Assembly (NCBI GenBank): GCA_049668345.1 | Contig: JBATJF010000172.1 | Span: 1-32,221, forward strand | Reading direction: 5' to 3' | Length of the DNA: 32,221 nt | DNA from: Gammaproteobacteria bacterium | GTDB taxonomy: Bacteria; Pseudomonadota; Gammaproteobacteria; UBA9214 | Shown: one piece after another, positions 1-32,221 of the stretch | Layout of the letters: each line of letters begins with the position of its first letter | How positions within the stretch are numbered: position 1 is the stretch's first letter | Position numbers and translations under genes: made by a program | The notes under the pieces: model-generated | Seen by the model: the letters and a program-made list of their open reading frames with translations, nothing else | The model's database searches: none | What the model was told of the DNA's origin: nothing

Positions 1-2
1 AG

Positions 3-1286
<1,284 letters not shown>

Positions 1287-1399
1287 ACGGCCAGGCCGCG
1301 GTATTGCGGCATCAGGGATATCGCTCCCGCGCAGTCCCGGCAGGCGCCGGGTATCAAGCCTCGATCCTGTGCATTCGTTTCCGACAGTAACCGGCAGAC

Positions 1400-3619
1400 A
1401 TGCACCGCCCGGGTGCAGCACCGCAGCTGTCCGCGACAGCACTGCGACACGAGCGTTTGACAATGCAGCAAAACTCGAAAACACTCCATGGCGTGGAATC
1501 CGACGACGGCAGTTTTGATGCAGCAATCCGTGCCCACGATGCCGCAGTGGCGGCCAGCGACCTCGATGTCTGGATAGGTGCCGAACCGACCTTTACCAAC
1601 CGCCGCTCCGAGTCACCGGAATGGCTGACCGACGCTCTCGGCGCAAGCAAGCAGGACTACGCACGCCACGTCATCGAACAGCTCCGCGACAGCTATCCCG
1701 GCTCGATCATCCTGCGCACCCTGGGGCGCCAGTATCCCGGGGAAGCGCGACCCCGCTGGAGCCTGGGCCTGTACCAGCGCCGTGACGGGCGCGCGCTGGC
1801 CGACGGCCTGCCGGCTGATCCGCTGGGGATGGCGTGTTCCTGCGAAGCGGGACACCTGACGGCGTTCTGGCAGGCCCTGGCCGCAGCGCTCGGCCGGGAC
1901 GGCTGGGATGCAGCGGGTTTTCAGGTCGATGGGGAGATGGGGCTGCGCGTGGTGTTCCGCTGCGACAGGCGACAGCCGCTGGCAGAACCGGCCACGGATT
2001 CGCGCCTTGGGCGGGCGTCACTCCATGCGCAGGCCATACCGCCGGACGGTCTGGTGGATGACCTTGCCGGCGAGGGGCTGTATCTGGTCGCGATTGGCTG
2101 CGCGGCCACGGGTCCGGATGACAGCCTGCAGCCCTGCATCGAGTTGCCGGCGTTTGCGGAGGTCGCGTTGTTCATGGCCTTCATCCAGCGTGTCGCGCAG
2201 GCAGCGGGTGAGGCGGGACTGACTGCGCTGGTGTGGCGCGGATTCCCGCCGCCGGTGGACAGGACTATCGCCTGGACCACGCTGACGCCGGATCCGGCAG
2301 TACTTGAAATCAATGAAGCGCCCGCGTCCTGTGTTGCCGAGTTTCTGGAGCGGAGCCGCCGGCTGTACGCCCTGGTGGAGGCGCAGGGCCTGGCGCCTTA
2401 CCGGCTGCAATACAACGGCACCGTGTCGGACAGCGGTGGCGGCGGTCAATTCACGCTCGGCGGGCCCACACCCGCGCACAGCCCGTTTTTCGTGGCACCC
2501 CGGCTCCTGAGTCGCATGGTGGTCTATTTCAATCGTCATCCGGCGCTTTCCTACTGGTTTGCACCGCTCTATGTCGGCAGCTTCAGCCAGTCGCCACGCC
2601 CGGACGAGAACGTGCTCGAATCGTTCAGCGAACTGCAGGTGGCGTTGCAGCACCTGGACGCCACACCCGAACCGGAGCCCGAATTCATCTGGCGCAGTCT
2701 CAGTCCGTTTCTGGTCGACACCTCGGGCAATGCCCACCGCAGCGAACTCAATATCGAAAAACTCTGGAATCCCTGTCTGCCCGGACGCGGCTGTCTCGGA
2801 CTGGTCGAGTTGCGGGCGTTTCGCATGGCCATCGATGCGGAAAGCGCGGCTGCCATCGCCGCCATGCTGCGTGCGCTGGCGGCAATGTTGAGTCGCCAGG
2901 CGAGCAGCCGCCAGCTGATCGAGTGGGGCAGCCGCCTGCACGACCGTTTTGCACTGCCGTTCTACCTGCGCCAGGATCTGGAGGCGGTATTCAGTGACCT
3001 GGCTGCGGCCGGGCTGGAACTTGGTGCACCCGTCATCGAGCGTCTGCTTGCCGATCACTGGCGGCATATCGGTGATGCCGAGTGCGCCGGTTGCCGGCTC
3101 GATGTCGACCAGGCCATCGAATTCTGGCCGCTGCTGGGCGATGCCGCCACGCAATCGGGCGGTTCGCGCCTGGTGGATGCCAGCACGACACGCCTGCAAA
3201 TCATGCTGCGGCCCGCGTCCGGTCTTGCAGCGGATCTCGACGGCTGGCAGTTGCTGGCGGGCCGCTACCGGGTGCCGTTGCGCCGTGACCGGGACGCCTC
3301 CGGGGCGGTGCTCATCACGGGACTGCGTTACCGTGCCTTTGTACCCTGGGCAGGCCTGCATCCGGGGCTCGGTGCCCAGGGGCCGATCGTGCTTGCGCTC
3401 CTGCCGCCCGGGGCGGAGCGCGGGCTGCGCATCACACTGCACGACTGGCAACCGCAGGGGGAGGCCTACGCCGGTCTGCCTGGATCACTCGATGAGGCGC
3501 GCAGGCGCATACGCGAGCGGTTCGCCGTGGAGGTGATCACGGCAGACAGCGCGCCCGAAGGCATCGCGCCGCCGGCCGAAGCCATGTCGGACTACTGTTT
3601 CGACCTGCGGCGCACCTGA
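1400..3619 (+). CDS. Stand-alone DUF2126-family protein (C-terminal module of the large transglutaminase-like proteins, without a transglutaminase domain)
   Basis: It aligns by eye with residues ~320-1128 of the 8348..11734 product. Matching pairs: [20 protein letters not shown]; [16 protein letters not shown]; [38 protein letters not shown]; [32 protein letters not shown]; [18 protein letters not shown]. The start is ambiguous (ATG 1400 or ATG 1463) and neither has a clear SD. Confidence 0.8.
1401..1417. promoter_or_regulatory. NtrC-type palindrome TGCACC-N5-GGTGCA
   Basis: The sequence reads TGCACCGCCCGGGTGCA, and both 6-bp half-sites match the enterobacterial NtrC consensus. It lies 46 bp upstream of ATG 1463 and overlaps the alternative ATG 1400. 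It is a single site with no sigma-54 promoter seen nearby. Confidence 0.3.
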
Positions 3620-3661
3620 GGGCAGGCGCCGCGCCCGGCCGTGCCGTGCCGGCAGACAACC

Positions 3662-4846
3662 TCAGACCCGGTACGGCGCAAGCCGATCGACCAGGTATCC
3701 GGCGATCCGCTGCAGCAGCGAACCACCTGATGCAGGGCGGTCGATGTCCTGGTCCTGCACATATCCGGCATCAAATACGCGGTGTGTCCTGACGACCCCG
3801 TGCACGAATTCGAGTTTCCGCAGCGCCGGATCGGGCAGCGTAAACGGGTACAGGTCCGGGAGCCCCATGCTCCGGTTGAGACTGTTCAGGGCATGCGTCA
3901 GCGGTATCCAGTGACTGATGATGGTCTCGAAATCCTCGATACGATAGGCGTTGAAGCGGGGGTCGGCATGGTGAATGGTGCCGTCCGGCAGCTCGCGTCT
4001 GACCTGCACGCCGTAGTGCCCGGCAGTTTCCAGTGTGTCAATGATATGCAGGTAGTGCGCCCAGGACTCGGCCCAGTCCTCCCATGGGTGTGAGCTGGCG
4101 TAACGGGAGATATAGCGGCTCTGCCAGTCTCCCGGTGCGCCGGCCTGGTAATGGTTGTCGAGGGCCTGCGGATAGTTGATCCGTTCGTCACCGAACAGCT
4201 CGCGGAAGGCAGCCAGCGAAGGCGTGTTCCGGATCAGTTGGTTCCAGTAATAGTGCCCGCTTTCATGCCGGAAGTGCCCCAGCAGCGTCCGGTATTTTTC
4301 GTCCAGATCGACGCGGGACTGTTCGCGCCGGGCCGGATCCGCCTCATCGATGCTGATGACGATATGGCCGTTATCATGCCCGGTGATCACGTGTGACCCG
4401 GGCGGTGCATCGAGATCGGACATGAAGGAAAAGGCCAGTCCCCGGTCGGGGTCTTCCGTCCTGCTGTGCAGGGGCAGCCCGAGTTTCAGCAGGCTGTAGA
4501 TCAGGCGCCGCTTGCTGCGTTCCAGTCGATACCAGCGTTCCGCGAAGCCGGGCCGGGAAAGATTGGGGATGGTCTGGTTGAACTTGCAGGCGATACAGAA
4601 ACGCTGGCCGGAGTCGGCCGGGACCATCCAGTTGCAGACGGCGTGAGCCGCGTAGTTTTCGCACTTGCGGTAGCGGTTACCCACCGCCATGTCGGTGAGT
4701 GCCTTCCAGGTCCCGTCCGTAGCGGGTTCCAGCGCAGACACGCGCAGAATCTGCGGCAGCACCCCGAGTTCGTGGTTGCAGCGGGTGCAAATGCTGTTGT
4801 CGAAATAGACCGGGTTCTTACAGTGTTCGCAGTGGAAGGTTCTCAT
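3662..4846 (-). CDS. Zinc-ribbon + putative zinc metallopeptidase (Peptidase_Mx-like)
   Basis: N-terminal CxxC...CxxC (CEHCKNPVYFDNSICTRC), a further Cys cluster (CENYAAHAVCNW...FCIACKF) and an HExxH motif (FRHESGHYYW). It is the last gene of the minus-strand operon, 30 nt after the upstream stop. Confidence 0.75.
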   Translation of the reverse strand: MRTFHCEHCKNPVYFDNSICTRCNHELGVLPQILRVSALEPATDGTWKALTDMAVGNRYRKCENYAAHAVCNWMVPADSGQRFCIACKFNQTIPNLSRPGFAERWYRLERSKRRLIYSLLKLGLPLHSRTEDPDRGLAFSFMSDLDAPPGSHVITGHDNGHIVISIDEADPARREQSRVDLDEKYRTLLGHFRHESGHYYWNQLIRNTPSLAAFRELFGDERINYPQALDNHYQAGAPGDWQSRYISRYASSHPWEDWAESWAHYLHIIDTLETAGHYGVQVRRELPDGTIHHADPRFNAYRIEDFETIISHWIPLTHALNSLNRSMGLPDLYPFTLPDPALRKLEFVHGVVRTHRVFDAGYVQDQDIDRPASGGSLLQRIAGYLVDRLAPYRV

Positions 4847-4876
4847 TCGTCGAGTGCTGTTCCCGGGAGGAGGCTT

Positions 4877-5797
4877 TCAGCCGCCGGGTGCCGGTTGAGC
4901 CGCCGTTGTATCGGATTCCGGCAGGCGTTCCATGTCCACCGACACCCGTGGCCGGTGTCCCGGGTCGCCGCCGAACAATACGCCCTTGAGTGGCGTGACA
5001 TCGGCATAGTCCCGTCCCCAGGCCGTGGTGATGTGCTGGTCCAGCGGCACCCGGTTGTTGGTGGGGTCGAAGTCATGCCAGCCGACATCGGGCAGGTATA
5101 CCGAGAACCAGGCATGCGATTCGTCGGCCCCGCGCTGCTTGGCCTGGCCCGGTGGCGGCACGGTTTCCAGGTAGCCGCTCACATAGCGCGCCGCCAGCCC
5201 GAGACTGCGCAGGCAGGCGATCGCCAGGTGGGCAAAGTCCTGGCATACACCCCGCCGACTGGAGAGGACCTCGGTCAGGGGGGTGGAGACGGTGGAAAAT
5301 CCCGGGTCGTAGGTGAACTCGTGGTGGACGCGTGCCATCAGGTCGCGCACGGACTCCAGTAACGGCCGGCCGGGCGGGAACGACGGCGCCGCGTAACCGG
5401 CCAGTTCCTGACCGGTAGGTACCAGCGATGAATCGAGCACGAACTGACGGTTCTCGCGTGACGTGTCCGTGGCGGGTTCTGCCAGGCGCCTGCGCGCCTC
5501 GTCCCAGGGGATGTCAGCTTCCAGTACCAGCTGGCCGGTCCCGGGATTCAGCACGATTTCGCTGGTGGCGGTGACCGTGAGGGTCTGGTGCGGTTGCTGG
5601 ATGGAAAAATAGCTGACATGGTTGCCGAAGTAATCCGCGTGTTCCGCAAGATCCATCGGCAGCGGGTCGATCTGCAGGCGATGTCCCAGGCACTGCTGGG
5701 TGGCAAGGTTGCGCGGCCGCAGGTGGGCCAGGTTGTGGCACAGGCTGACGGTTATCCCGTAACGGTACTCTGTCTTGTGCACGACACGGTATTTCAT
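4877..5797 (-). CDS. Transglutaminase-like cysteine peptidase family protein (Bact_transglu_N + transglutaminase core)
   Basis: N-terminal MKYRVVHKTEYRY signature. The Cys-His-Asp core is intact (RGVCQDFAHL...ARYVSGY; SHAWFSVY; DFDPTN). The start overlaps the upstream stop by 4 nt (ATGA). Confidence 0.85.
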   Translation of the reverse strand: MKYRVVHKTEYRYGITVSLCHNLAHLRPRNLATQQCLGHRLQIDPLPMDLAEHADYFGNHVSYFSIQQPHQTLTVTATSEIVLNPGTGQLVLEADIPWDEARRRLAEPATDTSRENRQFVLDSSLVPTGQELAGYAAPSFPPGRPLLESVRDLMARVHHEFTYDPGFSTVSTPLTEVLSSRRGVCQDFAHLAIACLRSLGLAARYVSGYLETVPPPGQAKQRGADESHAWFSVYLPDVGWHDFDPTNNRVPLDQHITTAWGRDYADVTPLKGVLFGGDPGHRPRVSVDMERLPESDTTAAQPAPGG

Positions 5798-8355
5798 GAC
5801 TGTTCGGATTCTTCGTCGACCAGCTGGTAGGGCCGCTCGGCATGGGTGAAATAGGTTGCCGTGAGGGCATTGGAGGTTTCACCCAGGCGCTGGCCGAGCC
5901 CGGCGAGCAGGTTTTCGAGTCGCGGCCTGATACCGCCGTCCGCCTGCGCCAGTTCCTCTGCATTCGCCAGCTCGAGCTGGGTGGTGGCCTCGAGCACGAG
6001 CCGCATTTCCTGCTTGTAGGGACGCCGGTCCTGTCCCGGCAAGACGGCAAGATGCTGCCGCGCCGCGTTCAGCTGGTAGACGAGGGAGCGGCTGTTGCTT
6101 TCATCCAGCAGCAGCAGGTCCAGCGTGGCTTCCAGCTGCGGCCGGTTGCGGAAACGGCGTCGATAGAGGGAGAAGCTCTCGGTAACGGCCAGCACCGACT
6201 CCAGCAACAGGACCTCGATTTCCGGCGCCACGCGGCTGGTCAGCACGGCGCGCAGCAATGCGATCAGCAGCAGGGCGCGCTCGATGCGTCTGCCCAGGTT
6301 GAAGAAGTGCCAGCCCAGGTCACGGCTCATGCTTTCGCTGGCGGCGCCGGCGATGGCCATCAGCGCGGTGATGATGCGGTCCTGCGTGTCCTGCAGAAAC
6401 TGCAGATCGGTATGACCGCCTTGCGCCAGGCCGTCCAGCTCGTCACCGATGTCATTGAATACCCGCCGCGCGTCGCTGCTCACCAGGTTGCGTACGGCGT
6501 AGGCCGCGTTGAGGCAGTCCGACAGGTTGGCGGCCAGGGTTCCGGTGCGCCGCCGGTTGCAGATCAGGTCGACAAGCTCCGCCTGCGGCTCGGCCAGGCG
6601 CTGCTCGGCGCCGACCCCCGTGAAGCCGGGGTAGGTCATGCTCATGTGGGTCAGCCCCCGCAGCAGCATGGTCAGGGTCGTCTGGTAGACCGGGTCCGCC
6701 AGCTGCAGGGTTTCGTTGCGGCGTGTGTGGATGTTGCGGATCAGCCGGATCATGTCCTCGGCACGCTCGGCGTAGCGGGCCAGCCAGAACAGGTTTTCGG
6801 CGGCCAGCCCGGGCAGGGTCTCCTGCGATTGCGGGAAGACGCCCTTGCCCTGGGGCAGCAGCGTCACGATCTGCTCGGGTTCCGAGGCCAGCACCCAGGT
6901 GTCCTTGCTGACGGCGCCGGCCTGGTTGGACACTAACCGGCTGTCCGGTGTCTCGCCGACGCGGGTCAGTCCGCCCGGCATGACCGTGAAGCTGTCCTGG
7001 CCGGCGGCGAGGAAGGTGCGCAGCACGCTATGGCGCGGTTCCAGCCGGCCCGCATTCAGCGTCGGCGCCGAAGACGGTATCAGTCGTTCCTGACCGATGT
7101 ACTGGTGGGGCCGCGCCTTGATGCGCTCGCGCCATTCTGCCAGTCCTGTTGCATCGAGCTGGTCGCCGAACACCGGCCTGCCGCCCCGCTTGACCGGTCG
7201 CAGTACCAGGGTGGCGAGGTTGGCCAGTACGTAGTCACGTTCCCGTGGCTGTCCGCACCACCAGGTGGCGACCGAGGGCAGCCGCAGTTCCTGTCCCAGC
7301 AAATGCCTCGCCAGCCGGGGCAGGAAGGCCATCAGGCCGGGACTCTCCAGAATGCCCGCGCCGATGGTATTGGCGATGGCAACCCGTCCGCGACGCATCA
7401 CTTCCACCAGTCCGGGGACACCGAGCAGGGAGTCGGGGCGCAGTTCCAGCGGGTCACAGTAATGATCGTCGACGCGCCTGAGGATGACATCCACCGGGGC
7501 CAGCCCGCTGACGGACTTGAGCCAGACGCGACCATCGCGCACGGTCAGGTTGGCGCCCTCGATCAGGGTGTAATCGAGGTAGTTGGCAAGGTACAGGTGT
7601 TCGAAATAGGTCTCGTTGTGCGGCCCGGGGGTCATGATCACCACCCGCGGGTCCTCGCGCGCCTTTTCCGGCGCCAGGTTTGCCAGCGACTCGCGCAGGC
7701 GGCGGAAGAAGGGGGCCAGCCGGTGCGGGTGGGAATCGCGGAACAGGCTGGGTATCAGGCGCGACATGACGGTGCGGTTTTCCAGCGCATAGCCCATGCC
7801 CGAGGGGGCCTGGGTGCGGTCCTTGAGGATGCGGAACCGGCCATCATTGCCACGCACCAGGTCCGCGGCAAACAGGCTCAGTCCCGGTGGCCGGGCGGGC
7901 GGGGCGACCACGCAGGAACGCTGGAACCCGGGATCGCCGTACACCAGGTCCGGCGGGATCAGGCCCTTCCTGATCAGGCTGCAGGGACCGTAGAGATCCT
8001 GCAGGATCAGGTTGAGCAGTTCCGCCCGCTGCATCAGCCCGGACTCGATGCCGGCCCATTCGCTGCTGCTGATCAGCAGCGGCACCGGGTCGAGCTGCCA
8101 GGCCCGGTTGTGGCCGTCCTGCGCGCCGTAGACGTTGTAGGTGGCGCCGTCGCTGCGCAGCATGCGGACCGTGTCGCGCTGCCGCTGAGCGAGCACCTCG
8201 GGACCCATGGCATCCAGCGCGCTGATCAGGTACTGCCAGTGTTTGCGCACCGTGCCGTCTCCGGTGCACATCTCGTCGTAGCCTGACGGCGGCCGCGCGT
8301 AGGCCGGACAGGCTGCGCTGCGGTCGGGGGTGTCCATGGTTGGCGTGTCAGTCAC
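5794..8355 (-). CDS. Fused circularly permuted type-2 ATP-grasp (ex-DUF404/DUF407) + alpha-E (ex-DUF403) protein
   Basis: The N-terminal half parallels the 486-aa ATP-grasp at 13213..14673: VDVILRRVDDHYCDPLELRPDSLLGVPGL vs [29 protein letters not shown], and ETYFEHLYLANYL vs SAYFEHSYLAQQM. The C-terminal half carries the alpha-E signature (AAENLFWLARYAERAED vs VAEHIYWMSRYIERAEN). The start is GTG 8355 (8-nt overlap with the upstream gene) or ATG 8337. Confidence 0.85.
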   Translation of the reverse strand: MTDTPTMDTPDRSAACPAYARPPSGYDEMCTGDGTVRKHWQYLISALDAMGPEVLAQRQRDTVRMLRSDGATYNVYGAQDGHNRAWQLDPVPLLISSSEWAGIESGLMQRAELLNLILQDLYGPCSLIRKGLIPPDLVYGDPGFQRSCVVAPPARPPGLSLFAADLVRGNDGRFRILKDRTQAPSGMGYALENRTVMSRLIPSLFRDSHPHRLAPFFRRLRESLANLAPEKAREDPRVVIMTPGPHNETYFEHLYLANYLDYTLIEGANLTVRDGRVWLKSVSGLAPVDVILRRVDDHYCDPLELRPDSLLGVPGLVEVMRRGRVAIANTIGAGILESPGLMAFLPRLARHLLGQELRLPSVATWWCGQPRERDYVLANLATLVLRPVKRGGRPVFGDQLDATGLAEWRERIKARPHQYIGQERLIPSSAPTLNAGRLEPRHSVLRTFLAAGQDSFTVMPGGLTRVGETPDSRLVSNQAGAVSKDTWVLASEPEQIVTLLPQGKGVFPQSQETLPGLAAENLFWLARYAERAEDMIRLIRNIHTRRNETLQLADPVYQTTLTMLLRGLTHMSMTYPGFTGVGAEQRLAEPQAELVDLICNRRRTGTLAANLSDCLNAAYAVRNLVSSDARRVFNDIGDELDGLAQGGHTDLQFLQDTQDRIITALMAIAGAASESMSRDLGWHFFNLGRRIERALLLIALLRAVLTSRVAPEIEVLLLESVLAVTESFSLYRRRFRNRPQLEATLDLLLLDESNSRSLVYQLNAARQHLAVLPGQDRRPYKQEMRLVLEATTQLELANAEELAQADGGIRPRLENLLAGLGQRLGETSNALTATYFTHAERPYQLVDEESEQS

Positions 8356-11300
8356 ATCTGCCGCTGTGTCTCAGGTCCAGGGTGTAAGGATACTCCGGAT
8401 TGATCTCCTCCACAGGGGGTGCCATGGGTCCAGGGACATGGCCTTCGGGGAAAAACTTCGTCAGGGGTGCAAGCTCCGGCGGCGGGCGCAGCGGGCCCGT
8501 GCTGTGGCCATGGCCCCAGAAGCGGCTGATACGGCGCGATTCGGCCTCGTAGGCATTGACCGGGAACACGTCATAGTGGCGTCCACCGGGATGTGCCACG
8601 TGGTAGGTGCAGCCACCGATGGAACGGCCGTTCCAGGTATCGATGATATCGAAGACCAGCGGTGAATGAACGCCGATGGTGGGGTGCAGCGCCGAGGGTG
8701 GCTGCCAGGCGCGGAAGCGCACCCCTGCCACGTACTCGCCGTGGGTGCCGGTGCTTCGCAGCGGGACCCGGCGGCCGTTGCAGGCAACCACGTAGCGGCT
8801 TTCCGTCAGCCCGCTGACCTTGACCTGCAGCCGCTCCACCGAGGAGTCGACGAAGCGTGCCGTGCCCAGGTTGCTCATTTCCTCGCCCAGCACGTGCCAG
8901 GGCTCGAGCGCGGCATGCAGGTCGAGGCGGATGTCCTGCACGCTGACCGATCCGCAATGCGGGAAACGGAATTCCAGGAACGGCGCCAGCCATTCCAGCT
9001 GGAACGGGTAACCGGCGCGCTGCAGCTCGCACGCCACGTCTTTCATGTCGGCCCATACGTAGTGGGGCAGCATGAAGCGGTCATGCAGCGCGGTGCCCCA
9101 GCGCACCAGCCGGTGCCGGTAGGGCCGGTCCCAGAAGCGTGCAACCAGCGTGCGCAGCAGCAACATCTGCACCAGGCTCATCTGCGAATGCGGCGGCATT
9201 TCGAAGGCACGGAACTCCACCAGCCCCAGGCGTCCGGTCGACGAATTGGGCGAGTACAGCTTGTCGATACAGAACTCGGCGCGATGGGTGTTGCCGGTGA
9301 TATCCACCAGCAGGTTGCGCAGCAGCCGGTCCACCAGCCAGGGTTCGGCCACTTCACCGTCGGGCATTTGCTGGAAGGCGATTTCCAGCTCGTACAGGTT
9401 CTCGTCCCTGGCCTCGTCCACCCGCGGTGCCTGGCTGGTCGGGCCGATGAACATGCCGGAGAACAGCGTGGACAGGCCGGGGTGATGCTGCCAGTAGGTC
9501 AGCAGGCTGCGCAGCAGGTCGGGACGCCGCAGGAACGGACTGTCGGCCGGGGTGGCGCCGCCGAGGGTGACATGGTTGCCGCCGCCGGTGCCGGTATGGC
9601 GGCCGTCCAGCATGAACTTCTCCGTTCCCAGCCGGGACAGGCGCGCCTCGGCGTAGAGGATCTCGGTATTCTCCACCAGTTCCTGCCAGTCGTGTGCCGG
9701 GTGGATGTTGACCTCGATCACGCCCGGATCGGGGGTCACGGCCAGCTTGCGCATACGCCAGTCCCGCGGGGGTTCGTAGCCTTCGATGCGTACCGGCATC
9801 TGCAGCTCGGCCGCCGTCAGTTCCACCGCGGCGAGCAGGTCCAGGTAATGCTCCAGGTGGGTAAGCGGCGGCAGGAACAGGCGCAGCATGCCATCGCGGG
9901 CCTCGACACACAGGGCGGTATGAATCACCTCGATTCGCCGCCGCGCCTGCACGCCGTTGTCCGCCGGTTCCTGCTGCATGATTTCCGGGTGGGATTCCGG
10001 CGCCGCCTCGATGCGGCTGAAGCGGCGGGTCACCTCGCCGTAGTAGTCACCCAGCGCCGGGCGCGGTTCGAACAGGTCGCGTTCCGGTTCGATGTCGCGT
10101 TCCTCCTCGGCTATCCAGGGCAGGGCGTCGAGTGGCAGGCGCAGTCCCATGGGGGAATCGCCGGGCGCGAGGCACATATGCCCGCGGCGAAAGTGCCAGC
10201 TGCAGCTTTGCCAGCCGCTGCGGGAATCATCCCAGCGCAGCGGCAGGGCGAAGCCGGCGGGTTTGCCGAGGTCGCCGGCGAGCAGTTCCACCAGCCGGCG
10301 CCGTTCGTCCGGCTTCTTCAGGTCGGTGCCGAGCAGGTCCACGTTGGCCGGCTGGTCGCCTTCCTTCCACAGGTAGTAAAGGGTGTCTTCGTAGGCGGGG
10401 AGCAGGTAATGCCCGGGTACGCCGAGCCTGCGGGTCAGTGCTGCAGCGAACTGCTCCGCCTCGTCCGGTCCGCAGCCGTAGTCGACGCCGTCCCGGGCCA
10501 GCAGTTTGGGGTCGCGCCACACCGGGTTGCCGTCGACTCGCCAGAAGCAGTTCAGTGACCAGCGCGGCACGGGTTCGCCCGGGTACCACTTGCCCTGGCC
10601 GTAGTGCAGCAGGCCGCCGGGTGCGAAGCGCCCTTGCAGTCGCTGCAGCAGATCGCCGGCCAGCTCGCGCTTGTGTTTCCCGAGCGCGGCGTCATTCCAC
10701 TGCGCCGATTCCATGTCATCGATGGAAACGAACGTCGGTTCGCCGCCGAGCGTGAGCCGCACGTCACCGGCCGCCAGGTCGGCATCCACCTTGCGTCCCA
10801 GGGCCTGGATGGTCTCCCACTGTGACGCGGTGTACGGCTTGGTGACCCGCGGGTCCTCGTGGATGCGCTGCACCTCGTTATGGAAGCGGAATTCCACCTT
10901 GCATTTGCCGGTCGTGCCGGTAATCGGCGCGGCGCTGACGGGGTGGGGCGTGCAGGCGAGCGGGATATGGCCCTCGCCCGCGAACAGGCCCGAGGTCGGA
11001 TCGAGTCCCAGCCAGCCGGCGCCCGGTATAAACACCTCGGCCCAGGCATGCAGGTCGGTGAAGTCATGGTCGGTGCCGGCGGGACCCTCCAGCGGTTTTT
11101 CATCCGGTGTCAGCTGCAGCAGGTAGCCGGAAACAAAGCGCGCCGCCAGGCCGAGATGGCGCAGGATCTGCACCATCAACCAGGCGCTGTCGCGACAGGA
11201 ACCCAGTGCCTTGTCGAGGGTTGTCTCGCAGCTCTGGATGCCCGGTTCCATGCGGATGGTGTAGTCGATGTCACGCTGCAACCGCTGGTTGATAGCCACC

Positions 11301-11734
11301 AGGAAATTATTGATCTCCTGCTTCGAACGATCGACACCGGACAGCCACTTCAGCAACCGCGGGCCGTCCTCGGTGATCTCCAGATAAGGCGCCAGTTCCT
11401 TGCGCAAACCGGGCGTGTATTCGAAGGGGTAGTGCTCCGCATATTTTTCGACGAAAAAATCGAACGGGTTGATGACCACGATATCGGCCACCAGGTCCAC
11501 CTCGAAGGACAAGGTCCGCACCGGCTCCGGGAACACCAGGCGGGCGAGGTAGTTGCCGAAGGGATCCTGCTGCCAGTTGATGAAATGTTTCTCGGGCAGC
11601 ACCTTGAGCGAATAGGACTCGATCGGGCTGCGGGTATGCGGGGCCGGGCGCAGCCGGACGATATGCGGGGAGACCTCGACCGGCCGGTCAAAGCGGTACT
11701 CCGTCAAGTGATTGATAGCAACTCGGATAGCCAT
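8348..11734 (-). CDS. Large transglutaminase-like protein (Bact_transglu_N + transglutaminase core + DUF2126)
   Basis: N-terminal MAIRVAINHLTEYRF. Cys-His-Asp core is intact (LGSCRDSAWL...ARFVSGY; LHAWAEVF; GLDPTSG). A long C-terminal DUF2126 region contains GTGGGNHVTLGG. 1128 aa. Confidence 0.85.
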   Translation of the reverse strand: MAIRVAINHLTEYRFDRPVEVSPHIVRLRPAPHTRSPIESYSLKVLPEKHFINWQQDPFGNYLARLVFPEPVRTLSFEVDLVADIVVINPFDFFVEKYAEHYPFEYTPGLRKELAPYLEITEDGPRLLKWLSGVDRSKQEINNFLVAINQRLQRDIDYTIRMEPGIQSCETTLDKALGSCRDSAWLMVQILRHLGLAARFVSGYLLQLTPDEKPLEGPAGTDHDFTDLHAWAEVFIPGAGWLGLDPTSGLFAGEGHIPLACTPHPVSAAPITGTTGKCKVEFRFHNEVQRIHEDPRVTKPYTASQWETIQALGRKVDADLAAGDVRLTLGGEPTFVSIDDMESAQWNDAALGKHKRELAGDLLQRLQGRFAPGGLLHYGQGKWYPGEPVPRWSLNCFWRVDGNPVWRDPKLLARDGVDYGCGPDEAEQFAAALTRRLGVPGHYLLPAYEDTLYYLWKEGDQPANVDLLGTDLKKPDERRRLVELLAGDLGKPAGFALPLRWDDSRSGWQSCSWHFRRGHMCLAPGDSPMGLRLPLDALPWIAEEERDIEPERDLFEPRPALGDYYGEVTRRFSRIEAAPESHPEIMQQEPADNGVQARRRIEVIHTALCVEARDGMLRLFLPPLTHLEHYLDLLAAVELTAAELQMPVRIEGYEPPRDWRMRKLAVTPDPGVIEVNIHPAHDWQELVENTEILYAEARLSRLGTEKFMLDGRHTGTGGGNHVTLGGATPADSPFLRRPDLLRSLLTYWQHHPGLSTLFSGMFIGPTSQAPRVDEARDENLYELEIAFQQMPDGEVAEPWLVDRLLRNLLVDITGNTHRAEFCIDKLYSPNSSTGRLGLVEFRAFEMPPHSQMSLVQMLLLRTLVARFWDRPYRHRLVRWGTALHDRFMLPHYVWADMKDVACELQRAGYPFQLEWLAPFLEFRFPHCGSVSVQDIRLDLHAALEPWHVLGEEMSNLGTARFVDSSVERLQVKVSGLTESRYVVACNGRRVPLRSTGTHGEYVAGVRFRAWQPPSALHPTIGVHSPLVFDIIDTWNGRSIGGCTYHVAHPGGRHYDVFPVNAYEAESRRISRFWGHGHSTGPLRPPPELAPLTKFFPEGHVPGPMAPPVEEINPEYPYTLDLRHSGRCD

Positions 11735-11798
11735 TTCAAGGAAACCTGGTCAGTAAAAAACAGTGTTCACCATAGCACGGATCGTGCAGACGGCAGTT

Positions 11799-12647
11799 TC
11801 AGCTGTCCGTCCGGATGCTGAGATCAAAGTGCATTTCGGAATTCCCGGCAGCGCCGTAACAGGACCCCTCTATCGGCAGGGTCCAGGCCGGACTGCAGGC
11901 CGCGGTCAGCGCCACGTGCGCATCCGCCACGGCGGTACCGTGGCCGGGGTCGTAGCCGCGCCAGCCGCCGCCGGGGAGGTAGACCTCCGGCCAGGCGTGC
12001 AGGTAACGGCGTTTCCCGCGCGTTTCCGGACGGGCCTGGTAGCCGCTGACGAAACGCGCCGCGAGGCCCTGCTCCCGGCAGACTGCGATAAACAGCAGCG
12101 TCAGGTCGCGGCATGCACCCCGGCGCTGCGCCAGGGTAAGTTCGGGGCTTTGCGGTGCACCCTGGTCCCGAATCGACTTTTCGCATGTGGTGTGCAGGAA
12201 GCGGCTCAGGGTGTCGAGAAAAGCCAGCGTGTTGTTGCCCGCCTGTCTGGCCAGATCGGCGGCCAGCTCGATGACCGCGGGTGCGGCTGTGCCGCAGGCA
12301 CGACAGGCTGTCAGCGCCGGGACCTCGTGCTGGCTGTAGCAAACGGGCAGAGCGGTTGCCGGGGTGTCCACGATGTAGTCGAAGGGATTGTCCCGCAGCG
12401 TGACGACGCGGGCGGTGCTGTCGATACGCAGTTCGACCGTCGTGCCGGTAAACCACAGGCGTCTGACCAGGTTGCCTTCGGCATCGAGGACGTTCGATTG
12501 CAGCACAGGTTCCGGGGTGATTGTGCAGTCATAGTCGAGCACCTGCTGGCTGCCGTCGGTACGCGGCAGCAGGCGCACGATATGCGGACCGAGCCGGACC
12601 GGACTCTGGTAACGGTAAGTGGTGATATGCCGGATTTCAAATTGCAC
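11799..12647 (-). CDS. Transglutaminase-like cysteine peptidase family protein; first gene of the minus-strand operon
   Basis: GTG start; (M)QFEIRHITTYRY N-terminus. Triad is intact (RGACRDLTLL...ARFVSGY; LHAWPEVY; GYDPGHG). There are 64 nt to the next gene. Confidence 0.8.
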   Translation of the reverse strand: MQFEIRHITTYRYQSPVRLGPHIVRLLPRTDGSQQVLDYDCTITPEPVLQSNVLDAEGNLVRRLWFTGTTVELRIDSTARVVTLRDNPFDYIVDTPATALPVCYSQHEVPALTACRACGTAAPAVIELAADLARQAGNNTLAFLDTLSRFLHTTCEKSIRDQGAPQSPELTLAQRRGACRDLTLLFIAVCREQGLAARFVSGYQARPETRGKRRYLHAWPEVYLPGGGWRGYDPGHGTAVADAHVALTAACSPAWTLPIEGSCYGAAGNSEMHFDLSIRTDS

Positions 12648-12685
12648 AAGCGAAGGTCTTCATCTGCAGTCCCTGGTATCGGTGA

Positions 12686-12701
12686 AGCAAGAAGTACGCC
12701 A
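12686..12701 (-). promoter_or_regulatory. Possible sigma-54 (-24/-12) promoter for the minus-strand operon (partial match)
   Basis: The minus strand reads TGGCGTACTTCTTGCT. GG and GC are at the canonical spacing and TTGCT is intact, with two mismatches in the -24 box (GT for AC). It lies ~40 nt upstream of GTG 12647. Confidence 0.3.
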
Positions 12702-13083
12702 TTTCTGCCGTTCCTGTCCTTCCCGTGCCGCCGGACGGGATATCAGGAGATTGCGCGCCGGCTGTGGCGGTGTTTCATGCCCTGCACCCTGTTGCCGCGG
12801 CTGACCGGGAACCTGCCGGGCGGGTTCAGGTGCAAGTCTGGTGCGGAAACGGGGATTTTTCATGATCCGTGCGTCATGCTGGTGCATGTCAGGCGCTGCT
12901 GGCATCCCTGCTGCAGGCGGCGGCCACAGTACGCGGCTTGATCCGTGGCCAGTGCCGGCAGCGGTGCGCGTCCGCCAAGGTGCTGTATTTCAATGATGGC
13001 TGCTTCCGCCTGGCATGATTTCGTGCGCCATGGCGAAAAGAATGACGCAACAGCGGCTGCACCGGCCGGCTGGCTCGCCCGGG

Positions 13084-13099
13084 TGGCACGTTGTTTGCT
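13084..13099 (+). promoter_or_regulatory. Sigma-54 (RpoN) -24/-12 promoter
   Basis: TGGCACGTTGTTTGCT is a full match to TGGCACG-N4-TTGCW. The -12 GC sits 115 nt upstream of ATG 13213 of the ATP-grasp gene. Confidence 0.6.
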
Positions 13100-13212
13100 G
13101 TGATGTGAGATATACGGTGGCAGCGATACCGACGACTTGCATCATCCGGTAGCCGTGACCAGCGGTTCGCTATACACCTTTCCCTGACACGGCAGGCACG
13201 ATCCGGCGGGAC

Positions 13213-14673
13213 ATGAGTGATATGACAATTCGGTGGCAAGACTATTCAAGCGGCGACTCCTACGACGAATTGATTACGCCGGCCGGGCATGCGCGCAAGG
13301 CAGCCCGGCAAGCGATACGGTATATCAGTTCGCTGAGCGATGCGGAATGGACCGAGCGCCGGGATGCCGCGGAACTGGCCATGCGCGTCATGGGTATTAC
13401 CTTCACCGTCTATACCAACGAAAGCGGCATCGACCGGGTCTGGCCGTTCGATATCATTCCACGCATCATTCCCGCCCGCGAGTGGCGCACCACCGAGGCC
13501 GGCCTGATCCAGCGTGCGACCGCACTGAACAAATTCATAGCCGATATCTACGGCGAACAGCGCATCATCAGGGACAAGGTCTTTCCGGGTGAGCTGCTGG
13601 CGGAGTCGGTCAATTTCCGCAAGCAGTGCGTCGGCATCAGGCCGCCTCTCGATGTCTGGGCACATATCTGCGGCAGTGACCTGGTACGCGACAGCGACGG
13701 GAAATTCTACGTCCTGGAAGACAACCTGCGTGTCCCGTCGGGCGTCTCCTATATGCTGGAGAACCGCCTGGTCATGAAACGTGTCTTTCCCGAATTGTTC
13801 GAGGAAGTCAGCATCCTGCCGGTAGACGGCTATCCTGCCCGCCTGTTCGATACCCTGGCCTCGCTGTCGCCGCGCCCGGCCGACTACCCGACGGTCGTTG
13901 TCCTGTCACCGGGCATCTATAACTCCGCCTATTTCGAGCATTCCTACCTGGCACAGCAAATGGGTGTGGAACTGGTGGTCGGCAGGGACCTGGTGGTGAT
14001 GGATGACGACTGTGTCTACCTGCGCACCGTCGGCGGGCTGGAGCGGGTCGATGTCATTTACCGCCGGGTCGACGACATGTTCCTCGATCCCGAAGTCTTC
14101 CGTCCGGACTCCATGCTCGGCGTGCCCGGCCTGATGCGGGCCTGGCGTGCGGGCAATGTGGGCATTGCCAATGCCCCCGGCGCCGGCGTTGCCGATGACA
14201 AGGTTGTCTATGCCTTTGTGCCGGACATGATCCGCTACTACCTGGACGAAGAGCCGATCCTGCCCAATGTCGAGACCTACCTGTGCATGGACGACAGGCA
14301 GCGCGACTACGTGCTCGCCAATCTCGACAAGCTGGTGGTCAAGCCCGCCAATGAATCGGGCGGCTACGGCATGCTGGTCGGACCGTTTTCCAGCAAGGCG
14401 GAGCGGCAGAAGTTTGCGGAACTGATCAAGGCGAAACCGCGTAATTACATCGCCCAGCCGACACTGGCGCTGTCGACAACACCGACGCTGTGTGACGGTC
14501 ACATCGAGTCGCGTCATATCGACCTGCGCCCGTTTATCCTGTCCGGGCAGACCAGCCATGTCACGCGCGGCGGCCTGACGCGGGTTGCGCTCAAGAAAGG
14601 CTCGCTGGTGGTGAATTCATCACAGGGTGGTGGCAGCAAGGATACCTGGGTCGTTGACATGGAGAGAACCTGA
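13213..14673 (+). CDS. Circularly permuted type-2 ATP-grasp protein (ex-DUF404/DUF407)
   Basis: Family-typical blocks: FDIIPRIIPAREW..GLIQRATALNKFIADIYG, SAYFEHSYLAQQMG, VVKPANESGGYGMLVGP. It is paralogous to the N-terminal half of the 5794..8355 product. Confidence 0.85.
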   Translation: MSDMTIRWQDYSSGDSYDELITPAGHARKAARQAIRYISSLSDAEWTERRDAAELAMRVMGITFTVYTNESGIDRVWPFDIIPRIIPAREWRTTEAGLIQRATALNKFIADIYGEQRIIRDKVFPGELLAESVNFRKQCVGIRPPLDVWAHICGSDLVRDSDGKFYVLEDNLRVPSGVSYMLENRLVMKRVFPELFEEVSILPVDGYPARLFDTLASLSPRPADYPTVVVLSPGIYNSAYFEHSYLAQQMGVELVVGRDLVVMDDDCVYLRTVGGLERVDVIYRRVDDMFLDPEVFRPDSMLGVPGLMRAWRAGNVGIANAPGAGVADDKVVYAFVPDMIRYYLDEEPILPNVETYLCMDDRQRDYVLANLDKLVVKPANESGGYGMLVGPFSSKAERQKFAELIKAKPRNYIAQPTLALSTTPTLCDGHIESRHIDLRPFILSGQTSHVTRGGLTRVALKKGSLVVNSSQGGGSKDTWVVDMERT

Positions 14674-14675
14674 TC

Positions 14676-15656
14676 ATGTTGCTTTCAAGTGTTGCCGAGC
14701 ATATCTACTGGATGTCCCGTTATATCGAACGGGCCGAGAACACCGCGCGCATCATCCTCGTGCACAACAACCTGATGCTCGATATGCCGCGCAGGATTGC
14801 CATCGGCTGGGACCCGCTGGTCTACATCATGGGCTCCATGGAACCGTTCTGTGAGCGCTACGAGGAAGCCAGTGAGCGCAACGTGGTGCGTTTCCTGGTC
14901 TCCGACAGGAACAATTCCAGCTGCATCACCTGCTCACTGGGCCAGGCGCGCGAGAACCTGCGGACCATCCGGGCCATCGTGCCGCGAGCGGCCTGGGAGA
15001 CCCTGAACGACCTGTATGAATACACCCGGGAAAATGCTGCCAGCGGCATCAGCCGCCGCGGTCGTTACGCCTACATGAAACGGGTGGTCGATTCCTGCCA
15101 GCTGCTGGCCGGGAAACTGTCCGGGACCATGAGCCATGACATGGCCTACGAGTTCCTGCGCATCGGCCGCTTCATGGAGCGTGCGGACATGACCAGTCGT
15201 GTCATCGACGTGCGCGCCACCAACCTGCTGCCGCAACAGACCGATGAACTCAAGCCCTTCGACGATATCCAGTGGAAAAGCGTGCTGGACCTGCTGATGG
15301 CCTACCAGATGTACCGGCGCCGGGTGCACGTCGGCGTGCGCGGCAGGGAGGCCCTGCGCTTCCTGCTGCAGGAGGAGGAGTTCCCGCGTTCGATACATTT
15401 CTGCCTGGCCGAGGTCGGCCACTGTCTGCGCCGTCTGCCCGGCAACGAGTCGGTGCTCCGGGTGCTCGGCCGCGCGCAGCGCATGGCGCAGGATTTCAGT
15501 GTCGGTGACAACGTCACCGCCGGTTTGAATGATTTCATCAACGAACTACAATTGGTACATACCGAGTTGCATGAACAGCTCGTCGCAAGCTATTTCGATG
15601 TGCCGCAGGAAGCCGCATCACTGCATGCGCCCACCCGTCTCGCTGCAACCGGTTAA
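14676..15656 (+). CDS. Alpha-E domain protein (ex-DUF403)
   Basis: MLLSSVAEHIYWMSRYIERAENTARI signature. It starts 2 nt after the ATP-grasp stop and is paralogous to the C-terminal half of the fused 853-aa protein. Confidence 0.85.
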   Translation: MLLSSVAEHIYWMSRYIERAENTARIILVHNNLMLDMPRRIAIGWDPLVYIMGSMEPFCERYEEASERNVVRFLVSDRNNSSCITCSLGQARENLRTIRAIVPRAAWETLNDLYEYTRENAASGISRRGRYAYMKRVVDSCQLLAGKLSGTMSHDMAYEFLRIGRFMERADMTSRVIDVRATNLLPQQTDELKPFDDIQWKSVLDLLMAYQMYRRRVHVGVRGREALRFLLQEEEFPRSIHFCLAEVGHCLRRLPGNESVLRVLGRAQRMAQDFSVGDNVTAGLNDFINELQLVHTELHEQLVASYFDVPQEAASLHAPTRLAATG

Positions 15657-15729
15657 TTGCCTCCGGATCTCTTTCAGGGCACCGGCACCGGTGACCTTGC
15701 TGCAGGGGCTGCGGTACACATGAACTGAC

Positions 15730-18700
15730 ATGGCCATGATCACGCATGACGGCAGCGGTCTGTATCAACCGGGATTCGAGCATGACGGTTGCGGCTTCGG
15801 CCTGATTGCGCAAATGGACGGCAAGCCGGGGCATGCGCTGGTGCACCGGGCGATCCGCGCGCTGTCACGCCTGACCCACCGCGGGGCGGTTGCGGCGGAT
15901 GGCAAGAGCGGTGACGGCTGCGGGCTGCTGATGAAGCTGCCGCATGATTTTCTGCATGCCGTGGCACTCGCCGACGGTATCACCCTGTCATCCCGCTATG
16001 CCGTGGGGATGCTGTTTCTCAACCGGGACCCGGAGCGTGCCGGGGCGGCGCGCTGGAGACTGGAGTTCGAACTCGAGGCGCAGGACCTCGCAGTGGCCGG
16101 CTGGCGTAGCGTGCCCGTCGAGCCGGATGCCTGCGGAGCACGGGCTCTGGAGAGCCTGCCTCTGATCGAGCAGGTGTTCGTCAATGCACCGCCCGGGCTG
16201 CCCGGGGACGAGCTGGAACGACGCCTGTACATCGCCCGGCGCCGTGCCAGGAAGGCCATCAAGGACGAGGACAGTACGTTTTACGTCGCCAGTCTCTCCA
16301 GCCAGGTGATCTGCTACAAGGGTCTGGTCATGCCGCATAACCTGCCGGTGTTCTACCCCGACCTGTGTGATGAACGCCTGGCGTCCTCGCTGTGCGTGTT
16401 TCACCAGCGGTTTTCCACCAACACCTGGCCGGAATGGCGGCTGGCACAACCGTTCCGCTATCTCGCGCATAACGGTGAAATCAATACCATCCAGGGCAAT
16501 CGCAACTGGGCCCGCGCGCGCAGCCACAAGTTCGAGTCGCCGCTGATCCCCGACATGGACGCGATTCGCCCCTGGGTGTCGATGTCGGGCTCCGATTCCT
16601 GCAGCCTGGACAACATGCTGGAGGCGCTGCTGGCCGGCGGCATGGATATCTTCCTGGCCATGCGCCTGCTGATCCCGCGCGCCTGGCAGAACATCGAGAC
16701 CATGGATCCCGACCTGCGGGCATTTTACGAATACCATTCCATGCACATGGAACCGTGGGACGGACCGGCGGGGATCGTGCTGACGGATGGCCGCTATGCC
16801 GCCTGCCTCATGGATCGCAATGGCCTGCGCCCGGCGCGCTACGTCATCACCCGTGACCGCTGTATCACCCTGGCATCGGAGATCGGGGTGACCGAACACG
16901 AACCGCAGGACGTCGTTGCCAGGGGGCGGCTGTCGCCCGGCGACATGATGGCGGTGGACACCCGGACCGGCCGCTTGCTGACGCCGGGCATGATCGAGGA
17001 TGACCTCAAAGGCCGCTGGCCCTGCCGCAAGTGGCTGCAGCAGCACGCCGTACGCCTCGAGTCACGCCGCGATGAGGAGGTGCGCTACTGCCGGCAGTCG
17101 GCGCCCGGACAACTCAGGATCCGGCAGAAGCAGTTCCAGGTGACGCTGGAGGAACTCGACCAGGTGCTGCGTGTGCTGGCCGAGGGCGGGCAGGAAGCGA
17201 TCGGCTCCATGGGAGACGATACTCCCATGCCGGTCCTGTCACGACAGGTCCGCTCGCTGTTCGACTATTTCCGTCAGCAGTTTGCACAGGTCACCAATCC
17301 GCCCATCGATCCCCTGCGCGAGCAGATCGTCATGTCACTGGAGACCTGTTTCGGTGTCGAACGCAACCTGTTTGTCGAGGACCCGCAGCATGCCGCGCGC
17401 CTGATGGTCAACAGCCCGGTCCTGTCGGGAAGCAAGTTCAACCAGCTGCTGGAACAGTCGGATCCGCGCTACCGGCATGCCCGCATCGACCTGAACTACG
17501 ACCGCACGCTGGACCTGCGCAGCGCCATCCATGCACTGGCCGAACGGGCCGTCGAACAGGTGCGAAGCGGCAAGTGCATCCTGGTCCTTTCGGACCGGGA
17601 CATCGCGCAGGACCGCCTGCCCGTGCATGCGCTGCTGGCCACCGGCGCGATACACCACCGGCTGATCGAGGCCGGACTGCGCTGCGATGCCAACCTGGTG
17701 GTCGATACCGGCACCGCGCGCAATCCGCACGAATTCGCCGTGCTGATCGGCTTCGGCGCAACGGCCATCCATCCCTGGCTGGCCTACCAGTGCATCGCCG
17801 ACCTGTTTCGCGGCGGGCAGGCGGACGCTGCCGGCGATACCGTGACCGGGGCACTCCATTCCTACCGGCGCGGTATCAACAAGGGCCTGTACAAGATCCT
17901 TTCCAAGATGGGGATCTCCACCATCACGAGCTACCGGGGCGCGCAACTCTTCGAGTCCATCGGCCTGCATCGCGATGTCGTCGATCTGTGTTTCAGCGGT
18001 ACGCCCTGCCGCCTGCAGGGCGCCGGGTTCGAGGAACTCGAGGCGGACCAGCGGCGCCTGGCGGACGCGGCCTGGGACGGACGCCGGGACATCGAGCCGG
18101 GCGGGCGGCTGAAATTCATCGCCGGCGGCGAGTTCCATGCCTTCAACCCGGATGTCGTCACGACCCTGCACCAGGCCGTGGCCAGCGGCGAGTACCGGGA
18201 CTACCGGCGCTATGCGGCGCTGATCAACCAGCGGCCGCCGCTCGTGCTGCGGGACCTGCTGGGAGTGCGTGACGATCTCGAGCCGGTGCCGATCGAGGCG
18301 GTCGAGCCGGTCGAGGAGATTGTCAGGCGTTTCGAGACCGGCGCGATGTCACTGGGCGCCCTGTCGCCGGAGGCGCACGAGACCCTGGCGATCGCCATGA
18401 ATCGACTCGGTGGCCGTTCCAACTCGGGTGAGGGTGGCGAGGACCCGCAACGCTTCGGCACCGAGCGTGTTTCCAGGATCAAGCAGGTGGCATCCGGCCG
18501 CTTCGGCGTGACGCCGCATTACCTGGTCAATGCGGACGTGCTGCAGATCAAGATCGCGCAGGGTGCCAAGCCCGGTGAAGGCGGTCAACTTGCCGGCCAG
18601 AAGGTGAACGAACTGATTGCCCGCCTGCGGCATGCCGAGGTCGGTACACCGCTGATATCCCCGCCGCCGCATCACGACATCTATTCCATCGAGGACCTGG

Positions 18701-20205
18701 CGCAGCTGATCTTCGATCTCAAGCAGGTCAACCCGGCGGCGATGGTATCCGTCAAGCTGGTCTCCGAGGCCGGCGTCGGCACCATTGCCGCGGGCGTCGC
18801 CAAGGCCTATGCGGACCAGATCACAGTCTCGGGCTACGATGGTGGTACCGGCGCCAGTCCGCTGTCGTCGGTGAAATACGCCGGCAGTCCCTGGGAGCTG
18901 GGTCTGCGCGAGACACACCAGATCCTGCGTGCCAACGACCTGCGCCAGCGTGTGCGGCTGCAGGTGGACGGCGGCATCAAGACCGGCCTCGATGTCATCA
19001 AGGCTGCGCTGCTGGGTGCGGAGAGTTTCGGCTTCGGCACGACGCCGCTGATCGTGCTGGGCTGCAAGTACCTGCGTATCTGCCACCTGAACAATTGTGC
19101 GACCGGCGTGGCGACCCAGGACCCCGTGTTGCGCAGTCAGCACTACCGCGGCGAGGCGGAGAAGGTGATGACCTTTTTCCGCTGGGTGGCGCAGGAGGTG
19201 CGTGAATGGATGGCACGTCTTGGCGTGCGCCGTTTCGATGAACTCATCGGCCGCACGGACCTGCTGCGCCTGCTGCCCGGGGCAACCGGCAAGCAGCGCC
19301 GGCTCGACCTGCAGCCGCTGCTGTATGACGCCGACGTCGCCGCGGACAAGCCGCGCTATTGCCTGCAGGCGCGCAACGATTCATTCGACAAGGGGGCGAT
19401 GGCCGAACAGATGCTCAGCGACATGCTGCCGCTGATCGAAGCGGGTGAGGGCGGTGAATTCAGTTACCGTATTCGCAACGACAACCGCTCCATCGGTGCG
19501 CGCGTGTCCGGTGAAATCGCGCGTCGCCATGGCAATAACGGCCTCGAGCATCATCCACTGGTGGTGCGCCTGCAGGGGACCGCCGGCCAGAGCCTCGGGG
19601 TGTGGAATGCCGGCGGTCTGCACCTGTACCTGGAAGGGGATGCCAACGATTATGTCGGCAAGGGCATGGCCGGCGGCAAGATCGTCGTCTATCCAGCGTA
19701 CGCCAGCGATTATCCAAGCCAGGAGCATGTCATCCTGGGGAATACCTGCCTGTACGGCGCCACCGGCGGGCGCCTGTATGCAGCGGGCCAGGCGGGAGAG
19801 CGTTTCGCCGTGCGCAATTCAGGAGCGGTTGCCGTGGTCGAGGGTGCCGGCGATCACTGCTGCGAATACATGACCGGCGGAATCGTTGCGGTGCTTGGTG
19901 ATACCGGTTTCAACTTCGGCGCGGGGATGACTGGCGGCTTCGCGTTCGTGTACGATCGCAACAATGGATTCGTCGATCACTATAACCATGAACTGGTGGA
20001 CATCCACCACATCGACACCGAGCAGACCGAGAACCACCGTAACCTGCTGTACCGGATGCTCGGCGATTATGTTGCGGATACCGGCAGCCGATGGGGGCAG
20101 ACCTTGCTGGACGAGTTCCCGGAGCATGCCAGGCATTTCTGGCTGGTGAAGCCAAGGACCGCGAAAATGGATGCCCTGGCGGATGCCATGGTGCAGGTGG
20201 CCTAG
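15730..20205 (+). CDS. gltB: Glutamate synthase (GOGAT) large subunit
   Basis: 1491 aa. Ntn-amidotransferase catalytic Cys after a short propeptide (FEHDGCGFGLIAQMDG). Colinear with GltB through the central, FMN and C-terminal beta-helix domains. It starts 73 nt after the alpha-E stop on the same strand. Confidence 0.95.
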   Translation: MAMITHDGSGLYQPGFEHDGCGFGLIAQMDGKPGHALVHRAIRALSRLTHRGAVAADGKSGDGCGLLMKLPHDFLHAVALADGITLSSRYAVGMLFLNRDPERAGAARWRLEFELEAQDLAVAGWRSVPVEPDACGARALESLPLIEQVFVNAPPGLPGDELERRLYIARRRARKAIKDEDSTFYVASLSSQVICYKGLVMPHNLPVFYPDLCDERLASSLCVFHQRFSTNTWPEWRLAQPFRYLAHNGEINTIQGNRNWARARSHKFESPLIPDMDAIRPWVSMSGSDSCSLDNMLEALLAGGMDIFLAMRLLIPRAWQNIETMDPDLRAFYEYHSMHMEPWDGPAGIVLTDGRYAACLMDRNGLRPARYVITRDRCITLASEIGVTEHEPQDVVARGRLSPGDMMAVDTRTGRLLTPGMIEDDLKGRWPCRKWLQQHAVRLESRRDEEVRYCRQSAPGQLRIRQKQFQVTLEELDQVLRVLAEGGQEAIGSMGDDTPMPVLSRQVRSLFDYFRQQFAQVTNPPIDPLREQIVMSLETCFGVERNLFVEDPQHAARLMVNSPVLSGSKFNQLLEQSDPRYRHARIDLNYDRTLDLRSAIHALAERAVEQVRSGKCILVLSDRDIAQDRLPVHALLATGAIHHRLIEAGLRCDANLVVDTGTARNPHEFAVLIGFGATAIHPWLAYQCIADLFRGGQADAAGDTVTGALHSYRRGINKGLYKILSKMGISTITSYRGAQLFESIGLHRDVVDLCFSGTPCRLQGAGFEELEADQRRLADAAWDGRRDIEPGGRLKFIAGGEFHAFNPDVVTTLHQAVASGEYRDYRRYAALINQRPPLVLRDLLGVRDDLEPVPIEAVEPVEEIVRRFETGAMSLGALSPEAHETLAIAMNRLGGRSNSGEGGEDPQRFGTERVSRIKQVASGRFGVTPHYLVNADVLQIKIAQGAKPGEGGQLAGQKVNELIARLRHAEVGTPLISPPPHHDIYSIEDLAQLIFDLKQVNPAAMVSVKLVSEAGVGTIAAGVAKAYADQITVSGYDGGTGASPLSSVKYAGSPWELGLRETHQILRANDLRQRVRLQVDGGIKTGLDVIKAALLGAESFGFGTTPLIVLGCKYLRICHLNNCATGVATQDPVLRSQHYRGEAEKVMTFFRWVAQEVREWMARLGVRRFDELIGRTDLLRLLPGATGKQRRLDLQPLLYDADVAADKPRYCLQARNDSFDKGAMAEQMLSDMLPLIEAGEGGEFSYRIRNDNRSIGARVSGEIARRHGNNGLEHHPLVVRLQGTAGQSLGVWNAGGLHLYLEGDANDYVGKGMAGGKIVVYPAYASDYPSQEHVILGNTCLYGATGGRLYAAGQAGERFAVRNSGAVAVVEGAGDHCCEYMTGGIVAVLGDTGFNFGAGMTGGFAFVYDRNNGFVDHYNHELVDIHHIDTEQTENHRNLLYRMLGDYVADTGSRWGQTLLDEFPEHARHFWLVKPRTAKMDALADAMVQVA

Positions 20206-20247
20206 CCGCATTTCTTGCCTTCTCCCTGTACATCGCGCGATGCTAAT

Positions 20248-20483
20248 GGCCACGGAATCCACGGAATCCACGGAAGAACACGGATATAAATGCAGTTGCA
20301 GGGTGCGTTTTACACACCGCGAACGGTGCACGAAGTGCACCCTACGAAAAAGAGTGGCCACGGAATCCACGGAAGAACACGGAAATATAAATGCAGTTGC
20401 AGGGTGCGTTTTACGCACCGTGAACGGTGCACGAAGTGCACCCTACGAAAAAGAACGGCCACGGAATCCACGGAAGAACACGG
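20248..20483. repeat. Tandem repeat array, 2.3 copies of a 101-108 bp unit with twin hairpins
   Basis: Copy 1 is 20248-20355, copy 2 is 20356-20456, and a partial copy 3 is 20457-20483. The unit starts with 9-bp sub-repeats CCACGGAA(T/G), x3 in copy 1 and x2 in copy 2. It contains hairpins GGTGCG-TTTTA-CGCACC and GGTGCAC-GAA-GTGCACC (20325-20341 and 20426-20442). The array lies between the convergent gltB and lipoprotein genes. Confidence 0.9.
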
Positions 20484-20514
20484 CAAGAATGCCCGTTCGG
20501 GCAGCAGTCCCGGA

Positions 20515-20937
20515 TCAGTTTTCAACGGCACCATTATCGATCCAGACCCGGATGGTCTCGATCTCTTCGGCACTGAGGGGTGCCTTGCCATGCGGCATGG
20601 AGATTGTCAGGTTGTCTTTGGAGGAAATCAGGTTATACAGCGAACTGGTCATGGCCGAACCCGGATGGATGACCGGTCCGAACCGGGTGTCTTTCATCAG
20701 CGATGCGTAGGAGTCCACCTGAAGGCCGGTTGTTTCGGCAGCCGGCTTTCCGGCTGCATGACATTCAGCACAATGCTTTTGCAGGATGGGGGCCACATCA
20801 TCCGCATAGCTCACCGGCTGTGACTGCGACGGCTCTGCCTTTTGTAACTGCAGCTGCCCTGCCTTGTCGTCATCGCAGGCCGCCAGGCTCGCGGCGATTG
20901 CCAGTAACGCGGCGAGCGGCATGGCTCGATTGTTCAT
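20515..20937 (-). CDS. c-type cytochrome domain lipoprotein (PSCyt1-like, single CxxCH)
   Basis: Signal peptide plus lipobox (MNNRAMPLAALLAIAASLAAC) and heme motif CAECH. Domain-like pattern VAPILQKHCAECH...MPHGKAPLSAEEIETIRVWIDNGA. GGAGGGG lies 7 nt upstream of ATG 20937; the ORF track starts 12 codons earlier. Confidence 0.65.
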   Translation of the reverse strand: MNNRAMPLAALLAIAASLAACDDDKAGQLQLQKAEPSQSQPVSYADDVAPILQKHCAECHAAGKPAAETTGLQVDSYASLMKDTRFGPVIHPGSAMTSSLYNLISSKDNLTISMPHGKAPLSAEEIETIRVWIDNGAVEN

Positions 20938-20987
20938 TGGGCTACCCCTCCGGGACTGTTGGCCAGCCGGCATCTTAGCATTCTTCA

Positions 20988-21261
20988 GGGTCGGACCTCT
21001 CTAACTCGCTGAGATCACGTGGTACTTGATAATGATAACGAAGGTATTCGGGCTTAAAACACCTGTTTCGACCCCAATAAGGTACCTCTAAGACATCCCG
21101 ATGTGTTCGTAATGCGTCGGTATTTTCCGTGCGATGAAAGCGTCACATTTCGATTTCTTAAGTGCCTGCTTTTGACCCTGAAATAGCAACGCCAAGGCTG
21201 TATTCAGGCCGTTATTGACGGCTTGTTTTAACAAATTCAATTACCTGGCGAGGTCCGACCC
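20988..21261. other. Low-GC (~44% by hand count) 274-bp element bounded by 12-bp perfect inverted repeats; MITE-like, or a relic of a toxin-antitoxin insertion
   Basis: GGGTCGGACCTC (20988-20999) pairs with GAGGTCCGACCC (21250-21261). There is no ORF of 60 aa or more. One minus-strand frame reads LNLLKQAVNNGLNT...KCDAFIARKIPTHYEH*, reminiscent of ParD-type antitoxin C-termini. Confidence 0.4.
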
Positions 21262-21278
21262 CTGTGACCCCGGGACCA

Positions 21279-22328
21279 TCAGGCGATGCTTATGTCGGGT
21301 GACAGGTACACGTCCTGGATCGCGTTGAGCAGCTTGATGCCTTCATCCATCGGACGCTGAAATGCCTTGCGTCCGGATATCAGCCCCGTTCCGCCGGCAC
21401 GTTTGTTGATGACCGCCGTCCGGACGGCCTGATGCAGGTCGTCCTTGCCCGAGGGTCCTCCCGAATTGATCATGCCGACGCGTCCCATGTAACAGTTGGC
21501 TACCTGGTAGCGCACGAGATCCACCGGGTGGTCACTGGTCAGCTCCTCGTACACCCGGGGGTGGGTTTTCCCGAACTTGATGGCATTGTAGCCACCGTTT
21601 GTTTCCGCCTGTTTCTGCTTGACGATATCGGCTTCGATTGTCACCGCCAGGTGGTTGGCCTGCCCGGTCAGATCGGCCGCCGTGTGATAGTCAACGCCTT
21701 CCTTCTTGAATTCCGAATTGCGCAGATAGGCCCACAGGAATGTCACCATGCCAAGCTCGTGGGCATGGGCGAATGCCTCGCTCACTTCGAGAATCTGCCG
21801 GCGCGATTCCATGGAACCGTAAAAGACCGTGGCACCCACGGCGACCGCGCCCAGTTCGAATGCCTGGTCGACGCTGGCGAACAGGGTCTGGTCAAAGTGA
21901 TTGGGATAGGTGAGCAACTCGTTGTGGTTGAGCTTGACGAGGAAGGGGATTTTGTGGGCATATTTCCGACTCACCGATCCGAGCACGCCGAGTGTCGATG
22001 CGACCGCATTGCAGCCCCCCTCGATGGCCAGTTTGACGATGTTCTCCGGATCGAAATAGAGCGGGTTCGGCGCGAAGGAGGCCCCTGCGGAATGTTCGAC
22101 GCCCTGGTCCACCGGCAGGATAGACATGTACCCGCTGCCACCGAGACGGCCATGGTCATGCAAGGCCTGCAGGTTGCGCAGTACCTGCGGGCCCCGGTCG
22201 CTCTGCGACGTCACGCGGTCGACAAAATCCGGGCCCGGCACATGCAGCATCTCTTGCGGAATGCCCTTGCAGACATGCCCCAGCAGGTACTCACTCTCGT
22301 CCCCCAGCAATTTCTGGATATCGGTCAT
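21279..22328 (-). CDS. fbaB: Class I fructose-bisphosphate aldolase
   Basis: Near-colinear with E. coli FbaB as I recall it: [61 protein letters not shown]. The start is set at ATG 22328 (GGAGAGAGG SD upstream) rather than the track's 22367. Confidence 0.9.
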
Positions 22329-22629
22329 TTTCAATCCTCTCTCCTGGAACGTGTTACGGGCGTGCACGGGTAGAATAAATCAAAATCCAGTTTTCGAATT
22401 TATCATTGACGTTACAGGACCCGCCTTGACCGTGATCAACCGTTGCCGTTTGAAAAATTCCTGTGCCGCAGGAACAGCCTGTATTGGCCTGTGGCATATC
22501 CTTCATCGGGATAAGCGGGCTCTGCAGATGTGGGTGTGTCAGCCAGCCGGTTAAAACAGGCGGATTTTCCCCTGATTGAGTGGGTAATACATCAATTCAG
22601 ACGAGACGTATGGCTCCTGGTGGCAAGGT

Positions 22630-22811
22630 TGTTGGCGGAATGAATCCGGCCCTGCTCAATCAGACCTGTAGGGTCGAATTCATTCGACCAGCGGTGTTTT
22701 CCAGCGCGATGGTGCAGGGAATGACGCCCCCCTGCGCAATGCGTCACAGGACAGGGCGACCTCCCTGTCTCCCATGGCAGCAGGCTGTTGGCCGAATGAA
22801 TCCGGCCCTGC
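22630..22811. repeat. REP-like extragenic palindromic elements (3 copies of a ~26-nt family)
   Basis: 22630-22655 reads TGTTGGCGGAATGAATCCGGCCCTGC and 22786-22811 reads TGTTGGCCGAATGAATCCGGCCCTGC (direct copies, 1 mismatch). 22667-22692 reads GTAGGGTCGAATTCATTCGACCAGC and is a diverged copy in inverse orientation. Each can form a short stem-loop. Confidence 0.7.
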
Positions 22812-22869
22812 AACGGTGATCCACACACTCGATTTGGGGAAGAGCCAAACAGGCAGGCACAGGAGCACG

Positions 22870-24402
<1,533 letters not shown>

Positions 24403-24459
24403 TCACGGGGGCATGGCCGGATCCCTTCTTTTCTGTATTGACATAAAAGCCGTTCATCC

Positions 24460-24498
24460 CCTTCCGGCCGGGTCGTGTTAGCCGAACCGGCCGGAAGG
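24460..24498 (-). terminator. Strong hairpin downstream of pckA (probable terminator or REP-like stem-loop)
   Basis: CCTTCCGGCCGG (24460-24471) and CCGGCCGGAAGG (24487-24498) form a perfect 12-bp stem with a 15-nt loop. It lies 39-77 nt downstream of the pckA stop. There is no clean U-tract; CTTTTAT follows about 12 nt later. Confidence 0.45.
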
Positions 24499-24536
24499 TA
24501 CCCCCTGTTAAAAGCATAGACCATCAATGCCCTCCA

Positions 24537-26156
24537 TCAGGCCTGCGGACCCGCCGCGGCGATTTCCGGCGAGACGTCGAAACGCGCGATGTTGTCGCGG
24601 AAGCGCCCGATGAGGTCGCGGGTATTACGGTCATAGGCGGCCTTGTCATTCCAGGTGTCGCGCGGGTTCAGTATCCGTTCGTCGATACCATGGACCTGCA
24701 GCGGTATACGCAGGTTGAATCCCGGCAGTATCCGTGTCCTGGCCTCTTCCAGGTCGCCGCGCAGCACGGCGTGCACGATGGCGCGGGTCGTGGCGATGCT
24801 GAAGCGCCGGCCCTCGCCATAGGGGCCGCCGGTCCAGCCGGTGTTGACGAGATAGACGGGGACACTGTATCGCGCAATCTTGTCCATGAGCAGTTCGGCA
24901 TAGACGCTGGCGCGGCGCGGAAAGAAGGGCGCGCCGAAACATGCGCTGAAGGTCGGTGTTATCCCTTCCATTTGCCCTACCTCGGTGCTGCCCACCAGGG
25001 CGGTATAGCCGCTCAAAAAATGATAGGCCGCCTGTTCGCGTGTCAGCATGGCAACCGGTGGCAGGACACCGTACAGGTCGCAGGTGAGAAAGATCACTGC
25101 ATGCGGCTGCCCGCCCTGGTTGCCCGGCATCCGCCTGTCGACGAACTCGCGAGGATAGGCGACCCGGGTATTCTCGGTAATACTGCCGTCATCGAAGACG
25201 GGTGCGTGACTGTCACCGGCCAGCACCACGTTTTCCATCGCCGCCCCGAAGCGGATCGCATTCCAGATCACCGGTTCCCGCTCGGGGTTCAGGTCGATGC
25301 ACTTTGCATAGCAGCCGCCCTCGAAGTTGAAAATACCCTCCTCGTCCCAGCCGTGCTCGTCGTCGCCGATGAGGAAGCGCACGGGGTCGGCCGACAGCGT
25401 GGTCTTGCCCGTGCCGGACAAGCCGAAAAACAGCGCCACATCGCCGCCTTCGCCGACGTTGGCGGCACAGTGCATGGGCAGCACGTCGTGTTCCGGAGCG
25501 AGGTAATTCAGGGCGGAAAACACGGCCTTCTTCATCTCGCCGGCGTAGCGCATGCCCAGCAGCAGGATGCGGCGATGGGAGAAATCCAGGATCACCGCAC
25601 CGTCGCTGTGCGTGCCGTCACGGGCGGGGTCGGTAATGAATGACGGCAGGTTGAGGATGGTCCACTCGGGTCCGGCCGCCTCGGGGGTGGCGGGGTCCGG
25701 ACGCACGAACAACTGGTGTGCAAACAGGTTATGCCAGGCGAATTCCGTCACGACGAACAGGGGCAGGGCATGGCGTGCGTGGCTTCCGGCCTGCAATCGT
25801 GCCGTGAACAGGTCGCGGCCGCGCAGCCAGTCGCAGGCGCGCGCCCAGAGCGCGTCGAAGGCCGCGGGGTCGAAGGGATGGTTGACCTTGCCCCAGTCGA
25901 TCTCGGCGTCCACGAGCGGATCATCCACGATGTACCGGTCCGGGGGCGAACGGCCGGTGCGCGTGCCAGTGCGAACACAGAGGGCGCCGTTGTCGGCCAG
26001 CACACCCTCGCCGCGCTGCAGCGCCATCTCGACGAGTTTCGGGATCGGCAGATCCATGTGCAGCCGCGCATGTCGCAGGCTCTCGCCCAGCAACCCGTTG
26101 CCGGGCTTCGCATGGCTGTGCGGTATGATTTTCGCTGCGTTGCCATTCATCTTCAT
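24537..26156 (-). CDS. pckA: Phosphoenolpyruvate carboxykinase (ATP)
   Basis: ATP-PEPCK blocks: [48 protein letters not shown]. The start is set at ATG 26156 (MKMNGN, GGAG 5 nt upstream), giving ~540 aa. The track's extra 100 N-terminal codons show no family resemblance. Confidence 0.9.
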
Positions 26157-26700
26157 ACACTCCGGTTTATTGACGCATGCCTTGGTGCCGTGCCACACCC
26201 GCCCGCTGCGTGGAAAACCGCCGCCTGCAGCATGGTTTACCCGGGTTATGCCGGGCAGTGGCCAGCTTGCATACGCCATCAGGCACTGGACCATCGTGCG
26301 TTTTGCGGCAGGTATCCCTCCCGGGCAGGCGTGGGCTTCCGGGACCTGCCCTGTTCTCAGCAACATCTGTGCCATGTGCTGCCGTTGAAAAAAGGTATTC
26401 AAAACAGTGACTTGTCTGGCATCGGTCAGGAGCTGCTGCACCAGAATCCGCTGCATTGCCGTGCGTACGCCTCGTTATAGTGCAGAAACCGGGCTATCCG
26501 TCTGCACCCTGCCCGCACGGTCCGAGGGTCCGGCAGGGCATGAAGTGCAGTACATCAGGGGTGGTCCGTCCCTCGGCTGGAGCCGGCCGGGACAATGGCG
26601 TGCGGATCATGTGTCCGGAATGGAGATGGCGGGCGCGCCGGATACCGGCGTCTGATGCGGGAGAAGGTGTGGCGGGGTGGCAGGGCGGCTTGCCTGCGCG

Positions 26701-27249
26701 TCATGCGTGGCCTTGATCAGCGCCGTTCGGCACACGTGGGTGCGGGGTCGAGGCGAAACGTGCAATCAGCATCTGCAGTGCCGACGCGAGGTTCGCGGCA
26801 GCGGCGTCACTCAGTGATGCACCAAGCTCGAAGTCGTAACCGCGTACGGCGAGTACGAACGCGGCAGGCAAGGGAGCATCGGTGACCCGAACAAATGCCT
26901 CCAGCACGGCCGCCGGCGTCAGGGCGTGAGAGATCGCGCCGGCATGCGCCGCCGGGCTCACTGGCGCGAATTCGAAGGGTTCGGGTCCGCTGGCGGCAGC
27001 GTCGATGAATACCACCTCGCGGCGACCGACCAGGTCGAGCGCATGCTCGACCTGCAGCTGGAAATCGGTCAGCAGCTCGGCATCGGGCAAACCGTGTCCC
27101 TCCAGGTGCTCGATAGCGAGTGGTCCGATGGCGTCGTCGCCGCGGCTCGGATTGCCGATGCCGATGACGAGGACCGGCGCCACGCCGTCCGTCGGTCCGG
27201 GGCTCAGGGACACCGCTCGATCGAGCTCTTGACCAGGGTGTCGATGCAC
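26701..27249 (-). CDS. hoxW: [NiFe] hydrogenase maturation endopeptidase
   Basis: VLVIGIGNPSRGDDAIGP, VVFIDAAAS and SHALTP blocks of HyaD/HoxW-type proteases. It lies directly downstream of hoxH. The start is uncertain: ATG 27249 overlaps hoxH by 46 nt, and GTG 27183 lies 21 nt after the hoxH stop. Confidence 0.8.
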   Translation of the reverse strand: MHRHPGQELDRAVSLSPGPTDGVAPVLVIGIGNPSRGDDAIGPLAIEHLEGHGLPDAELLTDFQLQVEHALDLVGRREVVFIDAAASGPEPFEFAPVSPAAHAGAISHALTPAAVLEAFVRVTDAPLPAAFVLAVRGYDFELGASLSDAAAANLASALQMLIARFASTPHPRVPNGADQGHA

Positions 27250-28685
27250 TGGCCCTCGGCGTCGATCAGCTCCACGTTGAACGGCATCCTGCCCAGCGCG
27301 TGGGTGGCGCAGGACAGGCAGGGATCGAAGGCACGAATCGCCACCTCGATGTGGTTCAAAAGGCCCTCGGTCAGCCGGCGACCGTCGAGGTAGCGTTTCG
27401 CCACCTGACGGATCGCCTCGTTCATCGCCTGGTTGTTATGCGTCGTCGAGACGATCAGATTGGCACGTACTGCCTGGTCGTCCTCGTTCACCCGGTAGTG
27501 GTGAATCAGGGTGCCGCGCGGTGCCTCGATGACACCCACCCCGCGTTCACGGCGTTCGCCTGTGGCCACCAGGTCATCTCCGGAGATATCCTCGTCGTGC
27601 AGCAGGTCCTTGATTGACTCTGCGGCGAACAGCAGTTCGATCATCCGCGTCCAGTGATAGGCCAGTGTGGCGTGCACCGGCTGGCCGCCGCCGAAATCGA
27701 CGAACTCGCGACGTTCCGCTTCCGCAAACGGCGTCGGTATATGATCGCAGTTCTGCACCCGCGCCAGCGGCCCTACCTTGTACCAGCCGGCTTCTGCACC
27801 CAGTGAACGTATGTAGGGGAACTTCATGTAGGACCAGGGCCTGACCTCTTCCGTGATGTGCTCCCAGTAGTGGTCGTAGTCGACCGTATCGAAAATGATC
27901 CTGCCGTTGCTGTCGCGCGCCCGCAGCACGCCATGATAGAGGTCCATGTCCCCGTCCGGTGCGACCAGGCTCATCAGGTTGGAACGAAAGGCACCGAAGC
28001 TGTTGTAGAGGCCCGCATTGGCCAGGTGCAGGCGCTTCGCCAGCTGCACGGCGGCGCGGCACCAGCCTATGATCTGGTAGATATCCTTGAGCAGCGCGGC
28101 GCGTTCTTCCCGTGTCACGGCCTTGTTGACGCCACCGGGAATCGCCCCGGTGCCGTGTATGCGCTTGCCGGCAGTGACGCGGATCACCTCCTGGCCGAAG
28201 CGGCGCAGCAGCACACCTTGCCTGGCGATATCCGGATACTCGGCAGCAACACCGACGATGTTGCGCCGCGCGACGTCCGAATCGAACCCGAACAGCAGGT
28301 CTGGCGAGGACAGGTGAAAGAAGTGCAGCGCATGTGACTGCAGTATCTGCCCGTAATGCATGAGCCGCCGGATCTTGTCGGCGGTCGGGGTCAGGTGGTC
28401 GACACCGACCACCTGGTCCAGCGCCTTGGCCGCCGCCAGGTGATGGCTGACCGGGCAGATACCGCACAGCCGCTGCACCATGACCGGGATTTCCCAGTAC
28501 GGCCGGCCCTGGATGAACTTCTCGAATCCGCGGAACTCGACGATATGCAGCCGGACCTGCTGCACGTGATCATCGCCATCGAGCAGGATGGTCACCTTGC
28601 CATGCCCCTCCACGCGGGAGAGCGGCTCGATGACCACGCGCTTCAGTCTGGCGGGATTGGCGGCGGTTTCAAGTTCAAAACTCAT
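27204..28685 (-). CDS. hoxH: NAD-reducing soluble [NiFe] hydrogenase, large (catalytic) subunit
   Basis: N-terminal [11 protein letters not shown] (RxCGxCxxxH) and C-terminal DPCLSCATH Ni-Fe ligand motifs, followed by a ~31-aa extension that would be removed by HoxW. Confidence 0.9.
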
Positions 28686-28706
28686 TGGGCAGGACTCCGT
28701 GTGTAC

Positions 28707-29258
28707 TCAGTCGTAATGGATCAGGCCATGGCCGAGATGCGGTGTGTGCCCGGCCAGCAGGTCGGTGAGGAATTTCCAGATCGCGTCCGCGGTCGGCGGG
28801 CAACCGGGCAGGAAATAGTCGATTTTCACCACCTCGTGCAGGGCGTGTACCTTGTCCAGCGGCAGCGGCAGCTCGGGGTCGTTCGGGATGCAGCCCTTCG
28901 CCAGGCTGACCTCGGTGACATAGACCTCCTGCAGACAGTCGCCGAGGTCGAGGTGATTGCGCTGCGCCGGCAGGCCGCCGTTTACCGCGCAGGCGCCCAC
29001 CGCGACCAGGATCTTGCATTGCTTGCGAAACTCGCGCAGCACGTGAACGTTGTCCGCGTTGCAGATGCCGCCCTCGATGAGGCCGACATCGCAGGGGCCG
29101 CAGTGCTTGATGTCGGTGAACGGCGAGCGGTCGAACTCGATACGATCGAGCAGCTCGAACAGCCGCTCGTCGATGTCGAGAAACGACATGTGGCAGCCGA
29201 AACAGCCGGCCAGTGAAGTGGTCGCGACACGCAGTCTGGGCTGGGCGGGTTCGCTCAT
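28707..29258 (-). CDS. hoxY: NAD-reducing [NiFe] hydrogenase small subunit
   Basis: 183 aa. LAGCFGCHMSFLD proximal Fe-S motif typical of group-3 small subunits. 4-nt ATGA overlap with hoxU. Confidence 0.85.
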   Translation of the reverse strand: MSEPAQPRLRVATTSLAGCFGCHMSFLDIDERLFELLDRIEFDRSPFTDIKHCGPCDVGLIEGGICNADNVHVLREFRKQCKILVAVGACAVNGGLPAQRNHLDLGDCLQEVYVTEVSLAKGCIPNDPELPLPLDKVHALHEVVKIDYFLPGCPPTADAIWKFLTDLLAGHTPHLGHGLIHYD

Positions 29259-30007
29259 GTCGAATCCTTGCGCCGGGTCGTCGGCTGGCGCGGTGCATCA
29301 ACGAGGGCCTGGGCGCTGACCGGCTGCCGGTCGAAGCGCCGTTCGCCGATGGGAACCCTGAACCCGACGCGCTTGTGCAGGATCACCCCCACGGGGCATA
29401 CCTCCATGGCCTTGTCGGTGACGGCGATATCGGTGTCGGCCAGCCGCCCGGATTCGGCATTGACAATCAGATGCTTGGTAATACCGCGGCCCGACAGGGC
29501 GAACACGCACTTGTGGTCGACCTCTCTCGAGGCGCGCACGCAGAGTTCGCACAGGATGCAGCGGTTGAATTCGAGCAGGATATCGGGATGCGAGGCATCG
29601 ACCGGCCGGTTCGGAAACAGGTAGTCGAACTCGGTCGACATGATGTCCAGATCGTAGGCCACCGCCTGCAACAGGCAGTTGCCGCTCGCCTCGCAGGACG
29701 GGCAGAAGTGGTTACCCTCGATAAACAGCATCTGTACCACTGTCTGGTGTTCCTTTTTGAGTCGCTCGGTCTGGCTCGCCACTTCCATGCCGGCCTGTGC
29801 CCGCAGGGTGCAGGACGCCGTGGTCCGGCCGTTCACCTCCACCGTGCAGACCTTGCAGCTGCCGTGCGGCTTGAACTCGGGGTGATAACAGAGGTGCGGG
29901 ATGTAATGGCCGGCGGCGAGCGCGGCCTGGATCACCGTCTGCCCGGGTTCGAACGACACCTCATCCCCGTCGAGCAGAAACGTCGCGGTATTCGCTTCGG
30001 CATTCAT
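29255..30007 (-). CDS. hoxU: Hydrogenase diaphorase Fe-S subunit (NuoG-N-terminal-like)
   Basis: 2Fe-2S motif (CYHPEFKPHGSCKVCTVEV), HFCPSCEASGNC, and ferredoxin-like CILCELCVRA...CPVG. 4-nt overlap with hoxF. Confidence 0.85.
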   Translation of the reverse strand: MNAEANTATFLLDGDEVSFEPGQTVIQAALAAGHYIPHLCYHPEFKPHGSCKVCTVEVNGRTTASCTLRAQAGMEVASQTERLKKEHQTVVQMLFIEGNHFCPSCEASGNCLLQAVAYDLDIMSTEFDYLFPNRPVDASHPDILLEFNRCILCELCVRASREVDHKCVFALSGRGITKHLIVNAESGRLADTDIAVTDKAMEVCPVGVILHKRVGFRVPIGERRFDRQPVSAQALVDAPRQPTTRRKDST

Positions 30008-31788
30008 TCATCGGCCCCCAGGTGTGCGCCGGCGTCGGTCCGGCCGGTCATCGCACGGGCCCGTTCCAGTGCCCCGTCCAGGTCGAAGGCGGGCTCGAAT
30101 TCGAGCGACTCCAGGTGGCGCTCGTAGGCCGGGCGAAAGCGCTTGATGGTGTCAAGAAGCGGATTGCAGGCCGTGTGGCCGAGCCCGCAGTGACTCGCGG
30201 ACTGCAACAGCCGGCTGAGCCGGAAGATCTGGTTGAGATCATACAGGGAGCCCTTGCCTCCCTGCAGCTTGTCCATCACGTTGCACAGCAGCGTGGTACC
30301 GACCCGGCAGGGTGTGCAGAAGCCGCAACTCTCGTGCGCGAAGAAATGCGTGAAATTGCGCGCCACCTCGAACATGTCGCGCGTTTCGTCGAACACCATG
30401 AAGGCGCCGGCGGTCGGCAGGTCTTCGAAGGCGATGTGCCGCTCGAACTCGGTTGCGTCGATGCAGGTTCCCGAGGGGCCGCTGACCTGAACCGCCAGGG
30501 TGCGTTCAGCCCCGCAGTCCTCCAGCACCTGGCGCACCGTCACGCCGAACGGATACTCGTAAATGCCGGGGCGTGCGCAGTCACCGGATACCGACAGGAT
30601 CTTGCTGCCCGTGGACTTGCCGGTACCGATGCTGCCATACCATTCGCTGCCGTGCAGCGCGATCAGTGCCGCCGCGCAGAAGGTTTCGACATTATTCACC
30701 GTGGTCGGCTGCTGCAGGTAGCCGTGGGTGACCGGGTAGGGCGGACGGTTGCGCGGAATGCCCCGCTTGCCTTCCAGCGATTCGATGAGCGAAGACTCTT
30801 CACCGCAGATATAGGCGCCGGCACCGAGGTGAATTTCGATATCGAAGCAGAACCCCGCCTGACCGCAGATGTCAGCGCCCAGCAGGCCGTCGGCGCGCCG
30901 GCGCGCCAGCACCTCCTGCAAGGGCGGGAGCAGATGCCGGTATTCCCCGCGCAGGTACAGGAAGCCCTGGCGTGCACCGATCACGCGAGCACAAACGGTC
31001 ATGCCCTCGAACATCAGGTCTGCGTGGCGCGTCAGCAGCACCCGGTCCTTGAAGGTCCCCGGCTCACCCTCGTCCGCATTGCAGACGACGTAGTGACTGT
31101 CACCCGCAGCGTTCCGGCAGGATTGCCACTTGAGCCCGGTGGCGAAGCCCGCACCGCCCCGGCCACGCAGGTTGGAACGTTGTATCGCCTCCAGCGTCGC
31201 CAGCGGTCCCCGGGTGATCGCGCTGCGGATGGCTGTACCCGGTTCGAACGAGGCGTCGAGCAGGATGTCCCTGCGGTGAATGTTGTCCTCGATCAGGAAC
31301 AGCCCGGCCGGCCAGTCCTCGACCGGCGTGCGCGAGCGTATCAGCTCGGCAATCTCGTCGACACGTGCCGTGGTGAGTTGCGGGATGGCCCAGCCGTTCA
31401 CCAGCATGGCAGGGCCCTGGTCGCACATGCCGGTGCAGGACGTGGTATCCACGCTCACCAGGCCATCCTCGGATGTCTTGCCGCGTTCCAGCCAGAGACT
31501 GTTGCACAGGTGTTCCAGCAAAGCCAGGTTGCCGGCCATGCGGTCGGTGATGTTGTCGGAGAACAGCACCCGGTAGCTGCCGGCAGGCTCGAGGTGCAGG
31601 AAACTGTAGAAACCGGCCACGCCTTCGACACGGCCGCGTGGCAGCTTGAGCAATCGCGCCAGGCAGGTCAGGGTGGCCGGCGGCAGCCAGCCCTCGATCT
31701 CCTCGGCCTCCCGCAGGATCTGCAGCAGTGCGGTCTGCTCGCCGCCGTAGCGGTCAACAATAGTTTCCAGTTCGGTCTGTGCTTCCAT
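30004..31788 (-). CDS. hoxF: Hydrogenase diaphorase NAD(H)/FMN subunit (fused NuoE-like + NuoF-like)
   Basis: 594 aa. The N-terminal NuoE-like domain retains only the second Cys pair (SCTGMCDQGP). The NuoF part has GRGGAGFATGLKW (FMN), CNADEGEPGTFKDR (NADH) and ESCGFCTPCR (4Fe-4S). Confidence 0.9.
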   Translation of the reverse strand: MEAQTELETIVDRYGGEQTALLQILREAEEIEGWLPPATLTCLARLLKLPRGRVEGVAGFYSFLHLEPAGSYRVLFSDNITDRMAGNLALLEHLCNSLWLERGKTSEDGLVSVDTTSCTGMCDQGPAMLVNGWAIPQLTTARVDEIAELIRSRTPVEDWPAGLFLIEDNIHRRDILLDASFEPGTAIRSAITRGPLATLEAIQRSNLRGRGGAGFATGLKWQSCRNAAGDSHYVVCNADEGEPGTFKDRVLLTRHADLMFEGMTVCARVIGARQGFLYLRGEYRHLLPPLQEVLARRRADGLLGADICGQAGFCFDIEIHLGAGAYICGEESSLIESLEGKRGIPRNRPPYPVTHGYLQQPTTVNNVETFCAAALIALHGSEWYGSIGTGKSTGSKILSVSGDCARPGIYEYPFGVTVRQVLEDCGAERTLAVQVSGPSGTCIDATEFERHIAFEDLPTAGAFMVFDETRDMFEVARNFTHFFAHESCGFCTPCRVGTTLLCNVMDKLQGGKGSLYDLNQIFRLSRLLQSASHCGLGHTACNPLLDTIKRFRPAYERHLESLEFEPAFDLDGALERARAMTGRTDAGAHLGADE

Positions 31789-32082
31789 CAGTCGTATACC
31801 ACCGGGTTATGGAGGGGCGCGGTATGGCGGGCTGGAAAAACGCCGGCCAACAAGCGTCAGGCGGCCGCCTGTCAACCTCAGTATACGGCATCAGTTGCAC
31901 GTCATGCGGGCCGTTGTGAGCAGGGTATCATTATGGCAGCCAGTGATATGCCGCGCATTGCCGGGCAAGTCGAAGGTCACCCTGCAGTCTGGTATTGCCT
32001 TGAGGAGCCGCTTTTTCATCTTGCATGACCTCCTGCACATAGCGTGCGGGTCGCCGGGATGCGAGCGGCGGCAGGCAGGCGT

Positions 32083-32221
32083 CTACTCGCGACCCATGTC
32101 GCTCGAAACGCCGCCTGCTGCCGGCAGATAGCAATTGACAACATAATCCTTGACCATGCGGTCGGCATTGAAGCGCCAGCCCAGGGTGCGGATGGAGCGT
32201 TTCATGCGCGCGATCCAGGCA
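32083..32221 (-). CDS. C-terminal tail of a probable alpha-glucan (glycogen/maltodextrin) phosphorylase; 5' part lies beyond the window
   Basis: The minus-strand frame is open from the window edge: AWIARMKRSIRTLGWRFNADRMVKDYVVNCYLPAAGGVSSDMGRE*, with stop TAG at 32085..32083. The pattern M+.S......F...RMV+.Y....Y.PA resembles the tails of that family as I recall them. Only 45 codons are visible. Confidence 0.4.
   Translation of the reverse strand, partial: AWIARMKRSIRTLGWRFNADRMVKDYVVNCYLPAAGGVSSDMGRE

Follow-up and report, generated by a model that had tools for sequence, protein, structure and literature searches.

The window analysed here, a 32,221-nucleotide stretch of DNA from an uncultured gammaproteobacterium, carries five consecutive minus-strand genes. 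In order of transcription they encode a leading transglutaminase (TGase)-like protein, TG1 (11799–12647, 282 aa, GTG start at 12647), a large TGase-like protein with a DUF2126 domain (8348–11734, 1128 aa), a fused circularly permuted ATP-grasp (cpATP-grasp) and alpha-E ligase (5794–8355, 853 aa from a GTG), a small TGase-like protein, TG3 (4877–5797, 306 aa), and a Zn-ribbon plus Peptidase_Mx metallopeptidase of the zincin type (3662–4846, 394 aa). ORF and Pfam analyses agree with the preliminary description on these coordinates and domains, and profile searches recovered all the families it had named in the five proteins. The window DNA is 65% G+C and contains numerous spurious long ORFs on other frames; all five operon proteins have Pfam scores far over the gathering scores, which tells the real genes apart from these. 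TG1 and the large protein are separated by a 64-nt gap, the GTG start of the fused ligase overlaps the upstream stop by 8 nt, the fused ligase and TG3 share a 4-nt ATGA overlap, and 30 nt separate TG3 from the peptidase, all as first described; the alternative 11-nt gap given for the ligase is in fact 9 nt, left by an ATG at 8338 that yields an 847-aa product and is the start in the deposited 847-aa call and in a 98% relative. No internal promoter or terminator was predicted in the operon, including its 64- and 30-nt gaps. Tightly packed as they are, the five genes make up one unit, in which every predicted catalytic motif is intact. No TM-like segment was found in any of the eight locus proteins, nor did any of the eight match a PADLOC model of anti-phage defence.

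The 853-aa protein joins CP_ATPgrasp_2 (Pfam E 7.6e-150) to Alpha-E (E 3.7e-62), with ER motifs at 530 and 692, and has at least 8000 homologues. Among solved structures, its ATP-grasp part is closest to PDB 3N6X, matched by residues 25–489 (E 5.9e-88), which was deposited under the label of putative glutathionylspermidine synthase. The large protein consists of Bact_transglu_N, Transglut_core and DUF2126 (1360 bits), and the best 120 of its at least 8000 homologues are all 69–97% identical over the full length. Its N-terminal domain has a fold match in 3ISR (E 2.4e-6). For the DUF2126 part, which gave a poor AF2 model (pLDDT 54.8), about half of the top 50 Foldseek hits are glutamine synthetases (GS) or gamma-glutamylmethylamide synthetase (GmaS), with weak E values of 0.08–0.8; these two enzymes are also the best ligase-type fold matches, all of them weak. 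Searching the DUF2126 profile against PDB sequences found no solved relative. DUF2126 and Rv2566-type proteins have been assigned to the glutamine-synthetase-like carboxylate-amine ligase superfamily (PMC2588565) and the Pfam annotation of DUF2126 is amidoligase, and it is mainly on this assignment and this label that DUF2126 is a putative GS-like ligase. It follows that the operon holds two putative ligases and the window four, instead of the one ATP-dependent ligase with four hydrolase domains that had been proposed.

As previously noted, all three TGase domains keep the Cys-His-Asp triad, which a 135-sequence alignment (G-x-C-x-D, H-A-W, D-P-T/G) places at C185/H228/D244 in TG3, about C180/H229/D245 in the large protein and about C179/H217/D233 in TG1. 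TG1 and TG3 both consist of Bact_transglu_N and Transglut_core (Pfam). TG3 averages 51% identity to the TGase class found after fused ligases, while TG1 is only ∼24% identical to TGases following alpha-E, and its nearest relatives outside the clade are standalone proteins of ∼280 aa. On these comparisons TG1 is a fast-evolving, clade-specific accessory, with orthologues only in L001, L165 and L166 (93, 67 and 58% identity, respectively), first in the operon every time. The peptidase matches Zn_ribbon_DZR_6 and Peptidase_Mx (E 3.5e-104) along its full length, and C6/C9/C20/C23, C62/C71/C84/C87, H194-E195-xx-H198 and, in an HPWEDWAE block at 253–260, E256 and E260 are invariant among 22 homologues. 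This block, downstream of HExxH, would presumably supply the third zinc ligand. Fold matches of its AF2 model (pLDDT 87.9) in the PDB are weak, the best being the uncharacterised putative metallopeptidase 4L7A (E 0.0098), followed by anthrax LF (E 0.14).

The distribution of these outer two genes bears on the possibility that the five genes do not function as a unit, the conserved three-gene core being flanked by an unrelated same-strand TGase and peptidase. TG1 occurs in one clade only and has diverged much more rapidly than the core (58–93% identity, against 81–98% for the ligase), and the peptidase is absent from an 84% relative (L165), a 79% relative (L002) and 42 of 45 diverse loci with full flanks, as this reading would expect. 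However, the gaps in question are short and without predicted promoters or terminators, the conserved sigma-54 promoter described below lies upstream of the leading TGase and not of the core, TG1 keeps its position in all four clade members, and the peptidase adjoins such modules in 12 of 27 independent peptidase-anchored loci, at varied positions and in several phyla, where by our rough estimate ∼1% would be expected by chance. We therefore think it improbable that the five genes act separately, and gene neighbourhoods mark the Zn-ribbon peptidase as a recurrent optional partner of these modules. Of the two extra recruits claimed for this version, then, the leading TGase is indeed particular to the clade; the metallopeptidase is not.

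Beyond the operon lie paralogues of its ligases. Convergent with it, a plus-strand gene (1400–3619) encodes a 739-aa DUF2126 protein without a TGase domain (Pfam E 6.1e-121), 32% identical to the large protein over 513 aa, in which most invariant charged residues are kept and the equivalents of H713, N720, H721 and E845 are missing. On the other side, also on the plus strand, are a second, unfused cpATP-grasp ligase (13213–14673, 486 aa, Pfam E 6.2e-168), 40% identical to the fused one over 470 aa, and a second, unfused alpha-E protein (14676–15656, 326 aa, E 7.2e-80) with both ER motifs; ARYxERAE and GRxxERA motifs occur in both alpha-E copies, fused and unfused. A further 73 nt downstream, on the same strand, begins gltB, the glutamate synthase large subunit (15730–20205; Pfam GATase_2, Glu_syn_central, Glu_synthase and GXGXG). 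It has the same position in L001, L165 and L166 and in only one of 45 diverse loci; the linkage is limited to this clade and may be fortuitous. The preliminary description mentioned neither these flanking paralogues nor the link to gltB, nor the sigma-54 promoters described next.

For the five-gene operon, a putative sigma-54 (-24/-12) promoter, TGGCGTACTTCTTGCT, lies on the minus strand at 12686–12701, ∼39 nt upstream of the GTG start (12647); it is a two-mismatch match with GG and GC kept. In a footprint of four genomes, which are fairly close relatives, GG-N10-GC is invariant at this site and the spacer bases vary, the counterparts being TGGCGTAGTTCTTGC in L165 and TGGCGCATTTCTTGC in L166. 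The divergent unit has its own candidate, TGGCACGTTGTTTGCT (13084–13099, plus strand), 113 nt upstream of the unfused cpATP-grasp gene, which is conserved in the same footprint and is one of only two sigma-54 matches in the window with zero mismatches. In other gammaproteobacteria, unfused cpATP-grasp genes have similar motifs 60–140 nt upstream, and ahead of module heads in other genomes sigma-54 motifs are 11-fold enriched (8 in 43.9 kb versus 50 in 3035 kb). With the threshold relaxed, they precede 12 of 28 unfused cpATP-grasp heads and 7 of 30 TGase-DUF2126 heads, and none of 26 fused-ligase or 7 TGase heads. Between the divergent promoters (12828–12886) are two pairs of NtrC-like enhancer half-sites, GGTGCAAGTCTGGTGCG and TGCGTCATGCTGGTGCA; a scan with TGCACC-N5-GGTGCA gave a loose consensus match, with two mismatches, at 12870–12886, and the TGGTGC cores are kept in the four-genome footprint, in which the DNA around them has diverged. 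These half-sites may, on weak evidence, act as an NtrC enhancer.

Conserved sigma-54 promoters and NtrC-like sites predicted on both divergent units are what is new here. They match the published NtrC/sigma-54-dependent induction of homologous clusters in Burkholderia and Pseudomonas under nitrogen limitation (PMC5491218, PMC3235984), and we consider it probable that the locus is under sigma-54/nitrogen control. Those reports also partly contradict the earlier statement that no phenotype had been established for such genes. In marine metagenomes these domains co-vary with urea-metabolism domains (PMC3597751).

Each of three protein searches returned at least 8000 matches. Among 80 species-level loci, from Gammaproteobacteria, Bacteroidota, Planctomycetota, Actinomycetota, Acidobacteriota and Myxococcota, TGase-DUF2126 precedes the fused ligase in 39 of 66 that could be evaluated and a small TGase follows it in 70 of 73. 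By gene order and homology, the three-gene core is a known and very common neighbourhood whose order is kept across many phyla. Conservation of the neighbourhood, which had been suggested as a check, holds for the core and is not general for the one-clade leading TGase or the optional peptidase; the word orphan, applied to these genes at first, overstates the case for what is among the commoner conserved bacterial neighbourhoods. When neighbouring ORFs of at least 90 aa were clustered, the only other recurrent neighbours were Anbu-like proteasome genes, in 16 of 85 related loci. Within the window Pfam gave no Proteasome-family match; an Anbu-like gene does lie just beyond the position of the window's left end in the relative L166, and most loci bearing the core have no Anbu within 10 kb.

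The locus has a cpATP-grasp, an alpha-E with ER motif and an adjacent Cys-His-Asp TGase and lacks only the frequent but non-obligatory Anbu; it very probably belongs to the cpATP-grasp/alpha-E/transglutaminase system predicted by comparative genomics in 2008–2009. The earlier attribution of that prediction to Iyer/Aravind-type analyses was correct, as was the statement that neither substrate nor product is established: we found no substrate, product or biochemical function in the searchable literature. ATP hydrolysis by one cpATP-grasp protein is the only activity on record for any member, and the hypotheses put forward in the Anbu structure papers are unconfirmed (PMC6376114). A 2024 paper states that there are no experimental studies of the M. 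leprae protein with TGase and PF09899 (PMC11597610). The locus is a clade-specific, enlarged copy of a widespread, uncharacterised gene set.

What might such a set do? We propose, with a probability of roughly 0.45 for the statement as a whole, a cytoplasmic pathway, switched on by nitrogen starvation, for making and then cleaving gamma-glutamyl or peptide-type amide bonds. Two ATP-dependent ligases, the cpATP-grasp enzyme together with its alpha-E domain and the GS-like DUF2126 domain, would convert a carboxylate into an acyl-phosphate and couple it to an amine. The linkages so formed would then be hydrolysed or transferred by the zincin peptidase and the three TGase-like enzymes with their Cys-His-Asp triads. 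In the version we prefer, a small-molecule or short-peptide cycle would capture or release nitrogen for GS/GOGAT, for which glutathionylspermidine synthetase/amidase, PuuA/PuuD, GmaS and urea carboxylase/allophanate hydrolase may serve as precedents by analogy. We lean towards a small molecule or short peptide over a protein as the substrate, though at somewhat less than even odds, because of the 3N6X label, the GmaS and GS fold matches of DUF2126 and the report of no Pup-like small ORF in these neighbourhoods (PMC2588565). Partners such as Anbu and a zincin are no less compatible with protein or peptide substrates than with small molecules. Against the preferred reading counts the one small-molecule assay reported, in which Rv2567 and Rv2411c were negative: they do not make GABA-trehalose (2026 preprint, 10.64898/2026.04.15.718621).

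If the substrate were instead a protein, the genes could form a tagging and turnover system parallel to pupylation, in which the GS-like DUF2126 ligase, the cpATP-grasp enzyme or both would couple an amino acid or short peptide to target proteins (cf. PafA and RimK). The TGases and zincin would take off or process this tag, and degradation of the tagged proteins by Anbu would recycle amino acids in nitrogen starvation. PafA/Dop belong to the carboxylate-amine ligase superfamily in which Rv2566-type proteins have been placed (PMC2588565), the four enzymes that are not ligases all have folds of the peptidase type, a conserved protein target would go well with the very high conservation of the large protein, and amino-acid recycling fits the induction by nitrogen limitation (PMC3235984, PMC6376114). 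The recurrence of Anbu-like genes noted above points the same way, tempered by the majority of core loci that have none nearby and by reports that Anbu showed neither peptidase activity nor stable association with its operon partners (PMC6376114, PMC5666114). In these neighbourhoods Iyer et al. saw no conserved small tag or Pup-like ORF (PMC2588565), and a modified protein has never been reported. We regard protein tagging as possible but rather unlikely.

Less likely still is a nitrogen-rich reserve or other non-ribosomal peptide, similar to cyanophycin or poly-gamma-glutamate, with the ligases as polymerases and the TGases and zincin as depolymerases. Polymers of this kind are built by ATP-grasp enzymes, cyanophycin synthetase and RimK being amino-acid polymer builders, and here several paralogous ligases and several peptidases share one supercluster; to our knowledge, however, no such polymer occurs in Pseudomonas or Burkholderia, and neither an export nor a granule component is evident at this locus. 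Induction by nitrogen limitation is the opposite of what building up a reserve would require, but would suit its breakdown. Peptide synthesis has been proposed by Iyer et al., as cited in PMC5666114 and PMC3597751.

The clade supercluster contains up to three cpATP-grasp/alpha-E sets, two DUF2126 ligases, three TGases, the zincin and an Anbu-like protease. It is conceivable, if speculative, that this supercluster, linked to glutamate synthase by a predicted sigma-54/NtrC enhancer that the two share, encodes an unrecognised ATP-driven nitrogen salvage, either as an amine- or ammonia-capturing conjugation cycle for GOGAT or as a Gram-negative counterpart of pupylation. In the first form a gamma-glutamyl or peptidyl cycle would capture trace amines or ammonia for GOGAT; in the second, proteins would be marked for amino-acid recycling in nitrogen starvation.

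Several known systems resemble the locus in part. The peptidase is a full-length match to Peptidase_Mx/Zn_ribbon_DZR_6 (PF15887 and PF10005), with HExxH and two four-Cys clusters, a family with no characterised member. DUF2126 has been assigned to the carboxylate-amine ligase superfamily (PMC2588565), as have the GS-like ligases that capture amines and have a cognate hydrolase (PuuA/PuuD, GmaS) and the Pup ligase PafA/Dop, and all share a nitrogen-metabolism context, but DUF2126 is ∼850 aa long, is fused to a TGase domain and lacks sequence-level similarity to the solved GS, GCS2 and PafA structures. In GspSA, a papain-fold Cys-His amidase undoes what its partner, an ATP-grasp-type amide synthetase, has made, but the likeness is one of logic only: here the ATP-grasp is circularly permuted and needs an alpha-E partner, and the thiol enzyme is TGase-like, not CHAP. 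The Anbu operon of P. putida, P. aeruginosa and Y. bercovieri has the same families (cpATP-grasp, alpha-E, transglutaminase-like), and its expression under nitrogen limitation and NtrC control are documented where ours are predicted from promoters; the window has no Anbu gene, and its unfused pair is followed by gltB instead of a TGase. Closest are the triads of the Rv2566-Rv2569c and B. cenocepacia I35_5083 type, which resemble the three central genes in architecture and order. That mycobacteria have the same core, as suggested in the preliminary description, is supported indirectly, by Rv2566 being a TGase plus carboxylate-amine ligase (PMC2588565) and by the gene order in the Actinomycetota loci L021, L045, L056 and L071. 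To this triad the unit in the window adds the leading standalone TGase and the trailing Zn-ribbon metallopeptidase, and its unfused cpATP-grasp/alpha-E pair is divergent, in contrast to L003, L015, L019, L021 and others, where the pair lies upstream on the same strand.

The window is the complete 32,221-bp contig of a MAG of an uncultured gammaproteobacterium, and ORF calling places five minus-strand ORFs at exactly the coordinates of the preliminary description. Spurious long ORFs are abundant in its DNA (65% G+C); the Pfam matches, which recover the claimed domain families well over threshold for each ORF, therefore mark the five as real genes. They encode the leading transglutaminase-like (TGase) protein TG1 (Bact_transglu_N and Transglut_core, 11799–12647), a large TGase-DUF2126 protein (Bact_transglu_N, Transglut_core and DUF2126, the last at 1360 bits; 8348–11734), a fused cpATP-grasp/alpha-E ligase (CP_ATPgrasp_2 and Alpha-E, 5794–8355), a small TGase (Bact_transglu_N and Transglut_core, 4877–5797) and a peptidase (Zn_ribbon_DZR_6 and Peptidase_Mx, 3662–4846), all on the minus strand. 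The genes form a compact unit whose junctions are as described (in order of transcription, 64 nt apart, overlapping by 8 nt, overlapping at ATGA and 30 nt apart); only the 11-nt gap proposed for an alternative ligase start did not stand, as the ATG at 8338, the start of the deposited 847-aa call as opposed to the 853-aa version, leaves 9 nt. Catalytic motifs are intact. The Cys-His-Asp triad claimed for all three TGase domains is kept in a 135-sequence alignment (G-x-C-x-D cysteine, H-A-W histidine, D-P-T/G aspartate), and comparison with 22 homologues shows that the peptidase's HExxH motif, the HPWEDWAE block downstream of it and both four-Cys clusters are conserved. Hydrophobic segments of the membrane type are absent from the window proteins, which match no PADLOC or NCBIfam model, and the window contains no Rfam element.

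The flanks of the operon carry paralogues of the same families (Pfam), which the preliminary description had overlooked. Divergent from the operon across a 566-nt region are genes for an unfused cpATP-grasp (13213–14673) and an unfused alpha-E protein (14676–15656), with the glutamate synthase gene gltB (15730–20205) starting 73 nt after the latter. Convergent with the peptidase gene is a 739-aa DUF2126-only paralogue without TGase (1400–3619, plus strand), preceded by the C-terminal part of a Thioredox_DsbH/YyaL-type protein cut by the window start (1–1286, plus strand), a gene pair also kept in the close-relative loci L001 and L166. Between the convergent genes lies a 3' hairpin whose stability does not exceed that of shuffled sequence (z −0.14), and we therefore do not claim an intrinsic terminator there. 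The DUF2126-only protein keeps most invariant charged DUF2126 residues and is without equivalents of H713, N720, H721 and E845; it may act on another substrate or lack activity. Counting the flanking paralogues and DUF2126 as a putative amidoligase, the window holds four putative ATP-dependent ligases, not the single one first described. Relatives contain a third cpATP-grasp and alpha-E pair (L001, 19996–22403; L166, 18825–22175; in both, past the window's left end), adjoined in L166 by a Proteasome-family (Anbu-like) gene, indicating that the full supercluster is ~30 kb long and reaches past the window.

On the gltB side, G+C drops to 0.55–0.59 at 20000–23000 against ~0.65 elsewhere, in a stretch with ORFs that have no Pfam match (e.g. 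20171–20710) and a DeoC/LacD-family aldolase gene (21279–22367). A gltD-like gene (22870–24309) is on the opposite strand and not adjacent to gltB, and a NiFe-hydrogenase large-subunit-like gene with a NuoF/HoxF-like diaphorase gene (27204–31788) suggests that the contig's right end holds a bidirectional hydrogenase cluster of Hox type.

Each of the three families searched has at least 8000 homologues. Using domain HMMs made from the window's own proteins, we annotated the surroundings of the fused ligase in 80 species-representative loci (relatives 38–51% identical among the matches listed), which span Gammaproteobacteria, Bacteroidota, Planctomycetota, Actinomycetota, Acidobacteriota, Myxococcota and others; the close clade (L001, L165 and L166) was located via protein matches, separately from the genome scan. 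The core order is conserved: the small TGase directly follows the ligase in 70/73 evaluable loci, and TGase-DUF2126 directly precedes it in 39/66 and lies elsewhere in the locus in 8 more, making the three-gene core a standard neighbourhood across phyla. Conservation of the gene neighbourhood thus holds for this core, whereas the complete five-gene set is found in the close clade only. When the window is compared with L001, L165, L166 and the more distant L002, all five genes occur together only in the window, L001 and L166; L165 (84% ligase identity) is without the peptidase and L002 (79%) without both peptidase and leading TGase. Within 10 kb of the fused ligase we find the unfused cpATP-grasp/alpha-E pair in 23/45 loci, Peptidase_Mx in 3/45 (5/80 overall) and gltB in 1/45. 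Clustering of all unannotated ORFs in the annotated loci reveals an Anbu-like proteasome homologue as a recurrent neighbour (16/85 loci) and no other hidden conserved partner. The TGase-DUF2126 gene is split into 2–3 ORFs or uncalled in L001 (6604–9990), L165 (6621–10008) and L166 (6198–9959, where the fused ligase is also truncated), and is intact at 1128 aa in the window and in a 97% identical homologue (P0241); the split ORFs are most likely MAG assembly indel errors rather than pseudogenes. In the metagenome locus L143 (3278–6474, minus strand), TGase and DUF2126 are encoded by two neighbouring ORFs beside the peptidase gene, owing to a frameshift or to natural splitting of the fusion.

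Association with the peptidase had been regarded as special to the window's version, yet it recurs elsewhere. Among 80 peptidase-anchored metagenome loci, 27 have at least 4 kb either side, and in 12 of these the peptidase adjoins the cpATP-grasp/alpha-E/TGase/DUF2126 module, against a rough estimate of ~1% for chance adjacency, making it a recurrent optional partner; its placement varies, as it can precede the unfused pair, follow the small TGase or be transcribed divergently from the large gene. TG1, judged by sequence, is instead a clade-specific, fast-evolving accessory. Its orthologues are confined to three close relatives (93, 67 and 58% identity, with ligases at 98, 84 and 81%), where TG1 invariably heads the operon; the other loci are without a TG1-like gene. 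An exhaustive search found its nearest relatives outside the clade to be standalone proteins of ~280 aa (38–61% identity) and not fusions; the two examined for context lie on contigs of only 1–1.7 kb. Two origins for TG1 were rejected: a displaced third member of an unfused cpATP-grasp/alpha-E/TGase triad, given ~24% identity to the TGases following alpha-E (n=4), and, jointly with the TGase-less DUF2126 protein, a paralogue of the large fusion in split form, given that TG1's nearest relatives are standalone and that the other loci have no such gene.

The chief new result of our analysis is a predicted dual sigma-54 promoter architecture that is conserved among relatives. The unfused cpATP-grasp gene is preceded at 113 nt by a perfect sigma-54 consensus, TGGCACGTTGTTTGCT (13084–13099), one of two in the 32-kb window. 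On the opposite strand, an element that retains the essential GG and GC, TGGCGTACTTCTTGCT (12686–12701), lies 39 nt before the operon's first gene. Intergenic alignment of four relatives shows both elements as conserved islands in an otherwise diverged spacer, the operon-side element having an invariant GG-N10-GC core and variable spacer bases. Between the divergent putative promoters are two NtrC-like half-site pairs containing TGGTGC. The wider locus set has an 11-fold excess of sigma-54-type motifs upstream of module heads; at a relaxed threshold they precede 12/28 unfused cpATP-grasp and 7/30 TGase-DUF2126 genes, and none of the internal genes treated as heads (0/26 and 0/7). The other perfect consensus, TGGCACAGATGTTGCT (26359–26374, minus strand), is within the first 100 nt of a long PEPCK ORF (24537–26456) whose PEPCK_ATP domain does not start until residue 131; pckA probably begins further downstream than the ORF does, and may have a sigma-54 promoter.

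The predicted sigma-54 control of the window's units agrees with experiments in other species. In Burkholderia a homologous cluster is among the gene sets most strongly NtrC/sigma-54-dependent in nitrogen limitation (PMC5491218), no genes are induced more in nitrogen-limited P. putida than those of the Anbu operon (PMC3235984, PMC5666114), and in Bradyrhizobium a CP_ATPgrasp gene is preceded by a putative RpoN site (PMC13207237); in marine metagenomes these domains co-vary with urea-metabolism domains (PMC3597751). The nitrogen-limitation experiments qualify the earlier statement of no established phenotype, since homologues have a known regulatory phenotype. The only biochemistry found in the searched literature is that the cpATP-grasp protein of Y. 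bercovieri hydrolyses ATP (PMC6376114). Peptidase activity was not observed for Anbu, nor did it form stable complexes with its operon partners (PMC6376114, PMC5666114), and Rv2567 and Rv2411c were inactive as candidate GABA-trehalose synthetases in a 2026 preprint (10.64898/2026.04.15.718621).

DUF2126 carries the Pfam label of putative amidoligase, and Iyer et al. placed it (example Rv2566) in the carboxylate-amine ligase superfamily with glutamine synthetase (GS), GCS2 and PafA (PMC2588565). A profile of 18 DUF2126 domains found no relevant solved relative among PDB sequences. The full-length AF2 model of the 1128-aa protein is poor (pLDDT 54.8), probably due to a shallow alignment (31 sequences, all at least 69% identical). 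Foldseek with this model matched the N-terminus to TGase-like 3ISR (E 2.4e-6), and about half of the top 50 matches were glutamine synthetases and gamma-glutamylmethylamide synthetase at weak E values (0.08–0.8), consistent with the GS-like assignment and not conclusive. We infer that each of the two ligase types, cpATP-grasp/alpha-E and the putatively GS-like DUF2126, would make an acyl-phosphate and join it to an amine, and that the Cys-His-Asp TGase-like enzymes and the zincin-type peptidase would then cleave or transfer the resulting amide. The main rival, less favoured yet plausible, has such steps serve protein tagging for amino-acid recycling, parallel to PafA/Dop and the proteasome, and would if true be the more exciting outcome; a tag gene is unreported in the literature. 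This, a nearest solved ligase relative deposited as glutathionylspermidine-synthase-like, and top ligase-type DUF2126 fold matches that are amine-capturing GS homologues lead us to favour a nitrogen-salvage cycle on a small molecule or short peptide. Salvage is also favoured by the nature of NtrC regulons, mostly scavenging pathways coupling ATP-dependent activation with an amidase.

Few bacterial systems without known biochemical function are as widespread or as highly conserved as these gene sets. They are among the strongest-induced genes in nitrogen limitation in Pseudomonas and Burkholderia, and have outlasted genome reduction in M. leprae, which still encodes a TGase+PF09899 protein; a 2024 paper notes no experimental studies of it (PMC11597610). 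The window offers nothing decisive on chemistry, and its value lies in the putative dual conserved sigma-54 promoters, the statistical peptidase link and the co-location of partner families. A conserved sigma-54 promoter before a DUF2126-type operon, beyond the Anbu-type triad, would extend the nitrogen link to the whole system, and the Zn-ribbon metallopeptidase, as a statistically recurrent partner, belongs in any reconstitution. Earlier co-expression attempts reportedly covered four Anbu-operon proteins only; this compact locus, co-locating all partner families, could guide such work. The preliminary observation is confirmed and its interpretation supported in part: the system is not new in kind, being uncharacterised but known from computational prediction, and the locus is an elaboration of it specific to this clade.

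Follow-up and report, generated by a model that had tools for sequence, protein, structure and literature searches.

The intergenic region between two divergent gene groups in a 32,221-nt stretch of DNA (the window) from an uncultured gammaproteobacterium, with a genome from metagenomes, probably contains two back-to-back sigma-54 promoters that are both activated by a trans-encoded activator, most likely NtrC; we give this reading a rough probability of 0.72. The plus-strand element at 13084–13099, called P(+), is very probably a real sigma-54 promoter and one member of such a pair. P(+) would drive an ATP-grasp gene and an alpha-E gene, with possible read-through into gltB, while the minus-strand promoter, P(-), would drive an operon that encodes, in order, a transglutaminase, a DUF2126-transglutaminase, a fused ATP-grasp/alpha-E protein, another transglutaminase and a peptidase. 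The elements and genes are listed by coordinates and strand.

13084..13099, plus strand: P(+), predicted sigma-54 (-24/-12) promoter; exact consensus, kept in the close relatives L001–L006 and found in the sense orientation only at ortholog loci
12686..12701, minus strand: P(-), divergent sigma-54-like promoter, TGGCGTACTTCTTGCT; an island of conservation when the window is aligned with L001 and L002
12870..12886, no strand assigned: NtrC-like site TGCGTCATGCTGGTGCA; two mismatches to the enteric TGCACCA-N3-TGGTGCA
12829..12845, no strand assigned: GGTGCAAGTCTGGTGCG, the second conserved element upstream, whose two GGTGC half-sites point in the same direction; kept in the window, L001 and L002
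13222..14673, plus strand: circularly permuted (CP) type 2 ATP-grasp, the first plus-strand gene; Pfam CP_ATPgrasp_2, E = 6e-168; homologs of 483 aa
14676..15656, plus strand: alpha-E domain gene, 2 nt past the ATP-grasp stop; Pfam Alpha-E, E = 7e-80
15730..20205, plus strand: gltB, glutamate synthase large subunit, 73 nt past alpha-E; Pfam GATase_2, Glu_syn_central, Glu_synthase and GXGXG
11799..12647, minus strand: transglutaminase-like, 282 aa, the first gene behind P(-); Pfam Bact_transglu_N and Transglut_core
8348..11734, minus strand: large transglutaminase/DUF2126, 1128 aa; Pfam, and gene order in relatives
5794..8355, minus strand: fused CP-ATP-grasp/alpha-E, 853 aa, its start overlapping the end of the preceding gene by 8 nt; Pfam
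4877..5797, minus strand: transglutaminase-like, 306 aa, with a 4-nt overlap with the preceding gene; Pfam
3662..4846, minus strand: zinc-ribbon/Peptidase_Mx; Pfam

The plus strand reads TGGCACGTTGTTTGCT at 13084–13099 and agrees with TGGCACG-N4-TTGCW at all specified positions, as the initial annotation had claimed, and its GG and GC doublets are exactly 10 nt apart. It is the sole exact match on either strand of the 32-kb window, where 0.01 is expected by chance, and a match appeared in one of 100 dinucleotide-preserving shuffles. The motif is sense-oriented and lies 123 nt before ATG 13222, within a divergent intergenic region of 565–574 bp whose ORFs have no Pfam hit and whose plus strand yielded no sigma-70-like promoter. 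Two distances in the initial annotation proved correct: the -12 GC (13097–13098) is 115 nt upstream of ATG 13213, and the gap measured to that codon is 565 bp (12648–13212). An ORF does open at ATG 13213, which had been taken as the start, but the real start is almost certainly ATG 13222, because the homologs are 483 aa long and position 13213 reads ATC in L001, whose ATP-grasp protein is 99% identical to that of the window. The predicted P(+) transcription start lies near 13110, and the start codon at 13222 therefore gives a leader of about 112 nt. This leader has no Rfam match in a check for riboswitches and structured leaders, and its predicted fold is no more stable than those of shuffled sequences (z = +1.6). 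Sediment metatranscriptome runs X18 and X21 provided short, sparse contigs, 90–99% alike, that lie on coding sequence and leave 12400–13337 uncovered. The rpoN gene is absent from the window.

We quantified the conservation of P(+) in one scan of 185,579 species genomes, which returned 80 loci with ATP-grasp orthologs that are 64–99% identical. Counting motifs with the GG/GC core and at most two mismatches within 300 nt upstream of the ATP-grasp gene, we found a sense sigma-54 motif in 42 of the 80 loci and an antisense motif in none; the control, 104 kb of adjacent coding sequence, contained one match. The full consensus is matched in six loci. The per-position counts across the motifs give T-GG-C-a-c/t-G, four variable nucleotides and T-T-GC-a/t, which is the pattern read by sigma-54, with the spacer free. 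At closer range, P(+) is an invariant island between diverged flanks when the window is aligned with L001 (bin MFD02832.bin.1.93) and with L002, the more diverged relative; proteins related to those of the window are labelled Thiohalobacterales or Thiogranum. The motif bearers comprise the window clade, Shewanella, Neptuniibacter, Marinomonas, Zhongshania, Halieaceae, Porticoccaceae, Cycloclasticus and Methyloglobulus; the motif was not found at 38 of the 80 loci, including those of Nitrosomonas, Pseudoxanthomonas and Pseudohongiellaceae. Motif conservation in orthologous regions supports the promoter reading. That the P(+) motif is instead a chance match, or is conserved for a reason other than promoter function, is a reading that draws on the RNA contigs, which cover coding sequence only. 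We consider it very improbable, given the low chance expectation, strand-specific and correctly placed conservation across 42 genomes, and the restriction of that conservation to the positions read by sigma-54 while the spacer varies.

The second promoter of the proposed pair, P(-), ends 39 nt before the transglutaminase start codon, GTG 12647, with a predicted transcription start near 12675. Its GG/GC spacing is correct and its TTGCT is perfect, with three mismatches in the -24 half; the pattern TGGC-N7-TTGCT occurs four times in the window versus 0.40 expected. A minus-strand motif is kept in all six close relatives (L001–L006) of the seven-genome clade, at a constant distance to the divergent start codon. 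The separation of P(+) and P(-) is exactly 382 nt in the window, L001 and L002, while the L003–L006 equivalents of P(-), TGGCKTRAWTMTTGCT, are 342–424 bp from P(+) and ~41–45 nt before the divergent gene. Behind P(-), the minus-strand genes overlap or are separated by intergenic gaps of 64 nt or less, and the Peptidase_Mx gene is likely the last gene of the unit. The ATP-grasp/alpha-E unit, which had been described as an orphan system, is one arm of a split system, and the minus-strand arm has its own sigma-54-like promoter.

Several further motifs and genes were observed beside these arrangements. In L003–L006, the divergent gene encodes a conserved 416-aa protein (78–93% identical, L033 included) that is absent from the window and has no Pfam hit and no PDB sequence match. 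Its gene lies directly behind a sigma-54 motif, beside the ATP-grasp gene, in five genomes: L004 (2202–3452, minus strand), L006 (2102–3355, minus strand), L033 (2731–3969, plus strand), L003 and L005. In L033, this gene and the ATP-grasp gene share a strand, with the gene for the 416-aa protein first and TGGCATGCAGTTTGCT ahead of it. On a Ralstonia solanacearum megaplasmid (CP047137.1; L166, 5821–5936), back-to-back sigma-54-like motifs, CGGCACATCCCTTGCT on the minus strand and CGGCACGAACCTTGCT on the plus strand, each lie ~65 nt before divergent Peptidase_Mx-like and DUF2126 genes, the latter annotated as 'IMP dehydrogenase'. Within the window, the fused ATP-grasp/alpha-E gene contains TGGCGAGGCATTTGCT (7298–7313, minus strand), which has sigma-54-like spacing and could be a chance occurrence or an internal promoter.

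We now consider the activator. The initial annotation had stated that the window contains no bEBP gene, and a GAFTGA scan together with Pfam scans confirms this; GAFTGA-containing ORFs were found neither in the window nor in 79 of the 80 ortholog loci. Such a lack of linked activator genes fits control in trans by a global regulator. Between the two promoters, the NtrC-like site at 12870–12886 has two mismatches, for which 0.17 sites are expected per window. In the window, L001, L002, L004 and L006, it is placed 213–215 nt ahead of the plus-strand motif, and in L003 and L005 the NtrC-like site is at -80/-81 from this motif. The half-sites TGGTGC/GCACCA reach 6.9 per kb in the DNA flanked by the two promoters in the seven genomes, compared with 1.1 per kb in the remainder of the same sequences, a ~6-fold enrichment whose nominal Poisson p of 3e-9 overstates independence because the genomes are related. 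The candidate sites are ~230–270 nt before the predicted P(+) start, which is unusually far, and only one of them nears a full palindrome; they are nearer to P(-), at ~160–200 nt from its predicted start. In the DNA that separates the promoter from the candidate activator sites, a search for IHF sites gave no good consensus match, only an AT-rich patch, TATTTCAATGA (~12991–13001), that has a similar position in relatives.

A different activator repeat, GGCCAC-N17-GTGGCC at 12923–12951, had been suggested earlier. It is not conserved: its right arm reads GAGGTC in the 99% relative L001, the repeat is absent in L002, and we discarded it as an activator site. The regions upstream of the motif in the more distant genomes yielded no NtrC-like site in common, and the consensus scan was positive only in the window clade. 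A de novo search for a shared palindrome across 43 motif-bearing loci gave nothing convincing, the best dyad being CATG-N11-CATG in nine loci.

In enteric NtrC/sigma-54 promoters, for example glnAp2 (Reitzer and Magasanik 1986; Ames and Nikaido 1985), the activator sites are strong pairs at about -100 to -140. The window resembles this type in combining a predicted -24/-12 promoter with upstream candidate sites of the TGCACCA-N3-TGGTGCA type; at glnAp2-type promoters, such sites act by DNA looping. It differs in having one near-palindrome and several half-sites that are common to two divergent promoters.

A closer comparison is available in Burkholderia cenocepacia H111, where the cluster I35_5080-83 (BCAM1233-1236) encodes DUF404/407, DUF403, a transglutaminase and a large transglutaminase. 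Under nitrogen limitation, its expression is 6–9.4-fold lower when ntrC is mutated, and the cluster appears in the list of targets common to NtrC and sigma-54 (PMC5491218). We located the true B. cenocepacia ortholog cluster through its DUF2126 protein. In L163, a B. cenocepacia strain other than H111, the matching cluster has AGGCACGTTCCTTGCA ~36–45 nt before the ATP-grasp gene and an NtrC-like site, TGCACCGTTGTGGTGCG (of the TGCACC-N4-TGGTGCG type), 80 nt before AGGCACGTTCCTTGCA. The Burkholderia and window clusters share their gene families (CP-ATP-grasp, alpha-E, transglutaminase and large transglutaminase) and, as seen in this other strain, a sigma-54 motif just ahead of the ATP-grasp gene and an NtrC-like site further upstream. 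In contrast, the Burkholderia genes are all on one strand, with one promoter and the site at -80, whereas the window cluster has two divergent arms, two promoters, sites 214–255 nt from P(+), and gltB behind alpha-E. Nitrogen-type, activator-dependent control, as the initial annotation had proposed, is supported by the conserved NtrC-like sites and by this B. cenocepacia ortholog locus, whose cluster is published as dependent on both NtrC and sigma-54 (PMC5491218).

The best ATP-grasp matches in B. cenocepacia (L161) and Ralstonia (L162) were rejected as orthologs; they belong to paralogous small clusters of ATP-grasp, alpha-E and a small transglutaminase, plus a peptidase in Ralstonia (R. solanacearum). 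No sigma-54 motif was found near the ATP-grasp gene of L161, and L162 has only a two-mismatch motif, ~420 nt upstream and inside a ComEC gene. Judging from these loci, sigma-54 control in these species seems to be specific to the DUF2126-type cluster.

A second system is the ATP-grasp/alpha-E/transglutaminase operon of Pseudomonas putida KT2440 (PP_2688-PP_2685), which resembles the window cluster in these genes and differs from it by carrying an Anbu proteasome-like gene, absent in the window, and by lacking the DUF2126 protein. PP_2685-2688 are induced by nitrogen limitation, an effect attributed to NtrB/NtrC (PMC8050072, PMC7801951) and also cited in Anbu structural papers, and the PP_2688 promoter shows a 3.7-fold reporter response (PMC8050072). 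In one study, an rpoN mutation did not abolish induction of the homologous P. putida operon (PMC7801951), a caveat for the sigma-54 reading. These domains co-vary with domains of urea metabolism in marine metagenomes (PMC3597751).

A real sigma-54 promoter could also respond to another enhancer-binding protein, with a signal that is not nitrogen status. Such an arrangement would be compatible with the distant relatives, where the promoter is kept and no common NtrC-type site is found, and with the window's candidate sites, which are imperfect and far from P(+). We nevertheless regard it as unlikely, because the conserved site is closely like that of the NtrC-dependent B. cenocepacia ortholog promoter (PMC5491218), the orthologous operons are nitrogen-responsive in two species, and no dedicated activator gene is linked to the cluster.

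According to the preferred reading, activation of both promoters by NtrC, nitrogen limitation would lead to phosphorylated NtrC, encoded elsewhere in the genome, that binds at 12829–12845 and 12870–12886. NtrC would then oligomerise, loop the DNA and, at the expense of ATP, convert the closed sigma-54 polymerase complexes on either side into open ones, so that divergent transcripts would start at ~13110 on the plus strand and ~12675 on the minus strand. The analysis itself shows the motifs and how they are conserved, the conserved placement of the NtrC-like site, and the order of the genes; we infer the binding of sigma-54, the identity of the activator, the nitrogen signal, the start sites and the transcript extents.

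The extent of the plus-strand transcript bears on gltB, whose co-transcription with the ATP-grasp/alpha-E genes we place at about even odds. The 73-nt gap between alpha-E and gltB has no terminator-like hairpin with a T-run, and read-through from P(+) into gltB is therefore possible. However, a sigma-70-like TTGAAT-16-TACAAT at 15525–15552 and a conserved 14-bp inverted repeat, CACCGGCACCGGTG, in the gap at 15680–15693 suggest that gltB is regulated separately. The L002 version of the repeat is a perfect palindrome, CACCGGTACCGGTG, despite diverged flanks, and the element resembles an operator to which a dimeric gltB regulator would bind. Both elements favor the alternative that the plus-strand transcript stops after alpha-E, with gltB transcribed solely from its own promoter and P(+) irrelevant to glutamate synthase; so does the position of gltB, which is found behind alpha-E only in the window, L001 and L002. 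We hold this alternative to be slightly less probable than a coin toss, as it must contend with a gap that has no terminator-like structure and with a sigma-70-like site inside coding sequence, where its conservation is uninformative. Downstream of gltB is a 177-aa ORF (20290–20823) without Pfam hits. Further right, the genes for a DeoC aldolase, a GltD-like protein, PEPCK and a Hox-type hydrogenase are all on the minus strand. The only GltD-like gene (22870–24309, minus strand) and gltB (15730–20205, plus strand) are unlinked and on opposite strands.

Gene order in the relatives bears on the origin of the two arms. The alpha-E gene is behind the ATP-grasp gene in 79 of the 80 loci, the exception being L047, which ends ~100 nt past the ATP-grasp gene. 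The usual order is the motif, ATP-grasp, alpha-E and then a DUF2126-transglutaminase, a Peptidase_Mx or a fused ATP-grasp/alpha-E gene. The DUF2126 gene is directly behind alpha-E in most other genomes and on the opposite strand in the window clade, while Peptidase_Mx homologs are behind alpha-E in several relatives. One tentative scenario, which we hold to be less likely than not, is that an ancestral single operon, with a sigma-54 promoter followed by ATP-grasp, alpha-E and DUF2126-transglutaminase, was split into divergent arms that share one NtrC enhancer. Each arm would have kept or acquired its own sigma-54 promoter, and the plus-strand arm would have captured gltB, co-transcribed under nitrogen limitation. 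If so, gltB would be expressed together with the ATP-grasp/alpha-E genes and apart from the gltD-like gene, and the product of the ligase system would be tied to glutamine/glutamate metabolism.

Taken by itself, P(+) is sound but ordinary, because the literature already describes NtrC/sigma-54 control of the cluster in Burkholderia and Pseudomonas, and a single promoter call has little to surprise a specialist. The motif conservation suggests that sigma-54 control of the cluster extends beyond these two genera and is kept across many marine and sediment Gammaproteobacteria, among them uncultured sulfur-oxidiser-like lineages, and that it outlasts the rearrangement into two divergent arms. These observations lend weight to the idea that the system is part of the nitrogen-starvation response; the timing of its expression is one of few handles on the biochemical role of the CP-ATP-grasp/alpha-E/transglutaminase system. 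Defined promoter fragments are now at hand for reporter tests.

Two minor observations concern other parts of the window. The only other NtrC-like palindrome with two mismatches, TGCACCGCCCGGGTGCA at 1401–1417, begins one base past the first base of the start codon of a second DUF2126 paralog (1400–3619, plus strand, 739 aa) that has no transglutaminase N-terminal part; no sigma-54 motif was found near this site. On the pckA side, a sense motif was found at none of 80 distant homolog loci (55–67% identical). In the window, the probable start of pckA is ATG 26156, the listed ORF start at 26456 being too early. A near-consensus sigma-54 motif, TGGCACAGATGTTGCT (26359–26374, minus strand), lies ~200 nt upstream of this probable start, with a TGGTGCA half-site just upstream of the motif.

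Follow-up and report, generated by a model that had tools for sequence, protein, structure and literature searches.

Does the position of an amidoligase gene pair directly upstream of gltB, the gene for the large subunit of glutamate synthase (GOGAT), reveal what the ligase acts on, or does it reveal how the genes are controlled? The stretch of DNA analysed here (the window, 32,221 nt) carries a split ATP-grasp/Alpha-E pair placed head-to-head with a big minus-strand operon and followed on the plus strand by gltB. From this arrangement the first-pass annotation had suggested a glutamate- or glutamine-derived substrate and control by nitrogen status.

The split pair and its fused paralogue

The proposed split pair on the plus strand was borne out by the open reading frames and by Pfam (Table 1). 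The 486-aa protein covers the whole CP_ATPgrasp_2 profile (E 6e-168), a match of the PF04174/PF14403 type, and the 326-aa protein covers the whole Alpha-E profile (PF04168, E 7e-80). The ATP-grasp stop codon TGA (14671-14673) and the alpha-E ATG (14676) are separated by 2 nt, and translation of alpha-E is therefore probably coupled to that of the ATP-grasp gene. Orthologues of the 486-aa protein were found in 80 genomes at 64-99% identity; since the alignment with homologues begins at residue 4 and these are annotated with 483 aa, its start is probably ATG 13222. In a sequence search, PDB 3N6X matched residues 35-481 (E 6.5e-158). The Alpha-E protein has 4462 homologues, and its AF2 model is all-helical (pLDDT 81, pTM 0.83). 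No PDB entry matched its sequence, and Foldseek found no fold match for the model in the PDB (best E 0.5, TM 0.28); the top match, NasR, was discarded as not significant. NCBIfam gave no name to the ATP-grasp protein, the Alpha-E protein, the transglutaminases or the DUF2126 protein. As a ligase module, 13213-15656 is of a widespread kind and an ordinary example of its split form.

Table 1. Features of the window discussed in the text.
Feature	Position	Strand	Remarks
Peptidase_Mx	3662-4846	-	DUF2126 operon
Transglutaminase	4877-5797	-	DUF2126 operon
Fused ATP-grasp + Alpha-E, 853 aa	5794-8355	-	Pfam CP_ATPgrasp + Alpha-E; inside DUF2126 operon
Transglutaminase-DUF2126	8348-11734	-	DUF2126 operon
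Small transglutaminase-fold protein, 282 aa	11799..12647	-	Pfam Bact_transglu_N + Transglut_core; first gene of divergent operon
Divergent sigma-54-like site TGGCGTACTTCTTGCT	12686..12701	-	2 mismatches; 39 nt upstream of small transglutaminase gene
NtrC-like palindrome TGCGTCATGCTGGTGCA, candidate enhancer	12870..12886	.	between the two divergent sigma-54 sites
Predicted sigma-54 (-24/-12) promoter TGGCACGTTGTTTGCT	13084..13099	+	exact consensus; upstream of split pair
Split circularly permuted ATP-grasp amidoligase, COG2308 type	13213..14673	+	486 aa; Pfam CP_ATPgrasp_2
Alpha-E partner protein, COG2307 type	14676..15656	+	326 aa; Pfam Alpha-E
Inverted repeat CACCGG-CA-CCGGTG, 14 nt	15680-15693	+	conserved; no U-tract after
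Small hairpin CTGCAG-GGG-CTGCGG	15700-15714	+	in alpha-E-gltB gap; no U-tract after
gltB, glutamate synthase large subunit	15730..20205	+	four GOGAT large-subunit domains; NCBIfam equivalog NF008730, 2478 bits
gltD, glutamate synthase small subunit	22870..24309	-	TIGR01318, 715 bits; convergent with gltB

The fused 853-aa protein of the minus-strand operon is, as had been recognised from the start, a paralogue of the split pair. Within the window the ATP-grasp parts are 40% identical and the Alpha-E parts 23% (the split Alpha-E protein compared with the C-terminal half of the fused protein). When 120 ATP-grasp domains were compared they fell into two clean clusters, 81 split and 39 fused; identity is at least 59% among split and at least 46% among fused sequences, and at most 40% between the two groups. 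In the nearest genomes, orthologues of the window's split protein are 86-99% identical to it, and those of the fused one 73-98%. That the split pair might have arisen from the fused module by recent duplication and be redundant with it could be argued from their identical domain content and from the distance of less than 5 kb between them. The low identities between the paralogues, the full separation of the groups over the 120 sequences and the full-length Pfam matches of both forms speak against this, and the idea, which has practically nothing left in its favour, was rejected. On these sequence comparisons the two modules are ancient paralogues, and the split pair is no recent second copy, which settles the ancient-or-recent question posed at the outset.

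The description of the window as holding both architectures of the same system is correct as to module type but understates the relationship, because these ancient paralogues normally stand in one supercluster. Of 78 related loci, 48 have the split pair linked to the DUF2126/fused operon, in most cases as its immediate upstream neighbour. The gene after alpha-E was that for transglutaminase-DUF2126 in 31 of the 78 and the fused gene in 5, so the common layout is co-directional; the big operon lay upstream of the pair in divergent orientation in 9 loci and co-directionally in 3. Since the split pair commonly heads the DUF2126/fused cluster in gammaproteobacterial relatives, the presence of both forms in one genome is normal. 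At one locus (L006) alpha-E is followed by a 1155-aa ORF without a Pfam match, which may be spurious.

An Anbu peptidase gene was located within 10 kb of the split pair in 33 of 80 loci, which identifies the pair as an Anbu-type module. The earlier remark that neither a transglutaminase nor an Anbu gene follows alpha-E in the window was accurate: gltB takes that place, and tblastn with the Anbu proteins of L163, L172 and L173 as queries found no Anbu in the window. The small transglutaminase gene does lead the divergent operon, as had been described, on the opposite strand 565 nt upstream of the pair. The partner is nevertheless not missing. At Nitrosomonas loci the small transglutaminase is likewise divergent, with Anbu adjoining it in L014, L016, L019 and L029, and the split pair of the window probably has its transglutaminase partner in the 282-aa protein. 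Among sister lineages the divergent neighbour varies, being this protein here and a 415-aa protein elsewhere. A glutaminase gene adjoins the pair in three Nitrosomonas loci and in one of them (L022) follows alpha-E directly.

The divergent control region

The region upstream of the pair was searched with the sigma-54 consensus TGGCAC-N5-TTGCW (GG at -24, GC at -12). An exact match lies 113 nt 5' of the ATP-grasp ATG, where 0.05 are expected per window. Nine exact matches occur in 2.84 Mb of related loci, and seven of these are at this very position. Within 220 nt upstream and on the coding strand, a site was present in 7, 25 and 39 of 78 loci at 0, up to 1 and up to 2 mismatches, against a background per 200 nt of 0.0006, 0.005 and 0.033; on the opposite strand upstream of the pair no site was found in the 78 loci. 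Among 14 clade loci added later to the comparison, 13 have the site, and the fourteenth (L082) is without upstream sequence.

The minus-strand site facing the small transglutaminase gene is the best-conserved block of the upstream alignment A1 of six genomes, and matching minus-strand sigma-54-like sites are present in L084, L168, L171 and L172. The palindrome between the two promoters differs from TGCACCA-N3-TGGTGCA at two positions and is conserved in L002; with six NtrC-like matches counted over the window, where 2.4 are expected, it is not significant alone. Over 23 loci (20 in the clade and 3 outside), NtrC-like sites were found upstream in 14 at up to three mismatches (about 1 expected) and in 6 at up to two (0.17 expected), and in L081 and L172 they occur in tandem, 41 nt apart. 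These motifs suggest that the sigma-54 promoter depends on NtrC; the activator may be another one. In Rfam searches no RNA family reached its gathering score in the window and none was found in 12600-15800 at E <=1, and there is no known riboswitch or leader in the window.

Nitrogen limitation induces the homologous genes of P. putida, PP_2685-2688, 4- to 37-fold, an effect attributed to NtrB/NtrC (PMC8050072, PMC7801951). The same genes are given as the most upregulated of Hervas 2008 in the citations of that study in PMC3235984 and PMC5666114. In Bradyrhizobium an RpoN site was predicted 5' of a CP_ATPgrasp gene (PMC13207237). The suggestion of nitrogen-status control, originally drawn from the gltB linkage, thus gains independent support from the conserved exact sigma-54 site, the enriched NtrC-like sites and the P. 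putida induction.

The alpha-E-gltB junction and its distribution

The alpha-E stop codon TAA (15654-15656) and the gltB ATG at 15730 are on the same strand and leave a gap of 73 nt; from the start conserved in relatives, ATG 15736 (MITHDG), the gap is 79 nt. The gap had been described as free of hairpins. No intrinsic terminator was found in it, nor in that of L084, and its folding is no more stable than that of shuffled sequences (z = -0.05), but it does contain an inverted repeat and a small hairpin. The conserved inverted repeat lies 40-55 nt upstream of gltB. The block 15680..15714 is kept in five to six relatives while its flanks have diverged; two of its pairs have changes in both partners and 94% of cells are paired, a level that 17 of 500 shuffles attained. 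No sigma-54 site was found in the gap. A sigma-70-like sequence, TTGAAT-16-TACAAT, occurs at 15525-15552 and recurs in six relatives. It is a candidate only, because it overlaps codons for a conserved peptide (GLNDFINxLQLV) and has no counterpart in L161, L168 or L084. The inverted repeat or the sigma-70-like site could mark an independent promoter or operator of gltB.

The adjacency of alpha-E and gltB is not peculiar to this genome. It was found on ten contigs (the window, L001, L002, L081, L082, L161/L162, L172, L084 and L168), that is, on nine besides the window, with the same orientation and a gap of 73-125 nt. All belong to one Thiohalobacterales-like clade and represent at least three sub-lineages. 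Between the window and L084/L168, alpha-E is 57% and gltB 69% identical; NJ bootstrapping places L084 gltB as sister to the gltB genes of the window clade in 100 of 100 replicates, and the gltB phylogeny agrees with that of the ATP-grasp proteins. Within the clade the adjacency is absent from nine distinct sister arrangements (L005, L006, L163, L165, L167, L169, L170, L171 and L173), and this patchiness argues that selection for it is not strong. Outside the clade it was not encountered in any of 71 other loci centred on the pair in which alpha-E could be seen, or in 77 gltB-centred loci. When 80 loci were centred on gltB, the split pair stood upstream in 3.

The convergent arrangement of gltB and gltD is shared by L161, L168 and L172, and in L172 gltB and gltD are placed exactly between ATP-grasp/alpha-E and Anbu/hemerythrin. 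At ordinary loci gltD directly follows gltB (45 of 51), and a sigma-54 site with at most one mismatch was found upstream of gltB in none of 75. A 101-nt tandem repeat follows gltB in the window.

Explanations of the gltB linkage and comparison with known systems

The explanation that we think probable, though with some reserve, is that an Anbu-type split module under nitrogen-limitation control is read through into gltB, so that the linkage is one of co-regulation. The segment 13213-15656 encodes the circularly permuted ATP-grasp amidoligase together with the Alpha-E protein, its obligatory partner, and would be transcribed from the predicted sigma-54 promoter. The 565-bp control region would serve the other side as well, through a divergent sigma-54-like promoter of the small transglutaminase gene and the DUF2126 operon, with the NtrC-like enhancer between the two; given these elements, the whole cluster is probably switched on by nitrogen limitation, like its P. 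putida homologues. In this clade gltB comes directly behind alpha-E, with gltD convergent behind it. Since no terminator precedes gltB, transcripts started at the sigma-54 promoter most likely continue into it and would supply the GOGAT large subunit with a nitrogen-limitation input that is absent from the ordinary gltBD operons of related bacteria. With gltD on the other strand, such read-through would raise one GOGAT subunit only. The gltB linkage would then most likely reflect co-regulation in a nitrogen-stress response and not be evidence on the substrate of the ligase.

A shared pathway is an unlikely alternative. The ligase might use glutamate or glutamine handled by GOGAT, making a gamma-glutamyl peptide, polymer or tag, or the transglutaminase/Anbu side might free amide nitrogen that is re-assimilated by GS-GOGAT. 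The persistence of the adjacency across the deep divergence from L084/L168 would fit such coupling, as would the position of gltB and gltD in L172, the presence of a second glutamine-using enzyme, glutaminase, beside the pair in Nitrosomonas, the correlation of the abundances of these domains with those of urea-metabolism domains in marine metagenomes (PMC3597751) and the proposal that the Anbu operon serves in nitrogen salvage (PMC6376114). However, if these neighbours belong to one nitrogen regulon, no common substrate is needed to account for them; the adjacency is missing from the nine sister arrangements and the 71 other pair-centred loci, and the pair is rarely found upstream when loci are centred on gltB. 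In addition, neither glutamate nor glutamine stimulated the ATP hydrolysis of the Yersinia ATP-grasp homologue in vitro (PMC6376114). The glutamate- or glutamine-derived substrate suggested at first therefore gains no direct support. A still more doubtful extension makes the GOGAT of this clade a working part of the Anbu-type system: the ATP-grasp/alpha-E-gltB and convergent gltD(-Anbu-hemerythrin) arm would form a nitrogen-starvation module in which amide nitrogen from ligase, transglutaminase and peptidase is channelled via glutamine/glutamate.

It is likewise improbable that the adjacency is incidental, a rearrangement in the clade having parted gltB from gltD and put it beside alpha-E, where it is expressed independently from its own promoter or operator. 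The region is prone to rearrangement, with gltD inverted and the big operon inverted relative to the common co-directional layout; the variable divergent neighbour, the tandem repeat after gltB, the patchy distribution and the conserved block upstream of gltB, whose inverted repeat is a possible operator, can all be read in this way. Against it stand the orientation and short gap kept on ten contigs in at least three sub-lineages, the agreement of the gltB and ATP-grasp phylogenies and the lack of a terminator before gltB, and the sigma-70-like candidate lies in conserved codons and is missing in three relatives that keep the adjacency.

Genes of the cpATP-grasp/Alpha-E/transglutaminase/Anbu type occur widely and belong to those that nitrogen starvation induces most strongly in Pseudomonas. 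Three testable points emerge for them. Across Gammaproteobacteria the split pair appears to share a conserved predicted sigma-54 promoter with NtrC-like sites. Together with the DUF2126/fused operon it forms one supercluster, whose two halves this clade sets around a shared divergent control region. In the same clade gltB and gltD lie between the ligase and peptidase halves, and GOGAT would be rewired to a sigma-54 promoter foreign to ordinary gltBD. If read-through into gltB is true, the locus offers a clean natural case of operon capture altering the regulation of a core nitrogen-assimilation enzyme, and the search for the ligase substrate would be narrowed. If GOGAT is a component of the Anbu-type system, it would point to the substrate class of the cpATP-grasp/Alpha-E enzymes.

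Among the closest known systems, PDB 3N6X (Mfla_0391), deposited as a 'putative glutathionylspermidine synthase', is a clear sequence homologue of the 486-aa protein; the search yielded no function for the entry. The window carries on its minus strand a cluster of transglutaminase-DUF2126, fused cpATP-grasp-Alpha-E and transglutaminase; unlike the usual cluster of this kind, that of the clade runs in the opposite direction to the split pair and has an extra small transglutaminase at its head. We take Rv2566-Rv2567-Rv2569c of M. tuberculosis to be of this cluster type and Rv2411c to be a split form. Expression of Rv2411c and Rv2567 yielded no GABA-trehalose (bioRxiv 10.64898/2026.04.15.718621). 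'DUF2126' as a term had no match in the searchable literature.

The Anbu operon consists of genes for a COG2308 ATP-grasp protein, a COG2307 Alpha-E protein, a COG1305 transglutaminase and Anbu, as in P. putida (PP_2688-PP_2685), P. aeruginosa (Anbu, PA1733) and Y. bercovieri. The window has its two leading genes, tightly coupled and in the same order, with a small Bact_transglu_N/Transglut_core protein nearby, and its predicted sigma-54 promoter would fit the known induction by nitrogen limitation (PMC8050072, PMC7801951). It differs in that the transglutaminase is divergent, Anbu is absent from the window and gltB takes the downstream position. As in canonical gammaproteobacterial gltBD, gltB and gltD are full-length equivalog or subfamily matches; unlike there, gltB stands behind a sigma-54-type ligase pair and gltD is convergent with it on the minus strand.

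The split pair within the Anbu-type system

The ORF list and the Pfam scan bore out the arrangement described in the first-pass annotation, a split ATP-grasp and alpha-E pair upstream of gltB (table). The two genes are 2 nt apart (TGA 14671-14673, ATG 14676). ATG 13222 is a likelier start of the ATP-grasp gene than 13213, because homologues begin at residue 4. The alpha-E stop and the annotated gltB start are separated by 73 nt, and the gltB start kept among relatives is ATG 15736. That gltB codes for a genuine GOGAT large subunit is shown by Pfam matches to all four domains and by the NCBIfam equivalog, which scores 2478 bits.

Genes, sites and side features of the window
Feature	Position	Strand	Basis or remark
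Circularly permuted ATP-grasp protein, 486 aa	13213-14673	+	Pfam CP_ATPgrasp_2, E 6e-168; CP_ATPgrasp_1, E 1.6e-141
Alpha-E protein, 326 aa	14676-15656	+	Pfam Alpha-E, E 7e-80
Small transglutaminase	11799-12647	-	Pfam; first in minus-strand order
Transglutaminase+DUF2126	8348-11734	-	Pfam; second
Fused ATP-grasp+Alpha-E	5794-8355	-	Pfam; third
Second transglutaminase	4877-5797	-	Pfam; fourth
Peptidase_Mx	3662-4846	-	Pfam; fifth
Exact sigma-54 consensus TGGCACGTTGTTTGCT	13084-13099	+	113 nt ahead of ATG
Sigma-54-like site TGGCGTACTTCTTGCT	12686-12701	-	39 nt ahead of small transglutaminase gene
NtrC-like palindrome TGCGTCATGCTGGTGCA	12870-12886		between both promoters; 2 mismatches, alone not significant; candidate enhancer
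Sigma-70-like site	15525-15552		within conserved codons
Inverted repeat CACCGG-CA-CCGGTG	15680-15693		in alpha-E-gltB gap
Second exact sigma-54 consensus TGGCACAGATGTTGCT	26359-26374	-	inside annotated 5' end of PEPCK ORF
PEPCK ORF	24537-26456	-	Pfam domain from residue 131
DUF2126-only protein, 739 aa	1400-3619	+	without N-terminal transglutaminase domain; ~33% identity to 1128-aa protein; further amidoligase paralogue; convergent with end of minus-strand operon
101-nt tandem repeat	20259-20483		directly after gltB stop; 2.2 copies, 95% match
Small lipoprotein-like c-type cytochrome	20515-20973	-	between gltB and aldolase gene; CAECH motif; PSCyt1, E 8e-7
HoxFUYH-type NAD-linked [NiFe] hydrogenase cluster	27204-31788	-	Complex1_51K/2Fe-2S subunit, Fer2_4 subunit, 208-aa ORF without Pfam match, NiFeSe large subunit

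Compared with the fused protein, the split ATP-grasp protein shows 40% identity with the N-terminal half and Alpha-E 23% with the C-terminal half. Among 81 split and 39 fused sequences, no two split proteins fell below 59% identity and no two fused ones below 46%, and no comparison between the groups exceeded 40%. Recent duplication of the fused module as origin of the split pair is excluded by this complete separation; judged by identity, the two modules are ancient paralogues within one supercluster.

Orthologues of the split ATP-grasp protein were surveyed with one genome per species, and 80 loci (64-99% identity) were returned, 78 of them with alpha-E in view. Alpha-E was followed on the same strand by transglutaminase-DUF2126 and the fused gene in 31 of the 78, directly by the fused gene in five and by Peptidase_Mx in nine; the large operon lay upstream and divergent, as in the window, in nine, and upstream on the same strand in three more. 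Thus the split pair is usually the opening part of the same gene cluster. Coexistence of split and fused forms is the norm, and the window's head-to-head layout is an inversion variant of the usual co-directional cluster. In 33/80 loci a gene for the proteasome-like Anbu occurs no more than 10 kb from the pair, which can thereby be recognised as the Anbu-type module of the literature (PMC3235984, PMC5666114, PMC6376114). No Anbu gene was found in the 32-kb window. The window's small transglutaminase is on the divergent side; at Nitrosomonas loci a small transglutaminase is placed likewise, and Anbu adjoins it. The named alpha-E homologues are from Thiohalobacterales and Thiogranum.

A predicted divergent control region

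The exact sigma-54 consensus ahead of the pair compares with 0.05 exact matches expected per window. On the coding strand within 220 nt upstream, a site was present in 7/78 loci (exact), 25/78 (at most one mismatch) and 39/78 (at most two), against backgrounds per 200 nt of 0.0006, 0.005 and 0.033; no site was seen on the other strand of that stretch in any of the 78 loci. The site was also found in 13 of 14 additional loci of the window's clade, a small Thiohalobacterales-like group; the fourteenth, L082, starts within the ATP-grasp gene and lacks the upstream region. When six upstream regions are aligned, conservation is highest at the sigma-54-like site facing the small transglutaminase gene. 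These opposed sites mark the 565-bp intergenic region as a predicted divergent sigma-54/sigma-54 control region.

The NtrC-like palindrome is conserved in L002, a 95%-related MAG. Among 23 loci (20 in the clade, 3 outside), NtrC-like sites with at most three mismatches occurred in 14 against about 1 expected, and with at most two in 6 against 0.17; enrichment was weaker across all 77 loci. The nitrogen control suggested in the first-pass annotation is thereby supported at the level of sequence, and for the Anbu-type family it is already known. P. putida PP_2685-2688 (Anbu, transglutaminase, Alpha-E, ATP-grasp) is induced 4- to 37-fold by nitrogen limitation, credited to NtrB/NtrC (PMC8050072, Table 2; PMC7801951); as quoted in PMC3235984, these were the top upregulated genes of the original array study. 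In Bradyrhizobium an RpoN site is predicted ahead of a CP_ATPgrasp gene (PMC13207237).

A protein of about 415 aa without Pfam match, VOC/HPPD-like at its C-terminus by eye, is encoded divergently from the ATP-grasp gene, behind a minus-strand sigma-54-like site, in L006 (8102-9355, -) and in L003-L005, L033, L084, L165, L167, L168 and L172. Its identity across lineages (77-93%) exceeds alpha-E conservation; the window lacks it and has the small transglutaminase (282 aa) in its place. In the long PEPCK ORF the Pfam domain begins only at residue 131, and an ATG preceded by GGAG lies near 26155. The window's second exact sigma-54 consensus is thus probably a promoter, some 205 nt ahead of the true start of pckA. 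Since gltD and a class I aldolase gene come after pckA on the same strand, sigma-54 might control gltD as well.

Linkage of gltB and gltD to the pair

In the ATP-grasp survey, gltB followed alpha-E only in L001 (99% identity), probably the same species as the window, and L002 (95%). A reciprocal scan of metagenome contigs with the first 400 GltB residues returned 80 loci; the pair was directly upstream of gltB in three, L081 and L082 (ATP-grasp 93-97%) and L084 (ATP-grasp 77%, alpha-E 57%, gltB 69%), and was not found there in the other 77. Genomic contexts of alpha-E homologues chosen at graded identity added linkage in L161/L162 (86%), L172 (83%) and L168 (L084 lineage); L171 (81%), L163/L164 (79%), L165 (68%), L173 (62%), L167 (58%), L169 and L170 lacked it, as did L005 and L006. 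In the ATP-grasp tree L084 is sister to the window clade plus L003-L006, and its gltB groups as sister to those of the window clade (100/100 NJ bootstraps). From these trees the block looks inherited and repeatedly lost, or moved as a unit. In L002, the whole length of gltB (12522-16990) is split among at least four reading frames, by long-read assembly error or as a pseudogene.

gltD lies convergent downstream of gltB in every linked locus with room (window, L161, L168, L172), whereas at ordinary gltB loci it follows gltB immediately (45/51). The order in L172 is ATP-grasp, alpha-E and gltB, then convergent gltD, Anbu and hemerythrin (13566-16689, -); L163 (8494-10085, -) is arranged alike except that gltB and gltD are missing, which suggests that the two were inserted or removed together as a single convergent unit. 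The place of the GOGAT genes is therefore between the ligase half and the peptidase half of the Anbu system. Within the tandem repeat after the window's gltB, every copy carries the perfect hairpin GGTGCAC-GAA-GTGCACC with a 9-nt CCACGGAAT repeat ahead of it; this may be an extragenic element of the repetitive kind, or the scar of a rearrangement.

Proposed mechanism and comparison with known systems

When nitrogen is limiting, an NtrC-type activator bound between the two opposed promoters would drive sigma-54 transcription both ways, leftward through the transglutaminase/DUF2126/fused operon and rightward through ATP-grasp-alphaE and, in this clade, on into gltB. We lean towards this model as a whole. 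The alpha-E-gltB gap had been described as free of hairpins. No terminator-like site was found in it, and shuffled versions of it fold just as stably; small conserved inverted repeats are nevertheless present. A block of about 45 nt just before gltB, better conserved than the alpha-E tail, contains the inverted repeat at 15680-15693, whose symmetry is kept through two-sided changes (L161, ACCGC..GCGGT; L172, CACCCG..CGGGTG). In all, 94% of cells were paired and two pairs had changed on both sides, which 17/500 shuffles matched. With five informative sequences this is only suggestive, and fits an RNA hairpin or a dimeric-protein operator alike. Incidental adjacency, with gltB transcribed from an autonomous promoter, seems unlikely to us; the sigma-70-like site recurs in six relatives and is absent from three linked loci.

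As a member of its family, the ATP-grasp enzyme would make an acyl-phosphate and join a carboxylate to an amine. Alpha-E always accompanies it, and no solved structural relative of the Alpha-E fold was found in the PDB by sequence or AF2 model. A true pathway link of the ligase to glutamine or glutamate, doubtful in our estimation, would draw on the depth of the alpha-E-gltB synteny and on the glutaminase adjoining the pair in Nitrosomonas, a second, independent association with a glutamine-using enzyme. This gene lies directly after alpha-E in L022 (2587-3519, +) and about 5 kb upstream of the pair in L014 (4042-4971, -) and L016 (4213-5142, -). Neither Glu nor Gln stimulates the ATPase activity of the Yersinia homologue (PMC6376114), and Mtb Rv2411c and Rv2567 made no GABA-trehalose (bioRxiv 10.64898/2026.04.15.718621).

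The window's ligase genes are ordinary representatives of an already known system, with nitrogen control documented for homologues. What is new is the conserved architecture of predicted sigma-54/NtrC-type promoters across Gammaproteobacteria, the predicted divergent control region between the pair and the transglutaminase operon, and, confined to one clade, the capture of gltB and gltD within an Anbu-type system. Upstream of ordinary gltB, no sigma-54 site with at most one mismatch was found in 75 loci, whereas linked gltB follows a sigma-54-driven pair; its placement there would be a real regulatory change.
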